From positions 1-57,307 of the forward strand of contig JBGSII010000025.1 in NCBI GenBank assembly GCA_041742555.1: DNA of 57,307 nucleotides, in the 5' to 3' direction. Under the pieces are notes generated by a model that searched no databases, was not told the DNA's origin, and was given only the letters and a program-made list of their open reading frames with translations. Shown piece by piece: positions 1 to 57,307 of this stretch. The stretch comes from Ilumatobacteraceae bacterium (GTDB lineage: Bacteria; Actinomycetota; Acidimicrobiia; Acidimicrobiales; Ilumatobacteraceae). The stretch's first letter is position 1, and the number at the start of each line of letters is the position of its first letter. The translations under genes were made by a program, and so were the position numbers.

Positions 1-922
1 GGTCCTCGGCAGCCGCAACCGCGTCCAAATCGACCGTTCCGGCGATCGGCCGCAGCGCATCCGGATCGATGTTGCGCAGCGCGTCCGCAGCATCGGCAGT
101 GCCTGCACTCACCTCGGCTGACAGCGCCGCTGCAGCCCGGACGTTCTGCGCGACGCCGGGGACCAGGCGCGCTGGCATGCCCATCGGCCCACCGATGCGA
201 TGCTCCGCCCGTTCGAGCACCGACGAAGCCTGCGCAAACCGGGCCGCCGCCGCATCGAAGTCGCCGTCGCCCAACGTCGACACCGCCGAACGGGCCAGCT
301 GGGAACCAAGCTCGAGATCTGAGCGGACCGACCACGCGGCCGCCGCCCCGAGGCCCGCAGCCAGCAGCGCTGCAATCAGCACCGCGACCGTGGCGATGAC
401 ACCGCGACGACGCAGTCGACCCGGACGCCGTCGGATCCCGAGCACCCAGAGCGCCACAGCACACGTGACACCGATCATGGCCGACAACCCGAAGAAGCCG
501 TCGAGCTCCGAACGGAGCAGGACGTTGAGCGTCAGCGCGGCAACGACCGCCCGGAGCGTGCTGAGATGGTCGCGACGCGCTCCGATGAACAGAGCGGCCA
601 CCAACGCCGCCACGCCGACAGCCGCGAGTATCGGCTGCATCGCCGTGACCGCCGCCACACCGGCCGTCAGCACGTGCACCCACCACGGCGCAGAAGCCGA
701 GGCCCACACGACGGCCGCGACCGACATGAAGAGCAGCACCGCATCGACGACGGTGGAACCGGTCGGCGACGCGCCAGACCACACGGCGACGACCCCACCC
801 ACAACGGCGACGGCCACCGCAAGCGGTTCGTCGACCCGATTACCGAACGCGCTCGGGCGAGCATCGTCATCGAGCAGGTCCGCCGAAATCGCCCGCCGCA
901 TCCGGAACGTGTCCACGCTCAT
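1..922 (-). CDS. Partial CDS (N-terminal part; continues past the left edge): polytopic membrane protein, possibly DUF4012-type envelope protein
   Basis: Absent from the ORF track because it has no stop in the window. My reverse-strand translation from ATG at 922 reads MSVDTFRMRRAISADLLDDDARPSAFGNRVDEPLAVAVAVVGGVVAVWSGAS... and stays open down to position 2. Several hydrophobic helices are followed by an Ala/Leu-rich soluble part (GDGDFDAAAARFAQASSVLERAE). The listed + ORF 69..1109 is its antisense shadow. Confidence 0.5.
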   Translation of the reverse strand, partial: MSVDTFRMRRAISADLLDDDARPSAFGNRVDEPLAVAVAVVGGVVAVWSGASPTGSTVVDAVLLFMSVAAVVWASASAPWWVHVLTAGVAAVTAMQPILAAVGVAALVAALFIGARRDHLSTLRAVVAALTLNVLLRSELDGFFGLSAMIGVTCAVALWVLGIRRRPGRLRRRGVIATVAVLIAALLAAGLGAAAAWSVRSDLELGSQLARSAVSTLGDGDFDAAAARFAQASSVLERAEHRIGGPMGMPARLVPGVAQNVRAAAALSAEVSAGTADAADALRNIDPDALRPIAGTVDLDAVAAAED

Positions 923-1105
923 GCCAATGGCCCAGGCTAGCGGTGGTCCACCCACGACAGCAGGCGCCTGCATCGCCAGATCCGACGACTACGTTCGCTC
1001 GGCCCGGCGCGCTCAGGTGAGAGACACGCTCCCCGTGCGACAGCACGATCTCTATACTCCGGGCGTGATGGTGCGATCTCGTCCAGTCGACATGAGTCTC
1101 CCGCG
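923..1105. promoter_or_regulatory. Divergent intergenic region that must carry promoters for the membrane-protein gene and the first sulfotransferase
   Basis: Back-to-back gene starts at 922 (-) and 1106/1118 (+). No specific -10/-35 motif identified. Confidence 0.3.
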
Positions 1106-1942
1106 GTGAGTGAGGCCATGGCATCGACGGGTCGTCTGCCTGATTGGATCATCATCGGCGCAATGAAGGCGGCGACGAGCAGCATGCACAAGTGGCTGTC
1201 GCTGCACCCGCAGATCGCAGCGTCCGGCCGCAAAGAGCTGAACTTCTTCATCGAGCCCACGTTCAGCGATCGAGGCATCGACTGGTACCGGCAGCAGTTT
1301 GCCGATCCGCCCGGCGCGCTCATCGCCGGCGAGTCATCAGTCAACTACACGAAGAACCACCACTATCCAGGGGTTGCCGCCCGGATGGCCTCGGTCGTGC
1401 CGGACGTCAAGCTCATCTACATTCTGCGCGACCCACTCACACGCATCGAGTCCGGCTACGTGCACAACGTCGCCGACGGGTTCGAACGCGCCAGTTTCGA
1501 CGAGGCGATACGACACCCCGACGACAGCCCCATCGTGCAGACCAGCCGGTACTGGTACCAGCTGCAGGACTTCCTCGAGCACTTCCCGCCCGAGCAGGTC
1601 CGGATCATGTCGTACGAGGCGATCGGGAAGGACCCGGCAGGAGGCGTGTCGTCGATCCTGGAGTTCCTGGGGCTCGACCCCAACTTCTCCAATCCGGCCA
1701 TCGGCAGCCAGGTCCACTCGAGTTCCGACAAGCGCCGCCCTCATGACTGGGCGCTGCGCATCCCGGCGGCAAGAGCCGACGGCAGCCGCGTACTGCGACG
1801 CCTGCGGCGCGTCGGGTCGACCCCGATCGAACGGCCTCAATGGAAGCCCGAGACACGTCGCATGATCGAGGACTACTTGCGTGCGGACGTTGCGGCCATG
1901 CGCCAATTCAGCGGGCTCGCCTTCGACGAATGGTCGATATAG
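1106..1942 (+). CDS. Sulfotransferase (Sulfotransfer_1-like, heparan-sulfate 3-O/N-sulfotransferase-type pattern)
   Basis: PAPS 5'-PSB motif IIIGAMKAATSS and 3'-PB motif ILRDPLTRIES. Pattern IIIGxxKxxTxxxxxWLxLHPxI..KELNFF...G..WY is present. It is a paralog of the CDS at 32578..33441. ORF starts at GTG 1106; ATG 1118 is an alternative start. Confidence 0.9.
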   Translation: MSEAMASTGRLPDWIIIGAMKAATSSMHKWLSLHPQIAASGRKELNFFIEPTFSDRGIDWYRQQFADPPGALIAGESSVNYTKNHHYPGVAARMASVVPDVKLIYILRDPLTRIESGYVHNVADGFERASFDEAIRHPDDSPIVQTSRYWYQLQDFLEHFPPEQVRIMSYEAIGKDPAGGVSSILEFLGLDPNFSNPAIGSQVHSSSDKRRPHDWALRIPAARADGSRVLRRLRRVGSTPIERPQWKPETRRMIEDYLRADVAAMRQFSGLAFDEWSI

Positions 1943-2669
1943 CCACCAGCCGAACCGAACCGCCCGGTTCGTCGACGGTCTCGATATCTGACGTCATCGA
2001 CCGATGACGGGCTCGCGTCACGCAATGATGATCTGATCGACAACGGCCTCGGCCCGCGCAGACGCCGACCATGACGGCGTCGAGACCCACCGATCCGAGA
2101 GACTGCGCATCAGCCGAGATGGCCGCCACACCCGGAGCCAAGCGACGAGCGCGACACGGCCTTCGAGGACTCGATTACCGAACATGCTCGATGCTCCAAC
2201 CCTCGACCCATTGTGCTGCTCAACCCACAGACTCACCACAGACGCATTCACCTGCATCTCGGAGCGACGGTTCGTCCGGACAGACAGCGACCCCGAACCG
2301 CATCTCCCGTCGGGAACCCGTCGTTGACGCCCGCATACTCATGCTCGAACGTCGCACGATCGTCCGACATCGGTATCAGAAAGCATCACGGCGGACAGGA
2401 ATGGACCTCCGCAGGACACCCGAAATTCCAGGGCCTGATCCCGACTTATATGTCGAAATCATCTGGCACCTCACGACATCTTCACGGGCAGCGACCGAGA
2501 CATCACCACGCGTCGATATCCTGGTCGACTCACCCGTCGCAGCATCTAGTGCAGCTTGAGGGTTTCGAACTCGCCCGATTCGACCTTGACGAGGCGTAGC
2601 TCGATGACAGGGACCCGGAACGTCATTCGGGACTTGCAACACGAGTCATACCCATGCCATATTGATTTT

Positions 2670-2692
2670 GTGCTGCGCGAGAGGTGCTGCGC
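2670..2692 (+). promoter_or_regulatory. 9-bp direct repeat (gtgctgcgc, 5-nt spacer, gtgctgcgc) just upstream of the giant-gene start; candidate regulator site
   Basis: Read directly: gtgctgcgc at 2670-2678 and again at 2684-2692. It sits in a locally lower-GC stretch 20-50 nt upstream of ATG 2712/2745. Function is purely conjectural. Confidence 0.2.
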
Positions 2693-2711
2693 ATTGAAGC
2701 AGGGGATTCGC

Positions 2712-5700
2712 ATGCTGGCACGGCCTTTCAAGACAAATGCTACGATGAGTGGTCGACTGCACACGGGTAATGGGACTCGCCGCACGAGGGCCCGGCTCGG
2801 CATCCTGATCGCACTCTCCACGGTCGCGGGCCTGCTCATCCTGTCGACGCCCACGCAGATCGCACAGGCCGTCGGGTTCAGTGCGTCGATCAACTTCCAA
2901 CGGACGAACGATTCGGTGCCGTCGGGGTTCCTCCGCGACTTCGGCCAAGGGTTCGGCGTCCGCACCGATGCCAATCAAGGGACCGGGTTGTCATACGGCT
3001 GGATCGTGCCCGGCACCCAGACACCAGTGTCGATCATCGGAACCGGGCGTGACCGCGGGTTCTCGGCCCCGAACGCAGCGAACCTCCCCCAGGAGCTCGA
3101 CACGTTCATCCACGCCCAGTCGAACACCGCAGACGCAAACCCGCTTTCCGTCGGGATCACGTTCAATGACCCACCGGCGACCGTCCCTCCAAACCCTCCC
3201 AGGATCAACGTCGCGTCCGACTGGCAGATCGCCGTCCCGGCGGGAACCTACGACGTCACGATCAGCGTCGGTGATCCGAACGGTCGAAGCGACGGCGGCG
3301 ACGCCGAAGAGCATCAGGTCATCGTCGAAACCGTGCCGCTCTTCACAGCGCCGTTCTCGCAGGCACCGGCCGGCGCGAGCAACGTCGATCGCGGCAAGCT
3401 GCTCCAGCACCAGTCGAACACGCTCACCGGCGTTGCGGTGACCGACGGCTTTCTCACGCTCGCCTTCCCGCCACAGCCCGCCGCAGACAACACCAAGATC
3501 AACTACATCCGGATCGTAGAGCAGGTCGCGCCGCCCGCGACTGCGACACCGACCAACTTCGCTGCCGTCGCCGGAACCACGCCGCTGACCGCGGAGCTGT
3601 CCTGGGACCCCGTCGTCGATGCGACTTCGTACAACGTCTTCCGCAACGGTGTCGACATCGCGGATGTCGCCGCGCCCACCACCACCTTCACCGACACGGT
3701 GACCTCCACCGGCGCCTACTCGTACTCGGTGACCGCCGTCGGACCCACCGACGAATCCGACCCGACCGCCGCAGTCGGTGTCATCCAGACGAACGCCAAG
3801 TGCGCCAACATCTCGCCGTTCGACTGTGGTGACGTACGTGTGGCGTTGCCGTTCGCGCTGGACTTCGACGCTTCCGCGGGTGGCCTCGTCGACTTGGCCG
3901 GTGTCGGCACAGGATTCACCATGGTCGACGCCCCCTCCGCGCGTATGACAGACGACGGGCCCCCGACCGATCCCGGCATCCCCGGCTACGAGCCGGGCCC
4001 CGCCCCTGGCGGCAACGACCCTGCTCAGATCGAAGTGACCGGTGGAGCACTACGCCTGTCATCGTCGAAGGGGATCATGTTCAGGACGAACTCGACGTCG
4101 ACCAACACGAACTCGCAACTCAACACGCTCGGCGTCGGCGTGGACGCCAGCCAGACCATCGAGATCCGTACCACTATCAGTGCTGACGACTTCGCTTCCT
4201 CGGCGGGCTCGAGTTCACAACAGGGCGGACTCTGGTTCGGACTCGACGAGGACAACTTTGCCAAGCTTGTCCTCGCCAAGACCAACAGCACCACCGGCCT
4301 CAAGGTTCAACTGCAGGTCGAAGCCGCAGGCGGCGCCATCGGTGCCCCAGCCGCAGCCCCACTCCAGATCGATACCGCTGGCTTCACCGGGCCGATCACC
4401 GAACCGATCGAACTGGTGCTGCGCGTCGACCCCGCCACGAACACCGTCACCGGCAGCTACCAGATCGGCGCTGGGGCCATCGTCGACGTCACCGACACCA
4501 CCAACACCTCGCTCACCATCCCCGCCGCGTTCACCGCAGCGCCCGCCGCGAACACCACCGGAACCTTCGCCGGCGTGTTCGTCACTCACCGCAGCGCTCT
4601 CGCCGCAGAGTCGTACACGATGGCCTTCGACAGCCTCGCCATCGACGACGTCCAGCCACCGGCCACGCCCACCAACCTCATCGTCGCGGCCGGCAACGAA
4701 ACCGCCGACGTCTCGTGGAATGCCGTCAGCGACGCAACCGAGTACATCGTCTCCGTCGACGGCACCCCCCGACCAGCAACCACCAACACCTCGCTCACGC
4801 TCACCGGACTCTCCAACGGAACGACCTACGCCATCACCGTCACCGCCGTCGACGCCTCCGGCAACACCTCCACCCCCACCCCACCCCAGAATGTCACCCC
4901 CGACGTCGGCGACGTCACGCCACCATCCGTGCCTTCCAACGTGGATGCCACCCCGGACACTGGTGCCGGCTCGGTCACGATCACCTGGAACCCCGTCGGT
5001 GACAGCGACCTCGCTGGGTATCGCGTCTACCGCGGCACCACGCTCCTCACTCCCGACGTACCTGCAGGAACGGAGACCTTCACCGACACCGGGCGGTCGC
5101 TCGGTGACTACAGCTACAGCGTCGCATCGTTCGACGCCATCGGCAACGAGTCGGCGCGGTCGTCAGCCATTCCCGTGCGCCTGACGAATGCGGTGTGTGG
5201 TGAGGTGTCGCCGTTGGAGTGTGGTGACGTGCGTGTGGCGCTGCCGTTCGCGCTGGACTTCGACGCTTCCGCGGGCGGCCTCGTCGACTTGGCCGGTGTC
5301 GGCACCGGTTTCACGTTGGTCGACGCGCCGTCGGCACGCCTCACGGACGACGGACCCCCGACCGATCCGGGCATCCCGGGCTACGAGCCCGGCCCCGCAC
5401 CCGGCGGCAACGACCCCGCCCAAATCGAAGTGACCGGCGGCGAACTGCGCCTGTCATCGTCGAAGGGGATCATGTTCAAGACGAACTCGACGTCGACCAA
5501 CACGAACTCACAGCTCAACACGCTCGGCGTCGGCGTCGACGCCAGCGAGGCCATCGAGCTCCGTACCACCATCACGGACGACGACTTGGACTCCTCCGCC
5601 GGCTCGGGTTCACAGCAGGGCGGACTCTGGTTCGGACTCGACGAGGACAACTTCGCCAAACTCGTCCTGGCGAAGACAAGCTCGACGACAGGTCTGCGGG

Positions 5701-8700
5701 TACAGCTGCAAGCCGAAGCTGACGGCGGGGCCGTCGGTGGTGGCAACAACGGCAACCCATACGAGATCAACATGCCGTTCACCGGGCCGATCACCGACCC
5801 GATCGAACTCGTGATGCGTGTCGACCCCGCCACCAACACCGTCACCGGCAGCTACCAGATCGGTGCCGGCCCGATCGTCGACGTCGCCGACACCACCAAT
5901 ACCTCGCTGATCATCCCGGCATCGTTGACCAATGCGCCCACGTCCAATGACGACCCCGGAACCTTCGCCGGCGTCTTCGTCACCCACCGCAACGCCGCCG
6001 CCGCCGAGTCCCTCACCATGGCCTTCGACAGCTTCGCCATCGACGACGTCCAGCCACCGGCCACGCCCACCAACCTCATCGTCGCCGCCGGCGACGAAAC
6101 CGCCGACGTCTCGTGGACTGCCGTCACCGACGCAACCGAGTACATCGTCTCCGTCGACGGCACCCCCCGACCAGCAACCACCAACACCTCGCTCACGCTC
6201 ACCGGACTCACCAACGGAACGACCTACGCCATCACCGTCACCGCCGTCGACGCCTCCGGCAATGAGTCGGATCCGACTCCACCCGAACTCGTCACCCCGA
6301 CCGGCGGCACGATCGTCCCGTGCCTGCCCGTCTCGACGTTGACGTGCGGCCAGGTCGTCTCGGCGCTGCCGTTCGAACTGACCTTCGACGGGACCGAGGG
6401 CGGACTCGTCGATCCAGCGGGCGACGACCTCGGCTTCACGATGGTCGACACTCACAGCCAGGCACGCGTCGCAGGCGATCCGGCGATCAGCAACGCCGAC
6501 ATACGCGGCTACGAGCCGTCGCTGCTCGACGTCGCCGCCGGATCCCTCACCATCGACGCCCGAAAGGGCATCCAGTACCTGGCAAACAACGCACTGATCA
6601 ACGCGCTCGGAACCGGCGTCGACCTCGACGGTCGAATCGTCTCGATCTCCACGACGATCAATCCCGTCACCTGGCCGACCACGCCCCAGAGCCAGCAGAC
6701 CGGACTGTGGTACGGCCTCGACGAGGACAACTTGTTCAAGCTCGTCATCGCCAACGCCTCCGACGACAACCTCCAGGTACAGCTGCTCCGCGAGGTCGGC
6801 GGAACCACCGACCCGACCCTCACGAGCAACGGCCTCGACGCAACAGTGATCCCCAAGACCGCCAAGGTCAGACTCTGGATGGTGATCGACGACGTCGCCG
6901 ACACCGTCTCCGCGTACTACTCGCTCAACGGTGGTCCACGAGTCAAACTCGACAAGAACGGCGTCGACTCGATCACGCTGCCGTCGGCGTTCGGTGCAGG
7001 CAAGTTGTTGTCGGACGGAACGACGACTGCGTCGTTCGCCGGCGTGTTCGCCACCAACCGCAACGGCACGAACACGCCCGGCATCGATCCGGTGTTCGAC
7101 GACTTCGCCGTCCGCGAGGTCGTCCCCGAACTCACGGCATCGCCCGACTCCGTCGCACTGTCCGCCGAAATCGACGACTCGATCAGCACCGAGGTGGCCG
7201 TCGAGGAGACACTCGGCGCGGCGACGAACGTCACGGTCACCGATGACGCACCCTGGCTCACGGTCACACCGAACGCCCTCACCCCAGGGACTCTCGCGGT
7301 CCTCGCCGATGCCACTGGTCTGGCAGTCGGTCAATACACGGCGACGATCTCCATTTCCGCCATCGGATACACCACGATCGAGGTTCCGGTCACCTTCGAC
7401 GTCACCCCGATCCCGCCGCCGGTCGACCTGAAGATCAACTTCCAAGCCAACACGGTCATGGTCAGCGGATCACCCGTCCCCGTCCCTGTCCCTGCCGGCT
7501 ACTTGAAGGACGTCGGACAGCCCTACGGCCCGCGGACCGATGCCGATCAGGGCACCGGTCTCTTCTACGGCTGGATCCTGCAGGACGACTCGAGCCCGCT
7601 CGACCTCACGACCAACGGCCGTGACCGCAATCGGGCATCGATCGACCAGCGTCTCGACACCTTCATCCACATGCAGTACGGCGACATCGTTCCGCAAGGC
7701 ACGAGCGGCAATCTCCAGCCCGGTCGCTGGGAGATCGCCGTGCCCGATGGCCTGTACGAGGTCGACGTGTCGGTCGGCGATCAGCCTGGCGGTGGCGGAA
7801 TCTACGATTCGGTCCACGCCATCAACGTCGAGGGCGCTGTCGCCCTCGAGACCTTCCAGGGCACAACCGCCGATGAGTACGAGTCGGCAACCGCCACCGT
7901 TGGCGTCTCCGACGGCCGGCTCTCGATCGACGCGGTGGGCGGCACCAACACCAAGATCAACTACGTCCACATCACCGAGGTGCCGGATGCACCACACGTC
8001 ACCACGATGCGACCGCTCAACCGGTCGATCGGCTTCGACCCCACCGACGGCGTCAGTGCCGACATCTCGGTCCCCGGCGCCGGAGTCGGCGTCGACGCCA
8101 ACAGCCTGGACGGCAATGTCAAGTTGTTCGACGTCCTGACCGGACTCGAGGTGCCGAGCACAGTCGGTACCTCTGGCGGCAACGACAACATCTCACTGCA
8201 ACCCGACGAGGAACTCACGCCGGGTCGGCAGTATCGCTTCGTGGTGACCAGCGCGGTCACCGCCGACGACGCCGCTGCGGCGCCGTTCGTTCCGTTCGTG
8301 AGTCTCTTCACCGCGGGCGAACCCGTCGGACCGCCGACCACGGGCACGTTCGAACCGCTGACCGGCGTCTCGTTCGACCGGGTCGAGCAGCTGGCCGCGA
8401 GCGGCGACATCATTGCCTCGATGGCCTTCGGGCCTGATGGCAAGCTGTACACCACCAGCATCGGTAGCGGTATCCATCGCTTCGACGTCGCTGCCGACGG
8501 CACGCTGTCGAATCGCACAAAGGTCGGGCCTGCAGAACTCGACGGGCGGGCGATCATCGGGATCGTGTTCGACACCTCGCTGCCCAGTGGCGAGCTCGGC
8601 ATCTGGATCACCCACGCCACCGCGAACATCGGCAACGAGTCGCAGGAGTGGGGCTCGAAGGTGTCCCACCTGTCGGGAGCGAACCTCGAGACGATCCGCG

Positions 8701-11700
8701 ACATCTTCGTCAACCTGCCCCGCTCGAAGAAGGATCACCTGTCGAACTCGATCGGGTACGGCCCGAACGGCGACCTGTACTTCCTCCAGGGCTCCAACCA
8801 AGCCGCAGGTGACCCCGACGGCGCCTGGGGCGACCGAGGCGAGACACTGCTCACCGCGGCAATGCTGCACTTCAGCCCGACCCATCCACTCGTGCTCGCT
8901 GCGAAGGCTGGCGGTGCTCCCATCGACGTGCGCACCGACGCCATCGGCGGATACGACCCGTTCGACGCCGATGCCCCTCTCAAGTTGTACGCCACCGGCA
9001 TCCGCAACGCCTACGACTTCGTGTTCCACTCCAACGGCCACCTGTACGTCCCGACGAACGGCACCGCTGGCGGCGGCAACAGCCCCGGCGTGAACGTCAC
9101 TCCCGAGTCGGGCGCACCGACGACTGCCCAACGACTCGGACAGGACCCCGGCGACTACACCGCGGCCTGCCTCACCCGACGTGTCGACGGTCTGCCCTAC
9201 ACCGCCGGCGACGTGCCTGCGATCACCAACCACTCGGTCCAGGAGGATCACCTCTACGACGTCGAGAAGGACAAGTACTACGGACACCCGAATCCCGAGC
9301 GCTGCGAGTGGGTGCTCCACAGCGGCAACCCGACCGCCGGCCAGGATCCCTTCGAACGAGCTGGCGGATCGAATTACCCCGTCGGCGTCCAGCCCGACCC
9401 GAACTACGCCGGGTACGCCTACAACTTCGGGTACAACAAGTCTCCGAACGGCACGGTCGAGTACACGAGCAACACGTTCGGCGGGCAACTGAAGGGTCGG
9501 ATCCTCGTCGTCAGGTTCTCGAACAACAACGACATCGTCTTCCTGCAACCCGACGACGCGACCGGTGCCATTCTCGGCGCACAACTCCAAGAGGGCATCG
9601 ACGGCGTCGCCAACTCGACGATCGGCGGAGTCGGCAACTTCAAGGATCCACTCGAGATCATCGAGGACCCCAGCACCGGCAACCTCTACGTCAACCAGTA
9701 TGACCAGGGCGGCAGCGGTCAGGGTCTGTTCCTGCTGCGAGTGCCCGCCGGCCAGGAGGCACCCGGTCTCGACGCGTCCGAGGACGAACTCGTGTTCTCA
9801 GCGACCGTGTCGGCGCAGCGCCCGAACGACGACCGCACGATCGAGGTCACCAACGACAGCGACGAGGCGATCACGCTGTCGGCGACCATCGCGGCTGCGA
9901 CATCCAACTCGGCGGTCAGCGACTACTCGATCGTCAACGGCGATGGCGTGACACTCGCCGCTGGAGCAACGACCACGGTCACCGTCAGGTTCGATCCAAC
10001 GCAGGCTGGCAATCGGAATGCTGTGCTTCGCCTGGGCAACGGCGACGATGTCGTCGACGTGGGCCTCTTCGGCATCGCCGCGACCGCGTACGAAGGCGGC
10101 AACGAACCAACGCTGTCGAACGTGTTGGTCGCGCTCGGCCATGGCACCGACGTGGGTTGGAACGGCCTCGCCGGGGGCGTCGCGCCGACCTCACGGGGCG
10201 CCGAAACCTACGCGCCGCTGTTCGAGAAGGCAGGTGCCGGCTCGGTGATGATGACCCCGCTCGCGCAGTACGCCCCGCAGGAGCTGCTCCCGTTCGGTTG
10301 GTACACGGGCGACGGAAGCGCCGCGAACCGCACCGTGATCGGGACGTTCTCCACTGCCGGCTATCAGAAGGTATTGCCACCGCTCGACAGCGGCGGCACC
10401 ACCTTCGATCCGGGCAGCGCGACGTTCGGACTCTTCTACCAGAGCAACTTCTTCGGTCGCATCGGCTACACGGAGGACGCCAAGAACGGCAGCGACATCC
10501 GCCGAGCTCGTATCTACCCGGCGAAGAATCGGGCCGGAACGACCATCGCCAATGCGTACATCATCGCGTTCGAAGACGCCGACAATGGGGACTACCAGGA
10601 CTACGTCTTCCTGGTCCGCAACGTCAAGCCCGCCGGTTCCGGCCCGGTCGACCCACCGACCGGTGACGACACGATCAAGGTCAACTTCCAGAGTGCCGCG
10701 GCCGCGGTTCCTGCCGGTTACCTGCGCGATTTCGGCGAGCCGTACGGCACGCGGACATTGGCAAACCAGGGAACCGGCCTCAGCTATGGATGGCTCGACC
10801 AGACGACCAAGGAACCCATCGATCTCTCGGTTGGCGGCACAGGACCTGGCAACGGCCGCGACCGCAATCTCGCGGCCGACCAGCGCTACGACACGCTGAT
10901 CAACCTGCAGTCGGCCGACCAGGCCGGCACGGTCAACGGAACAAGTGCCCGCGCGCTGTGGGAAATCGAGGTGCCGAACGGCGACTACGAGGTCACGATC
11001 GCCGTCGGCGACCCGGGCGTCTTCACCGACCCGGAGTTCCACTCGGCTAACGTCGAAGGCACGCCGGCCATCACCCGCTTCGCCCCGACGGGCATCGCCG
11101 GGGCGACGACGCGGCACACCACGCAAACGGTCCAGGTCGAGGTGACCGACGGTCGGCTGACGATCGATGCGATCGGTGGGCAGAACTCGAAGTTCAATTT
11201 CGTGGAGATCACCCCGATCAACACCGGTGCAGTCCAGGTCAACTTCCAGCCCGCCGGTGCAGTCACACCGGCCGGGTGGGTCGCGGATACCGGCGCTGCG
11301 TTCAGCACCACACGCGGGTATGGCTGGCTCGTCGGCGCAACGCCGACCGACCGTTCGTCAGCAACCCGCCTTCGGACACTGCCCGCAGGCGACCCGCTGC
11401 GTCAGACCTTCAACATCATCCAGAACGACGTGGTCACCACGCTCACCAACGGCACCTGGGAGTACGCCCTCCCCAACGGCGAGTACGCCGTCGAGGTCAG
11501 TGTCGGCGACTCCGACTTCACCAACTCGCTGCACTCGGTCAGCGTCGAGGGCGTCAACATCATCTCGCAGTTCCTGCCCAGCACCGGCAACCTCTTCCAG
11601 ACTGCGGGCGGCATTGTCACCGTGAACGACAACCGGCTCACGTTGACGGCCGGCTTCAACGGATCGAACACCAAGGTCAACTGGATCAAGATCACCGAAA

Positions 11701-14648
11701 CCGGCAATGACGAGAACCCGCCGACCGTCGATTTCGACGTGCAGGGCGTGCCGGCCGGGGGCGGCGCCTTCGCCAACCGGGCGACCGTCGGGATCACCGC
11801 GACCGACTTCGGCTCGGGCGTCGAGTTCCTGACGTACCGCGTGAACTCGGGTCCGGTTGAGAACTACGTCGGGCCGATCAGCCTGCAAGCGGTGGGCGAA
11901 TACGTCATCGAAGCGACTGCGGTCGACAACGCCGGCAACTCGACCACCGAGAGCGTGTCGGTGTCGGTCGAGTTCCGAGAGGAATCGCAGGCCGAGATCT
12001 CGCTGATCAACCGATCGATCTCGCGACGCAACGGCGCTCCGATCCCCGGGTTCTACGACGACTGGCTCGTGATGAGCCGTCTCAACAGCGGCACGAACTC
12101 GATCCCGGACTTCACGCACAAGTCCACCGACAGCGCAACGTTGACGATCCAAAACACCGGAGTCGTCGACGATCTGACGATCACCGCCTTGACGATCAGC
12201 AACCCGGACTTTGCCATCATCGACCCACCCACGCTGCCGCTCACCCTCGCGCCGGGGGCATCGAGTGACGTCGTCGTGAGACTCGTCGACACGACGGGCA
12301 GCAACGGCACGCGGCAGGGAACACTCACGATCGTGAGTGACGATGCTGATGAACCGAACACCGTCGTCCAGCTCCGCGGACTGTGGCAGGTCGCCCCGGA
12401 GGGCGGCAACGAGCCGCTGTTCCGCAACATCATCGCGGCGTTCGGTTGGACGACGAGCACCGGGACGGGCACGCTGTCGAGCGACATCGGTGCACCTGCC
12501 TCCGGTGAGGAAGTGATCTCAGCCCGATGGGAGCGCGCCGACACGACCAAGCCCCTCGTCGTGCGCCAGCTCGTCGCCTACCACGGCTGCCCAGGACAGG
12601 CGCTGATCCAGGTTGCGAGCGCCCAGTTCCGTCACGGCTTCGACTACTGCCAATCGGCGCTTCCGCTCGACGTCAACGGCAACCTCACCGAGGCCTCGGC
12701 AAGCCCGACCTCCAAGTTCACTGTCTACATCGGGGGTCTCTCCTCGGTCGGATCGAATGGCCTCCTCGGCGTCCGGTTCTTCCCGGTACGCGACCGAGAG
12801 GGCGACCTGGTCGCGAACAGCTGGATCGTGATCCAGGACTACGTCCAGAGTGGGTGCGGTACCGGAGCGGCGAACTGTGACTTCAACGACAACATGTTGC
12901 TGATCACCAACATCAAGCCGGCTGACAGCTCCACCGATCCAGGCGGTGGCGGTGGCGGTGGCGGTGAGGTGTCGGTGCCAGGTTCGGCGACGACCCCGTC
13001 GATCACCGTCACCCCCGCCGACCAGCGCCTCACCGCCATCTGGGACCACCCCACCGCAACCAAGTTCCAGTTCCGCTACAAGACCGCCTCGTCGGCATCC
13101 GGCTGGAAGTGGGACACCGCAACCACTCAGAAGACCAGAACCGTCACCGGACTCACCAACGGCACCGCCTACGACATCCAAGTTCGAATCCTCATCGGCG
13201 GCATCTGGCAAGACTGGAACACCGCCACCGCCACCCCCGGCACCAGCGGACCACCAGCCAACAAGGCGCCCGTCGTCAATGCGGGGCCTGACCAGACCGT
13301 GATCGAGGGCTCGACGGTGACGCTCGCAGCCACTGCCACCGACGACGGGCTCCCGACACCTCCCGGAGCGATCTCGACATCGTGGTCACAGTTCGCCGGC
13401 AACGGCCTCGCGCAGTTCGACAACAACACGAGCCCGACCTCGACCGTCACCTTCCCGTCCACCGGCACCTACGTTCTGCAATGGACCGCTGACGACACCG
13501 CGGCAATCTCGACCGACCAGGTCTCGATTACTGTGCTGCCCGCATCGACTCCGGTGCCGGCACCCACTGTGAACCCTGCAACGGGTACGTACAGCGGATC
13601 GGTTGCCGTGACGATGTCGTCGTCCACACCGAACTCGCAGATCCGGTACACCACCGACGGCACCGACCCGACCCCGAGCTCGACGCCGTACGTGGGCGCG
13701 CTGACACTGTCGACCACAACCACGGTCAAGGCACGGGTCTACCCCACCTTGGGGACCGAATCTGCCGTCACCACACGCGTCTACACCATCCAGGCCTCAC
13801 CGCCCGGTGGCGGTGAGGTGTCGGTGCCGGGTTCGGCGACGACCCCGTCGATCACCGTCACCCCCGCCGACCAGCGCCTCACCGCCACCTGGGACCACCC
13901 GAGCGCAACCAAGTTCCAGTTCCGCTACAAGACCGCCTCGTCGGCATCCGGCTGGAAGTGGGACGCAGCAACCACTCAGAAGACCAGAACGGTTACCGGA
14001 CTCACCAACGGCACCGCCTACGACATCCAAGTTCGAATCCTCCTCGGCGGCATCTGGCAAGACTGGAACACCGCCACCGCCACCCCCGGCACCAGCGGAC
14101 CACCAGCCACACCAGCCCCGTCGGTGAGCCCTGCATCGGGGAACTTCTCGTTGCTGCAGTCGGTGACGATGTCGACCTCGGTCGCGGGCGGAGTGATCCG
14201 CTACACACTCGACGGCAACGATCCGGGTCCCACTTCGGACGTGTACGGCTCGGCCATCCTGCTGACGGCGACGACGACTGTCAAAGCCCGTGTCTTCCCA
14301 CTGACCGGTGACCCCTCGGCAGTCACCACGAGGACGTACACGCTGTCGACCGGCGGCGGCGGGGGGGTCGTCAGCGTTCCAGGCTCGGCAACACTGCCAT
14401 CGATCGATGTCACTCCCGGCAACCGTTCGTTGTCGGTCGCCTGGAACCACCCGAAAGCGGTCAAGTACCAGCTGCGCTACAAGCTCGGGAGCAGTGCCTC
14501 GGGATGGGTATGGGACCCAACGACGACCGATACGTCACGAACGCTCACCGGCCTGACGAATGGGGTTGCCTATGACGTGCAGGTCCGTGTGCTGTACGGC
14601 GGCACGTGGAAGCCCTGGAACACCGCCACGGCAACACCCACGACATAA
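2712..14648 (+). CDS. Giant secreted multi-lectin/adhesin-like protein (about 3,980 aa)
   Basis: Single uninterrupted ORF 2556..14648. Start placed at ATG 2712 (alternative ATG 2745) because a Sec-type signal peptide follows (RRTRARLGILIALSTVAGLLILSTPTQIAQA) and 2556-2711 does not look protein-like. Modules recognised by eye: 4 malectin-like, several FN3, 3 ConA-like jelly-rolls, and a GSDH-like beta-propeller. Also 2 choice-of-anchor-D-like Ig units each followed by a DUF4114-like end (AFEDADNGDYQDYVFLV; CDFNDNMLLI), a PKD-like unit, 2 CHB_HEX_C-like units (IRYTTDGTDPT) and 3 C-terminal FN3-like modules. No LPXTG or C-terminal TM seen. Confidence 0.9.
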   Translation: MLARPFKTNATMSGRLHTGNGTRRTRARLGILIALSTVAGLLILSTPTQIAQAVGFSASINFQRTNDSVPSGFLRDFGQGFGVRTDANQGTGLSYGWIVPGTQTPVSIIGTGRDRGFSAPNAANLPQELDTFIHAQSNTADANPLSVGITFNDPPATVPPNPPRINVASDWQIAVPAGTYDVTISVGDPNGRSDGGDAEEHQVIVETVPLFTAPFSQAPAGASNVDRGKLLQHQSNTLTGVAVTDGFLTLAFPPQPAADNTKINYIRIVEQVAPPATATPTNFAAVAGTTPLTAELSWDPVVDATSYNVFRNGVDIADVAAPTTTFTDTVTSTGAYSYSVTAVGPTDESDPTAAVGVIQTNAKCANISPFDCGDVRVALPFALDFDASAGGLVDLAGVGTGFTMVDAPSARMTDDGPPTDPGIPGYEPGPAPGGNDPAQIEVTGGALRLSSSKGIMFRTNSTSTNTNSQLNTLGVGVDASQTIEIRTTISADDFASSAGSSSQQGGLWFGLDEDNFAKLVLAKTNSTTGLKVQLQVEAAGGAIGAPAAAPLQIDTAGFTGPITEPIELVLRVDPATNTVTGSYQIGAGAIVDVTDTTNTSLTIPAAFTAAPAANTTGTFAGVFVTHRSALAAESYTMAFDSLAIDDVQPPATPTNLIVAAGNETADVSWNAVSDATEYIVSVDGTPRPATTNTSLTLTGLSNGTTYAITVTAVDASGNTSTPTPPQNVTPDVGDVTPPSVPSNVDATPDTGAGSVTITWNPVGDSDLAGYRVYRGTTLLTPDVPAGTETFTDTGRSLGDYSYSVASFDAIGNESARSSAIPVRLTNAVCGEVSPLECGDVRVALPFALDFDASAGGLVDLAGVGTGFTLVDAPSARLTDDGPPTDPGIPGYEPGPAPGGNDPAQIEVTGGELRLSSSKGIMFKTNSTSTNTNSQLNTLGVGVDASEAIELRTTITDDDLDSSAGSGSQQGGLWFGLDEDNFAKLVLAKTSSTTGLRVQLQAEADGGAVGGGNNGNPYEINMPFTGPITDPIELVMRVDPATNTVTGSYQIGAGPIVDVADTTNTSLIIPASLTNAPTSNDDPGTFAGVFVTHRNAAAAESLTMAFDSFAIDDVQPPATPTNLIVAAGDETADVSWTAVTDATEYIVSVDGTPRPATTNTSLTLTGLTNGTTYAITVTAVDASGNESDPTPPELVTPTGGTIVPCLPVSTLTCGQVVSALPFELTFDGTEGGLVDPAGDDLGFTMVDTHSQARVAGDPAISNADIRGYEPSLLDVAAGSLTIDARKGIQYLANNALINALGTGVDLDGRIVSISTTINPVTWPTTPQSQQTGLWYGLDEDNLFKLVIANASDDNLQVQLLREVGGTTDPTLTSNGLDATVIPKTAKVRLWMVIDDVADTVSAYYSLNGGPRVKLDKNGVDSITLPSAFGAGKLLSDGTTTASFAGVFATNRNGTNTPGIDPVFDDFAVREVVPELTASPDSVALSAEIDDSISTEVAVEETLGAATNVTVTDDAPWLTVTPNALTPGTLAVLADATGLAVGQYTATISISAIGYTTIEVPVTFDVTPIPPPVDLKINFQANTVMVSGSPVPVPVPAGYLKDVGQPYGPRTDADQGTGLFYGWILQDDSSPLDLTTNGRDRNRASIDQRLDTFIHMQYGDIVPQGTSGNLQPGRWEIAVPDGLYEVDVSVGDQPGGGGIYDSVHAINVEGAVALETFQGTTADEYESATATVGVSDGRLSIDAVGGTNTKINYVHITEVPDAPHVTTMRPLNRSIGFDPTDGVSADISVPGAGVGVDANSLDGNVKLFDVLTGLEVPSTVGTSGGNDNISLQPDEELTPGRQYRFVVTSAVTADDAAAAPFVPFVSLFTAGEPVGPPTTGTFEPLTGVSFDRVEQLAASGDIIASMAFGPDGKLYTTSIGSGIHRFDVAADGTLSNRTKVGPAELDGRAIIGIVFDTSLPSGELGIWITHATANIGNESQEWGSKVSHLSGANLETIRDIFVNLPRSKKDHLSNSIGYGPNGDLYFLQGSNQAAGDPDGAWGDRGETLLTAAMLHFSPTHPLVLAAKAGGAPIDVRTDAIGGYDPFDADAPLKLYATGIRNAYDFVFHSNGHLYVPTNGTAGGGNSPGVNVTPESGAPTTAQRLGQDPGDYTAACLTRRVDGLPYTAGDVPAITNHSVQEDHLYDVEKDKYYGHPNPERCEWVLHSGNPTAGQDPFERAGGSNYPVGVQPDPNYAGYAYNFGYNKSPNGTVEYTSNTFGGQLKGRILVVRFSNNNDIVFLQPDDATGAILGAQLQEGIDGVANSTIGGVGNFKDPLEIIEDPSTGNLYVNQYDQGGSGQGLFLLRVPAGQEAPGLDASEDELVFSATVSAQRPNDDRTIEVTNDSDEAITLSATIAAATSNSAVSDYSIVNGDGVTLAAGATTTVTVRFDPTQAGNRNAVLRLGNGDDVVDVGLFGIAATAYEGGNEPTLSNVLVALGHGTDVGWNGLAGGVAPTSRGAETYAPLFEKAGAGSVMMTPLAQYAPQELLPFGWYTGDGSAANRTVIGTFSTAGYQKVLPPLDSGGTTFDPGSATFGLFYQSNFFGRIGYTEDAKNGSDIRRARIYPAKNRAGTTIANAYIIAFEDADNGDYQDYVFLVRNVKPAGSGPVDPPTGDDTIKVNFQSAAAAVPAGYLRDFGEPYGTRTLANQGTGLSYGWLDQTTKEPIDLSVGGTGPGNGRDRNLAADQRYDTLINLQSADQAGTVNGTSARALWEIEVPNGDYEVTIAVGDPGVFTDPEFHSANVEGTPAITRFAPTGIAGATTRHTTQTVQVEVTDGRLTIDAIGGQNSKFNFVEITPINTGAVQVNFQPAGAVTPAGWVADTGAAFSTTRGYGWLVGATPTDRSSATRLRTLPAGDPLRQTFNIIQNDVVTTLTNGTWEYALPNGEYAVEVSVGDSDFTNSLHSVSVEGVNIISQFLPSTGNLFQTAGGIVTVNDNRLTLTAGFNGSNTKVNWIKITETGNDENPPTVDFDVQGVPAGGGAFANRATVGITATDFGSGVEFLTYRVNSGPVENYVGPISLQAVGEYVIEATAVDNAGNSTTESVSVSVEFREESQAEISLINRSISRRNGAPIPGFYDDWLVMSRLNSGTNSIPDFTHKSTDSATLTIQNTGVVDDLTITALTISNPDFAIIDPPTLPLTLAPGASSDVVVRLVDTTGSNGTRQGTLTIVSDDADEPNTVVQLRGLWQVAPEGGNEPLFRNIIAAFGWTTSTGTGTLSSDIGAPASGEEVISARWERADTTKPLVVRQLVAYHGCPGQALIQVASAQFRHGFDYCQSALPLDVNGNLTEASASPTSKFTVYIGGLSSVGSNGLLGVRFFPVRDREGDLVANSWIVIQDYVQSGCGTGAANCDFNDNMLLITNIKPADSSTDPGGGGGGGGEVSVPGSATTPSITVTPADQRLTAIWDHPTATKFQFRYKTASSASGWKWDTATTQKTRTVTGLTNGTAYDIQVRILIGGIWQDWNTATATPGTSGPPANKAPVVNAGPDQTVIEGSTVTLAATATDDGLPTPPGAISTSWSQFAGNGLAQFDNNTSPTSTVTFPSTGTYVLQWTADDTAAISTDQVSITVLPASTPVPAPTVNPATGTYSGSVAVTMSSSTPNSQIRYTTDGTDPTPSSTPYVGALTLSTTTTVKARVYPTLGTESAVTTRVYTIQASPPGGGEVSVPGSATTPSITVTPADQRLTATWDHPSATKFQFRYKTASSASGWKWDAATTQKTRTVTGLTNGTAYDIQVRILLGGIWQDWNTATATPGTSGPPATPAPSVSPASGNFSLLQSVTMSTSVAGGVIRYTLDGNDPGPTSDVYGSAILLTATTTVKARVFPLTGDPSAVTTRTYTLSTGGGGGVVSVPGSATLPSIDVTPGNRSLSVAWNHPKAVKYQLRYKLGSSASGWVWDPTTTDTSRTLTGLTNGVAYDVQVRVLYGGTWKPWNTATATPTT
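2880..3522 (+). other. Malectin-like carbohydrate-binding module 1 of the giant protein
   Basis: INFQRTNDSVPSGFLRDFGQGFGVRTDANQGTGLSYGW...GRDRG...DTFIH...WQIAVPAGTYDVTISVGDP...NTKINYIRI. The same skeleton recurs 4 times. Confidence 0.6.
3790..6300 (+). repeat. In-frame tandem duplication (period about 1395-1398 bp) inside the giant gene: ConA-like domain + FN3 unit
   Basis: Copy 1 from about 3790 and copy 2 from about 5185. For example, gtggcg(t/c)tgccgttcgcgctggacttcgacgcttccgcggg occurs at 3840 and 5235. The FN3 parts (about 4647-4865 vs 6045-6263) are nearly identical at DNA level, while the ConA-like parts are visibly more diverged. A third, much more diverged ConA-like copy follows from about 6310. 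Confidence 0.85.
7428..7979 (+). other. Malectin-like module 2
   Basis: LKINFQAN...PAGYLKDVGQPYGPRTDADQGTGLFYGW...NGRDRN...DTFIHMQ...WEIAVPDGLYEVDVSVGD...NTKINYVHITE. Confidence 0.6.
8350..9750 (+). other. Beta-propeller region resembling PQQ-dependent sugar dehydrogenase (GSDH/HHIP-type fold)
   Basis: Motifs MAFGPDGKLY, DHLSNSIGYGPNGDLYFLQGSNQAAGDP, ATGIRNAYDFVFHSNGHLYVPTNG and KYYGHPNP. Call is from motif memory only. Confidence 0.5.
10674..11216 (+). other. Malectin-like module 3
   Basis: IKVNFQSAAAAVPAGYLRDFGEPYGTRTLANQGTGLSYGW...GNGRDRN...WEIEVPNGDYEVTIAVGDP...NSKFNFVEITP. Confidence 0.6.
11232..11699 (+). other. Malectin-like module 4 (more diverged)
   Basis: VQVNFQPAGAVTPAGWVADTGAAFSTTRGYGW...WEYALPNGEYAVEVSVGDS...NTKVNWIKITE. 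Confidence 0.5.
12963..13261 (+). repeat. C-terminal FN3-like module, copy 1 (near-identical DNA repeat of 13812..14110)
   Basis: By manual alignment I count roughly 9 mismatches over about 300 nt against copy 2, at an offset of 849 bp. Encodes GEVSVPGSATTPSITVTPADQRLTAIWDHPTATKFQFRYKTASSASGWKWD...NTATATPGTSGPP. Confidence 0.9.
13812..14110 (+). repeat. C-terminal FN3-like module, copy 2
   Basis: See copy 1. A third diverged copy lies at about 14367..14645 and forms the extreme C-terminus. Confidence 0.9.
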
Positions 14649-14847
14649 GAAGGCCGGCCGCGTGCCGCCTGGTGTCACCGGAGGGCGCTGAAGTCCTGCA
14701 GGCCGCATGCGGTCACGTTGGGCAGCCCGTAGCTGGGCGGGGTGCGGCCTTCACAGACAGCGTGTCGGGGCCAGACGAATCGAGGTGTCTTGAGCCGCCG
14801 GCTGTGCGGGATGCGTCCAGATCGCTGATCAGTGCCGGCCGGAGAAC

Positions 14848-16749
14848 TCAGCCGACGATGCCTCGCTCGCGCAGGGCGGCGATGATCTGATCGGCGGCGG
14901 CCTCGGGCTGCGACGTCGAGGTGTCGACACGGACCTCGGGCGCCTCCGGTGGCTCGTACGGTGAGTCGATGCCGGTGAAGTTCGACAGCTCACCTCGGCG
15001 GGCCTTCGCGTAGAGACCCTTCGGATCGCGCTCTTCGGCCAGGTCGAGGGGCGTGTCGACGAACACCTCGATGAACTCGCCGTCCTCGACCGCCTCACGG
15101 GCGAGACGTCGTTCGGCCCGGAACGGGGAGATGAACGACACCAGCACCACGAGGCCGGCGTCGACCATCAGCGCCGACACCTCGGCGATCCGGCGGATGT
15201 TCTCCACACGGTCCGCGTCGGTGAATCCGAGATCCCGGTTCAGGCCGTGACGGACGTTGTCGCCGTCGAGGAGGTAGGTGCGCACACCCTGGGTGTGCAG
15301 CTTCGACTCGACGATGTTGGCGATCGTCGACTTGCCGGCGCCCGACAGACCGGTCAACCACACGACCGCGGGGCGATGGGTGTTCATCTCGGCCCGGGCG
15401 CCCTTGTCGACCTGGACGTCCTGCCAGTGGATGTTGTGCGAACGCCGGAGCGCGAAGTGCAACAGACCCGCGCCGACGGTGACGTTGGTGAGCTTGTCGA
15501 TCACGATGAAGCCACCGGTGTCGCGGTTGACGTTGTACGGGTCGAACGGGATGGCCCGATCGAGACTGACGTTGCACACGCCGATCTCGTTGAGTTCCAA
15601 CGTGTTCGCCGCCAGGTGATCGAGGTTGTTCACGTCGATGCGGAACTTCGGTTGGCTGATCGTGGCGCCCACGGTGCGGGCGCCGATCTTGATCAGGTAC
15701 GGCCGCCCAGGGAGCATTGCATCCTCGTGCATCCACACGACGTGCGCCTCGAACTGGTCCGCAACCTCGGCCGGGTCGCCCGCCGCACAGATCAGGTCGC
15801 CGCGACTCGCATCGATCTCGTCGGTGAGCGTGATCGTGACCGACTGGCCGGCGATCGCCTCGTCGAGGTCGCCGTCCATCGTCACGATCCGATCGACAGT
15901 GCTCGTGGTGCCCGCAGGCAGCACCCGGATCGGATCACCGGGCTTGATCGAACCGCCGACGATACGTCCCGAGAACCCGCGGAAGTCCAGGTTCGGTCGG
16001 TTCACCCACTGCACGGGCATGCGGAAGGACTGGTCGGCGAGGTCGTCGTCGACCGGCACCGTCTCGAGGAACCCGAGCAGCGTCGGGCCGTGATACCACG
16101 GGGTGTTCGCGCTCGGCACGACGATGTTGTCGCCCTTGAGCGCCGACAGCGGGATGAACGTCATGTCGTCGAGGCCGATGCGGCTCGCGAACTCGCGGTA
16201 CTCGTCCTCGATGGCCGAGAACACCTCGTGCGAGTACTCCATGAGGTCCATCTTGTTGATGGCCACGACGACGCGCTTGATGCCCAACAGCGACACGAGG
16301 AAGCTGTGACGCCGGGTCTGGGTGAGCACGCCCTTGCGGGCGTCGACCAGGATCACCGCGACATCGGCGGTCGAGGCGCCCGTCACCATGTTGCGCGTGT
16401 ACTGCTCGTGGCCCGGGGTGTCGGCCACGATGAACTTGCGGTGCTCGGTCGAGAAGAAGCGATACGCCACGTCGATCGTGATGCCCTGCTCGCGTTCGGC
16501 CGACAACCCGTCGAGCAGGAGCGCGAAGTCGAGGTCGCCGCCCTGCGTGCCGACCTTGGCCGAGTCGGCCTCGAGCGCCGCGAGGTGGTCCTCGAACACG
16601 AGATGGGTCTCGTAGAGGAGGCGACCGATGAGCGTGCTCTTGCCGTCGTCGACGCTGCCGCAGGTGATGAACCGCAGCAGGCTCTTGTACTGGTGCGACG
16701 TCAGATAGGCGTCGATGTTCTCCGCGATCAACTCCGATGCGTGTGCCAT
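14848..16749 (-). CDS. cysNC: Bifunctional sulfate adenylyltransferase subunit 1 / adenylylsulfate (APS) kinase
   Basis: GTPase motifs [17 protein letters not shown] and NKMD in the N-terminal two thirds. C-terminal APS-kinase P-loop [16 protein letters not shown]. Its start ATG overlaps the cysD stop (TGATG). Confidence 0.95.
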
Positions 16750-17702
16750 CAGAAGTACCCTTCCTGCTTCTTCTTCTCCATCGATCCAGCGGAATCGGTG
16801 TCGATGAGCCGACCCTGACGCTCCGACGTGGTGGCCAGCAACATCTCCTGGATGATGCCGATGAGCGTGTCCGCCTCGCTCTCGATCGCGCCCGACAGCG
16901 GGTAGCAGCCGAGCGTACGGAAGCGCACCGACTTCATCTCGGGCACCTCACCGTCGTGAAGCGGCATACGGTCGTCGTCGACCATGATCAACGTGCCGTC
17001 ACGGTCGACCACCGGGCGTGGCGCCGCGTAGTAGAGCGGCACGATCGGGATCTGCTCGAGGTGGACGTACTGCCACACGTCGAGCTCGGTCCAGTTCGAG
17101 ATCGGGAAGACCCGCACGCTCTCGCCGTTGCTGCGCCGGGCGTTGTACACCTGCCACAGCTCGGGTCGCTGACGCTTCGGATCCCACTGGTGTTGCGCGG
17201 TGCGGATCGAGAAGATGCGTTCCTTGGCCCGTGACTTCTCCTCGTCACGTCGGGCGCCACCGAAGCAGAGATCGAACTTGTTTGCGTCGATCACCTGCTT
17301 GAGGCCCTCGGTCTTCCACATGTCGGTGTGCAACGCCGAACCGTGATCGAACGGGTTGATGCCCATCTCGATGCACTCCGGATTCTGGTGCACGATCAGA
17401 TCGAGGCCGAGCTCCTTCGCGGTGTTGTCGCGGAAGGCGTACATCTCCTTGAACTTGAACGTGGTGTCGACGTGCACCAGCGGGAACGGCGGCTTCGAGG
17501 GGTAGAACGCCTTCATCGCCAGGTGCAGCATGACCGAGCTGTCCTTGCCGATCGAGTAGAGCATCGCCGGGCGCTCGCTCTCCGACACCGCCTCACGCAT
17601 GATCTGGATCGCTTCGGCCTCGAGCCGTTGCAGGTGGGTCAGGCGGCCGGCCGAGAGCTGGGTGGTCGGGGTCTCCGCTGCGCTCGTGGTCATCGTGGTC
17701 AT
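16749..17702 (-). CDS. cysD: Sulfate adenylyltransferase subunit 2
   Basis: [19 protein letters not shown]...[16 protein letters not shown]...[11 protein letters not shown] is the classic CysD/PAPS-reductase-fold N-terminus. Start trimmed from the track's 17783 to ATG 17702, which is preceded by GGAGGAG. Confidence 0.93.
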
Positions 17703-17859
17703 GGGCTCCTCCAACGTCGATTCTCTATCAACTCGGTGGAGAATAGTCAGATATCGACCGCCATGCACCTGGGATGCGATCAAGAAGCACTCAAGAAGGT
17801 CTCAAGCACGACCCGCGGAGGACTCGAAGGGCGCTCGTGAACCCGGCGAGCGGGTCGGG

Positions 17860-18843
17860 TCAGCCGAGTACCGACCGCACGGCGTCGATCACCCGATCGT
17901 GGAAGCGACCGTCGGTCGCGACCACGCCGCTGTTCGCCAGCAGCTTCGCTCCATGTGAGAAGTCGAGCGGGGCACCGGTGACATCGGTGACCACACCGCC
18001 CGCCTGCTCGACGACGAACTTGCCCGCCGCATGGTCCCAGATCTTCTCTCGGTAGTCGGCGCGTGTCGGCAGCCGCAGGTAGATCGATGCATCGCCTCGG
18101 GCAACAGCGGCGTACTTGCACTGACTGTCGATGCGGTACGGCTCGGCCGTGATGCCGAGCAGCGCGGCGATCTGGGCCGAGTCGTCCTGGTTCGAGTGCC
18201 CGGACTCGACCGACTCACAGAACCGCGCTTCGGCCAGGCTCGCCGGAGCGGCGACCCGCACCGGTTGCGCCGTGGCGGACGATCCGTACCAGGCCAGGCA
18301 CGAGCCGTCGACAGCAGCGAAGATCGCTCCGACCGAGCCATCGGGATTCGGGAGATTCGGACAGCCGAGCACCCCCAGGATCACCTGGCCGCGTTCGATC
18401 AAACCCAGCGCGATCGCGTACTGGTCACCGCGCAGGAACCCCTTGGTCCCGTCGATTGGGTCGAGCGTCCAGTACCGCTCGGTCGCACCGTCGGACGAGC
18501 CAACCGAGATCCAGTCGAGCACAGCATCGGTCGACGCCGCGTCGCCGCGCTGCGATGCGACCAAGTCGACGACGGCGGCGAGCATCTCCGAGGTCTCGGG
18601 TGCTCGCAGATCCTCGGACTCCTCCTCGCCGATCATCTCGATCGAGCCGAGCGAGTCGGTCAGCTCCGCACACACCACCGCCTGCGCGGCGAAGTCGGCG
18701 ATCGTGACCGGACTGGCGTCTCCCTTCGTCAGCGTGTGCCCCGCGAGCAGGCGACCCTGTGCGGCGGCGCACACACGCGCCGCCGAGCGCACCGCCGCAA
18801 GCGCGGCATCGATCTCGCCGCGGTCCACTGCCACCTGGGTCAC
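17860..18843 (-). CDS. cysQ: 3'(2'),5'-bisphosphate nucleotidase (PAP phosphatase), HAL2/SAL1-type long form
   Basis: WTLDPIDGTKGFLRGDQYAIALGLIERGQVILGVLGCPNL, ESVESGHS, DSQCKYAAVARGDASIYLRLP and REKIWDHAAG..VEQAGG..TD..G.PLDF align block for block with yeast Hal2/plant SAL1 as I remember them. At 327 aa it is longer than E. coli CysQ. GTG start. Confidence 0.88.
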   Translation of the reverse strand: MTQVAVDRGEIDAALAAVRSAARVCAAAQGRLLAGHTLTKGDASPVTIADFAAQAVVCAELTDSLGSIEMIGEEESEDLRAPETSEMLAAVVDLVASQRGDAASTDAVLDWISVGSSDGATERYWTLDPIDGTKGFLRGDQYAIALGLIERGQVILGVLGCPNLPNPDGSVGAIFAAVDGSCLAWYGSSATAQPVRVAAPASLAEARFCESVESGHSNQDDSAQIAALLGITAEPYRIDSQCKYAAVARGDASIYLRLPTRADYREKIWDHAAGKFVVEQAGGVVTDVTGAPLDFSHGAKLLANSGVVATDGRFHDRVIDAVRSVLG

Positions 18844-18859
18844 GACAGCCCTACAGTCG

Positions 18860-20443
18860 TCACGATGCGCCGTGGCCGCGCAGGACGACGAAGATCGTGC
18901 GCAACACGATCTTCACATCGTGCAGCAGCGACCAGTTGTCGACGTAGTACAGATCCAGACGCTTGTACTCGTCGAAGGTCGTCTCCGACCGGCCCGACAC
19001 CTGCCACATCCCCGTGATACCGGGAAGGACCCGCAACCGTTCGTGCACGTCCTCATCCCACTCTGCCACCTCCCGCGGTAATGCCGGACGCGGCCCCACG
19101 ACGCTCATCTCACCACGCAGCACGTTCCAGAACTGCGGCAGTTCGTCGATCGAGAACTTGCGCAAGACTCGGCCCACCCGTGTCACACGCGGATCAGCGC
19201 TGATCTTGAACAACGGTCCATCCGACTCGTTCAAGTCGAGCAACTCATCCTTCATCGCGTCGGCGCCATCGCACATCGTGCGCAACTTGATGATGTCGAA
19301 GGGGGTTCCGCCCTCACCGATGCGGCGCTGGCGGAACAAGACTGAACCCTTCGACTCGAGCCGGATGGCGACAACGGCCACTGCGACGATCGGCGCAGTG
19401 ATCACGAGCGCAGCGATCGACACCGTGACGTCGAACACCCGCATCGCCGATCGCCGCCAACCCGTCCGGATCACCGGCTCGATGTAGAACAACGCCTGAC
19501 CATCGAGCTCCTGAGCCCGCAACCGATGCAAATCGATATCGCGCAAGCTCGTTCCCAACGTCACGTGCAAGCCGGCGTCGGTCAGGCGACGACTCAACGC
19601 ATTCACCATTTCACCCGTGGTCGACTGCAGCGAGATCAACACCCCTGTCGCTCCCAGCGAGCGCGCGATCAGTTCGATCTGGTCGGTCTCGCCGAGCAAC
19701 GGTAGCCCACAGTCCAGAAGAGGTGGCTCGTCGCCGATGAAGCCGAGCGCGCGATATCCAAGTTCCGGATGACTCTGCATCGTCCGAGCTACCGCGGCGG
19801 CGTACTCATCGGTGCCGACCACCAGAACCGGCCGCGACAAACGACCCTCGGTTCGCAGACGTCTGAACACGACACGGGCGATCGAGCGTTCGACGTACAG
19901 TGCCGCAAACGCACACGCCAGGAGCGCTGCGGTCCACCAACGCGACAGGTTGTCGACCTGGAACACGAATGCCAGAGCGACCACCCACGCGACGCCCACC
20001 AATGACACCACAGCGATGTGTTTGGCCTCGTCAGCCGCACGGAGGTTGGCGCGTGACACGTAGAGGTTGGCCGCGCGCGCCGACATCAGCCACAGAGGGA
20101 GCGATGCAACGAGGAGCAGCCATTCAGCGATGACGACCGACTGGGACTCCGGCCGGAAGACCGCCTGAATGGCCAGCGCGAACGCTGCCCCGAAGAGTAC
20201 GGCGAGCACATCCGCAAGCATCAAGGTTCGTTTCACCCTGATCGGGGGGATGGTTGCCGTCGCCGGCACGCTGACCAGTTGCTCGAATCCCGACGACTTG
20301 TGTCGCCGGCCGGCGTCGATCCGAGCATCGACGGGCGCGACGAGCTCGAGTCGCGGGGGCTCCGCTGCCCCACCAGTTAGTTGTCCGGCGCCGTGAAGCA
20401 CCATCGGCGACACCAGCTTTCGGGTTGAATTCCGCCTACCCAT
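18860..20443 (-). CDS. Polyprenyl-phosphate hexose-1-phosphate transferase (WbaP/EPS-initiating 'bacterial sugar transferase')
   Basis: N-terminal TM helices. C-terminal catalytic block RLESKGSVLFRQRRIGEGGTPFDIIKLRTM...DGPLFKISADPRVTRVGRVLRKFSIDELPQFWNVLRGEMSVVGPRP. ATG at 20443 is preceded by GGAG. Confidence 0.92.
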   Translation of the reverse strand: MGRRNSTRKLVSPMVLHGAGQLTGGAAEPPRLELVAPVDARIDAGRRHKSSGFEQLVSVPATATIPPIRVKRTLMLADVLAVLFGAAFALAIQAVFRPESQSVVIAEWLLLVASLPLWLMSARAANLYVSRANLRAADEAKHIAVVSLVGVAWVVALAFVFQVDNLSRWWTAALLACAFAALYVERSIARVVFRRLRTEGRLSRPVLVVGTDEYAAAVARTMQSHPELGYRALGFIGDEPPLLDCGLPLLGETDQIELIARSLGATGVLISLQSTTGEMVNALSRRLTDAGLHVTLGTSLRDIDLHRLRAQELDGQALFYIEPVIRTGWRRSAMRVFDVTVSIAALVITAPIVAVAVVAIRLESKGSVLFRQRRIGEGGTPFDIIKLRTMCDGADAMKDELLDLNESDGPLFKISADPRVTRVGRVLRKFSIDELPQFWNVLRGEMSVVGPRPALPREVAEWDEDVHERLRVLPGITGMWQVSGRSETTFDEYKRLDLYYVDNWSLLHDVKIVLRTIFVVLRGHGAS

Positions 20444-20652
20444 TCATCCGCTCCAAACGTCACCGGAAGACCTATCACAGCTTCACCACGGAGCGAAAGT
20501 GATTCCACCAAGCTTGCTTCAAGAGTTCATCTACCTCTGACATTCCAGTGACATATCGATGCGGATTCCCCACTCTGGGCGTTCGCACGTGTTCATCGCT
20601 TGCAGCGAACTTGAGGTTCGCCGGCCGCCAGGCGGACGCCTCGCAACCCGGC

Positions 20653-22068
20653 TCAATCGGTCGCAACCGTGGTGACCGGGGACTCCAGCCAGTCGTCTTC
20701 GCCGACGAAGGCGGAAGGGGGGCTCGGTGGCGTCGGACGCGGCAGGTCCACAGATCGGCGGCTCTGCGAACTACTCGGATAGGCATCTCGTCGGAGCCGA
20801 CGTCGCGGCACCCGATTGAAAACGATGCCCACCAGGACTCCACCCGCGGACGTGATGCGGTCGACCGAATCGGACAAGGATCCGAGATCGCTCGAGCGAT
20901 TGTTCACGACGAGAACGACGTGGCGCGCTTCGGCGACGACGAGCGGGGTCTCCGGGGCACCACGCAAGGGCGGGCTGTCGATCACGACGAACGACGACCG
21001 GCGTCGCAGGGTCGCCAGTACACCGGGAAGTGTCGTCGAGATCACGTCGGCGACGCGGCCGACCGGTATGCCCGCACAGAGCACCTCGAGACCCTGGTAG
21101 GGCGTCGACTGCAGCTCGATCTCGCTGCTCCCCGACGCAGCGATGTCGCCCAGACCGTATCCCGGCACTGCCATCAGTTGGTCGGCCAGCGTCGGATGAT
21201 GAAGATCTGCCTCGACCGCCACCACGGACCTGCCCACCCGAGCGAGCATGCACGCAACTCCAGCACAGATCGTACTCTTGCCGATCTGGCGGTGTTGCGA
21301 CACGAAGGCGACCCGATCGACGGAGCCGTCGCCGATCAGAAACTCCAGATTGGTGCGCAGCGCCTCGAAGGCTGACACCACATCGGTGGAACCCTTGCGC
21401 TCTTGGAGCAGTTTCGCCATCGGGATCTTTCGCTCCCGTCGCCGGAGCACGGGGATCTCGCCAAGCACCGTCGTCCCGAGGCGTTCGCGGACGGCACGGT
21501 TCGAGTCGAACGCGTTTCGTATCCGGTCGACGGCGAGCGCAGCGAACACGGCAGCGATGACGCCGAGCACGACTGCCGCAACCAGAATCGGTGGACGTCG
21601 CGGTTCGACTGGCTCACGGGGAAGCCGGGCCGGATCGAGTTGGACGAGCTCGACCAGTGGGTCATCCGCTCGCTCGGCGACGAGTTCAGCGGCCACTGCG
21701 TCAGCCCAGGACTGCGCCGCCTCGGGTGACGGTGATGTCGCCCGAATCCGGAGGACGCTCGTATCGGCCAGCGCCTCGATTCGCGCCGGGCGGGCGCGCA
21801 ACTCCTCCGGGACTCGTTCCGCTGCCCGCTCGCGAAGTGTGCGGCTCTCCGCCCATTCGGAGAGCGCTGGAAGCTGAAAACTGATCTGTTGGATGCTGCC
21901 GCTTCCCTCGCTGACGCTCTTGAGGTTCAAGACGAGTGTGGCGTTCGTGCGGTACAGCTGCTCCGGTGCGTACGCCGCAACCACACCGATTCCCACGAAC
22001 CCGAGGAACACCGCGAGCATTACCCCGAGGTGTCGCCCCAGAATCAGTCTGATCTCGCGAAGCTCCAT
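20653..22068 (-). CDS. Polysaccharide co-polymerase (Wzz-like) fused to BY-kinase-type P-loop ATPase
   Basis: N-terminal TM plus Wzz-like periplasmic-type segment plus a second TM. Then Walker A IGKST, A' VVAVEADLHHP and B VVIDSPPL. The C-terminal tail has only one Tyr. Confidence 0.85.
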   Translation of the reverse strand: MELREIRLILGRHLGVMLAVFLGFVGIGVVAAYAPEQLYRTNATLVLNLKSVSEGSGSIQQISFQLPALSEWAESRTLRERAAERVPEELRARPARIEALADTSVLRIRATSPSPEAAQSWADAVAAELVAERADDPLVELVQLDPARLPREPVEPRRPPILVAAVVLGVIAAVFAALAVDRIRNAFDSNRAVRERLGTTVLGEIPVLRRRERKIPMAKLLQERKGSTDVVSAFEALRTNLEFLIGDGSVDRVAFVSQHRQIGKSTICAGVACMLARVGRSVVAVEADLHHPTLADQLMAVPGYGLGDIAASGSSEIELQSTPYQGLEVLCAGIPVGRVADVISTTLPGVLATLRRRSSFVVIDSPPLRGAPETPLVVAEARHVVLVVNNRSSDLGSLSDSVDRITSAGGVLVGIVFNRVPRRRLRRDAYPSSSQSRRSVDLPRPTPPSPPSAFVGEDDWLESPVTTVATD

Positions 22069-22182
22069 GCCATTCCGCCTTCGTTATCTGTGAGGTCGCA
22101 GGCCGAACGTCTCGTCAGTTCGGACATCGCGACTGACTGTTATCGATCAGACTACCATTGGACCGACGACCGGCCGGTGTCA

Positions 22183-25100
22183 TCACACGTCTCCGATGCG
22201 ACCATGGCGCTGGATCTCATCGACCGAGAGCGCCCGATCGTACACCGCCAGGAGATAAATCGTTCCCAGCCACGGCTTCGAACCACTTCGTTCAGCGCCG
22301 ATGTGCAAGCGAGGCCACTGCTCCCACGAACCAAGCGTCCCTCCCGCCGTTCCCGTCGCCACGGCAACGCCGTTCACGAAGAGCGTGGTCGTCCCGTTCA
22401 CCGCTCGCGTGAGCACGACATGTGCACGACTGGCGGTGACCTGGTTGGCCGCGGACAGCGGCGGCTCGCCACGAATGTTGGTGGCGGTACTACGAACGTA
22501 GGAATCGAGCACCGTTGCTTGCTGGACGAGGCCCACATGTCGAGAGGATCCGTTGATCGACAGGCCCATCACCATCGCCGACACCTGGGACACGTTGGCC
22601 GGTTCGAGCCACATCTCAACCGAAAACTGACCGGATCCTCGAATGGCGCTGTTCAGCTCGACGGCAGCCGCCGACTCTGCCACCGTCGGCGCATCGAACC
22701 GCAAGCCACTCGGGACCCTGACGGTCCGGCTCGTGTCTGCGATCACCATGTCAAGTGGTGTCGCGACGCCGGACTGATCGAGAACGAGACTGCCACTCGG
22801 CTCATTGAACGGATAGAAGGCGAGCAGTCCCTCGGTCGCCCGAGCCTCCGCGCTGATCTGATAGCCGAACGCGGCGACAGCGGACGGCTCGATCCCCGAA
22901 ACGAACACTCGCGCCTTGACGGTCGTCGTTTGACTCACGTCGAACGGCGCGGCGTAGACGGTCGATGTCGCCGTCGGGTCGGTCCCGTCGAGCGTGTAGC
23001 GGATTGTCGACGACACCACACTGGACGTGAGCGAGACCTCGACCGAACCGGGGTACGTTCCGGGGCTGGGCGACGCCGTCGGCGGCGGAAGTGCCCCCGC
23101 AGCAACCACCGTCACCGTCACGACGTCGCTCGACGAGCGCTCGCCGTCGTCGGCGGTCAACTGGAATCGGTAGATGCCGGCGGTCGACAGGGTGATGTTC
23201 GTCGCCGGGCTCGCAGGATTCACGATCGTCGCCGCAGCAGGACCGGCGATCTGGGTCCACGCAGTCACGAGTGCTCCCGGCGACGACGGCAACCCGTCGT
23301 CGGTGGCAGTGGCGGCCATTGTCACCGTCGCCCCCTCCAACACGGTGACGTCGGGACCAGCGTTGACCTGTGGGCGCTCGTTGTTCGATGGTGGCAGCAC
23401 GCCGGCTCGGTGATTCTGCGCGATCTCCAGCGCAGAAAGATCATCACGGTAGATCGCCACGTGGTACAGGTCGCCGTTCCACGGCGAGTTTCGTTGAATG
23501 GTGTTGCCCAGACCGAACGCAAAGCCGGGGCCCCATCCGGCGAGAGTCCCGGAACGCGTCGACGTCGAACGCAACTCGCCGTCGACGTAGACCTCGAGCG
23601 CTCCGGCCGGACGTCGCACCAGGACGACCTGCTGCAGGTCCTGACCGAAGACGCCGGGCGTCGAGAGGGTTGGTTGCCCCATGGCATTGGTCGACGACGT
23701 CCGTACATCGGTCCGGAAGATCTGTCCCGACTGCCGCACGGCCAGGTTCTGCTGATCCGGCGCGCTCGGGGCAAGGTGCAGCAACGTCTGATCGCCACCG
23801 CCGACCGACGCCGGGTCGACCCACATCTCGACGGTGAACGACCCGCTCGCCGCAAGTGCATCGTTCAACGGCCGGGCGCCGAGGCCCGTGCGAATCAACG
23901 ACGACCCGCCGAGACGTAGTGCCTGCTGTGCGGGCAACCACGTCGTCGTCGACCCGCTCTGCACGGTCAGGTCGAGCGCGGAGCCACCCGGAACGCTGTT
24001 GCGCACCGTGTTGCCGGATCCCTCGTCGAACTTGTACTCCGCCTGGAGGTTCGTTGTGACCCGCTGGAACTCGACGTCGAGGATCTCGTAGATACGTTCC
24101 GTCGTGTCGCTCGGATCGAACCCGCTCCGGAAGGCCTTGGCCTTCACGGTCATCGATGAATCGACGATGAGCGGGGTCGTGTACAAGCTGGACGTCGACG
24201 TCGGTTCCGAACCGTCGAGGGTGTACCTGATCTCGCCGCCGACGGAGCCTGACGACATCGAGACCGTCGTCAGGCCTTCGTAGGTGCCACTCGGCGGCGA
24301 CACGAGTGGCGTCACCGCCGACAGCTCACGAACCTGTACATCACCGAACGTCGCATCGACGTGATGCGCCACCAACGCGAGCGACCCCTGATCGGGCGCG
24401 CCCACAGCAAGCGTGGTCTCGATGTCCCACTCGAACGGTTCGGCCGTCCCCTGCTCCCAGACCTTGAGCCGGTAGGACGGCCCTGTGGTAGCGGTCCCCT
24501 CCTGAACCTGCATCTTGTAGATGTACTCGGTGCCCCGACGCAGTTGTCTCCCCGTGAGGTCCTCGGCGACGAGTTGCGCCTTGCTGTCACGGATCTCGAA
24601 CCGCTCGGCGTTGGTGTCGTTGCGGTACCGGTACCAGACCAACGCACCGAGACGATCTTGGAATCCGAACTTCGGCTGCACCGTGCTGGTGGGCGAATGA
24701 CCCAACCAGTGCGGGATGAAGCCGATGCCTGGCCCGCTGCTCGGGAATTGGTAGCCGGCCGGGTCGAAACTGTTGATCGTGATCGGCACCTCGACCTCGA
24801 ACGACCCCCACCCGCCGTCGCCGACGGCGATCAACCGGTCGTAGCCGATCTCGTCGATGTGGAGACGGCCGCCGTCGAGGGTCCACCGACCGTCGATCGG
24901 CTGCGCCACGTCGTGAGTGTCCGACACACCCTGCCAATCGACGCCATAGCGCTTGGGCCAGACCTTCCCCGGGGTGTAGTTCACCGGGATGTCGATCGAG
25001 GAGACATTGAACGCACCGTCGATCGCACGAATGGTCACTGTGTTCGCGCCGGGTGACAGCTTCGATGCATCGATGTCGGCGTTGAAGTCACCGTCGTTCG

Positions 25101-28100
25101 CCAGGCGGCGGGTACAGCTGATCCCGACGTCGCATGTCGTCGAACCCAAACCCATCCGGACGGGCTGGCCACCGTTCACCTGATACGTGATCGATTGCAC
25201 TCCGTCGGGATCCGCAACGCGGCCCTGCACGTTCACGTCGGGCTGGGCGAGTCCGACCGACCCGAACTCGAGCGGTGTTCCGCTCCATGCCTGACCGTCG
25301 CCGCCGAACACCGTGAAGAGCGGTCCACCGCTGGTGCCGGGATTGGTGATCTCGATGGGGTCGCTCTGCGACCAGAAGTAATCGACAAACGCGGTGTGCG
25401 CCGGGATCTCGGACGCCTGTGGGTTCGAGTTGCCGACGAGCGGCCCCATCCGGGTGACGGCGATGTCGATCGAGCCGGCGTAGATCTGCTGCCACGTCGC
25501 ACCGTCATCGGACGAGTACTCGAACACCCAGTTGTCGCCGGTCCGCGCGACGCGCAGGCTTCCCGGCACGGCGCCCGGGACGACGACGTTGGCAAGCGTC
25601 TGCAACCTGGTCGGCGTCAAATGGCCGACGAACGCCCGGGTGACAGATCCGTCGCTGAAGAGGTCGAATCGCACCAGGGTCTTGTCGCTCTGCTCGAACA
25701 CCACCCCTTGGATCTGCGACGCGAACGTGACGACCGATTCGAATCCGGCCTGCACGACGAAGTCGTTGTCGGCGACCGGCTGAAGCAGGCGCAGCGCCGA
25801 TTGGTTGGCCGTCGACAAGTCATGTCGCTGTTGCCCGATCACGCTCATCGAGACCATTCCGGGCAGGGCCGTGACGGTGCTCGTACCCCGGGGATCGACC
25901 ACGTACCAACGATCATCGAGTTCGGCGAGATCGAAGTTGTCGGAAAATGCACCACCAGGGCACGGCGGGGTCGTGAACCCCGACGGAGTCGACCTCGCCG
26001 TGTTGCCCACGGCGTCGGTCGACTGCACCTCGTAGAAGTACTGCGACCCACAGCTGAGCGGGCCCACGACGGCGCTGTGCGAGAACGAGGCGATGTTGTC
26101 GATCACGGGAGTCAGCTCGAGCGCCGCAGTCGTACCCCAGTTCACCCGGGTGGTCGCCGGTTCGTCGGTCGTCCAACCGACCGTTGCCTGAGCCGACGAC
26201 GGAGCCCCGACCTGCACCTCGACCTCGGCCAGCGTCGGCGGCCGAGTATCGGGCCCGAGACCGCCGTCGTCGGCCGCGATCGGACTGTCGACGTTGTAGA
26301 AGTAGTCGATCGACCCGATGAACCCCGGGGGCGACGCAGTTCCGGTCGCCGTGTTGCCGATGTATGGGCCGACATACGTTGACGCGACCGAGGCATCGAA
26401 CGTCACGATCGGTGACCAGATCACCGCGTCGACCGAGTGCCACATCGTCCAATTGTCGCCGGAGCGCTGCACTCGCAGGTAGTGCTCCGCTGACGCCGGC
26501 AGGTCGCCATAGTGGCGCACTGCGGCGACGCCCGCGATGACGCTTGCGACATAGGCCTTCACGGCGGCACCGTCATGGTGCACCTCGAAACGCAGGAACG
26601 TGTCGTCGCTTTCCTCGACGACGATGCCCTGCATCTGAAAACGCGTGGTGAGGACCGACTCGAACTTGGCCTCGACGCCGAAATTCCCGAGTGGACCGGC
26701 TTGACGGAGCCTCAGCGCCCGGTTTGCACCCGCGAAGAGATTGTGGTCGCTGCCGGCCGGAAGCGACACGAGGGTGTTGGTGTCGGTGACGGTCACCACG
26801 GCGTCGCCGACAGGATCGACCACGTTCCAGTGGGACCCGAGCTGACCGGAGCTGAAATCGTCCGAGACGATCGGTGTGCAGGGTTCGGTGACGAACTCGA
26901 CCATCTGCCCCACCGTGGTACCGGCCGCGGTACTCGACTCTGGGCGCACGTAGTGGCGCTGGCCGCACGCCAGGAAACCGATCGAGATGGAGTGCGCGGT
27001 CGCCGCGGTGGCTCCTGCGGTCGTCGACACGAGCTCGACGGTCGGCCCGTGCCGGAGCACACCCGAGGCCGGCTCGTTGGTCTGCCACGTGACGGTCGCG
27101 TCACGCGCCGAGGCGTCGACGACGACGCCGCTGATCGTCGGACCCGGGTTCGGCGGAATCGGTGACGTCGCACTGTCAAAATAGTCCACCCGGGCCGTGA
27201 ACGCAGGCGCGCTGCCCGACGCGAAGGTGGTTGCGTACAAGCCGACCTGGCGCAGTTCGAGGGGGATGGTGAACGATCCAGCCGGGAACCACGAGGAACC
27301 GTTCCACGAACGCTGGAACGTCCAACTGTCGCCCGATCTCACCGTGCGGAGATATCGCTGGGGGACACCACCCAGACTCTTGCGGAAGACCCTGCGGGCG
27401 GTGCCGTCCTCCATGCGATAGACGTCGACGTTCACCTTGCTGTTTGCGTAGGTGATGGCCGAGCGGACCCAGTTCCGTTCGTCCTGCCAGAACAACATGC
27501 CCTGGCCCTGGCCTTGCTGATCCGGCACCGACGTGAAGCCCACGGCCACGTCGAAATCGGTGTCCGCGACGTCCTGGACGACGCGCGGAGCGGTGTCCCG
27601 ACCCGTCCACAGGTCACGGATCGGGCCGTCTGGCATGGCGATGTCGAGCGTCGTGCCCGACATGGCGAACGTAGCGCCACCAACCGGATCCTCTGTGCGC
27701 CAAACTGCATTCAGGCTTGGACTATTGAAGTCATCGCTCGCCGGGCCGACACCGGAGCTGCCGTTGAACGAACTCGATCCCACCGTCACGATCGGCGCTC
27801 GGTACGCACCGAGAATGTCGGCCCGGGCAGTGGTTGGGTCGACGGTGCCGAGCAGGCCGGCCGAGAACGTCTGCGGCGAGCCTCCGGTCTGCCGCGGAAG
27901 GTATGGGAAGTTGAGGCTCGATCCGCCACGACCCAAACCGAGCACCGTCATCCGACCGTCCAGCTGCCGGTAGGAGTCGACTGAGCCATCATCTTCGTGC
28001 TGGGCGAGGAAGAAGCTCGCGCCGACGGCGGGATCGGCCGCGTACATCCACTCCTCGCCCGGCAGGTCGAGCTCGAAGGTGCCATCGGATGGCACCTGGA

Positions 28101-30534
28101 CACCATCGGAGCGGCGAATGAAGTCACCGGCGTCGAATGTGCCGCCGGGTGTGCCCTCGTACAGCACCCAGAAGTCCGATGCCGTTCGCCGCATCTCGAG
28201 ATCCGTGTGCGTCGGGTACATGTTCCAGACCGCCACCCACGAATTGTCGACAGCCCGGGACTCGAACGTGATTCGGAGTGGACCCTCGTGCAACACGGTC
28301 GTCGTGGTCGTACCCGGACGGCCAGGGTGGAAGTACTTGGCAGGCGGCTTCGCGGCGTTGGGGAACCCGCGGAAGTCGCCCAGGGACCCCGTCGCCGACG
28401 TCCAGTTGAGCCAATCACGGCCCCCGGCGTCCACGATCGACGAGAACCCGCCTCCGGCAGTCGTGTGGAAGTACCAGGCGCTGCCATCGGAAAGATCGAA
28501 CCGCAGTGCCTCGAAACCCTCGTCCGTCGATGTCGTCACCGAGACCTGATCAGCGAAGGAGCGTGGATCGAGCCCTTTGGCCGCCTTGTCGAAGTAGGCG
28601 TAGTAGACGCGAGACTGACCAGCCGCCGTCGATCCCTCCAACTGCCACAGCAACGTGCCCGTGGCGTTCGTGTCTGCGTTGTAGGTGGTGGCGGGGTCGA
28701 ACTGGTGAGGGACCGTGTCATCGATCACGACACCGGCAGCATCGACCTCGACCACACGGATCGAGTCAGGGTCGAAGCCGGGGCCGCCGGCTCCAGCCGA
28801 CGCCATCAGCGAGGTGAAGTTGAGCTGTTGGTTGACGACCTTCCCGGTGCGCGCAACCGGATCCGGGCCGACCGTCAGAGGAACGCGGAAGTCGAAGGTC
28901 TCGTCCCACCAAGGGGCGTTGTCGTCCACGGTGGTCGTGACGTAGACGGTGGCCTCGTCGCTGATCACGCTGCCAGCGGTATTGGAGACCCGCACGCTGT
29001 ACTTCGAGCCGTTGTCCCCGGCGACCAGTGCCGGCGTCGTGAACTTCGAGCTGTTGGCGCCGGGCACCGGCTGACCGTCGAGGAGCCACTGGAACGCCAG
29101 CGGTCCCTGCCCACTCGCTCCAGCCGAGAACGTTGCTGACAGACCCGGCCGGATGAACACGTCCTGGGGCTGTCTTGTGATCACGGGGACACCCGTCGGC
29201 GGGGAGCGGTGAATCACGATCATCGGGCCCGGCCCTTCGACCATCGCCCCGAAGCCGGGGGGCTGATACGTCCACTGGATCGTGTTGGTGCCCGGTTCGA
29301 GCACCGCAGGATCGATCGGACGGAAGGACGTGTCCCACTTGTCCTCGGTCCCGACGAACGCGGGGAATGGTGTCGTGTCGTTGATCGAGATGTCCGGGCT
29401 CTCCCAATAGTTACCGAGCAGGTACGCCCGATCGGCGCCGTTGTAGTCCGCCGGGAGCTCGATGGTGTCACGGGCGATCTGCGGGAACGTTCGATCGAAG
29501 TAGAGCGCTCGATCCTCGAAGTTGCTGATCGTGAAGGCCTCGACACTGTAGGAACGCTGCAGGGTGAAGTCTGCAGAGGCGCCGCCTGGGGCTTCGACGA
29601 CGTTACCGTTGGCGTCGACGACACGAATCTTGAACCGCACGCCGCTCTGGCTGACCACGTCGGGGATGTTCCAGGTCACGCTGTAGGGAGGAGTCGAGTC
29701 CGTCCCGATGTGACCGATCGTGGCCCCGTTGGGCCGCTGCGAGACACCGCCCGGCCCGTAGTTGTTGCGCAAGAAGTTGTGCCAATCGCGGGTGACGCCG
29801 TCGTTGTCCTCGTCGAAACCGTCGTAGTACGCATGGAATTCGACGTACGCGGCATCGGTGGCAGTAGCGGCCAGCACCACCTGGTTGCCGTCGACCTGCA
29901 GGACCCCACCGACGTTCGGACTGAGTGCCGGCTGACCAGGCACCCCGACCGACGTCAGTTGTCCGGTCGGAGGGGTGACATCGCCACTCGACACGATCGG
30001 ATTCGATGCGTCGTAGTACACCCGGACCATCACGTCGTGAACGTGGTAGGCGCCTGTGGCCTCCTGGAACCGAAGGACGTTGGTTCCCGTCCGCAGCTGC
30101 TCCAGTGGGACAGTCGCCGTGAACGGGGTTCGGCTGAAGTTGTCGCCCACGTTCGGCACGATCTGAGGGCCGCCGTTGATCGTGAACCGAGCCGACCGGT
30201 TGGCCCGGTTGCGCCAGAGGTCGACATAGATCACCGCGGCAATCGCACCGCTCACGTTGTCGGGAATGTCGAGTTCGATCGACTTCGCGCAGCCTGCCGG
30301 CTCGGCGTACCAGGATCCGCCTGCGGTGGCATCACTGTCGCAGCCAGCGGTGTAGGACGCGTGGCTGGCCCAGTACTCCTTGTACGTGTACTCGGTGTCG
30401 TTGAAGTACACCCCAGCCTGAACGGGTGCCGGGGTGGACACCATCACTCCGCCGACCAGGAGCGCCACTGCGAGCACGAGCCCGAAACCGGCACTCCGAG
30501 TTCTGTTGTTGGTCATCTCCGCGCACCCGCTCAT
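22183..30534 (-). CDS. Giant secreted multidomain protein (2,783 aa) with Ig, FN3-like, ConA/LamG-like, PKD-like and CHB_HEX_C-like modules
   Basis: Uninterrupted ORF. Signal peptide RTRSAGFGLVLAVALLVGGVMVSTPAPVQA. Contains an I-set-like Ig domain and a DUF2341-like segment (NAPWWDETFDFRVPLTV). Three FN3-like plus ConA-like repeats follow (WNVVDPVGDA...; WYVVDPRGTS...), then two CHB_HEX_C-like units (IRYTLDGSEPT; IRYTLDGTDPT), a PKD-like unit and two Laminin_G_3-like domains at the C-terminus. Alternative start ATG 30516. Confidence 0.9.
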   Translation of the reverse strand: MSGCAEMTNNRTRSAGFGLVLAVALLVGGVMVSTPAPVQAGVYFNDTEYTYKEYWASHASYTAGCDSDATAGGSWYAEPAGCAKSIELDIPDNVSGAIAAVIYVDLWRNRANRSARFTINGGPQIVPNVGDNFSRTPFTATVPLEQLRTGTNVLRFQEATGAYHVHDVMVRVYYDASNPIVSSGDVTPPTGQLTSVGVPGQPALSPNVGGVLQVDGNQVVLAATATDAAYVEFHAYYDGFDEDNDGVTRDWHNFLRNNYGPGGVSQRPNGATIGHIGTDSTPPYSVTWNIPDVVSQSGVRFKIRVVDANGNVVEAPGGASADFTLQRSYSVEAFTISNFEDRALYFDRTFPQIARDTIELPADYNGADRAYLLGNYWESPDISINDTTPFPAFVGTEDKWDTSFRPIDPAVLEPGTNTIQWTYQPPGFGAMVEGPGPMIVIHRSPPTGVPVITRQPQDVFIRPGLSATFSAGASGQGPLAFQWLLDGQPVPGANSSKFTTPALVAGDNGSKYSVRVSNTAGSVISDEATVYVTTTVDDNAPWWDETFDFRVPLTVGPDPVARTGKVVNQQLNFTSLMASAGAGGPGFDPDSIRVVEVDAAGVVIDDTVPHQFDPATTYNADTNATGTLLWQLEGSTAAGQSRVYYAYFDKAAKGLDPRSFADQVSVTTSTDEGFEALRFDLSDGSAWYFHTTAGGGFSSIVDAGGRDWLNWTSATGSLGDFRGFPNAAKPPAKYFHPGRPGTTTTTVLHEGPLRITFESRAVDNSWVAVWNMYPTHTDLEMRRTASDFWVLYEGTPGGTFDAGDFIRRSDGVQVPSDGTFELDLPGEEWMYAADPAVGASFFLAQHEDDGSVDSYRQLDGRMTVLGLGRGGSSLNFPYLPRQTGGSPQTFSAGLLGTVDPTTARADILGAYRAPIVTVGSSSFNGSSGVGPASDDFNSPSLNAVWRTEDPVGGATFAMSGTTLDIAMPDGPIRDLWTGRDTAPRVVQDVADTDFDVAVGFTSVPDQQGQGQGMLFWQDERNWVRSAITYANSKVNVDVYRMEDGTARRVFRKSLGGVPQRYLRTVRSGDSWTFQRSWNGSSWFPAGSFTIPLELRQVGLYATTFASGSAPAFTARVDYFDSATSPIPPNPGPTISGVVVDASARDATVTWQTNEPASGVLRHGPTVELVSTTAGATAATAHSISIGFLACGQRHYVRPESSTAAGTTVGQMVEFVTEPCTPIVSDDFSSGQLGSHWNVVDPVGDAVVTVTDTNTLVSLPAGSDHNLFAGANRALRLRQAGPLGNFGVEAKFESVLTTRFQMQGIVVEESDDTFLRFEVHHDGAAVKAYVASVIAGVAAVRHYGDLPASAEHYLRVQRSGDNWTMWHSVDAVIWSPIVTFDASVASTYVGPYIGNTATGTASPPGFIGSIDYFYNVDSPIAADDGGLGPDTRPPTLAEVEVQVGAPSSAQATVGWTTDEPATTRVNWGTTAALELTPVIDNIASFSHSAVVGPLSCGSQYFYEVQSTDAVGNTARSTPSGFTTPPCPGGAFSDNFDLAELDDRWYVVDPRGTSTVTALPGMVSMSVIGQQRHDLSTANQSALRLLQPVADNDFVVQAGFESVVTFASQIQGVVFEQSDKTLVRFDLFSDGSVTRAFVGHLTPTRLQTLANVVVPGAVPGSLRVARTGDNWVFEYSSDDGATWQQIYAGSIDIAVTRMGPLVGNSNPQASEIPAHTAFVDYFWSQSDPIEITNPGTSGGPLFTVFGGDGQAWSGTPLEFGSVGLAQPDVNVQGRVADPDGVQSITYQVNGGQPVRMGLGSTTCDVGISCTRRLANDGDFNADIDASKLSPGANTVTIRAIDGAFNVSSIDIPVNYTPGKVWPKRYGVDWQGVSDTHDVAQPIDGRWTLDGGRLHIDEIGYDRLIAVGDGGWGSFEVEVPITINSFDPAGYQFPSSGPGIGFIPHWLGHSPTSTVQPKFGFQDRLGALVWYRYRNDTNAERFEIRDSKAQLVAEDLTGRQLRRGTEYIYKMQVQEGTATTGPSYRLKVWEQGTAEPFEWDIETTLAVGAPDQGSLALVAHHVDATFGDVQVRELSAVTPLVSPPSGTYEGLTTVSMSSGSVGGEIRYTLDGSEPTSTSSLYTTPLIVDSSMTVKAKAFRSGFDPSDTTERIYEILDVEFQRVTTNLQAEYKFDEGSGNTVRNSVPGGSALDLTVQSGSTTTWLPAQQALRLGGSSLIRTGLGARPLNDALAASGSFTVEMWVDPASVGGGDQTLLHLAPSAPDQQNLAVRQSGQIFRTDVRTSSTNAMGQPTLSTPGVFGQDLQQVVLVRRPAGALEVYVDGELRSTSTRSGTLAGWGPGFAFGLGNTIQRNSPWNGDLYHVAIYRDDLSALEIAQNHRAGVLPPSNNERPQVNAGPDVTVLEGATVTMAATATDDGLPSSPGALVTAWTQIAGPAAATIVNPASPATNITLSTAGIYRFQLTADDGERSSSDVVTVTVVAAGALPPPTASPSPGTYPGSVEVSLTSSVVSSTIRYTLDGTDPTATSTVYAAPFDVSQTTTVKARVFVSGIEPSAVAAFGYQISAEARATEGLLAFYPFNEPSGSLVLDQSGVATPLDMVIADTSRTVRVPSGLRFDAPTVAESAAAVELNSAIRGSGQFSVEMWLEPANVSQVSAMVMGLSINGSSRHVGLVQQATVLDSYVRSTATNIRGEPPLSAANQVTASRAHVVLTRAVNGTTTLFVNGVAVATGTAGGTLGSWEQWPRLHIGAERSGSKPWLGTIYLLAVYDRALSVDEIQRHGRIGDV
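22186..22835 (-). other. Laminin_G_3-like (ConA-like) domain, C-terminal copy
   Basis: LLAFYPFNEPSGSLVLDQSG...FSVEMWLEP...LFVNGVAVATG...WLGTIYLLAVYDRALSVDEIQRH. Confidence 0.65.
23405..24050 (-). other. Laminin_G_3-like (ConA-like) domain, first copy
   Basis: LQAEYKFDEGSGNTVRNS...FTVEMWVDP...LEVYVDGELRST...WNGDLYHVAIYRDDLSALEIAQNH. Confidence 0.65.
28939..29187 (-). other. Immunoglobulin I-set/Ig_3-like domain
   Basis: PVITRQPQDVFIRPGLSATFSAGASGQGPLAFQWLLDGQPVPGANSSKFTTPALVAGDNGSKYSVRVSNTAGSVISDEATVYV (aa about 450-532 of the protein). Confidence 0.6.
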
Positions 30535-30653
30535 TTCACTGTGACGGAGCTCCGTTCGCTCGAGCCCCGCCAGGCCGACGAGCCCATGTTAGGCACGGCC
30601 ACCACCGGTGTCTACCGCGGGCACCAAGGATCAAGAAGGGGTCAGATTTCGAG

Positions 30654-30687
30654 GGTGAATTCAGCCCCAGATCGCTCCGAATTCACC
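30654..30687. promoter_or_regulatory. Perfect 9-bp inverted repeat (ggtgaattc, 16-nt spacer, gaattcacc) between a sulfotransferase gene and the second giant gene
   Basis: Read directly: arms at 30654-30662 and 30679-30687. The arms are AT-richer than their surroundings and lie about 120-150 nt upstream of the giant-gene start codon on the - strand. Could be an operator or an intercistronic RNA stem-loop. Confidence 0.35.
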
Positions 30688-30758
30688 ATCTGCGTTCGCT
30701 CTCGCGCCGTTCGTGACCGTCGCCCCGCCGGACGCGAAGCCGTTCGGGCTGCGGCTGG

Positions 30759-31685
30759 TCACACGATGTCAGCGAAGCGCTCCCAGAGCGAGTCCGTCTC
30801 GCGCCGCACGCGAGCGACGTCGTCGGCGCCCAGGCGCTCCGCCCACGTGGACAGCGCCCGACGACTGTCGCGGCGGACGTCGATGGCGTCCACCGGTTCG
30901 GATGCTGCGGACGACAACCGCTTCACGGTCGATGCCTGTGTGGGCCCGAACTTCAAGCCGAGACGGTCGTACAAACCCTCGACCTCGACCTGAGGGTTCA
31001 TCGCGAGGCGCTCGTAACTGACGACCATGATCCGGGGATCGACGTCCCGCATCGCGTCGACGAACCCGTAGATCCCGTTCCACATCACGATGCCCTGCTC
31101 GACCAGGTCATCGGAGGGGCGTTCCACCAATCGCCGGACGTCGGCGTCGACGCCCGCCAGGCAGTCGACCATGAGGCGCGGCTGTTCGAGCCAGTGGCGG
31201 AAATCGAACCCCCAGTCACGCGCCACCAGCGACCCGACGAAGGCAACCGGATCGCGCACCAAGACGACCGCAGTGACATCGAACTCCCGAACCAGCCATG
31301 ACGTCGAGAACACGGCGATCGGATCCTTGACCAACGCAGACGCGCCACGTCGACGCGCGTGCGCCGCGTCACGGGCGAGGCGGACCATACGCCGAGCCTC
31401 ACGCATCGACGGCCTCGCCGTCAGGTTGTGAACCAACGGATAGCGCAACGCGAGGACCTGCTCCACGGGATGACGCCACTCCTCGGCGTTGGTGGCATCG
31501 ACGTAGAGAAACTGATGGGAAGGCCGGGGCACCATCCACCGCTGCATCTCCACGATGTTGAACGGTTCTTGGACGTAGTGCAGACGATCGGCCGACGCGA
31601 GCAAACGCCCCACCCACGTCGTGCCCGACCGGTGGGACCCCGTCACGAGAACGGCACCCGCCCCCGCACCACCTGTCGCCGTCAC
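30759..31685 (-). CDS. Sulfotransferase (Sulfotransfer_3-like)
   Basis: P-loop-like PAPS motif VLVTGSHRSGTTWVGRLL near the N-terminus. Start trimmed to GTG 31685, which overlaps the upstream stop as GTGA; the track's longer ORF runs into the upstream gene. Confidence 0.8.
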   Translation of the reverse strand: MTATGGAGAGAVLVTGSHRSGTTWVGRLLASADRLHYVQEPFNIVEMQRWMVPRPSHQFLYVDATNAEEWRHPVEQVLALRYPLVHNLTARPSMREARRMVRLARDAAHARRRGASALVKDPIAVFSTSWLVREFDVTAVVLVRDPVAFVGSLVARDWGFDFRHWLEQPRLMVDCLAGVDADVRRLVERPSDDLVEQGIVMWNGIYGFVDAMRDVDPRIMVVSYERLAMNPQVEVEGLYDRLGLKFGPTQASTVKRLSSAASEPVDAIDVRRDSRRALSTWAERLGADDVARVRRETDSLWERFADIV

Positions 31686-32581
31686 GATCGCCCGCCGCGC
31701 ACGACCCGAACCTGATGCCGCAGCCACCGGCGCACACGAACAGCTGGCCACGCGACGTTGAACGTGGCGAGCACGGCAACCCGCTCGGCAGGCGGATGTC
31801 GACTCCGCATGATGGCACCCACGGTCGCCCACCACAGCCAGAAGGCAGGAAAGCGCACGCCCCGCGCGGCAGGCCCGAACCACTGCGCAAGACTCCGGTT
31901 GGAAGGGTTCGCCACCAACGACTGGCCTGGCCGGCGCACGAAGAGTGGTTCCGGGACGACACTGAACCGGCCGGCCACGGCCAACTCGTAGAGGAGCGAG
32001 ACGTCCGATCCCGGAAAGGGCGCAATCAGCGCCGTTCGAGCCAGGACATCTCGCCGCATGAGCCCGAACACGGCGTTGCAGTACGTCAGGCGACGCACGA
32101 CCTCGGTCAGCCGATGAGATGCACCGGATGACGCTGCGTGCAGATCGTCCTCGTAGACCTTCATGGTCGCTCCTGCGTCATCGACGAATCGGGTCCAGCT
32201 GTGGGCGAGCACGCTGTGAGGTTCGGCATCGAGTCGATCGACCAATCGTTCGATCAGCTGTGGTTCCATGAGGTCGTCATGGGCGTGCCAGCGGAAGTAT
32301 TCACCCTGCGCACGTTCGAACACGAGGTTGTAGTTGCGTGCGGCACCCTGATTGACCTCATTGCGCAGCACGACGACCCGCTCATCTCGAGCCGCCGCGC
32401 GCTCGAGGATCTCGGGCGTCGAGTCGGTCGAGGCGTTGTCGGACACGATGAGCTCGAAGTCGAGGAACGTCTGTGACAACACGCTGTCTATCGACTGCTC
32501 GAGAAACCGCTCGCCGTTGAAGACGGGCAGGCCGATCGACACCCGGGGGCGGTGCACCACGTCGGTCGCCGTCCACGTCAC
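31682..32581 (-). CDS. Glycosyltransferase family 2
   Basis: VSIGLPVFNGERFLEQSIDSVLSQTFLDFELIVSDNASTDSTPEIL...HAHDDL. Start trimmed to GTG 32581, overlapping the upstream stop (GTGA); GTG 32587 is also possible. Confidence 0.9.
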   Translation of the reverse strand: MTWTATDVVHRPRVSIGLPVFNGERFLEQSIDSVLSQTFLDFELIVSDNASTDSTPEILERAAARDERVVVLRNEVNQGAARNYNLVFERAQGEYFRWHAHDDLMEPQLIERLVDRLDAEPHSVLAHSWTRFVDDAGATMKVYEDDLHAASSGASHRLTEVVRRLTYCNAVFGLMRRDVLARTALIAPFPGSDVSLLYELAVAGRFSVVPEPLFVRRPGQSLVANPSNRSLAQWFGPAARGVRFPAFWLWWATVGAIMRSRHPPAERVAVLATFNVAWPAVRVRRWLRHQVRVVRGGRS

Positions 32582-33441
32582 ATCGACCACTCCACCAGCT
32601 CCAGCCCGCTGAACTCTCGGATCGCCTCCACTTCGGGCTCGAGGTACTCGCGCACGCGGGCCCGATCCAGCGGCGTCCACTCGGGCGGTTCGATCGGCCG
32701 ACCGACGATTCGGCGGACGTAGCGCCGATAGCGGGGGTGTTTCACCGGGTCACCCCAGATGGGGATTGCCCAGCGCAGCGGCCGCCGCTTGCGGCTGCTG
32801 TCGTGGATGCGCCGCCCGATCTTCGGGTGCTCGAAACCAGGATCGACACCGATGAACGAGAGCACGTCACGCAGCACACGCTGCGCATCCGTGGCGAACT
32901 CCTCGTATGACACGACCAGGATCTGAGCCGGATCGTAGAACTCGAGGAAACACGACAGCTGGGTCCAGTACCGCGAGGTCTGCACGAGACTGCTGCGTTC
33001 GAGATCGGCGAGGGCATCGGAGAGATCCCCGCGCAACTTACCCTCGCCGACCGCATGGACCCAGTGCGATTCGATCCGTTCGAACGGATCGCGCACCATG
33101 TAAACGAGGCGGACATCGGGGAGATGGTGATGCATCCGCGCAGCGACGCCGGCGTGTTTGTGGCACTTGGTGTAGTTCACCGACGACTCACCTGCAGCGA
33201 GCGCAGACCCGGCGAACTGGCTGCGGTACCAGTCCATGCCGAGCCTGCTGTATCGCGGTTCGATGAAGAAGTCGAGTTCCTTGGGTTCGGACGCGTCGAT
33301 GTCGGGATGCTCGGCGAGGTAGCGGTGCAAGCTCGTCGTCGCCGACTTCATCGCGCCGATCGTGATCCAGGTCGGCAGCCGACCGGCAACGGGCCTGTGT
33401 GACTCATTTGTCGACATCTGCGCCGCCTCCTCGTCGATCAT
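32578..33441 (-). CDS. Sulfotransferase (Sulfotransfer_1-like; paralog of 1106..1942)
   Basis: WITIGAMKSATTSLHRYLAEHPDIDASEPKELDFFIEP...MDWYRSQF...VYMVRDPFERIESHW. Start trimmed to ATG 33441, overlapping the upstream stop (ATGA); ATG 33417 is an alternative. Confidence 0.9.
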   Translation of the reverse strand: MIDEEAAQMSTNESHRPVAGRLPTWITIGAMKSATTSLHRYLAEHPDIDASEPKELDFFIEPRYSRLGMDWYRSQFAGSALAAGESSVNYTKCHKHAGVAARMHHHLPDVRLVYMVRDPFERIESHWVHAVGEGKLRGDLSDALADLERSSLVQTSRYWTQLSCFLEFYDPAQILVVSYEEFATDAQRVLRDVLSFIGVDPGFEHPKIGRRIHDSSRKRRPLRWAIPIWGDPVKHPRYRRYVRRIVGRPIEPPEWTPLDRARVREYLEPEVEAIREFSGLELVEWSM

Positions 33442-34370
33442 CGTCCATGAACGGTGCGGTACTCCCGGTAGTGCACGCCGAACGCTCCGACCGCCGAACC
33501 GATGCCGACCATCGTCAGCCGAAGCGCCGCAAGAGACACATCGGCACCACGGGGGACAGCCATGAGCGCGAGTACGAGTCCCTTTCCAGCCAACCATGCG
33601 CCTGCGGCCATGCGCCGGATGCGGCGCGGCCATGCCGGCTGATCCAGCAACAGCATCACCAGGCTGCGCGTGACGCCAACGCGGAACCACCGACGGAGCA
33701 GCCAAGCCGGCGTCTGCCTCGACGCTGGAATCCATTCATCGACGATCGCGTCGGCGTCCCACACGATCCGGCCGCCCCGGCGTTCGATGAGCGTGAAGTG
33801 CAGCAGATCCTCCCCACCGGTCAGCGAGAGCGACTCGTCGAATCCTTCCGGGGGAACGACCGACGCACGCACGATGACCCCTGAGGTGCGGGCGCGATAG
33901 GCCCGGATGGTCTGTCCAGTGACAAAACTGGGCGCTTCGAACGCACCACAGTCGACGGCGATGGCCTTGCCGCCAGGCTCGTAGATCGGCGAGGACGGAC
34001 CGATGACGACGTCAGCATCGGTGCGCTCCTGGGTCTCGAGCAGCCTGGCAAGCCAGTCCGATCGCGGCGCCTCGTCGTCATCGATCCAGGCGATCCAATC
34101 GGGCCGACGGGACAACGCCAGCGCCAGCGCACGGTTGCGGGCGTGTGAGATCCCTCGCTGGGGCTCCACGTCGACCGTGACCGCCCAGCGGGATGTCAGC
34201 CCCGACGCCTCCACGACGGTTGTTGCCACACCCTGCTGGTCATTGTCGACGACGACCAGCTCGACGGTGATGCCGCTGGTGTCCAGGACGTGCAACCGTT
34301 CGAGCAACCGCCCGAGTCCGTCTGGTCGCCGAAACGTGACGATGCAGATGACCAACGTTGGGCTCTCCAT
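33438..34370 (-). CDS. Glycosyltransferase family 2
   Basis: MESPTLVICIVTFRRPDGLGRLLERL...VVVDND...ISHARNRALA...IAWIDDDE. Start trimmed to ATG 34370. Confidence 0.88.
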   Translation of the reverse strand: MESPTLVICIVTFRRPDGLGRLLERLHVLDTSGITVELVVVDNDQQGVATTVVEASGLTSRWAVTVDVEPQRGISHARNRALALALSRRPDWIAWIDDDEAPRSDWLARLLETQERTDADVVIGPSSPIYEPGGKAIAVDCGAFEAPSFVTGQTIRAYRARTSGVIVRASVVPPEGFDESLSLTGGEDLLHFTLIERRGGRIVWDADAIVDEWIPASRQTPAWLLRRWFRVGVTRSLVMLLLDQPAWPRRIRRMAAGAWLAGKGLVLALMAVPRGADVSLAALRLTMVGIGSAVGAFGVHYREYRTVHGR

Positions 34371-34683
34371 GTCAGACGCGTTGTGACGGCGCGTTCCGCC
34401 CGCTCTGACACCTCGACACGAACTGCACGACGCCGCAAGGTAGCAGACCGTCCCGAGGCTCGTACGTCTGCCGAACCTCGGCAGCAACGCTGTTGCTTCT
34501 GACAGAGGTACCGCAGAATCCAGCCAGGGGTTGAGTTCTCGTCATGAATCCGTAAGAATCACGGAGTCGTGTCGGACCACCGACGCCGAAGATCCGGTCA
34601 AGGTTGGGATGGCGGGCTCAAGTATCGACAGCGACCGGCCGATCACTCCCCACTGCACCCCCCCCAACGGAGGTTCCAATTCC
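34371..34683. promoter_or_regulatory. Divergent promoter region (GT2-led operon on the - strand; secreted-protein gene on the + strand)
   Basis: Back-to-back starts at 34370 (-) and 34684 (+). Contains a perfect dyad agcaac-gct-gttgct at 34483-34497, a C8 tract at 34658-34665 and an SD ggagg at 34669-34673. Confidence 0.4.
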
Positions 34684-35655
34684 ATGATCCGCAAACTCAC
34701 GCTCGGTCTAGCGCTCGCCTCGAGCGCTCTGGTCGTACCCGTGCTGGCCACGCAGACAGGTGCCAGCTCAGACCCCCAGCAGGTCAGTGTCTGGAAGGCC
34801 AGCGGTCTCCAACAGACCGCGTCGGAGTACTGGCAGCCCGAGCTGACCACGACGACCAGGTTCACCGACGGCAAGGCCTACATCAAGATCACCGTGACGT
34901 CCAAGCCGTCCAACAAGCAAGTGCAGCCGGCCGTGTGCTTCTGGCGCGACGAAGGGTCCACCAGGAACAAGTACGAGACGTGCGCGGCCACGAACAACGT
35001 CACCTTCACCGGTACCGGCACGCTGTACATCGATCTCGGCACCCCCCGAACATGGTGGAAGAAGAACGGCGTGTACGACTGGTCACAGGAAGCCTCCCGA
35101 GGCCGGATCATGATCAAGAACCCGGGCACGTCAGGCGCGTTGCTCCTCGCCAGCCGATGCGGCGCGGCGTGTTACCCGGGCGGGCTGGACGCACTCAGCC
35201 CGCATATTCCGATCACCATGAGCTCTGAGCTGATCTTCGTGGCCAAGGGGAAGGAGCTTGCGTGCCCATCGGACTGGAACACCCCGCTCTGCGGGACCGG
35301 GGGCGGAGGCGGAGGCGGAGGTTCATCGACCACCATTCCTCCCTCGACCACGCAGCCTCCTTCGACCACACAGCCTCCTTCGACCACACAGCCTCCCGCA
35401 CCAGGAACCAGCTTCACCGTCACACCTCGGGACCGGTCGCTCGCAGTCTCCTGGAGCGATCCCGTGGCAAAGCGATTCCAACTCCGCTACCGCCCCACCG
35501 GTTCATCGACGTGGATCTGGTTCCCGGGCGAGGTGTCGGATGGACGCACGATCACCGGACTGGTCAACGGCCGAAACTACGAAGTCCAGGTTCGCAAGTA
35601 CGTTCACCCGACGTGGCGAGACTGGGCCTCGGCCACCGCCACCCCGGGGGCCTGA
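34684..35655 (+). CDS. Secreted protein: Cys-containing N-domain, Gly/PSTTQP linker, C-terminal FN3-like module shared with the giant protein
   Basis: ATG 34684 lies 10 nt after GGAGG. Signal peptide MIRKLTLGLALASSALVVPVLATQTGA. The linker is GGGGGGGSSTTIPPSTTQPPSTTQPPSTTQPP. The C-terminal 83 aa (FTVTPRDRSLAVSWSDPVAKRFQLRYRP...TGLVNGRNYEVQVR...WASATATPGA) matches the terminal modules of the 2712..14648 protein. Confidence 0.85.
   Translation: MIRKLTLGLALASSALVVPVLATQTGASSDPQQVSVWKASGLQQTASEYWQPELTTTTRFTDGKAYIKITVTSKPSNKQVQPAVCFWRDEGSTRNKYETCAATNNVTFTGTGTLYIDLGTPRTWWKKNGVYDWSQEASRGRIMIKNPGTSGALLLASRCGAACYPGGLDALSPHIPITMSSELIFVAKGKELACPSDWNTPLCGTGGGGGGGGSSTTIPPSTTQPPSTTQPPSTTQPPAPGTSFTVTPRDRSLAVSWSDPVAKRFQLRYRPTGSSTWIWFPGEVSDGRTITGLVNGRNYEVQVRKYVHPTWRDWASATATPGA
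35338..35391 (+). repeat. 18-bp tandem repeat x3 encoding (PSTTQP)3 linker
   Basis: cctccctcgaccacgcag / cctccttcgaccacacag / cctccttcgaccacacag read directly. A (ggcgga)n Gly tract precedes it at about 35302-35320. Confidence 0.9.
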
Positions 35656-35695
35656 CCGGCACTCCCAGGTCCGTGCCGGTGTCGATGGTGTGGGT

Positions 35696-36601
35696 TCAAC
35701 CCGCACCATCGACACCGGTGCCCAACCAGCCCGAGAGATCGCGGCCGAGATATCCACTCAACTGCTCGACGTCACGCCGGTAATACTCGACGAGCGCCCG
35801 CCGGTCGGTCTCGAGCAGTTCGGGCTTGACCAGGGAGCGGCCGAGGAACGAATCCCAGGCTGGCCGCAATCGTTCGACAACCCCCGCACCGAGCATCGGA
35901 CGCATGGCAGACTTGACCCGAAGCACAGCCGCAGCGGTGCGATTCGCCGGGAGCCCGGACGCATTCACGCCGTCCTCTGATGTCACCTCCACTTGCTCGT
36001 CCACGCCCAGGTGCCGGAAGATCGACCGGAGCACTGCGGACCGGTCTGCCCGGAAGTCCTGATACAAGACCACGAGCAGCTGCTCCTCTCGGAAGAAGGT
36101 GAGGTACCGCTGGAGCTGCTGGTGGTAGAGCCCGCCATCGAGGTAATACGGCGCACGAAGGTCGTGACCGTCGATGCGCTGCGGTTGCTCCGCAAGTGCC
36201 ATGGCGAAGTCGTCACAGCGTTCCGTGCCGTCGCGACGGTGCATCAGGAAGTCCGACCAGGCCCGCTCCACCGGATTGCGCAACATGGCGATCAAGCTGG
36301 CTTCGGGGTGCTCTCGGTGGATCGCGCCGGGTGCAGCCTCGTTGCGGAGATACTCCGGCGAGAGGTCACCACGACGCTGATCACGTCCTGCACCTCGGTA
36401 GAGCGCCTCGTACTGGCTCCGCTCCGTCACGGATCGCCTGAGCAACTCAGGGGTGGCAGACGGGTTGTCGACGACGGCATAGAAGTTCGGTTCCTTCACC
36501 GTCGGCACGAAGATCTCCGGGTGCTGACCGAGCAGACGGTGCAGCGCAGTGGTACCGCTGCGGTAGGCACCGATCACGAAGAAGTCCGGCGGCGGGCTCA
36601 A
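35696..36601 (-). CDS. Sulfotransferase
   Basis: DFFVIGAYRSGTTALHRLLGQHPEIFVPTVKEPNFY and IAMLRNPVERAWSDF (5'-PSB and 3'-PB motifs). TTG start at 36601 overlaps the upstream stop (TTGA). Confidence 0.88.
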   Translation of the reverse strand: MSPPPDFFVIGAYRSGTTALHRLLGQHPEIFVPTVKEPNFYAVVDNPSATPELLRRSVTERSQYEALYRGAGRDQRRGDLSPEYLRNEAAPGAIHREHPEASLIAMLRNPVERAWSDFLMHRRDGTERCDDFAMALAEQPQRIDGHDLRAPYYLDGGLYHQQLQRYLTFFREEQLLVVLYQDFRADRSAVLRSIFRHLGVDEQVEVTSEDGVNASGLPANRTAAAVLRVKSAMRPMLGAGVVERLRPAWDSFLGRSLVKPELLETDRRALVEYYRRDVEQLSGYLGRDLSGWLGTGVDGAG

Positions 36602-37824
36602 CGATCCTCACCCCAGAGCGACGCGATGTCGGCCTCGACCCCGAGCGCCCCGAGTTGCGACGACACCTCGTCGCGGTACGCCGGGTTCGCGAGCAGCACC
36701 ACAGCCGGTCGCGTGCCGGACAACACGTCCGGGGCATCGATCCGATGACCCGTCCCGGGGACACCCCAGCCGGTCTTGCGCGGATTGATGTCCACAACGG
36801 TCACATCGCGATCACTCGCCACCAGGTTCAGCCAGGTCATGCCCTTCGAGCCCGAACCCCACAGCACCACCGGACCGCGCTCGGTGAACCCCGACAGCTC
36901 CGCGCGTGCCTCGTCGATCCGGAGGTCGGCGCGTCGTCCGAATTCGCGAGCGCGTTCCACCGTCAGCGCGACCCGATCGTCCGCGGCAGTATCCCGCGCA
37001 GCGGTGTCGACTTCGACAGCAGCCGCTCGTCCTTCGGCCCAGAGAAACTGCTCGTCGAACGCCGTCCCCAACGCGGTCACGGTCAACCTGGCGCGGCGGT
37101 GGGCCTCGCGCAGTGACGTCTCGACGAAGTACGACCGGTGCTCGTAGATGAGATCCCAGAGTGTGCAGTCACGAATCATGAGGTCCCCGTTCGGGACTTC
37201 GGAGTACACGATGCCGTCCTCGGCGACCACCGACGCCCGCAGGTCCTCGAGCGCCGACACCGGGTCGTCGAGGTGTTCGAGCACGTGCTGGGAGAACGCC
37301 AGCCGGACCTGTAGCGCCCCGCCCTGCGGGTAGAGCTCGGTGGACAATTGGACACGGGCATGCGTCGGGGCGCCCAGCCGCGCCGCGTCGTAGCTCGGAT
37401 CGAATCCGTACCCGGCGACCACACCAGCGTCACACAACATCGACAGGAAGTGACCAGGACCAGATCCAAGTTCGGCGACGGGTGTGCCGACGAGGTCGTG
37501 ATCTGCGATCAGCCGGTCGCGCAGCCAGTCGGCGTAGGCGCGAAAACTGGCGGAGAAGTGCAGTGTGTTCTCGTACGTGGCGTCGTAGTCGAGCAGGGAT
37601 TCGTCGAAGGACCGGTTGTAGAGGTGCGCGCAGGCCGCGCACACGACGAGATCGATGTGACCGCGTGGAACCCGCTTGGCGTCGTCCACCGACACCTGCG
37701 CATTGATCAGCACCGGCAGCTCAGGGAGTGACACCACGTCGTGCGCGCGATCACTCGCGCACACCGGACAGGCGGCTGCCGGGGCACCGTCCCGAACGGT
37801 CGGCTCGCCGCTCACCGCCGACAT
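36598..37824 (-). CDS. Class I SAM-dependent methyltransferase, Zn-ribbon + C-methyltransferase C-terminal-domain type (paralog C)
   Basis: CPVCAS...VVCAACAHLYN (4-Cys ribbon), SAM motif VAELGSGPGHF, and WDLIYEHRSYF. Start trimmed to ATG 37824, 2 nt after the upstream stop. Confidence 0.85.
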   Translation of the reverse strand: MSAVSGEPTVRDGAPAAACPVCASDRAHDVVSLPELPVLINAQVSVDDAKRVPRGHIDLVVCAACAHLYNRSFDESLLDYDATYENTLHFSASFRAYADWLRDRLIADHDLVGTPVAELGSGPGHFLSMLCDAGVVAGYGFDPSYDAARLGAPTHARVQLSTELYPQGGALQVRLAFSQHVLEHLDDPVSALEDLRASVVAEDGIVYSEVPNGDLMIRDCTLWDLIYEHRSYFVETSLREAHRRARLTVTALGTAFDEQFLWAEGRAAAVEVDTAARDTAADDRVALTVERAREFGRRADLRIDEARAELSGFTERGPVVLWGSGSKGMTWLNLVASDRDVTVVDINPRKTGWGVPGTGHRIDAPDVLSGTRPAVVLLANPAYRDEVSSQLGALGVEADIASLWGEDR

Positions 37825-37826
37825 CG

Positions 37827-39068
37827 TCAGAGCGCCTCGAGATCGGTCGTCACACCTACATCGGCGAGCGTCGCGGCGATCTCGTCGACATAGATCGGGT
37901 TCATCGCAACGACCAGATCGGGGGCGATCTTCCGCAACGCCTCGGGCGACACGATCTCGTGCTGCGACCCGACCATGTACTTGCCCCACTTGTGGGGATT
38001 GATGTCGACCGCGGCGGCCAGCTCGTCACCCAACGCCAGGTTGGAGATGAACGACACCCCTTTCGAACCTGACCCCCAGATGACGGCGCGGCCACCCTCG
38101 TCGGCCAGTCGAGCGATGCGCTCGCGCCAGCCGCCGACGAGGTCGTCGTAGCCCGCACGAAAGTGGTCGACACCGGCCCGCATCCGATCGAGGTCGGCCT
38201 CCTCGGCGAGCGGCTCGCCGGCCGCGGGAACGGTGGAGGGTCGCGCGGCGATCAGCAGGTACTGATCGTCGTACTCGAGCGACAACTCGACCACCTCGAA
38301 ACCGGTCCGCCGGAACAGGCGGGCGAGCGAGCCGAGCGAGAAGTACGAGCAGTGCTCGTAGTAGATGTCCCAGAACGCCACCTCGTCGAGCACTCGTTGC
38401 ACGTCGGGCAGCTCGAACAGCACGACCGTGTCGGGGCGATCGCCGATCGAGCGCCGGATCGTCGACATGAACTCCGCCACGTTCGGGATGTGTTCCAACG
38501 TGTGCCGACAGATCACGACGTCGGCATCGAGATGCGTGTAGCGCTCGTCGTAGAAGTCGACGATCCATTCGATACCAGCGGCCGCCGGGTCGTCGATACG
38601 TTCGGGGTGGACACCCGGATCGATCCCGATGCAGTGGCCCGCACCGGCTTTGGCCATCTCGATGAGGAACTCGCCCTTGCCGCAACCGATCTCCAACACC
38701 GTCCGGTCGCGCAGGTCGTAGTCGTCCACCCACCGAGCAGCGAGCTCGGCGGCGAACTCCATGAACGTTGCCGAGAACCCCTGCGTCTCCTCGTAGCGCT
38801 GGGAGTACTCGGCCTGGCCGGGAACGAACGCCGTGTTGGTCACGAACCCGCAGGTGTCACAGAACGCGATCCGGAGTTCCCCGCGAGGGAACTCGCTCGC
38901 TTCGGTCGGATCGTCGAGAAGGAGACAGCTGTTGGTCGGAACCTGACCCTCCTCGAAGAACACCCTGAGCGTCGTCGCACCACATGCAGGGCACGGCCGG
39001 TCGATGGGTGCATCGGTGGTCGAGCCACCACGCGGGAGCGGGGAGCGGGACGGAACATTGTTCGGCAT
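37827..39068 (-). CDS. Class I SAM-dependent methyltransferase, same architecture (paralog B)
   Basis: CPACGA...AFCDTCGFVTN, VLEIGCGKGEF, and WDIYYEHCSYFS. Start trimmed to ATG 39068, 2 nt after the upstream stop. Confidence 0.85.
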   Translation of the reverse strand: MPNNVPSRSPLPRGGSTTDAPIDRPCPACGATTLRVFFEEGQVPTNSCLLLDDPTEASEFPRGELRIAFCDTCGFVTNTAFVPGQAEYSQRYEETQGFSATFMEFAAELAARWVDDYDLRDRTVLEIGCGKGEFLIEMAKAGAGHCIGIDPGVHPERIDDPAAAGIEWIVDFYDERYTHLDADVVICRHTLEHIPNVAEFMSTIRRSIGDRPDTVVLFELPDVQRVLDEVAFWDIYYEHCSYFSLGSLARLFRRTGFEVVELSLEYDDQYLLIAARPSTVPAAGEPLAEEADLDRMRAGVDHFRAGYDDLVGGWRERIARLADEGGRAVIWGSGSKGVSFISNLALGDELAAAVDINPHKWGKYMVGSQHEIVSPEALRKIAPDLVVAMNPIYVDEIAATLADVGVTTDLEAL

Positions 39069-39070
39069 GG

Positions 39071-40306
39071 TCAGATCAGCTCCGGGACGGGGACGGGAAC
39101 GAGGAAGCGGCCGCCTGCAGCGGCGTAGTCGGCCTGCTGCTGCATGATCTCGGCGGCGAAGTTCCAAGCGAGCAGCAGGAGGACGTCGGGCGGGTCCTCG
39201 ACGAGTACCTCAGGGCCCACGATGAGCTGGTGGGTACCAGGCATGAAACGGCCGTGCTTGTGGACGTTGCGGTCGACGACATACGCAACGAGATCGGTGC
39301 CGATCCCGGTGGCGTTCAGCATGGTCGCCCCCTTGGCCGCAGCGCCGTAGGCCGCGATGGTCCGCCCCTCGGCCCGCAACGAGCGCAGCATCTCCAGCAA
39401 CGAGGAACGCAGCTCGTCGACTTTCGCTCCGAAGCCTGCATAGAACGAGAACCGATCGAGACCGGCCTCACGTTCGGCCTCGATCCGTGTGAGAACGTGG
39501 TCACTCGGTTCGTCATGATGTCCGAGGTGCCAGCGGTTGGTGCCGCCGTGCAGGTCGGGGAAGTACTCGACGTGGTTGAGGTGCAGACCATGGCGTTCGG
39601 CGAGGTTCTTCACCGACAGACACGAGTGATAGAAGAAGTGCTCGTGGTAGACCGTGTCGAACGCGCAGCGGTCGATCAGGTCCCAGACGCTGGGGTTCTC
39701 CACCGTGATCAAGCCGTCGTCAGCGAGGAGATGAGCCAGGCCCGCGACGAAGTCGTTCGGATCGGGAATGTGGGCCATCACGTTGTTCGCCACGATCACG
39801 TCGGCGGGACCGCGCTTCGCCCGCAGGTCGCAGGCAGCCTCGAAGCCGAAGAACTCCTCGATCGTCTCGACCCCGATAGCACGCGCGGCGGCGGCCTGAT
39901 CGGGAGCCGGGTCGAACCCGACGCACGGCACACCGGCATCGACGAAGTTCTTGAGCAGGTAGCCGTCGTTGCTGGCGATCTCGACCGCAAGCGAGTCGGG
40001 GCCGAGCCGGCGGGCCTCGACGAGCCCGAGCACGTGATCGCGGCTGTGCTGGAGTAGATGGTCGGAGAACGACGAGAAGTAGAGATAGTTGTCGACGAAC
40101 AACACCTCACGGTCGACGTCTTCGGTGATCTGGACGAGCGAGCACGCTGGACAGAACGCCACAGCGAGCGCAAAGCGCTGTTCGCGTTCGGGGTGGTCGA
40201 CGAGCTCGGCCGTGACCAAGGCGTCCGCGAGCGGAGTCTCCCCGAGGTCGAGGAACGTCTCGATCTCGGCCGACCCGCAGCCACGGCAAGTGGTGATCCG
40301 ACTCAC
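39071..40306 (-). CDS. Class I SAM-dependent methyltransferase, NDP-hexose C-methyltransferase (TylCIII/EryBIII)-like architecture (paralog A)
   Basis: CRGCGS...[35 protein letters not shown], and [12 protein letters not shown]. Start trimmed to GTG 40306, overlapping the upstream stop (GTGA). Confidence 0.85.
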
Positions 40307-41340
40307 GCGGGTACCCCTCCGACCCAATGCAGATCGCCCGTGAGGCGGCCATCGGTCATCGACTGCTGGAGATGTCGGAGCCGCATGAAGCGGGCCCCTT
40401 CGAGATCGTCGATGGTCAGACCGTTCGCCACCATCGCCTCGCGAAGCGATTCGGCGCCGCGTCGAACCGTCCAGCGAGGCGTCGCCTCCGGGAACCGAGT
40501 GCACAGCTTGTCGCAGTTCACGCGGTAGTTCCGCAGATCGTTGAACGCTTCGTCCGACATCGTCACCTTCGCCCCGGTGACCTCACCGACGATCTCGGCG
40601 ACGTCGCTGATGCGGTAGTTCTCGTCGGTGTGGCCGACGTTGAAGGCCTCGTCGTGGACGAGCGACCGATCGGCTTCCATCAACACGCAGAAGGCACGTG
40701 CGATGTCCTCGATGTGCACGAGCGGGCGCCACGACGATCCGTCGCTCTTCAGGAACACCTTGCCGGTCGTGACCGCGAACCCGGTGAGGTTGTTGACGAC
40801 CAGGTCTCCTCGCAGACGTTCCGAGACACCGTAGGCCGTGGCGTTGCGCAGGTAGGTCGGGGTGAAACGGTCGTCGGCGAGTTCGTGGAGGTCCTGCTCG
40901 ACGAAGACCTTCGACTCGCCGTACGGCGTCACCGGGAGGAACTCGGCTCCTTCGTCGAGCCAGTCGTCACCATGGGCCCCGTAAGTCGAACACGACGACG
41001 AGAAGAGGAATCGTTCGACACCTGAGTCCTTCGCGATCTGCGCCAGCCGGGTCGATGCCCGGTGGTTGACCTCGTACGTGGCGTCGGGATTGAGATCCCC
41101 GGCAGGATCATTGCTCATGCCCGCGAGGTGGATGACCGCATCGATCCCGCCGAGATGCTGCGGTTCGACGTCGCGCACGTCGAGACGAAGCTCGACATCG
41201 GGGCGGGCGAGCCGGGTGCCGAACACACAGTCCTCGAACAACATGCTGTCGAGCCCGACAACTTCATGGCCGCGTTCTTGCAGCATCGGCACGAGCACCG
41301 TGCCGATGTATCCGTCATGTCCTGTCACGAGCACCTTCAT
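40303..41340 (-). CDS. NAD-dependent epimerase/dehydratase (extended SDR)
   Basis: [17 protein letters not shown] (Rossmann GxxGxxG) and catalytic PYGESK (YxxxK). Start trimmed to ATG 41340, overlapping the rfbF stop (ATGA). Confidence 0.88.
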
Positions 41341-42116
41341 GGCCACACCTTCCACGGGGCATCCCCGTTTTCCCACATTCGTTCGAGCATGACCTTGTCA
41401 CGCATCGTGTCCATGCACGCCCAGAAATCGGAGTGCTTGTAGGCCATCAGTTGTCCCTCGGCAGCGAGCCGTTCGAGCGGCTCGCGCTCGAACAGCGTGT
41501 CGTCTCCGTCGATGTAATCGGCGATCTCGGGCTCCATCACGAAGAACGCACCGTTGATCCACCCTTCCGCCGCTTGCGGCTTCTCCGTGAACTCGGTGAT
41601 CTGGTCGCCGTCGATCTCCAGATGACCGTACCTCGCCGGAGGGTGAACGGCAGTGAGGGTGCAGATCTTGCCGTGTCGCCTGTGGAACGCCACCAGCTCG
41701 TCGAGATCGACCGTCGAGACCCCGTCACCCCACGTGATCATGAACGTCTCGTTACCCAGGTAGGGCACGAGCCGCTTGATACGTCCGCCGGTATTCGTCG
41801 AGCGGCCCGTCTCGACGAGGTCGACAGTCCAGTCCTCCTCACCGGTCGGACCCGACGAGGTGACCTCTCCGGTCGCCGTGGCGATCCGCAGGTCACCGCC
41901 CAAGGTTGCTCGATCGGCGAACCAACGCTTGATGTACTCGCCCTTGTACCCGAGAGCGACGGCGAAGTCGCGATGCCCGAACTGGGCGTAGTACTTCATG
42001 ATGTGCCAGAGGATGGGGTAGTCGCCCACCTCCACCATCGGCTTGGGCTTGACCGTCGTCTCCTCGGAGAGCCGGCTGCCGAGACCGCCGGCGAGGATTC
42101 CTACCTTCATGTGCAT
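41337..42116 (-). CDS. rfbF: Glucose-1-phosphate cytidylyltransferase (CDP-glucose synthase)
   Basis: [49 protein letters not shown] is the characteristic RfbF N-terminus. Start is ATG 42116 or ATG 42110. Confidence 0.92.
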
Positions 42117-42138
42117 CTCCCGTCGTGATAGCGCATCA

Positions 42139-42786
42139 TCATCGTTCCAACAGAGCTCCGCGTCCGGTCACACCGAGCGCGAGCGAGACCGCGAGCTGCG
42201 AGAAGCCATCACTGATGACCCCGGCCCGAAGGTCGGCGGCAACCACCTCGAAGGGCCGCCACTCGATTCGAGCTGCCTCGTTGGCGTCCTCGGGCGGACC
42301 GACGAGTCGAGCATCTCCCGCGAGATAGATGTCGAACGTCTGGCGCACCAGACCGACCGAGGGGTGATGCCGACTGAGGTGGGACACGTCGCCCACGGGC
42401 TCCCATCCGGTCTCCTCCAGGCACTCTCGACGCGCGGCGAGCTCTGCGACTTCGCCGTCATCGACGGCACCACCGGGGATCTCCCATCCCCACGTGTCCG
42501 GCATGAAACGATGCCGCCAGATCATCAGCACCCCCCGGTCTGGGTGGGCCACGACCATGCCGGCCGCGTCGGGTCCGAGGACCACTTCATGTTCGGTGTG
42601 GCTGCCGTCGGGCCGCTCGACGTCGTCGATGCGCAACGTCATCCACCAACTCGAATACACCTCGCGCAGCGTCGAATGGGTGACCCACTCCCCAGGGCGT
42701 CGCGGGAACGCTCTCTCAGCCAACGGGGTCCCCCATCGCGACAGCCCGCAACGCCCGAGCGATTCCTTCGCGTTGAGTCGCGACAC
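42139..42786 (-). CDS. Nudix hydrolase
   Basis: Nudix box GAVDDGEVAELAARRECLEETGW fits GX5EX7REUXEEXGU. The start is uncertain: the track's 42786 overlaps the upstream GT by 70 nt, and TTG 42723 is a shorter option. Confidence 0.8.
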   Translation of the reverse strand: MSRLNAKESLGRCGLSRWGTPLAERAFPRRPGEWVTHSTLREVYSSWWMTLRIDDVERPDGSHTEHEVVLGPDAAGMVVAHPDRGVLMIWRHRFMPDTWGWEIPGGAVDDGEVAELAARRECLEETGWEPVGDVSHLSRHHPSVGLVRQTFDIYLAGDARLVGPPEDANEAARIEWRPFEVVAADLRAGVISDGFSQLAVSLALGVTGRGALLER

Positions 42787-43894
42787 CCCGCGCTGGATTG
42801 GCGCGCCGCTCGGCCTCGTCGACCATGGCCTTGGTCAGGTCGGACTCCACGAAGATGCGCTCGATCGCGCGGGCGAGCGGTTCCGGCTCGAACGGCGGGA
42901 CCAGGAGCCCCGTGACCTCGTGCTCGACGAACTCGGGGAGGCCGCCAGCGTCGGTCCCGACGACCGGCGTTCGGCTCGCGTGCGCTTCCAGAGCCGTCAG
43001 ACCGAACGGTTCCGATCGGGACGCCACCACGAGCACGTCCAGGGCGCGCATGATCTCGGGCATGTCCGCTCGACGGCCGACGAAATTCACCCGATCGCCG
43101 AGCACTCGTTCTGCGTCAGCCCGCAGCCGGTCGGCGAACTCCTGCGGGCCTGTGCCGGCCTCGCCGACCACGACCAGTTGAGCGGACGCTACATCGCCAC
43201 GTAGCAGCGTCATCGCCTCGACCAACACCTGCACGCCTTTGCGTACGTCGAGGCGTCCGGCGACACCGACGAGCGGCCCGGGTCGGCCGCGGGCCAACTC
43301 CGCTCGGAGGTCGTCGTTGGTCGGACCCGGGACGAAACGATCCAGATCGATTCCGGGATGAATCACCGTGACCGGGCCTGCCGATCCGAGCGCGGCGGCT
43401 GTTGCGCGCGAGTTCGCGATCGTGAGTGTGGCGAGCCGCGCCGCAGTCCGCAGGACCCGCTGACCCACCCCCGGGCGCACCATGTCGACGAGGTCGAGGA
43501 CGATGGGTACGCGGGCAAGACGACCGGCAAACGCAACAGAGAGATGGGACCGGAGTGCCGACGAGAAGACCACGTCGAAGTCCCGCGCTACTTGCCGCAC
43601 CGCAATGGTCTGGCGAGCGACGTCGCCACCGAGTTGGAGGAACTCGAAGGGTCGCGGCCGCGCTTCGGTCCCACTGCGGCGAAGCCCGCCACGCGACGGG
43701 ATGTCGACCTCGAGAAACGCATGGCCGCGGCGCTTCCACTCGACGGCGAATGGCGACGACGCCACGCTCCCCAGCGTGAGTTCCACATCGCTGTCACGAA
43801 GCGCGTCAGCGAGGTCGAGTAGCACGATCTGAGCGCCCCACACAGGCGTTGACGGGCTGACCACCAGGACGCGGACGTAGTCCTCCGGTGACAT
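42716..43894 (-). CDS. Glycosyltransferase family 4 (GT-B, glycos_transf_1)
   Basis: RSEPFGLTALEAHASRTPVVGTDAGGLPEFVEHEVTGLLVPP contains the EX7E motif. Start trimmed to ATG 43894. Confidence 0.9.
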   Translation of the reverse strand: MSPEDYVRVLVVSPSTPVWGAQIVLLDLADALRDSDVELTLGSVASSPFAVEWKRRGHAFLEVDIPSRGGLRRSGTEARPRPFEFLQLGGDVARQTIAVRQVARDFDVVFSSALRSHLSVAFAGRLARVPIVLDLVDMVRPGVGQRVLRTAARLATLTIANSRATAAALGSAGPVTVIHPGIDLDRFVPGPTNDDLRAELARGRPGPLVGVAGRLDVRKGVQVLVEAMTLLRGDVASAQLVVVGEAGTGPQEFADRLRADAERVLGDRVNFVGRRADMPEIMRALDVLVVASRSEPFGLTALEAHASRTPVVGTDAGGLPEFVEHEVTGLLVPPFEPEPLARAIERIFVESDLTKAMVDEAERRANPARGVATQREGIARALRAVAMGDPVG

Positions 43895-43911
43895 GGGGGT
43901 GCCGAGCCGGA

Positions 43912-44892
43912 TTACGCAGCCTCGGCTGCAGCGCGTTGCACCTGATCGAAGACCCAGCGATAGGTGACCTCGAGTCCGTTGCGCAGCGACGTGGTGGGCT
44001 CCCAACCGAGCCGGTCGAGAATGAGAGCGTTGTCGCTGTTGCGGCCTCGAACCCCCTGAGGCGCCGACAGATCATGACGCCGAGTGACGGTCACCCCAGC
44101 GATATCGCTGATGATGTCGATGAGACCGTTGATCGAGACGAGCTCGGACGAGCCGATGTTGATCGGCTCGCGGACATCCGAAGCCATCAGACGCCGGGTG
44201 CCTTCGACGCAGTCGTCGACGAACATGAAGCTCCGCGTCTGCTCACCATCGCCCCACACCTCGACCTCATTCGTCCCCGAGACAACGCATTCGGCCACCT
44301 TGCGACACAGCGCGGCCGGCGCCTTCTCGCGCCCTCCGGTCCACGATCCGTTCGGCCCATAGACGTTGTGATAGCGGGCGACGCGTGTCTCGATGTGGAA
44401 ATCCTCCATGAAGTGGCGCGCCATCCGCTCGCTGAACAACTTCTCCCAGCCGTACCCGTCCTCGGGCATGGCAGGATACGCGTCGGCCTCCCGGAGCGCC
44501 GTGACATCCGCGTTGGTCTGGTGTTCAGCCGCGTAGACGCACGCCGAACTCGCGTAGAACAGCCGCTGCACATCGTTGTCGACCGACGAGCGGAGCAGGT
44601 TCGTGCTGATCAGCACACTCAACATGCACGCCGCTTTGTTGTTCTCGATGAAGCCCATGCCGCCCATGTCAGCGGCGAGGTTGTACACGTGATCGACGTC
44701 TCGCGTGACTCGTTCGCACGCCGCAGCATCCATCAGATCCGTGTCGGGCAGGTTCTCGGCGCCTTGGTGCACCTGCCACCAGCCTTCGATCGGCTTGACG
44801 TCAGCGACACGAACGTCGTGACCATCGGCGAGGAGCGAGGATGCGAGATGCCCCCCGATGAACCCTCCGCCACCTGCTACCAGAATCCGCAT
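43912..44892 (-). CDS. GDP-mannose 3,5-epimerase-like SDR (plant GME-type)
   Basis: MRILVAGGGGFIGGHL, NLAADMGGMGFIENN, LFYASSACVYAAE, EDGYGWEKL and VYGPNGSWTGGREKAPAALCRK match, block for block, the plant GME sequence as I remember it (NLAADMGGMGFIQSN, FFYASSACIYPE, GGREKAPAAFCRK). Confidence 0.75.
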   Translation of the reverse strand: MRILVAGGGGFIGGHLASSLLADGHDVRVADVKPIEGWWQVHQGAENLPDTDLMDAAACERVTRDVDHVYNLAADMGGMGFIENNKAACMLSVLISTNLLRSSVDNDVQRLFYASSACVYAAEHQTNADVTALREADAYPAMPEDGYGWEKLFSERMARHFMEDFHIETRVARYHNVYGPNGSWTGGREKAPAALCRKVAECVVSGTNEVEVWGDGEQTRSFMFVDDCVEGTRRLMASDVREPINIGSSELVSINGLIDIISDIAGVTVTRRHDLSAPQGVRGRNSDNALILDRLGWEPTTSLRNGLEVTYRWVFDQVQRAAAEAA

Positions 44893-45028
44893 TGCTGAAC
44901 CTCCTCTGTCCGCCTGTACGGAGTCACGCTAACTGATCGTCCGCCGACAGGGAGACGAAACCACAACCCTTGAGGCAACCATGATGGCTTCTTGATGAGG
45001 TCTTCGTACAGCGATCACCGGAGGGTCG

Positions 45029-45925
45029 TCAACTGTCGTCACACTGCAAGTCCACGATCACCGACTCCAGACCGTCGGGGGTCGGGCCGACGAAGGCAAC
45101 GGCGATCGAGCTCGGGCTCGACGAGAGCACACGCGCCTCGTCGTCCACCACTTCCACCCCGTCGGGATGCACCCACCGGGCGCTGGTATCGGCGCCTGAC
45201 CCACGCAGTTCCAGCTGGCCCGACGAACTGGCTGCATCGATTCGTAGCGGCGTGAACTGGCAGACGGTCACGAACAGCGCCGAGGTACCACGACCGGTGG
45301 TCGCCTCGCCGCGACCGACCGCGGAGAGCGGGTCCAGCGGATCTTCGACGGTTCCCGGTGGCTCGGAAGGCACCAACTCCGCCGGCGAATCGTTGAGCAC
45401 GAGCACCAGCCGGATGGCCCAGCATCCGTCATCATCGCGGTCGATCAGCTCAATGCTGCCTCGACCGGTGTCGGACGTGAGCTCCAGGACGAGGAGATCG
45501 GAACCCGGGATGGCCTCGGTCTCCTCGGCGTCGAAGCCATTGAAGGTCACGTCGAGGGCATCGACGAGCGATCGCTCGCCGTCGGTGGTGACCCCCAGCA
45601 CGTGGTACCGCAGTTGCTCCACCGACGTCTCGGTGACGATGATGCCATCGGGGACGACGAACGGCCAGCCTCCAGGGACCTCGACCGCGTCCTGCTCACA
45701 ACCACCCGCCGGGTCCGCAAGTTCCGGGAGCGGCGTTGGATCAGGGCTCCCATCGAGCGCGTCGATCGGATTCATCGGTAGGTCGGTGCTGTCGACCACT
45801 CCGCCGAGCACGGTGTCGCTCGACATTGGCGACGATGAGGTGCCGCCGTCACCACCGCTGCACGCTCCGAACAGCACGACCGCGGACGCGGTGAACAACA
45901 CCCGACCCGCCTTGCCTCTCGCCAT
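45029..45925 (-). CDS. Hypothetical secreted protein / possible lipoprotein
   Basis: MARGKAGRVLFTASAVVLFGAC|SGGDGG resembles a lipobox. The rest is an acidic, Asp/Glu/Val-rich protein with no family recognised. Confidence 0.5.
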   Translation of the reverse strand: MARGKAGRVLFTASAVVLFGACSGGDGGTSSSPMSSDTVLGGVVDSTDLPMNPIDALDGSPDPTPLPELADPAGGCEQDAVEVPGGWPFVVPDGIIVTETSVEQLRYHVLGVTTDGERSLVDALDVTFNGFDAEETEAIPGSDLLVLELTSDTGRGSIELIDRDDDGCWAIRLVLVLNDSPAELVPSEPPGTVEDPLDPLSAVGRGEATTGRGTSALFVTVCQFTPLRIDAASSSGQLELRGSGADTSARWVHPDGVEVVDDEARVLSSSPSSIAVAFVGPTPDGLESVIVDLQCDDS

Positions 45926-45993
45926 ACCCCGAAGTGTAAGGGCCTTCCATGCCGTTGTGGTCGCGGCCTCGACGCTCCCACAACAGCATGGTG

Positions 45994-47571
45994 TCAGAAC
46001 GGCGTCAGCTTCTCGAGGCGTCCCGCGCCTTGGAGCGCAACGAAGATGTTGGTCCCGTCGAACGCGATCCCGAATGGCCCGGTGCCGACTGGGATCACTG
46101 CGACACCGGCGGTCAAGGGACTGATCACGGCCACGGCAGCACCCGTGAACCTACTCACGTAGATGTTCTTGCCATCGTAGGCCACGCCACGGGCGCCGGA
46201 AACCGTGATGGCGGTTCCAACGATTGCGTCGGTGGCGGCGTCGATCCGGCTCACCGTGCCGGCAGCGGTGTTCGCCACCCACAGCAGCGTTCCGTCGAAG
46301 GCGATTCCGCGAGGGGCTGTTCCAACCGGTATCGTCGTCGTAACAGTCCCCGTCGCGGGGTCGACCACGCTGACGTTGTTCGAGGCGAAGTTGGTGACGT
46401 AAAGCTCCTCGCCATCGAACGCGATCGAGTCCGGGCTACTGCCCACAGCCACCGTGTCGAGCACGTCTCCGCTGACCGGGTTGACTTGGGAGATCGTGCC
46501 ACTCCCGGAATTGGCAACCCAGATGCTGGTCCCGTCGAACGCCAGACCAACCGGCGAGGCTCCGACTGTGACGGCGGCGCCCGCCACGCCCGCTGTGATC
46601 GGGGTGATCGTACCGTCACCAAAGTTGGAGACCCAGATCCGTGTACCGTCGAAGGCGATCCCGAACGGCTGGTCCCCCACGGGCACCACCGCTGTCTCGG
46701 TGTTGGTCGCCGGATCGACAATCGAGACCGTATCGTCACCGAAGTTGGTCACGTAGATCGACGAACCGTCCGTGGCAACGAGCGTCGGCTGGACGCCCAC
46801 CTCGATCACGCCGCGCCGACCTGGATCCTGTCCCCACTGCAACAGGGCGATCTGCTCGTCGGTCAATCGGTTGGTGGAGCCTCCCGGAGGGCCGGCAGGA
46901 CCAGCAGGACCAGCAGCACCATCATCGCCATCTGCGCCGGCTGGACCAGCAGGACCAGCAGGACCAGCAGGACCCACGGTGCCACCGCCGGCCTCGAGCG
47001 CCAGCAGGCGCTCATTGATCTCGACCAGCGACTTCGGGGTGTAGTAGCCGACGACGTCGGCCAGGACGAAGACCGAACCAGACTGGTTGAAGACCTTGAA
47101 TCGGCCGTTGGCGTCGAGCTTCACGTCGACCTTGTTCGGAATCGGTGGCGCCCCGGCCGCCGGCACGTTCAGGTTCGACACCAACGGTGGCGTCGTGAGG
47201 TTGGCCGGATACAGCCGAAGGTTGGTTGCGGCCGTGGCACCGACGGCAGTGACGTTGAGCGCAACCCCGGTTGCGTCCGAAGGAATCGTGCAGTTCCCAT
47301 TGGACCCGCGGACCGAGACCGTCGCCGACTGCCCAGGCCCGAGCGGCGTGCGCCGTGGGCCGACCTGATCCGGTGGCGGGCGGAAGTCGAACAGCCGACA
47401 CGGTGCAACCGGCACGTAGGTCGTGTCCGCTTGACCCGGTGCAGCCTCCACGCGCCACGCCGCCAATCCCGCAACCGTCGTCGACACGACAAGCGCGGCT
47501 GCGAGAGCGGTTCGGGAGATGCGCCGGCGCTCGGAACGAGTCGTGTCTCTCATGTCTGGTCCCTTCATCAC
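45994..47571 (-). CDS. Secreted protein: N-terminal beta-rich domain, short coiled coil, collagen-like GXY repeat, YVTN-type beta-propeller
   Basis: Signal peptide RRRISRTALAAALVVSTTVAGLAAWRVEA. The collagen-like run is GPAGPAGPAGPAGADGDDGAAGPAGPAGPPGGS. About 7 repeats of the type IYVTNFGDDTVSIVDPATNTETAVVPVGDQPFGIAFDG follow. Start options are GTG 47571, ATG 47568 and ATG 47553; the last has the best SD (AAGGGA). Confidence 0.85.
   Translation of the reverse strand: MMKGPDMRDTTRSERRRISRTALAAALVVSTTVAGLAAWRVEAAPGQADTTYVPVAPCRLFDFRPPPDQVGPRRTPLGPGQSATVSVRGSNGNCTIPSDATGVALNVTAVGATAATNLRLYPANLTTPPLVSNLNVPAAGAPPIPNKVDVKLDANGRFKVFNQSGSVFVLADVVGYYTPKSLVEINERLLALEAGGGTVGPAGPAGPAGPAGADGDDGAAGPAGPAGPPGGSTNRLTDEQIALLQWGQDPGRRGVIEVGVQPTLVATDGSSIYVTNFGDDTVSIVDPATNTETAVVPVGDQPFGIAFDGTRIWVSNFGDGTITPITAGVAGAAVTVGASPVGLAFDGTSIWVANSGSGTISQVNPVSGDVLDTVAVGSSPDSIAFDGEELYVTNFASNNVSVVDPATGTVTTTIPVGTAPRGIAFDGTLLWVANTAAGTVSRIDAATDAIVGTAITVSGARGVAYDGKNIYVSRFTGAAVAVISPLTAGVAVIPVGTGPFGIAFDGTNIFVALQGAGRLEKLTPF
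46876..46990 (-). repeat. Collagen-like Gly-X-Y coding repeat (11-12 uninterrupted triplets)
   Basis: The + strand reads ...ggaccagcaggaccagcagcacc...ggaccagcaggaccagcaggaccagcaggaccc, a 9-bp periodicity equal to (GPA)n on the - strand. Confidence 0.85.
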
Positions 47572-47650
47572 TTCGCTGATTCGAGAGCGTTGACCGTAGC
47601 CCGCTCACCTCGAGGGACGCCAACGCGCTGAGCTCGGACCGCCATCTCGA

Positions 47651-48433
47651 TCAGCGAGTTTCGTCGAACAACCCGAACTCGGATCGCTCGGCAGCGGTCA
47701 TCGGCCGCTTGCGACCCAGCATCTCGTTGAGACGCATCCGCGGGCCGCGGTTGCCCGACCATCTGGAGATCTGCATGCCACTGTCGACCACGTAGATGGC
47801 TCCACGGAACGGGAGCGCGCTCAGCGGGCGGCCCAGTTCGAGGCTTCGTTCCTCCCATTTCGCGTGGTTCGAACAGAATCGGTCGAAGACGTGCGGCCCG
47901 GCATCGTCGTGGCGCTCCGGGAGATCCTCCGGAGCGAACCGGAAGATCGCGCAGGTGCCACAACATTTGTCAAAGGCAGGGCCGAGGCGGTTGACGGCGG
48001 GCAGGCACCACACGGTGCCGGTCTCGGCTGCACCCTCGTAGCCGGTCGTCAGCAGGTAGCCGTGCGGGTCCTGATCGTTGCGGACGAACTGAACGATCCG
48101 ATTGCTCACGAGGTCGTCGTAGTCCACGCCGAACATGTACCCACCTCCCTCGCGTCTCACCTCCGCCGCGCAACGCCGCATCTTGAGGTTGCGATCGGCT
48201 CGCATCAGCTCGGGATCCCGCAGCACCGGGTGGTCCAATTGCAGAAACCGCAGGTTCGGACGGTCTGAGTACGAGGTCTCGGGAACGTCGTGACAGGCAA
48301 CAAACACCGTGAAATTGTCGTCGGTCTGGTTGAAGATGCTGTGCAACGTCCGGTCGAGCACCTGCTCGACCCTCACCCAGTCGTCGCCGACACGCTTGCT
48401 CTTGAGCGGGATGCAGAAGAAGAAGCCGGTCAT
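47651..48433 (-). CDS. Glycosyltransferase, GT-A fold (GT2-like)
   Basis: MTGFFFCIPLKSKRVGDDWVRVEQVLDRTLHSIFNQTDDNFTVFVACHDVPE...GVDYDDLV (DxD-type). Start trimmed to ATG 48433. Confidence 0.65.
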   Translation of the reverse strand: MTGFFFCIPLKSKRVGDDWVRVEQVLDRTLHSIFNQTDDNFTVFVACHDVPETSYSDRPNLRFLQLDHPVLRDPELMRADRNLKMRRCAAEVRREGGGYMFGVDYDDLVSNRIVQFVRNDQDPHGYLLTTGYEGAAETGTVWCLPAVNRLGPAFDKCCGTCAIFRFAPEDLPERHDDAGPHVFDRFCSNHAKWEERSLELGRPLSALPFRGAIYVVDSGMQISRWSGNRGPRMRLNEMLGRKRPMTAAERSEFGLFDETR

Positions 48434-48443
48434 CACCGGGACA

Positions 48444-49634
48444 CTAACGCCGTTGATCGATTGCAGCCACCAGACGCGCAGCGGCGGTCGGCCACCCGAA
48501 CACGGCACCACAAGCGTGGTGGGCTCGCTCAGCCATGCGCTCGAGCGCTGGCCCATCATCGATCGACTCAAGGATCCGGGCGACCAGACCGGCCTCGTCG
48601 TCGGCTGCGAGCATGCTCTCTCCGTCCACCAGCGGGAGACCGGCCGCACAATGCGTCAGGCACGCGAGCGGCACGTGATTGAAGATGTAGTCGAGCGACT
48701 TCAGCTTGAAACCGCCTCCGAGCGACTCGGAGATCACGCCGACGCGACACGAGTCGAGGAACGCCCCTGGGCTGTCCACCCACCCGACGAAGCGCGTCGA
48801 CCGGAGCTGGGGCTCGATGGAGTGGCGGAACCCCTCGGGCACGCGACCACCGATCACGAGCTCGCATCCCGACGAGGCGAACGCAGGGTCCGCCACGGTG
48901 AGGAAACGCCGCAAACCTTCCTGCTTGACATGCCACTCGAAGCTGCCCAAGATGCCGGCCCGACGGGGTCGGGTCGGCATCGCCGGCCAGGTCGAGCGGG
49001 GCACGCCCGACCAACCGGGTGCGACCACCACGAACGACGTGTCCGCGGCCTCGGCCTCGAACCGCTCCCGGTCGAGGTCGGTGATCGTTGACACGACGTC
49101 ACAACTGTTCACTGTCATGGACTCGAGCCTCGCGGTTCGACGCACGTCGTATCGGAGTACGGCGCGGCGAACGAACGAATGCTCGGCAGCCGCGATCTCC
49201 GATCGCATGCTCGTCTCGTGGTTGTGAGCGACATAGACCGTCGTGGGCCCGGACGGAAGCGACGAGAGCAGCCGTGTCGCCCATGCCGACTGCAGTCCAT
49301 CGATCACCACGACATCCCACGGCTCGTCGAGCAATTCCCGGACGCGTTCGCTCAACATGCGGGTCGCAGTCTTCGCAGCGGCATGAGGAAGTGGTGACAA
49401 CAGCGTTCGCACCGCCGAGCGAGTGGTGTCGGCGACAGGGATCCAGGTGACGTCAGCTCCAGACGTCGCGTTGAGCTCTGACGCCGACTGACGTCCGAGT
49501 CCGACGGCGGTCACGTGCTGACCGAGACCGGCGACGGCATCGATCAACGAGTGGGAGTAGACGAGTGCTCCCGTGGACGGTGACGTCGTCAACTCTGGGG
49601 TGATCCACAGCCACCGGGCCTGCGGATGGCTCAT
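48444..49634 (-). CDS. Glycosyltransferase, GT-B fold (GT4-like)
   Basis: WLWITPELTTSPSTGALVYSHSLIDAVAGLGQHVT... and C-terminal ISESLGGGFKLKSLDYIFNHVPL. Start trimmed to ATG 49634, overlapping the upstream stop (ATGA). Confidence 0.65.
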   Translation of the reverse strand: MSHPQARWLWITPELTTSPSTGALVYSHSLIDAVAGLGQHVTAVGLGRQSASELNATSGADVTWIPVADTTRSAVRTLLSPLPHAAAKTATRMLSERVRELLDEPWDVVVIDGLQSAWATRLLSSLPSGPTTVYVAHNHETSMRSEIAAAEHSFVRRAVLRYDVRRTARLESMTVNSCDVVSTITDLDRERFEAEAADTSFVVVAPGWSGVPRSTWPAMPTRPRRAGILGSFEWHVKQEGLRRFLTVADPAFASSGCELVIGGRVPEGFRHSIEPQLRSTRFVGWVDSPGAFLDSCRVGVISESLGGGFKLKSLDYIFNHVPLACLTHCAAGLPLVDGESMLAADDEAGLVARILESIDDGPALERMAERAHHACGAVFGWPTAAARLVAAIDQRR

Positions 49635-51031
49635 GACCACAAGGCGCGTGAGACGGTCGGACTGGACTTCGACTCCCGCGAACGCTCGTCCGACAGCGAT
49701 TTGTCGGGCGGCGACGACCGCAACTGCTCGTACGCGACGGCGATCAGTCCGAGCGAGATGCCTGTCACGGCGGCGAGGCGGTACTTGTCGAGCGCCGGTT
49801 CGACGAGCGCCTTGCCGAGCACCGCTCCAATCATGATCACAGCCGACATCGCGACCGCTGCGCAGCCGTTGCTGACGAGCAGACGCCAGGCACGCACACC
49901 GAACCATGCCGTCGTCGCCACAGCGACCACGAAAGACGCCAAACCGATCAACCCGACCCGGAGGGCGAGATCGAGCACGATGTTGTGTGCCGCCGCATTC
50001 ACCTCTCCCTTCTCGACGGACGCGACGATTCGGGTACCGACACCGGAACCGATCCACGGATGCTCCGAGATCTTCTCGAGGGCCTCGTCCTGAAGTGATA
50101 TTCGCGCGTCCGCGCTCTGTTCGTTACCGACGCCGCCGAACGCATCCTCGATGGATGAAACCAGCACACCGGGCGATCTGGTCACCACGAATCCGAACAG
50201 GACAACGGCTGCCAACGCTGCGAGACCAAGGGCAACCTGCGAGGTGGTGACAGCCGAGCGCCGATGCCACGTCGATCCCAGAGCGACGAAGGCGAGCACG
50301 ACGACGGCGACAGCAAGGCTGATGTAGGAGGCTCGCTGCGCCCCGGACATCGGCCCCAACATCAACACGACACATGCGATCACGACCCGCAGCCGTGGCT
50401 GTTCGCGAACGGTCTCGATGAGCAGGGCACCGGCGCCGATGCCCACCAGCATCGTGATCGTGTCGGTGCTGAGCAGGCCGAGCCGAGGCAATCGCTGGAG
50501 CGGCAGATCGACGGAGACGACCGTGCCAGAGGTTCGCAGCAGCAGCGCGAGCGGCACCAACGGAGCGAGCACGAGCGCACACGTCCCCGCCGAGTTGGCC
50601 AGACGACGAAGGTCGGCGCCAGAGGCAACCACCGCGCCACCGACCAGGTAGAAGAGCGTCTTGCTCTGGTACAGCACGTCCATCGGGGGCAGGTCGTTGA
50701 GAAAGCCCGTCAGTGAACCTGTCGCATAGATCACGATGAACGGGATCCACACCATCGCCAGCGGACCGATCCGTCGCCAGGGAGCCACGACGACGCGCGC
50801 CGCGATGGCGGCCAGAATGATCACGTCCGGCACTCGGAAGTCCTGCCCGAAGAACGACGGCCGCAGGATACCGATCGGGACGTCGGCGCCTCCTCCGGCG
50901 ACGACCGCTTCAACGAGGACGACGACGACCAGCGCGACGAAGATCCCGTGGCGGCGACCGGCGATCTCGAGCGAGACGAACCAGAGCACCAGCCCCAACA
51001 ACACGAGCGCGCCGAGGGCCAAGATCAGCAC
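49631..51031 (-). CDS. O-antigen ligase/polymerase family membrane protein (Wzy-like)
   Basis: About 10-12 predicted TM helices. A loop with HPWIGSGVGTRIV...AAHNIVLDLALRVGLIGL is typical of the Wzy_C region. GTG start at 51031 overlaps the upstream gene by 7 nt. Confidence 0.7.
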   Translation of the reverse strand: MLILALGALVLLGLVLWFVSLEIAGRRHGIFVALVVVVLVEAVVAGGGADVPIGILRPSFFGQDFRVPDVIILAAIAARVVVAPWRRIGPLAMVWIPFIVIYATGSLTGFLNDLPPMDVLYQSKTLFYLVGGAVVASGADLRRLANSAGTCALVLAPLVPLALLLRTSGTVVSVDLPLQRLPRLGLLSTDTITMLVGIGAGALLIETVREQPRLRVVIACVVLMLGPMSGAQRASYISLAVAVVVLAFVALGSTWHRRSAVTTSQVALGLAALAAVVLFGFVVTRSPGVLVSSIEDAFGGVGNEQSADARISLQDEALEKISEHPWIGSGVGTRIVASVEKGEVNAAAHNIVLDLALRVGLIGLASFVVAVATTAWFGVRAWRLLVSNGCAAVAMSAVIMIGAVLGKALVEPALDKYRLAAVTGISLGLIAVAYEQLRSSPPDKSLSDERSRESKSSPTVSRALWS

Positions 51032-52272
51032 ACCGCCTCCGTCGGCACGGTCGGAGGTGGGCTGTCCGACACGTCGCGCAGGATCCGATCGAACTCGCCG
51101 GCGATCCGATCGATGTCGAACGTCCGCTCGGCGTAGTCACGAGCTGCTCTGGCCATCGCCCCCCGACGCTGTGGATCGTCGACGAGCCTCGTCGCAGCCT
51201 CCACGAAGCCATCACGGTCGCCTGGCTCGACGACCAGTCCGGAACCGTTTCCACCGATCGTTCGTGCCGCGAGATTGTCGTGCGGCAGCGCGCCGAGAAT
51301 CGCACGACCGGCGCAGTGGTACGTGAGCACCTTCGACGGCACCGAGAAGACACCCGCGTCGGGTTCGAGCAGCACGAGCAGCACGTCGCCCGAGCCCAGC
51401 ATGTCGGGGAGATCGACGTAGTCCTGGAACGGGAGCAGATCGAGTTGACCAGGGTCGGCGTGCTCGCGCAGCCAGTCGGCGCCCTTGCCTTCGGACGCCA
51501 CCACGACCCGGACGTCAGGACGATCACGGAACGCCTGCGCGAGCGCGAGGAGCATCGCTGGGTCGTGCTTCAGCCCCAACGTGCCGGCATACAGCAGGAC
51601 GACCTCGTCACCGATGCCATGTCGTTGCGACCACTGGTTCGGGCGAGAGCGGACCTCGACCTCTTCGAGCGGCGCCCAATTCTCGATCACGGTGATGCGA
51701 TCGGACGCCACACCCCAGTCCCGCAGAATCGGCGAAAAATCATGGCTGATGGCGACCACGTGATCACTCGACCGTGTCAGCCAGCGCTCGATCCACACGA
51801 AGCACCTGCCGAGCAACGGTCCGATCGGACGGGCCCGGGTACGCAGGTGTTGCTGGAGCGCAACGCTGTAGACGTCCTGCTGCCAGAACACGACCGGGAT
51901 TCGCAGGACGGCGAGGAGCAGATGCACGATCGCTGCCGCCAGCAGCGGCGTGTTCGCCGAAATGACCACATCGGGTCGAAGCTCGACGATCAGACGTCCC
52001 AACCGGATCCCGTAGGCGATCTCGTCGCGGAAACGCCGAAGGCTGGAATACTTCGAGAACGAACGACCGAGATCGACCGGACGGCTCGAGAAGCTCCCCT
52101 CCGAACCACCCACAGCGCCCTGGGGGGTTTGGAACGACGGGCAGTAGGCATGCACGACCCGCTCGCCATTGAGCGCGAGCCGACGCGCGAGTTGGACCTG
52201 GAACGGGTGTCCCGAGAAGTCGTGGACCAGGACGCACCGAGCCCGGTGATGATCTCTCCGCCTCACCATCAC
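51025..52272 (-). CDS. Glycosyltransferase family 4 (WcaI-like)
   Basis: VLVHDFSGHPFQVQLARRLALNGERVVHAY... and FSVPSKVLTYHCAGRAILGA, the pattern of WcaI-type GT-B enzymes. Confidence 0.8.
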   Translation of the reverse strand: MMVRRRDHHRARCVLVHDFSGHPFQVQLARRLALNGERVVHAYCPSFQTPQGAVGGSEGSFSSRPVDLGRSFSKYSSLRRFRDEIAYGIRLGRLIVELRPDVVISANTPLLAAAIVHLLLAVLRIPVVFWQQDVYSVALQQHLRTRARPIGPLLGRCFVWIERWLTRSSDHVVAISHDFSPILRDWGVASDRITVIENWAPLEEVEVRSRPNQWSQRHGIGDEVVLLYAGTLGLKHDPAMLLALAQAFRDRPDVRVVVASEGKGADWLREHADPGQLDLLPFQDYVDLPDMLGSGDVLLVLLEPDAGVFSVPSKVLTYHCAGRAILGALPHDNLAARTIGGNGSGLVVEPGDRDGFVEAATRLVDDPQRRGAMARAARDYAERTFDIDRIAGEFDRILRDVSDSPPPTVPTEAVC

Positions 52273-52486
52273 CTGCCGACTCTAACCGCACCGCAGCACT
52301 GAGCACTCCAGTTCGCGGCCCGCTCGACCGATACCACCGTGTGCATTCATCTCGTCCCGACCGCCACCGATGCCCTCAGCGGCAACACGCACGACTCTGC
52401 GACGCCCCAGCGGGGCCGGAATCTGGCGCCGACGCCGCTGACGACCGGTACCCTCACGGTTTCACCATGGGTAGGAACCGGTGCAG
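52273..52486. promoter_or_regulatory. Divergent promoter region (GT/Wzy operon on the - strand; ABC exporter on the + strand)
   Basis: Back-to-back gene starts. No specific motif identified. Confidence 0.35.
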
Positions 52487-54256
52487 ATGACAACGACGAC
52501 GACCCCCGAAGCAGCGTTGCTGGCCGACTCGCGGTCAGCTGGTCTGCCGTCGTTGCTCAAGGGCCATCGCGGTTCAATCGGGTTGCTCGGGCTCACGTCC
52601 ATCTTCGGCGGGTTGACGGAGGCGGCGGTCCTCACGCTGATCACACGGATCGCGTTCGCCGTCACCGACGGATCGGATTCCATCTATCTCCCGATCTTCG
52701 GTTCCTTGTCCTCAGGACAGACGATCCTCCTCGCCCTCGCTGCTGTTTACGCCTCGGCGGCGCTCCAGCTCCTCGCCGCATGGCAGTCGTCCCGCCTCAG
52801 CGCGCGTGTCGTCGCTGACATTCGCATCGAACTCTCAGACGCATTCCTCCAGGCGTCATGGTCCGCCCAGCACGGCGAAAAGGCGGGCCGGCTTCAGGAG
52901 CTCCTGACGACGTTCACGCAGACCGGCTCCGAACTGATCAACGCGGTCAGCCAGTCGACGATCGCCTTCTGCAACCTCTTCGCCTTGCTGCTCGTTGCAG
53001 TGTTCATCGACGCCGGGGCAGCGCTGGTGCTGTTGCTGACCATCGTTCTGATCGGCGCGATGGTGTTCCCCTTCCGAAGGCGGGTGCGGACCGCCGCCGC
53101 CCACACAGCGGTCGCCGTCATGGACCTCGCAACGAATCTCGGACAGACCTCGCAGCTCGGCATGGAGATGCACGTGTTCAACGTCCAGCGCCAGGCCAGA
53201 GCGCTCATCGCCGCGAACATCCAGGAGAATCAGGTCGCTCAGGAGCGACTGGGCTTCATCCGGCGAATCATCCCGACGACGTACACCAGTATCTCGTACA
53301 TGGCGCTCCTTGCTGCACTGGCCGCAGTGGCGGCGTGGGGGGGTAGCGATCTCGAGTCGATCGGTGCAGTGACGCTGATCATGTTCAGGTCGCTGCGTTA
53401 CGGCCAGCAGTTGCAGATCAGTGCCACGACGGTCGGCGCAACGGTCCCGTTCCTCGACTCGCTCGATGCCGAACGAGCCCGATACGAGTCCGCCCGCGTC
53501 GTCGATCGGGGCGTGCCGGTCGGGCGAGTCGGCCCGCTCGAGCTCGACCACGTGTCGTTCGGCTACAGCAGCGATGGTCTGGTCCTGAGAGACATCTCCG
53601 CAAGGATCGAACCGAACGAGGTGATCGGTGTCATCGGCCCGTCGGGCAGCGGTAAGTCGACTCTCGTCCAGTTGCTGCTCGGCCTCCGCGACCCGACCGA
53701 TGGCGTCGTTCGGGCCGACGGACGCGATATTCGGACACTGTCACGCTCCGAATGGGCGCGCCGGGTGACCTTCGTACCGCAGGACGCACACCTCATTGCG
53801 GGCACGATCGCCGACAACATCAGGTTCCTCCGCGACGACATCGACAACGAGCGCATCGTCGAGGCCGCGAAACTCGCCAACCTTCACGGGGATGTTCAGG
53901 GCTGGAGCGAGGGCTACTCACGCCAGGTCGGTGAACAAGGCAGCCACCTGAGTGGCGGTCAACAGCAGCGCCTGATCATCGCCCGGGCATTGGTCGAACA
54001 CCCTGACGTCTTGATTCTGGACGAGCCGACGAGCGCCCTCGACGTAGCATCCGAGTACCTGATCCGCCAGACCCTCGATGGTCTGCGAAGTCAGTCTACC
54101 ATCATCATCATCGCCCACCGATTGTCGACCCTCGATGTTTGCGACCGGATCATGGTGATCATGGACGGCCAGCTGCGTGGCTTCGACCGCCCTGACCGAC
54201 TCGAGCAGAGCAACGAGTTCTACCGCGATGCACTCGTGATGTCGGGGGTGCGCTGA
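52487..54256 (+). CDS. ABC exporter, fused permease + ATPase (MsbA/PglK-type half transporter)
   Basis: Six N-terminal TM helices. Walker A GPSGSGKST, signature LSGGQQQR, Walker B VLILDEPTSALD, H-loop IIIAHR. The ORF opens at GTG 52481; ATG 52487 has better spacing to AGGAA. Confidence 0.92.
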   Translation: MTTTTTPEAALLADSRSAGLPSLLKGHRGSIGLLGLTSIFGGLTEAAVLTLITRIAFAVTDGSDSIYLPIFGSLSSGQTILLALAAVYASAALQLLAAWQSSRLSARVVADIRIELSDAFLQASWSAQHGEKAGRLQELLTTFTQTGSELINAVSQSTIAFCNLFALLLVAVFIDAGAALVLLLTIVLIGAMVFPFRRRVRTAAAHTAVAVMDLATNLGQTSQLGMEMHVFNVQRQARALIAANIQENQVAQERLGFIRRIIPTTYTSISYMALLAALAAVAAWGGSDLESIGAVTLIMFRSLRYGQQLQISATTVGATVPFLDSLDAERARYESARVVDRGVPVGRVGPLELDHVSFGYSSDGLVLRDISARIEPNEVIGVIGPSGSGKSTLVQLLLGLRDPTDGVVRADGRDIRTLSRSEWARRVTFVPQDAHLIAGTIADNIRFLRDDIDNERIVEAAKLANLHGDVQGWSEGYSRQVGEQGSHLSGGQQQRLIIARALVEHPDVLILDEPTSALDVASEYLIRQTLDGLRSQSTIIIIAHRLSTLDVCDRIMVIMDGQLRGFDRPDRLEQSNEFYRDALVMSGVR

Positions 54257-54295
54257 CGGGATCCTGCTTCGTCCTCGCCCTCGAGCGGCTGATTG

Positions 54296-54907
54296 TCAGG
54301 ACGCATTGTGCCGTCGGTCCAGCTCGACCAGTGCGGCGCCGAGGTTGCCCTGGGCGCCGATCCGAAGCCAAAGCGCCTCGAACCCCGCAGCGAAGTCCTC
54401 AAGATCGATCGTCATCGACTCGACAGAGCGGAGCATCAATTCGATGTTGGAGTTGACCACGCCGACGAACTGCTCAGCAAGAGCGAGCCGTTCAGACCGC
54501 TCCCATGGCTCCAGGCGACCGTTGACCGCGTAGGCGAACGATTCGACGATCGAACCCGGGGTCCGCGTGTTCTCGAGGTAGAGCGCTGGACCCTGCATCC
54601 AGCGAGGTGCCCGGTGATAGCGATATGGCGGGTCCCACTTCCAGCGACTGACATAACTCTGCGCCGTGGCCCTGGCATCCCGCCGTAGGTGTACATAGAG
54701 GTCGTCCGGGAATCGCTCGATCAGTGAGCCCAGGAACCAACTGAGGCGGTTGTCGGCCTCGATGTGCTGATCGGCGTAGGCAAGGCGATGCACCGGCCGC
54801 TGCCCCCACCGGCTCTCGTGACCTGCGGTGAAGTTCGTGATGTGTCCGGCCGCCCTGACGAGCGACAGCGTGCCGCACCGTCCTGTCCCGACGACGAATA
54901 CTCGCAT
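54296..54907 (-). CDS. Small P-loop protein, possibly a divergent sulfotransferase
   Basis: MRVFVVGTGRCGTLSL (PAPS 5'-PSB-like) and LYVHLRRDARATAQSY (3'-PB-like). Assignment is weak and motif-only. Start trimmed to ATG 54907. Confidence 0.45.
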   Translation of the reverse strand: MRVFVVGTGRCGTLSLVRAAGHITNFTAGHESRWGQRPVHRLAYADQHIEADNRLSWFLGSLIERFPDDLYVHLRRDARATAQSYVSRWKWDPPYRYHRAPRWMQGPALYLENTRTPGSIVESFAYAVNGRLEPWERSERLALAEQFVGVVNSNIELMLRSVESMTIDLEDFAAGFEALWLRIGAQGNLGAALVELDRRHNAS

Positions 54908-55065
54908 GCAGCACAGACTACTTGGCTCGGCGCCGATCGCCGGTCCGAAACGACCCGCCGGCATGCGCCCAGAGGTAGTCCGTCAGTGGTGTCAGACTTT
55001 TCTCAAGTTTCGCTGGGTGTGGTCGATGAAACACTGTCTGTCCCCCTCGCGAAGGAAGAACCGTC
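54908..55065. promoter_or_regulatory. Divergent promoter region
   Basis: Back-to-back starts at 54907 (-) and 55066 (+). No motif identified. Confidence 0.3.
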
Positions 55066-56166
55066 ATGAGAGTAATCCGTTCCGGTCGTCGCAGAGTGAA
55101 ATCGGCGGCATCTGCCATCGGCGCCTCGTTGATCCTCGCAGCCCTCGCCGTCTCTGGGTCGACCGAGGCTTCAGGGGGGCTACCAGACGGCACCCTGGGC
55201 CAGTACCTCGGTTTCGATGCGGAGGCGCGCTTCGATGCTGTGGAGCGATCGCTGAAGACGGACTTGGACTGGGTGGTCGCGATGGCCACGGTGAGCAATC
55301 CAGCCGACATGCGAAGCGCGGTGTGGGGACAGTTCTCGAAACCGTCGGCGTACCTGCCGAAGCACTCGGATCGACTGGATGTCTCGGTCACCCTGCCGCT
55401 GAGCTTCGACAAGGGCGGCAAGTACCGCACAGTAGGCCCGGCGGCAGTTCGCAGGGCGTTGGAGTTGACGACGTCTGGACGGTACGACGACGACTTCCGA
55501 GCTGTGGCACGGCGACTGAAGTCTGCGGGGTATGGAGATGCGGTTCTCCGCCTCGGTCACGAGTTCGATGGAACGTGGCAGCCGTGGTCGGCCCGCGAAA
55601 ACGAGCAGGCCTACATCGATGCGTTCCGCCATGTGCATGACGTCCTCCAGGCCGAATCTGCGGCGTTTCGATTCGAGTGGACCGGGATGCACGGAACGTG
55701 GCGGAAGTACGCCCGCGACGCATACCCGGGCGACGCGTACGTCGACATCATCGGTCTCGACGTGTACTACCGAAAGCCGTACGAGCTCGGCGGAGGCGAC
55801 GAGCGTCAGATCACCGAGGCTCTGGTGGCCCACCAGGCCTTCGCTGTCGACCGGGGCAAGCCCGTCTCGTATCCAGAGTGGGGGCGGGCGCGCGGTGACA
55901 CCACCCGATTCATCGAGCTGATGTACGACTGGTTCGAGAGCCTGCCGTCGAACGGCCCTGGCAGCCTTGTCTACCAGGCCTACTTCAATCCGGCAGCCCA
56001 GAAGGGCCTCTACGATCTTGCGAACTACCCCGCGGTGGCCGATCGTTACTACCAACTGTTCCGCAACAAGCGGGCCGCTTCCGACTCGCCTCCCGTGCGG
56101 ACTCCTGCGCCGTCAGCGATAGAGCCCCGTGGCGTGGTGGGGATTCGTAGGTCCACCAGTGGGTGA
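55066..56166 (+). CDS. Secreted glycoside hydrolase, GH26-like (TIM-barrel glycanase)
   Basis: Signal peptide RRRVKSAASAIGASLILAALAVSGSTEA. Motifs LRLGHEFDGTWQPWS, YPGDAYVDIIGLDVYY and VSYPEWG resemble the GH26 acid/base and nucleophile blocks. Confidence 0.55.
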   Translation: MRVIRSGRRRVKSAASAIGASLILAALAVSGSTEASGGLPDGTLGQYLGFDAEARFDAVERSLKTDLDWVVAMATVSNPADMRSAVWGQFSKPSAYLPKHSDRLDVSVTLPLSFDKGGKYRTVGPAAVRRALELTTSGRYDDDFRAVARRLKSAGYGDAVLRLGHEFDGTWQPWSARENEQAYIDAFRHVHDVLQAESAAFRFEWTGMHGTWRKYARDAYPGDAYVDIIGLDVYYRKPYELGGGDERQITEALVAHQAFAVDRGKPVSYPEWGRARGDTTRFIELMYDWFESLPSNGPGSLVYQAYFNPAAQKGLYDLANYPAVADRYYQLFRNKRAASDSPPVRTPAPSAIEPRGVVGIRRSTSG

Positions 56167-56184
56167 GCCATCGGCGTGATCCTT

Positions 56185-56224
56185 GGTGTGTTCCAGCAAG
56201 AACCCACCTGAAGGAGAACACACC
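56185..56224 (+). promoter_or_regulatory. Perfect 9-bp inverted repeat in the transposase leader that would occlude its Shine-Dalgarno
   Basis: ggtgtgttc at 56185-56193 pairs with gaacacacc at 56216-56224. The SD aaggag (56211-56216) abuts and enters the 3' arm, and the ATG at 56226 follows 1 nt after the stem. Confidence 0.45.
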
Positions 56225-56225
56225 G

Positions 56226-57307
56226 ATGGCTCTGTCCGAGTCTGCCCTGTCCGAACTTCTCGTCGCGCTCAGCGACCGCGAACGCGGCGTTGACCTGGTG
56301 CGCGAGCTGGCCCAGTACCTGGCGCAAGAGTTGATCGAGGTCCAAGCCACCCAAGCGATCGGCGCCGCCCGCTACGAACGATCCGATGAGCGGGTGACCG
56401 AACGCAATGGACACCGCGATCGTGTCTTGACGACGAAGGCCGGCGATCTCGAGTTGACGATCCCGAAGTTGCGCAAGGGCAGTTTCTTCCCGTCGATCCT
56501 CGAACCACGCCGGCGGATCGACCAAGCGTTGTATGCGGTCGTGATGGAGGCCTACGTGTCCGGCGTCTCGACGAGATCGGTTGACGCGCTGGTCGAGTCG
56601 ATGGGCGCCGCCAGCGGAATCTCCAAGTCCGAGGTCTCGCGGATCTGTGCCGGGCTCGACGAACGCGTCACGGCGTTCCGGAACCGCACGCTTGGGCACA
56701 CCGAGTTCCCGTACGTGTATCTCGATGCGGTCTACGTCCATGTCCGCGACGACGCCCTCGGCCAGGTCGTGTCGCGGGCGATCGTGGTTGCGACCGGGGT
56801 GAGCGCCCAGGGCGGCCGTGAGGTGCTCGGTGTCGACGTCGGCGACTCCGAAGCCGAGACGTTTTGGACGGCGTTCCTGCGCTCGCTCAAAGCGCGCGGA
56901 CTGTCCGGTGTGCGCCTCGTCATCTCCGATGCCCACGAAGGACTGCGAGCAGCGATCCGCAAGAACCTCCAGGGCGCCAGTTGGCAGCGGTGCCGCGTCC
57001 ACTACGTCCGGAACCTGATGGCACCGGTCCCGAAAGCGCATCAGGAGATGGTCGCTGCGGCGTTCCGGTCGATCTTCGCTCTCACGACCCCCGTCGACGT
57101 CAAGGCGCGCTGGGACGAGGTCGCCGTCATGCTCGCCGAACGGTTCCCGAAAGCCGCCGCACTCATGGACTCAGCCAAGACCGACGTGCTTGCGTTCACC
57201 GCGTTCCCGCGCGAGCACTGGCGACAGATCTGGTCGAACAACCCGTTGGAGCGACTCAACAAGGAGATCCGCAGACGAACCAACGTCGTGGGCATCTTCC
57301 CCAACGA
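56226..57307 (+). CDS. IS256-family (Mutator-type) transposase, C-terminus cut by the window edge
   Basis: Not in the ORF track (no stop). My translation from ATG 56226 reads MALSESALSELLVALSDRERGVDLVRELAQYLAQELIEVQATQAIGAARYERSDERVTERNGHRDRVLTTKAGDLELTIPKLRKGSFFPSILEPRRRIDQALYAVVMEAYVSGVSTRSVD...LVISDAHEGLRAAI...WQRCRVHYVRNL...NNPLERLNKEIRRRTNVVGIFPN. These are the hallmark IS256 blocks. Confidence 0.93.
   Translation, partial: MALSESALSELLVALSDRERGVDLVRELAQYLAQELIEVQATQAIGAARYERSDERVTERNGHRDRVLTTKAGDLELTIPKLRKGSFFPSILEPRRRIDQALYAVVMEAYVSGVSTRSVDALVESMGAASGISKSEVSRICAGLDERVTAFRNRTLGHTEFPYVYLDAVYVHVRDDALGQVVSRAIVVATGVSAQGGREVLGVDVGDSEAETFWTAFLRSLKARGLSGVRLVISDAHEGLRAAIRKNLQGASWQRCRVHYVRNLMAPVPKAHQEMVAAAFRSIFALTTPVDVKARWDEVAVMLAERFPKAAALMDSAKTDVLAFTAFPREHWRQIWSNNPLERLNKEIRRRTNVVGIFPN

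Follow-up and report, generated by a model that had tools for sequence, protein, structure and literature searches.

A giant multidomain protein of an Ilumatobacteraceae bacterium unites four families linked to surface-glycan biosynthesis and may bind the polysaccharide of its own gene cluster

Analysis of a 57,307-nt contig from an Ilumatobacteraceae bacterium (GenBank assembly GCA_041742555.1, contig JBGSII010000025.1; the whole stretch is referred to here as the window) shows that a giant gene in its interior encodes a fusion of four unannotated protein families: an N-terminal family, an immunoglobulin (Ig) plus mutarotase-like module, DUF1349-type ConA repeats, and an Ig plus galectin-like “mid” region, followed by two LamG domains. 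Because the fused families are encoded beside glycan-synthesis and methyltransferase genes in many phyla, the giant protein most likely binds or processes the cell’s own surface polysaccharide. We tentatively favor the more specific reading that it is an extracellular multivalent binder or organizer of the polysaccharide whose synthesis the surrounding cluster encodes.

The giant ORF, as originally called, is real. It is intact over 2,783 aa (predicted product ~290 kDa), was called with the same start and an identical sequence in two independent Logan assemblies, and has an intact, colinear orthologue of 2,817 aa in an Acidimicrobiales MAG (locus L005). The identical copies and the colinear orthologue rule out a chance high-GC ORF.

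Table 1. Features of the giant gene and its surroundings in the window
Feature	Coordinates	Strand	Details
Giant gene	22183..30534	minus	ATG start, 2,783 aa + stop codon
Sec-type signal peptide, aa 1-40	30415..30534	minus	Read from translation
N-terminal region, aa 41-449	29188..30414	minus	No Pfam or PDB match
I-set/Ig_3 immunoglobulin domain, aa 450-533	28936..29187	minus	Pfam PF07679
Unannotated module, aa 534-930	27745..28935	minus	Homologues, alignment, AF2 model, Foldseek
ConA-like (GH43_C2/DUF1349) x3 with two FN3 (Pur_ac_phosph_N-like) spacers, aa 931-1725	25360..27744	minus	Pfam, internal repeats
Mid region, aa 1726-2075	24310..25359	minus	Homologues, alignment A2, AF2, Foldseek
C-terminal array, aa 2076-2783	22186..24309	minus	Pfam
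Promoter-like element	30586..30614	minus	TAGACA-17 nt-TAACAT, 52 nt upstream of giant-gene ATG
Inverted repeat	30651..30690	minus	12-nt arms, 92% complementary, 16-nt loop
Downstream genes, probably co-transcribed	14848..22068	minus	PCP/BY-kinase-like, PGT, CysQ-like, CysD, CysN/C
PCP/BY-kinase-like gene	20653-22068	minus	Directly downstream of giant gene
Bac_transf PGT	18860-20443	minus	Downstream
CysQ-like gene	17860-18843	minus	Downstream
CysD	16749-17783	minus	Downstream
CysN/C	14848-16749	minus	Downstream
Sulfotransferase	30759-31883	minus	Directly upstream of giant gene
GT2	31682-32680	minus	Upstream
Sulfotransferase	32578-33735	minus	Upstream
GT2	33438-34487	minus	Upstream
Upstream cassette	36598..42116	minus	Homologues travel with module across phyla
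Three Methyltransf_23/_14(/_13) methyltransferases	36598-40504	minus	Part of upstream cassette
SDR epimerase/dehydratase	40303-41376	minus	Part of upstream cassette
Glucose-1-phosphate cytidylyltransferase	41337-42116	minus	TIGR02623, 340 bits, above cutoff
Wzy_C protein	49631-51031

Much of the domain anatomy had been foreseen. The Sec signal peptide, read from the translation, has a positively charged NNRTRS stretch, a hydrophobic core and a VQA/G cleavage motif after residue 40 (...PAPVQA/GVYF); the I-set-like Ig domain matches PF07679 above cutoff at aa 450-523 (E 1.5e-5, 25.4 bits vs. 23.7); and both terminal Laminin_G_3 domains were reproduced by Pfam (119 bits vs. a cutoff of 27.6), the two copies being 30% identical. 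The three FN3+ConA repeats of the original prediction resolve into three ConA-like units (31-34% identical among themselves; GH43_C2 in three stretches at 56.7-63.6 bits vs. 22.7, DUF1349 at 41-46 bits vs. 32.4) with two FN3 spacers between them, rather than three pairs. The above-threshold Laminin_G_3, GH43_C2 and DUF1349 profiles place these domains in the Concanavalin A-like lectin/glucanase superfamily. Beyond the domains listed earlier, we recognize two CHB_HEX_C_1/Fn3_assoc domains, a K319L-type PKD domain, the ~410-aa N-terminal region and the 350-aa mid region, the C-terminal array running CHB_HEX_C_1/Fn3_assoc, Laminin_G_3, K319L-like PKD, CHB_HEX_C_1/Fn3_assoc and Laminin_G_3. A second giant protein of 4,030 aa is encoded nearby on the opposite strand, and a PKD+CHB unit in it is 52% identical to that of the 2,783-aa protein.

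All recognizable domains of the giant protein (ConA/DUF1349 x3, LamG_3 x2, CHB_HEX_C x2, PKD, FN3, Ig) are non-catalytic beta domains of carbohydrate-binding or spacer type. Pfam searches found in it no GH, PL or CE family and no SLH or other cell-wall-anchoring domain, and its C-terminus, read from the translation, has neither an LPXTG motif nor a TM segment. PDB sequence and profile searches with the module, N-terminal, mid, ConA and C-terminal regions returned nothing meaningful, the sole match being a low-complexity Thr/Pro linker.

The module has no Pfam match even at E <= 10, Aldose_epim and Glyco_hydro_38C included, and no NCBIfam or PDB sequence match. The DUF2341-like assignment made for aa ~540-650 was not reproduced: PF10102 matches neither aa 534-930 at E <= 10 nor any of 65 family members at E <= 0.1. 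One homologue, A0A160SZ30, is named DUF2341 in UniProt, yet has no Pfam match at E <= 1; the W-x-Y-R-x-x-x-T-V start motif is reminiscent of DUF2341. Literature on DUF2341, DUF1349, CBM96 and mutarotase-like lyases yielded no description of the module family or of the gene cassette.

The AF2 model of the module (pLDDT 93.7) comprises a small beta-sandwich (~549-650) and a beta-supersandwich (~664-920), a fold that would place the module in the galactose mutarotase-like superfamily. Foldseek matches it with probability 1.0 to GH38 C-terminal domains, HI1317, YeaD, GALM, YidC P1 and the N-domains of GH36 and GH31 (2wyi, E 1.5e-9; 1jov, E 2.7e-5, TMt 0.52). GH38 gives the best of these matches, through its non-catalytic C-terminal domains, and the other top ones are likewise non-catalytic domains, of GH36, GH31, GH101, LacZ and YidC; the match to PL26 (5xqg, E 4.7e-6) is weaker and whole-chain (TMt 0.26). 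The fold of aa ~664-920 is common to the aldose 1-epimerases HI1317/YeaD/GALM, the C-termini of GH38 alpha-mannosidases and the PL26 exo-rhamnogalacturonan lyase, and the small beta-sandwich in front of it recalls how the two domains of the GH38 C-terminus are arranged. However, the module is only ~10% identical to mutarotase-like domains, has its own invariant residue set, is matched by no Pfam model, and lacks an attached (beta/alpha) or (alpha/alpha) catalytic domain.

Homologues of the module are ~40% identical and come from both bacteria and archaea. The family comprises ~900-2,300 clusters, depending on the threshold (E <= 1e-30 to E <= 1e-3; 918 clusters at 50% identity and E <= 1e-30), and spans at least seven phylum-level lineages, archaea among them. 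Nineteen residues are invariant in the alignment (R642, R722, G723, P725, N726, H736, P737, G738, G751, E793, G794, P796, G797, G798, D804, E828, M862, G868 and R869). H736, E793 and E828 are thereby invariant, and the Aldose_epim Pfam model gives no match. An Ig domain directly precedes the module in many relatives (loci L053, L061, L072 and L074), and stand-alone members consist of a signal peptide, the module, and then a CBM, dockerin or T9SS tail; CBM_4_9, CBM96, dockerin, PA14, Calx-beta and T9SS tails all occur in proteins of the family. Among the 25 most frequent of 45 families in 24 long relatives, no fusion of the module to a known catalytic domain and no GH, PL or CE Pfam family was found. 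The original prediction had proposed that this ~330-aa region could be a novel glycan-active catalytic domain and should be modeled and searched by fold: a carbohydrate-associated supersandwich with 19 invariant residues emerged, but no catalytic lyase or hydrolase domain.

The mid region is modeled (AF2, pLDDT 92.5) as a Big_7-like Ig domain plus a galectin/legume-lectin/YesU-like jelly roll. The best single-domain Foldseek match of the jelly roll is 1oq1 (TMt 0.60), the structure of Bacillus subtilis YesU, a DUF1961 protein with a galectin-like fold; GH131 also gives a weak, whole-chain match to the mid region (TMt 0.33). Although the jelly-roll fold is shared with YesU and legume lectins, the mid region is 12% identical to YesU, has no Pfam match, and differs by an invariant set of its own (YDR, W, GH, QP, HH.D) and by its N-terminal Ig domain. 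Its homologues are all hypothetical proteins, with 17 invariant residues in the alignment. At permissive E-values, Pfam and NCBIfam give only weak Big_7 matches for the mid and N-terminal regions, and beyond these no meaningful Pfam or PDB match was obtained for aa 41-449. The N-terminal region divides into three beta-rich parts. The first, aa 41-180, carries an H..HD motif and a conserved pair of Cys; the second is a Big_7-like Ig domain marked by the motif YDEDNDG; the third is another domain. Homologues of the N-terminal region form a conserved family of hypothetical proteins, and the region is encoded by a separate gene in a Bacteroidota operon (L042).

The neighbors described originally, glycosyltransferase and sulfotransferase genes alternating upstream and BY-kinase, PGT, cysQ, cysD and cysNC genes downstream, were reproduced on the same strand, with gaps of 224 nt upstream and 114 nt downstream of the giant gene (Table 1). 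The BY-kinase-like gene gives weak matches only (TIGR01007, 63 bits vs. a cutoff of 108), and its product lacks a C-terminal Tyr cluster. Together with Wzy_C and PGT genes and the cytidylyltransferase, epimerase/dehydratase and methyltransferase cassette, the gene content of the cluster predicts a sulfated polymer with a methylated CDP-hexose-derived sugar.

While the shared strand and short gaps stand, the mid-operon placement of the giant gene is doubtful, as a promoter-like element and a hairpin precede it. The hexamers and the 17-nt spacing of this element, but not the spacer sequence, are kept in the orthologous loci L001 and L087, and this conservation suggests that the giant gene heads its own transcription unit; the total of the -35/-10 scan was not above shuffle expectation. 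The inverted repeat, ~70 nt past the stop codon of the upstream sulfotransferase gene, is possibly a terminator-like hairpin, without a clear U-tract and with a weaker counterpart where L001 aligns with it. When the two intergenic gaps were folded as RNA, their z-scores were not significant, only this local hairpin standing out, and the 114-nt downstream gap contains no terminator-like site. Judging from these signals, the giant gene probably heads a sub-operon with the BY-kinase, PGT, cysQ, cysD and cysNC genes.

Comparison with other loci supports a link to glycan synthesis. The order sulfotransferase, giant gene, BY-kinase is kept in five related loci, with PGT next where the locus extends far enough. 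In other phyla, glycan operons of this kind encode the four families of the giant protein as individual proteins that are secreted or anchored at the surface. A Bacteroidota operon, for instance, reads PGT, oxidoreductase, four or five T9SS-tailed proteins (ConA, N-term-like, FN3, module, mid+ConA), GT2, GT2, Wzx, MT, MT; a deltaproteobacterial module locus has a Wzt ABC exporter in place of Wzx; and an archaeal protein fuses CBM4_9, mid, Ig, module and Ig. Across these examples the export route varies but the extracellular proteins are retained, which speaks for an interaction with the glycan and not the export machinery. Genes of these families are tied to glycan synthesis in Chloroflexota, Actinomycetota, Bacteroidota, Ignavibacteriota, Proteobacteria, CPR bacteria and archaea, their partners being each other, paired methyltransferases, the CDP-glucose pathway, PGT, GT2, and a flippase or ABC exporter. 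The five-locus synteny and the presence of modules in glycan operons of at least seven phylum-level lineages sustain the functional tie to the polymer that had been suggested from the position of the gene. Many carriers are filamentous, sheath-, floc- or biofilm-forming taxa from activated sludge and sediments; a cultured carrier is Thiocapsa roseopersicina DSM 217 (locus L015, contig NZ_FNNZ01000012.1).

Linkage was quantified in 41 module loci flanked by 8 kb or more on each side. A further giant-protein segment was found in 25/41, homologues of the cluster methyltransferases in 17/41, and both kinds in 18/41. We estimate that any given family would fall in a 20-kb window by chance at ~1% or less, against the 41-61% observed. 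About 16 of the 41 loci have no partner gene within 10 kb, so the module is able to function outside clusters of this kind; in Ca. Promineifilum breve, which has the stand-alone homologues WP_197699868.1 and WP_095042218.1, tandem module paralogues adjoin an LTD/Exo_endo_phos protein outside a glycan cluster. A comparative search for co-occurrence with cysDNC, as had been advised, turned up a sulfation gene in only 1/41 loci, a close relative of the window. Sulfation genes are limited to close Acidimicrobiales relatives (cysQ/cysD follow PGT in L001, not in L087), which rules out a family-wide link to cysDNC or sulfotransferases: the conserved partner of the module is the methyltransferase/CDP-glucose cassette rather than sulfate activation, and the cysDNC link is specific to this lineage.

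From the observed domain anatomy, folds, conservation and gene-neighborhood linkage, we infer a ligand, its binding and a matrix role for the giant protein. As a Sec-secreted, all-beta “beads-on-a-string” protein, it would be the extracellular partner of the cluster’s polysaccharide. Its six lectin-type jelly-roll domains and the mutarotase-like module would bind the polymer multivalently, and such binding could hold or cross-link it around the cell, forming a capsule or matrix. The invariant Arg/Asn/His/Glu/Asp set of the module may form a specific recognition site, possibly a trimming site, for a conserved sugar moiety. This reading is supported by the confident folding of both large unannotated regions into carbohydrate-associated folds (AF2, Foldseek), and the five-locus synteny and cross-phylum co-location supply the gene linkage that characterizes exopolysaccharide-binding matrix proteins.

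The best functional analogy that we can suggest for the giant protein is with RbmA, RbmC and Bap1 of Vibrio cholerae, in which the rbm genes sit between the vps-I and vps-II polysaccharide operons and RbmB is a putative glycanase. RbmA, RbmC and Bap1 bind the VPS exopolysaccharide of their own cell and organize the matrix, and resemble the giant protein in being secreted, modular and all-beta (FnIII, beta-prism lectin, beta-propeller) (PMC5605196, PMC10102183). In contrast, they have no sequence or domain homology with the giant protein, which is a single 2,783-aa fusion with ConA, LamG and mutarotase-like domains whose binding is predicted, and which comes from a host that is probably a monoderm actinobacterium.

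Several features fit less well with a binder. The invariant R, N, H, E, E, D and R of the module are what one would sooner expect in an active site than in a lectin site, an H..HD/E/D motif is conserved in the N-terminal domain, no recognizable cell-wall anchor is present, and ~16/41 module loci lack partner genes. It is conceivable, if somewhat unlikely, that the giant protein is primarily an enzyme, with the module or the His-rich N-terminal domain forming the core of a carbohydrate-active family not yet described and trimming, releasing or remodeling nascent polysaccharide outside the cell and the lectin-type domains serving as appended CBMs. The 19 invariant residues, rich in R/N/H/E/D and set in loops fixed by Gly and Pro, would suit this, as would the CAZyme-typical layout of stand-alone module proteins, and the module is the only candidate “business end”, given that none of the families listed provides a fused catalytic domain. 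Its fold also has catalytic precedents, in the aldose 1-epimerases among the Foldseek matches and in the PL4 lyase domain, the weak structural match to the PL26 lyase 5xqg also fits, and the GH26 gene found in the window and in related loci indicates that glycan cleavage is part of the locus type. AlgL, PslG, BcsZ and RbmB are trimming or remodeling enzymes of other exopolysaccharide operons, and AlgL (PL5), PslG (GH39), BcsZ (GH8) and PelA are secreted or periplasmic, have genes that lie among those for biosynthesis and are required for the polymer to be made properly, a role that the module may possibly share by analogy; however, these enzymes have known GH/PL families, folds and catalytic residues, and the giant protein has no such domain. 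Catalysis by the module is possible; against it stand the top fold matches, which are non-catalytic, and sequence and profile searches, which gave no match to any CAZy-type Pfam family or PDB enzyme. A lyase, one of the enzymes originally envisaged along with a chain-trimming enzyme, is disfavored: no catalytic domain is found by profile, the structural match to PL26 is weak and whole-chain, and the window showed no gene of a uronic-acid pathway.

We regard it as improbable that the giant protein is instead a glycan acceptor, a surface-layer or sheath glycoprotein encoded in its own glycosylation cluster, with the Wzy_C protein acting as an O-oligosaccharyltransferase and not a polymerase. Wzy_C domains do occur in O-OTases (PglL, WsaB) besides polymerases and ligases, S-layer glycoprotein genes can adjoin slg clusters, the giant protein combines great length with a high content of Thr, Ser, Gly and Ala, and many carriers form filaments, sheaths or flocs. 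Against this, a mere acceptor needs no invariant polar residues kept across phyla, no SLH or other S-layer anchoring domain was found, in Bacteroidota the four families are not one lattice protein but individual T9SS cargoes, and a BY-kinase/PCP-like gene better fits control of polymer chain length. Equally hard to credit is a general role in adhesion or nutrient capture directed at foreign glycans or surfaces, in which case the position in the cluster would be incidental or purely regulatory. LamG, CHB_HEX_C, PKD and Ig domains are common in adhesins, the 4,030-aa protein shares PKD+CHB units, and some module genes lie away from glycan clusters, but four independent families repeatedly lie beside PGT, GT2, methyltransferase and exporter genes across seven or more phylum-level lineages, archaea included, at rates far above our chance estimate, and this is hard to obtain by accident.

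The binder reading and its wider consequences concern three sizeable protein families that have no Pfam, NCBIfam or PDB sequence coverage and are consistently tied to surface-glycan biosynthesis. Should they bind or process the polymer, they would be the extracellular part so far missing from a widespread exopolysaccharide system, and handles with which to find, purify and engineer sulfated and methylated bacterial polysaccharides. A bolder possibility, which we consider doubtful, is that the four fused families constitute a previously unrecognized extracellular glycan-processing or assembly system, shared horizontally between bacteria and archaea and acting on a methylated CDP-hexose-derived sugar, with the module as the catalytic domain on which a new family of carbohydrate-active enzymes would be founded; a catalytic module would indeed define such a CAZyme family.

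At the level of the whole locus, the window can be compared with the synechan (xss) cluster, which is of the Wzx/Wzy type with a PCP and is not known to include a giant lectin-array protein. The xss cluster specifies a sulfated exopolysaccharide in Synechocystis PCC 6803, and both it and the window are bacterial exopolysaccharide clusters with sulfotransferases (PMC8205485). Compared with xss, the gene string of the window holds cysD, cysNC and cysQ for PAPS synthesis together with the CDP-glucose/methyltransferase cassette.

The giant gene is a single minus-strand ORF with an ATG start (22183..30534, 2,783 aa) in the ORF listing of the window, where G+C content is 64-68% and long spurious antisense ORFs are plentiful. 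It is a genuine gene, since its product carries many above-threshold Pfam domains, the identical protein, start included, was called on contigs of two separate sequencing runs, and a colinear orthologue of 2,817 aa, with every segment 45-69% identical, is intact in a second Acidimicrobiales genome. The protein is secreted and composed of beta-sandwich domains only: six lectin-type jelly-roll domains, a predicted mutarotase-like module and Ig/FN3/PKD spacers. Its three ConA-like units share 31-34% mutual identity, and no C-terminal anchor was apparent from the sequence. Pfam, NCBIfam and PDB sequence searches returned no match for aa 41-449 (N-terminal region), 534-930 (the module) and 1726-2075 (mid); the DUF2341-like segment of the original prediction was not reproduced, aa 534-930 being without a Pfam match.

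Features of the giant protein (aa numbering) and of the surrounding gene cluster (window positions)
Feature	Position	Strand	Basis or remark
Sec-type signal peptide	aa 1-40, VQA/G		read from sequence
N-terminal domain, ~140 residues	aa 41-180, window 29995-30414	minus	no database match
I-set Ig	aa 450-523		Pfam
Module invariant residues	R642, R722-G-x-P-N726, H736-P-G, G751, E793-G-x-P-G-G798, D804, E828, M862, G868-R869		protein numbering
Three ConA-like GH43_C2/DUF1349 units with two FN3 separators	aa 931-1725		Pfam
CHB_HEX_C_1/Fn3_assoc x2, Laminin_G_3 x2, K319L-type PKD	giant protein		Pfam
Divergent "Wzz/BY-kinase" gene	20653-22068	minus	weak kinase assignment
Cytidylyltransferase, SDR epimerase/dehydratase, three paralogous Methyltransf_23/_14	36598-42116	minus	cytidylyltransferase TIGR02623, above cutoff
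Sulfotransferase	1106-1942	plus
Sulfotransferases (three)	30759-31883, 32578-33735, 35696-36601	minus
GH26 glycoside hydrolase	55066-56166	plus	opposite strand, ~25 kb from giant gene

A search of 5.8 billion proteins yielded 153 matches to the module (E down to 1e-180), all labelled "hypothetical", none with a Pfam domain over the module region, and many of them stand-alone secreted proteins of 400-680 aa. Exhaustive profile searching of 1.84 billion cluster representatives gave 2,338 clusters at E <= 1e-3, of which 918 also pass E <= 1e-30; the host proteins measure 400-4,100 aa. When one genome per species was scanned by pattern, at least 596 copies came to light. Carriers span Chloroflexota, Acidimicrobiales, Microthrixaceae, Ilumatobacter, Nitriliruptorales, Gamma- and Deltaproteobacteria, Bacteroidota, Ignavibacteriota, Nitrospirales, Acidobacteriota, Dojkabacteria and Saccharibacteria, as well as archaea including Methanoperedens and LFW-24; one carrier in culture is Thiocapsa roseopersicina DSM 217.

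From a 65-sequence alignment (~40% identity, 19 invariant columns), AlphaFold2 produced a module model with pLDDT 93.7 and pTM 0.92, in which a small beta-sandwich is predicted to precede a large beta-supersandwich. Foldseek against the PDB assigns this model to the galactose-mutarotase-like fold, with matches to GH38 alpha-mannosidase C-terminal domains (E 1.5e-9, TMq ~0.5), PL26 exo-rhamnogalacturonan lyase (E 4.7e-6), the aldose-1-epimerase-like HI1317, YeaD and GALM (TMt ~0.5), YidC P1, and accessory domains of GH36, GH31, GH101 and LacZ. The fold search proposed with the original prediction, in which the region could be a glycan-active catalytic domain, thus yields a carbohydrate-associated fold, but AlphaFold2 and Foldseek revealed no known lyase or hydrolase catalytic domain. 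The commonest partner domains in 24 long family members were DUF1349 (14), LamG_3 (10) and GH43_C2 (10), with Ig, Flg_new_2, FN3, PKD and CBM_4_9 also common; no catalytic family occurred among the 25 most frequent of their 45 families.

Mid, too, defines a conserved family made up of hypothetical proteins (125 matches, 17 invariant residues). Its AlphaFold2 model (pLDDT 92.5) predicts an Ig domain and a jelly roll, the latter nearest to B. subtilis YesU in Foldseek (1oq1, TMt 0.60) and also close to legume lectins, the clostridial neurotoxin lectin-like domain and the galactocerebrosidase lectin domain. The N-terminal region belongs to a smaller family (32 matches) and is the best-conserved part between giant-protein orthologues (69-75%). 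Its first domain combines a conserved Cys65/Cys82 pair with an H...E...D-W...H-x-H-D...R motif (near-invariant YKEYW..H58, E78-P, D105-x-W-R-N, S-R-T-P and H164-x-H-D167..R171), residues that could form a metal or active site.

We compared the window proteins by tblastn with 81 family loci, 80 from the genome scan plus one from Ca. Promineifilum (L002). Across phyla, the module is accompanied by other giant-protein segments, the cluster methyltransferases, cytidylyltransferase (62-72% identity), SDR enzyme, phosphoglycosyl transferase (PGT) and GT2. In 41 of these loci the flanks reach 8 kb or more in both directions; here another giant-protein segment was present in 25, methyltransferases in 17, both kinds of partner in 18 and a sulfation gene in one, against a chance level that we ourselves estimate at ~1% for a given family in a 20-kb window. 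Co-occurrence with cysDNC, which the original prediction proposed to search for, is not a trait of the family: among the 81 loci, sulfation genes are confined to close relatives.

A Bacteroidota operon encodes, in order, PGT, a GFO/IDH/MocA oxidoreductase, ConA-array, N-terminal-like, FN3, module and mid+ConA proteins, two GT2s, Wzx and two methyltransferases; of the five proteins between the oxidoreductase and the GT2s, a T9SS sorting tail was detectable in all but the N-terminal-like one. In the deltaproteobacterial version, module and ConA are fused in a protein of 2,637 aa, and the exporter is a Wzt ABC type carrying a Wzt_C domain; in the archaeal version, a 1,350-aa fusion (CBM4_9, mid, FN3, Ig, module, Ig) adjoins two methyltransferases and a GT2. 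In Actinomycetota (Microthrixaceae, Nitriliruptorales) the fused domain order is identical to that in the window. In bacteria and archaea alike, the parts of the giant protein are linked genetically to glycan biosynthesis, and this comparison identifies the protein as a fusion, specific to its lineage, of extracellular proteins that recur together and are inherited along with a glycan pathway. Export takes different routes (Wzx, Wzt or Wzy/PCP), which argues that these families interact with the glycan, not with the export machinery.

Ca. Promineifilum breve (LN890655.2) has a tandem pair of stand-alone module paralogues, 658 and 508 aa long, at L002 10001-13592, where they adjoin a 1,546-aa LTD/Exo_endo_phos protein; no glycan genes lie within 10 kb of them, so the module also functions outside biosynthetic clusters. 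In T. roseopersicina DSM 217 (L015 2625-14516, NZ_FNNZ01000012.1), genes for a 2,352-aa ConA+mid and a 1,170-aa module+PKD protein are adjacent to a sulfotransferase-like gene. This cultured and genetically studied strain offers a practical knock-out system.

We tentatively favour a role in which the giant protein binds the polysaccharide of its cluster multivalently and organises or retains the polymer, although our confidence falls somewhat short of even. The proposed role resembles that of V. cholerae RbmA, RbmC and Bap1, which bind and organise VPS (PMC5605196, PMC10102183). The main rival, in which the module would be a hitherto undescribed catalytic domain trimming or remodelling the polymer, draws on an invariant set rich in R/N/H/E/D, on the resemblance of stand-alone members to CAZymes in architecture (with CBM_4_9, CBM96, dockerin or T9SS tails; CBM96 is an alginate-specific family, PMC9971899) and on the lack of any other catalytic domain; however, its best structural matches are non-catalytic and it has no profile similarity to known enzymes, and we regard it as unlikely. 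The broader proposition, that the module is catalytic or that the four families form a dedicated extracellular glycan-processing system, seems to us rather improbable. As a glycoprotein acceptor the giant protein is a very doubtful candidate, and a role as generic adhesin is equally hard to credit.

Secreted carbohydrate-binding or -processing proteins encoded inside exopolysaccharide loci are already known, as are sulfated exopolysaccharide clusters (synechan, PMC8205485). What is new is the three widespread unannotated domain families, their repeated pairing, in archaea as well as bacteria, with a methyltransferase/CDP-glucose glycan cassette, and their fusion into one Acidimicrobiales protein.

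Within the window, the proposed same-strand neighbours were recovered: GT2, sulfotransferase, GT2 and sulfotransferase upstream (224-nt gap), and a PCP/BY-kinase-like gene, Bac_transf PGT, CysQ-like phosphatase, CysD and CysN/C downstream (114-nt gap). The kinase assignment is weak because every NCBIfam match (eps_fam, Wzc, EpsG) falls far below its curated cutoff; Pfam gives a weak CbiA match and nothing else, and the product has a Walker A motif (GKST) and a single C-terminal Tyr without a Tyr cluster. Five related Acidimicrobiales loci preserve the gene order, in which a sulfotransferase is followed by the giant gene, the BY-kinase-like gene and, if the locus reaches that far, PGT. Three of them (L001, L087, L088) are long-read contigs fragmented by errors; the other two, L005 and L006, have uninterrupted frames, L006 being truncated at the contig end. 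In L001 cysQ and cysD come after PGT, which is not the case in L087.

Across 20 kb a single sigma-70-like site was detected (TAGACA-17-TAACAT, 30614-30586), and it falls within the 224-nt gap. Aligned gaps of L001 and L087 carry TAGACA...TAAGCT and TGGACA...TAGGAT, with the 17-nt spacing kept and the spacer divergent. A hairpin with 12-nt arms (30651-30690), ~70 nt past the upstream stop codon, precedes this element. Together, the hairpin and the conserved promoter-like element suggest a transcription-unit boundary directly upstream of the giant gene, which probably starts a unit running through the BY-kinase-like gene, PGT, cysQ, cysD and cysNC; no terminator-like site was seen in the downstream gap.

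Farther upstream, a third sulfotransferase is followed by a cassette predicted to yield a methylated CDP-hexose-derived sugar, with three methyltransferases (one with an additional Methyltransf_13 zinc domain), the SDR enzyme and glucose-1-phosphate cytidylyltransferase; beyond it are GT4s, a Wzy_C protein, an ABC exporter, GH26 and a YNCE-like beta-propeller. Four sulfotransferases in 57 kb, with cysD, cysNC and cysQ, imply a heavily or variously sulfated product. GH26, which in L001 (5214-7151) and L087 (5345-7435) directly precedes the sulfotransferase-giant gene pair, is a candidate polymer-cleaving enzyme for such loci.

Long ORFs overlap on opposite strands at 45949-47631 (+) and 45994-47571 (-); the plus-strand ORF is probably spurious, as the Pfam match (YNCE-like beta-propeller, E 2e-11) is on the minus strand only, and the propeller protein is likely another extracellular cluster member. 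A 374-aa FN3-containing ORF (34531-35655, +), without an NCBIfam match, runs against the otherwise minus-strand biosynthetic string. The first giant ORF (2556-14648, +; 4,030 aa) shares with the second a PKD + CHB_HEX_C unit (52% identity over 182 aa, aa 2382-2562 vs 3566-3747) and additional CHB_HEX_C matches; modules have been exchanged or duplicated between the two proteins.

Follow-up and report, generated by a model that had tools for sequence, protein, structure and literature searches.

The four consecutive minus-strand genes that encode two family-2 glycosyltransferases (GT2a and GT2b) and two sulfotransferases (ST1 and ST2) probably constitute, judging from sequence and gene order, the promoter-proximal unit of a sulfated-heteropolysaccharide cluster of Acidimicrobiia (Ilumatobacteraceae-like). 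The gene order would be lineage-specific and the overlaps a matter of ordinary compaction, and the predicted polysaccharide is probably also methylated. Both the alternation and the overlaps of 4 bases are what an ordinary operon shows, with no special pairing of one sugar with one sulfate. The whole stretch analysed, of 57,307 nucleotides, is called here the window.

The identities of the four genes, their order and the tetranucleotides ATGA (33441-33438), GTGA (32581-32578) and GTGA (31685-31682) on the minus strand were as given in the preliminary description. GT2a (33438..34370, 310 aa, the same length as in the gene calls of L085-L089) heads the unit; it matched PF00535 over 33441-34370 (1.8e-14, 54.5 bits), and by motif and hydrophobicity inspection it has DDD at residues 97-99 and a single C-terminal hydrophobic segment. 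It is followed by ST1 (32578..33441), a PAPS-type sulfotransferase resembling heparan-sulfate 3-OST/NST, with matches over 32581-33441 to PF13469 (7.5e-19, 69.3 bits) and PF00685 (2.6e-13, 50.4 bits). GT2b (31682..32581) matched PF00535 over 31685-32581 (1.6e-31, 109.9 bits), and its invariant motifs SDNASTD and HDD contain D48-N49-x-S51-T52-D53 and D102-D103, unchanged in the alignment of 10 orthologues, that is, the acidic DXD-type metal/nucleotide-sugar motif. ST2 (30759..31685) is a divergent PAPS-type sulfotransferase with the 5'-PSB loop GSHRSGTTW and the 3'-PB RDPVAFVGS, and matched over 30762-31685 PF13469 (6e-13, 50.0 bits) and PF00685 (32.3 bits). All four proteins scored above the Pfam gathering cut-offs (PF00535, 23.3 bits; PF13469, 27; PF00685, 22).

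In addition to cysDNC and cysQ, the surrounding cluster of about 55 kb encodes four sulfotransferases, three methyltransferases and three GT4s. It further includes Wzy, a CDP-glucose pathway, a priming phosphoglycosyl transferase, a BY-kinase-like protein, a GH26 and two giant lectin-like proteins that are secreted. On the minus strand, PAPS supply is represented by a cysN-cysC fusion (14848-16749) and by cysD (16749-17783), which overlap by 1 nt, and PAP removal by a cysQ-like gene (17860-18843). Next to them are found the priming polyprenyl glycosylphosphotransferase (18860..20443; PF02397, and TIGR03025 with 396 bits for a cut-off of 295.55), an ATPase resembling BY-kinases and chain-length regulators (20653..22068), with scores below the curated cut-offs, and a giant secreted protein (22183..30534) of 2783 aa with a signal peptide and ConA-like/Laminin_G_3, GH43_C2/DUF1349, CHB_HEX_C_1, Fn3_assoc and PKD domains. 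The spacer between ST2 and the giant gene is 224 nt long, with a promoter-like site at 30614-30586. On the other side of the unit, the plus strand carries a secreted fn3-domain protein (ORF 34531..35655, called as 323 aa with a start near 34684). The region 34371..34683 that separates this gene from the divergent GT2a, a 313-nt gap in the L085 gene calls, is the probable promoter region of the unit, and no credible internal terminators were detected in 30300-35800. The minus strand continues with a third sulfotransferase, ST3 (35696..36601), whose TTG start overlaps the upstream methyltransferase stop by 4 nt, with a sugar-modification block (36598..44892) containing three methyltransferases (one of the NDP-hexose C-methyltransferase type), an epimerase/dehydratase, a NUDIX protein, GT4a, a second epimerase and a glucose-1-P cytidylyltransferase (TIGR02623, 340 bits; cut-off 300.25), and with a GT4c-Wzy-GT4b block (48444..52272), in which Wzy scored 55.4 bits against PF04932 (cut-off 31.7) and has about 11 hydrophobic segments. 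The plus strand contributes an ABC exporter with fused TMD-NBD (52481-54256) and the GH26 (55066-56166), both of which belong to the cluster's conserved gene set, as well as a fourth sulfotransferase, ST4 (1106..1942), a paralogue of ST1 with 50% identity. Neither a Polysacc_synt protein corresponding to Wzx nor any other multi-span candidate for it was seen within the window; Wzx is present in the relatives L002 and L092, and that of the window organism may be encoded outside the window.

Taking these functions together, the priming transferase would begin the repeat unit on polyprenyl phosphate at the cytoplasmic face, and GT2a, GT2b and the three GT4s would extend the chain. The cytoplasmic ST1-ST4 would place sulfate at defined positions on the lipid-linked intermediate with PAPS supplied by the cluster's own CysD/CysNC, while CysQ would clear PAP. 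The product could be flipped by the ABC exporter, or by a Wzx encoded elsewhere, and polymerised by Wzy, and the GH26 and the giant secreted lectin-like proteins may trim or bind it.

That the two sulfotransferases of the unit are of different types, with no recent duplication, was borne out. ST1 and ST2 share about 26% identity over a partial stretch only (E 8e-4), and the sequence comparison of GT2a with GT2b was not significant. The ST1 family profile matched the bacterial sulfotransferase 3rnl at 2e-40 and heparan sulfate 3-O-sulfotransferases as well as NDST at 1e-25 to 1e-27, with SULTs at about 1e-6 or worse, so it is closer to 3-OST/NDST. With these enzymes ST1 has in common the 5'-PSB loop (GAMKSATTS), the conserved Glu in GESSVNY, the putative equivalent of the 3-OST catalytic base, and the 3'-PB RDPxxRxxS; unlike heparan sulfate 3-OSTs and NDST it is bacterial, cytoplasmic and of about 280 aa. 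The ST2 family profile showed no such preference for HS 3-OST/NDST over cytosolic SULTs; its only matches, Mtb Stf1 and TPST1, were at about 1e-4 to 1e-5, so that ST2 is only distantly TPST/Stf1-like. Catalytic motifs are unchanged throughout both families and the GT2b orthologues: K32, T35, S37, R117, D118, P119, R122 and S125 are invariant or nearly so in the ST1 family, and T15, G16, R19, S20, G21, R144 and S152 are invariant in the ST2 family.

The gene order was compared in 13 orthologous loci, four of which (L003, L004, L011 and L090) carry frameshifts that make their junctions unreadable. The alternation expected in other genomes was found in only 3 of the 13, namely the window, L001 and L004, which form the window clade. 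About 10 Acidimicrobiia loci have instead the order GT4c-Wzy-GT2a-STx-ST1-GT2b-GT4b-GH26-fn3-ST2-Giant, with no alternation; the segment from GT2a to ST2(-Giant) was seen in L003, L005, L006, L007, L008, L011 and L090, and L091 has GT2a-STx-GT2b. In the relatives the block from GT2a to GT2b sits between Wzy and GT4b, one or two sulfotransferases of varying type separate its ends, and the fn3 gene is co-directional, with GH26 on one side and ST2 on the other. ST1 directly precedes GT2b in all 11 loci having an ST1 orthologue, whereas the adjacency of GT2b and ST2 is confined to the window clade, GT4b, GH26 and fn3 intervening elsewhere. The aligned maps indicate GT2a-[one or two STs]-GT2b as the conserved block and a separate block, ST2-Giant, to which ST2 belongs. 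The GT-ST-GT-ST order would then be a derived, lineage-specific arrangement; no STx orthologue is present in the window, and the loss of STx together with the relocation of GT4b-GH26-fn3 would have joined the two blocks. Considering that relatives have GT2a-STx-ST1-GT2b and three genes between GT2b and ST2, the proposal that each sugar addition has its own sulfation step was not supported.

The longest ORFs of all four genes reach upstream of the proposed starts, and the overlapping codon was well supported as the true start for ST2 and was not secure for ST1 and GT2b. ST1 can start at ATG 33441, with the 4-nt overlap, or at the equally conserved in-frame ATG 33417, which is preceded at 8 nt by AGGAGG and lies 20 nt past the GT2a stop; the database call for the ST1 of the window (P0121, 279 aa) and for five near-identical contigs uses ATG 33417, and ST1 probably starts there. 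For GT2b the candidates were GTG 32590 (-13), GTG 32581 (-4) and GTG 32560/32557 (+17/+20), with a GGAG 8 nt upstream of start candidates; in the gene calls, three contigs start it at GTG 32590 with a 13-nt overlap and two truncated contigs at the 4-nt overlap. The NTG at -13 is a by-product of the invariant C-terminal Trp codon of ST1. Meanwhile, GTG 31685, which gives a 4-nt overlap with the GT2b stop and is selected by gene callers, is the sole in-frame ST2 start preceding the conserved strand and the PAPS loop, and L001 conserves the overlap with ATG at this position and an in-frame 9-nt indel.

The overlaps are not particular to these junctions. Alternation of two plus two genes has a chance of 2/6 (1 in 3), composition alone gives NTGA at about half of the TGA stops (12/24), and -4 overlap candidates occur between all kinds of genes, at 7 of the 24 junctions on the cluster's strand. 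Short overlaps also join Wzy/GT4b, NTP/Epi1, Epi1/MT3, MT1/ST3 and cysD/cysNC in the window, L091 has five consecutive -4 overlaps (GT4c/Wzy/GT2a/STx/GT2b/GT4b), and -4 is the commonest prokaryotic intergenic distance (PMC10666635). With the systems in which termination-reinitiation at -4/-1 overlaps has been described (PMC6728339, PMC10666635) the window shares co-directional genes, ATGA/GTGA stop-start overlaps and GGAG; nothing sets its junctions apart from the generic case, and ST1 may start at +20 nt, behind a strong SD of its own. From the sequence of the junctions, termination-reinitiation is likely at GT2b/ST2 and possible at GT2a/ST1. Translational coupling remained plausible from GT2b to ST2 and from GT2a to the next sulfotransferase, and the fixed one-to-one pairing that had been attached to it did not.

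A pairing of each GT2 with the adjoining downstream sulfotransferase, in which the overlaps fix a 1:1 stoichiometry, possibly in heteromeric GT-ST complexes, would agree with the different types of ST1 and ST2, with the GT2b/ST2 overlap shared by the window and L001, with the enrichment of short overlaps among subunits of heteromeric complexes (PMC10666635) and with the ATGA at the GT2a stop, kept in 8 of 8 clean loci regardless of which sulfotransferase comes next. We nevertheless consider it unlikely: after GT2a the relatives have two sulfotransferases or another one, GT2b and ST2 are neighbours in the window clade only, none of 80 distant GT2b-family loci had an adjacent sulfotransferase, and the overlaps link all four genes in one chain, with no pairs set apart, and occur at non-GT/ST junctions too. 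Moreover, a stop-to-start distance of 20 nt, the probable one for ST1, nearly abolishes reinitiation (PMC10666635). The opposite reading, that the overlaps are annotation artefacts and the three downstream genes start later from their own ribosome-binding sites, uncoupled, finds support in the alternative starts of ST1 and GT2b, in the compositional frequency of NTGA and in the Trp codon behind the -13 NTG. It is highly improbable, since no other ST2 start retains the conserved N-terminal strand and L001 has ATG there, the -4 ATG is the sole viable STx start in L005-L008 and L091, and indels right behind two junctions are multiples of 3.

It has also been considered that ST2 modifies the neighbouring giant secreted protein, on tyrosine or protein glycans, and not the repeat unit. 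Of the 9 loci in which the gene following ST2 can be seen, 7 have the giant gene there, and in both structure and sequence ST2 comes closest to tyrosylprotein sulfotransferases. The fold matches of the predicted model, among them small-molecule sulfotransferases, are weak, however (TM about 0.5, E about 1e-6, about 17% identity); the giant protein is Sec-secreted, and ST2 lacks a signal peptide; other genes come after ST2 in L092/L007 and L002/L008, and the spacer with its promoter-like site separates the two genes. This makes such a role very doubtful. The ATGA conserved in the clean loci and the constant succession of ST1 and GT2b make some specific GT-ST functional linkage possible. The slot between GT2a and GT2b contains STx and ST1, STx alone or ST1 alone, and in the clean loci its first sulfotransferase is always joined to the GT2a stop by the ATGA. 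A swappable sulfation cassette, with co-translational assembly of GT2a and the following sulfotransferase and, as a second branch, an ST2 dedicated to the giant protein, is an improbable elaboration; if it were true, exchange would diversify the sulfation of Acidimicrobiia surface polysaccharides, as serotype loci do for O-antigens.

Outside cyanobacteria, bacterial sulfated polysaccharides are generally regarded as rare (PMC8205485, PMC13390465). The probable sulfated-heteropolysaccharide cluster belongs to a family kept in no fewer than 12 loci from Acidimicrobiia genomes or metagenomes, with up to five sulfotransferase types and its own PAPS supply, which adds to the evidence for heavily sulfated glycans in uncultured actinobacteria and provides candidates for enzymes that sulfate glycans regiospecifically. 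Coupled GT/ST alternation, if true, would have pointed to a rule of design in sulfated-glycan assembly lines; at these loci the comparative sequence data show none.

A glycan sulfotransferase encoded with dedicated ATP sulfurylase/APS kinase genes for PAPS is known from Sinorhizobium meliloti (nodH with nodPQ); this system has a single sulfotransferase, and its product, the Nod factor, is a lipo-chitooligosaccharide signal that is not Wzy-polymerised. The synechan cluster xss of Synechocystis sp. PCC 6803 is, like the window, of Wzy type with PAPS-type sulfotransferases of distinct subfamilies interspersed with glycosyltransferases, and its repeat unit is presumed to be sulfated cytoplasmically, before export (PMC8205485). 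It has 2 sulfotransferases, 8 glycosyltransferases, Wzx and the regulators XssS/R/Q, with no cluster-encoded PAPS synthesis (PMC8205485), whereas the window has 4 sulfotransferases, 5 glycosyltransferases plus the primer, cysDNC, cysQ, 3 methyltransferases, a CDP-hexose pathway, giant secreted proteins and an actinobacterial host, and neither an XssQ-like regulator nor Wzx was seen in it. The wps-1 cluster of Actinoplanes missouriensis is much smaller, and no PAPS-supply module or giant lectin-like proteins are reported for it (PMC13390465). By its described gene content it shares with the window the Actinomycetota host, the Wzx/Wzy type, a methyltransferase and a GH26, and its two sulfotransferases, for a sulfation that is so far predicted only, are of different families, one of them heparan-sulfate-ST-like as ST1 (PMC13390465).

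The four consecutive minus-strand frames encode, by Pfam, a family-2 glycosyltransferase, GT2a (33441-34370; PF00535, 1.8e-14), a PAPS-type sulfotransferase, ST1 (32581-33441; PF13469, 7.5e-19, and PF00685, 2.6e-13), a second family-2 glycosyltransferase, GT2b (31685-32581; PF00535, 1.6e-31), and a second PAPS-type sulfotransferase, ST2 (30762-31685; PF13469, 6e-13). The same Pfam model scored best for ST1 and ST2, and their divergence appears at finer resolution. The ST1 family profile matched the bacterial sulfotransferase 3rnl (2e-40) and the heparan-sulfate 3-O-sulfotransferases and NDST (1e-25 to 1e-27), whereas the matches of the ST2 profile were limited to Mtb Stf1 and TPST1 (~1e-4). 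Considering these different profile matches and the 26% identity of ST1 and ST2 across 149 residues (E 8e-4), the preliminary description was right in assigning them to two different types. The structure predicted for ST2 (pLDDT 91.5) had TPST1/2 as its best solved matches, at TM ~0.5, and no close neighbour among solved structures. GT2a and GT2b showed no significant similarity in pairwise comparison, and a recent duplication is ruled out, as judged from the sequences, as the origin of both the sulfotransferase pair and the glycosyltransferase pair. None of the four sulfotransferases of the window (ST1-ST4) was assigned to a named NCBIfam family, and GT2a and GT2b had only N-terminal, sub-threshold matches, so that sugar specificity cannot be assigned from families.

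It was claimed that each junction of this unit is an overlapping stop and start. The tetranucleotides were read in the window on the minus strand (ATGA at 33441-33438, GTGA at 32581-32578, and GTGA at 31685-31682); the use of the overlapping start held for ST2, and alternatives exist for ST1 and GT2b. The longest ORF of all four genes extends 5' of the proposed start, which leaves the overlaps as one option out of several. Independent gene calls were supplied by near-identical Logan contigs, reached via P0121, the database protein for ST1. For ST2, GTG 31685 is the start chosen by gene callers and the sole in-frame start that retains the conserved beta-strand before the PAPS loop (VLVTGSHRSGTTW); the orthologous locus L001 has an ATG at the equivalent position, followed by an in-frame 9-nt indel. 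The overlapping start of GT2b/ST2 is thus well supported by sequence comparison, and translational coupling is likely at this junction. For ST1 there are two candidate ATGs, each conserved in the window, L001, and a second orthologous locus, L004. The overlapping ATG 33441 lacks a Shine-Dalgarno motif; ATG 33417, 20 nt past the GT2a stop, has AGGAGG 8 nt upstream and is the one used in P0121 (279 aa) and in the gene calls of five near-identical contigs. Homology cannot choose between them because the conserved core of ST1 starts only at residue 21. In GT2b the sequence scan gave GTG 32590 (13-nt overlap), GTG 32581 (4-nt overlap), and GTG 32560/32557 (gaps of 17/20 nt), with GGAG 8 nt upstream of both 32590 and 32581. 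The gene calls were divided between the first two, L001 was called at a gap of 29 nt, and orthologue alignments start at residue 12. The conserved NTG of the 13-nt overlap was rejected as evidence for the GT2b start, being a by-product of the invariant C-terminal Trp codon of ST1. Coupling at GT2a/ST1 and ST1/GT2b is possible. In the window clade, the overlapping ATG of the ATGA (33438-33441 in the window) may be the remnant of the lost start of STx, an additional sulfotransferase type seen in relatives, in frame with the Shine-Dalgarno motif and ATG of ST1.

Neither the order nor the overlaps are unusual by count. With two genes of each kind, six orders are possible, and two of them alternate (P = 1/3). 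Among the high-GC3 ORFs of the window, 12 of 24 TGA stops carry an NTGA motif, which forms automatically because the preceding base is non-C at about half of TGA stops. Along the minus-strand gene chain, candidate 4-nt overlaps were found at 7 of 24 junctions (Wzy/GT4b, NTP/Epi1, Epi1/MT3, MT1/ST3, GT2a/ST1, ST1/GT2b, and GT2b/ST2), and elsewhere in the chain cysD/cysNC and GT4c/Wzy overlap by 1 and 7 nt, and MT3/MT2 and MT2/MT1 are each separated by 2 nt. Co-directional overlaps make up ~15% of gene pairs in most groups (PMC6728339). Translational coupling is in no way particular to GT-ST pairs.

In the database search, ST1 and ST2 had their closest relatives in uncultured Acidimicrobiales and Ilumatobacteraceae. 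We placed all window proteins, together with gene calls, on 13 orthologous loci. The common order was GT4c-Wzy-GT2a-STx-ST1-GT2b-GT4b-GH26-fn3-ST2-Giant (L003, L005, L006, L007, L008/L002, L011, and L090), where fn3 encodes a secreted fn3-domain protein and Giant a large secreted protein. STx, a fifth sulfotransferase type with the P-loop GMLQRTGTNHLW (e.g., L008:9090-9992), lies between GT2a and ST1/GT2b in L005-L008, L011, L090, and L091, the last having GT2a-STx-GT2b with no ST1. No STx orthologue was found in the window, the best match (E 0.003) falling inside ST1. The order GT2a-ST1-GT2b-ST2-Giant was present only in the window (and the Logan contigs nearly identical to it), in L001 (74-84% amino acid identity to the window), and in L004; the search of other genomes for the same alternation thus gave a different order beyond this clade. 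Taking into account that the window has an uninterrupted GT4c-Wzy-GT4b block 15-20 kb away and an inverted fn3, the arrangement is consistent with a move of the GT2a...GT2b block beside ST2-Giant and loss of STx. From the 13-locus map, the alternation is a derived, lineage-specific trait. The slot between GT2a and GT2b holds one or two sulfotransferases of varying type (STx+ST1, STx only, or ST1 only), and ST2 tracks Giant (seven of nine loci), not GT2b; the proposal that each glycosyltransferase is paired with its own sulfotransferase in coupled stoichiometry finds no support in this synteny. The ST1-GT2b adjacency is conserved, and so is the ATGA at the GT2a stop, which occurs in 8/8 clean loci irrespective of which sulfotransferase gene (STx or ST1) comes next. 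In L002, from an Ilumatobacter MAG, the ST2 orthologue is separated from a GT2 by a sulfatase-domain gene (PF00884; 8169-10004), which has a 4-nt overlap with ST2; this sulfation cluster thus includes a sulfatase.

The scan of genome contigs with the ST1 family gave seven Acidimicrobiia loci and then ~40%-identical matches in Solirubrobacterales, cyanobacteria, and others. No GT2a/b neighbours were detectable beside the ~40%-identity ST1/ST4 homologues of other phyla by tblastn, which is insensitive to remote GT2s. The metagenome scan with GT2b orthologues gave relatives at <=47% identity among the matches listed, and an adjacent sulfotransferase in none of 80 loci among these, many of them short. 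For more distant members of both families, these sequence scans showed no such GT2-ST linkage.

The cluster containing the four genes covers most of the window. The operon ends with a dedicated minus-strand PAPS module (14848-18843), formed by a cysN-cysC fusion (14848-16749), cysD (16749-17783, 1-nt overlap with cysNC), and a cysQ-like gene (17860-18843). Along the same strand are a priming glycosylphosphotransferase (18860-20443; TIGR03025 above cut-off), a BY-kinase-like protein (20653-22068), and Giant (22183-30534, 2783 aa; ConA-like, CHB_HEX_C, Fn3_assoc, and PKD domains), followed by ST2, GT2b, ST1, and GT2a and then by the divergent plus-strand fn3 gene. Giant has a clear signal peptide and ~900 N-terminal residues without Pfam match, and its position next to ST2 is conserved in relatives. 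The 224-nt ST2-Giant spacer holds a sigma-70-like promoter match (TAGACA-17-TAACAT, 30586-30614, minus strand; one found against 0.3 expected), and inside the four genes the promoter/terminator scan was uninformative, with no credible terminator (two terminator-like matches against 2.3 expected). ST3 (35696-36601, minus) is followed on its strand, in coordinate order, by three methyltransferases, an epimerase/dehydratase, a glucose-1-P cytidylyltransferase (TIGR02623 above cut-off), a NUDIX protein, GT4a, and a second epimerase, with GT4b, Wzy, and GT4c further along. The three methyltransferases are consecutive (36598-42116), 3' of the cytidylyltransferase and dehydratase/epimerase, and one has both the zinc-binding and the C-terminal domain found in NDP-hexose C-methyltransferases. 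This gene set points to a CDP-derived deoxyhexose that is methyl-branched or O-methylated. The plus strand carries ST4 (1106-1942), a 50%-identical paralogue of ST1 with a 78% orthologue in L010 (Ilumatobacteraceae MAG); a 4030-aa giant secreted protein (2556-14648), which shares CHB_HEX_C_1, Fn3_assoc, PKD, and ConA-like/Laminin_G_3 domains with the 2783-aa one; an ABC exporter with fused transmembrane domain (52481-54256); and GH26. Upstream of ST4, an ORF without Pfam match (69-1109, plus) overlaps it by 4 nt and competes with a high-GC3 opposite-strand ORF (2-988). A Mutator-family transposase (56151-57305, plus; PF00872, 8e-132), cut by the window end, adjoins GH26 at the cluster edge.

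The sequences show domain identities, conserved catalytic motifs, and conserved gene content. In the proposed pathway, the primer would start a lipid-linked repeat unit, extended by GT2a, GT2b, and the three GT4s. ST1-ST4 would sulfate it in the cytoplasm, with PAPS made by the CysD/CysNC of the cluster and PAP cleared by CysQ, and a methylated sugar derived from a CDP-hexose may be part of it. After export, Wzy would polymerise the unit, and extracellular processing or binding would follow. The substrates of the enzymes, and the order in which they act, are inferred throughout. No Wzx flippase was found in the window, and the ABC exporter is a candidate for this role; the relatives L002 and L092 carry a Polysacc_synt Wzx.

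The GT-ST-GT-ST arrangement is real at sequence level, yet ordinary. The cluster around it and the synechan xss cluster are of one kind, the latter having two sulfotransferases of distinct subfamilies, eight glycosyltransferases, and Wzx/Wzy (PMC8205485). The cluster in the window resembles especially wps-1 of Actinoplanes, a predicted sulfated-EPS cluster with two sulfotransferases of different families (one HS-type), a methyltransferase, and GH26 (PMC13390465). It differs by its four sulfotransferases, in-cluster PAPS synthesis, giant secreted lectin-like proteins, and lack of a Wzx in the window, and adds to a known yet still sparsely documented kind of cluster.
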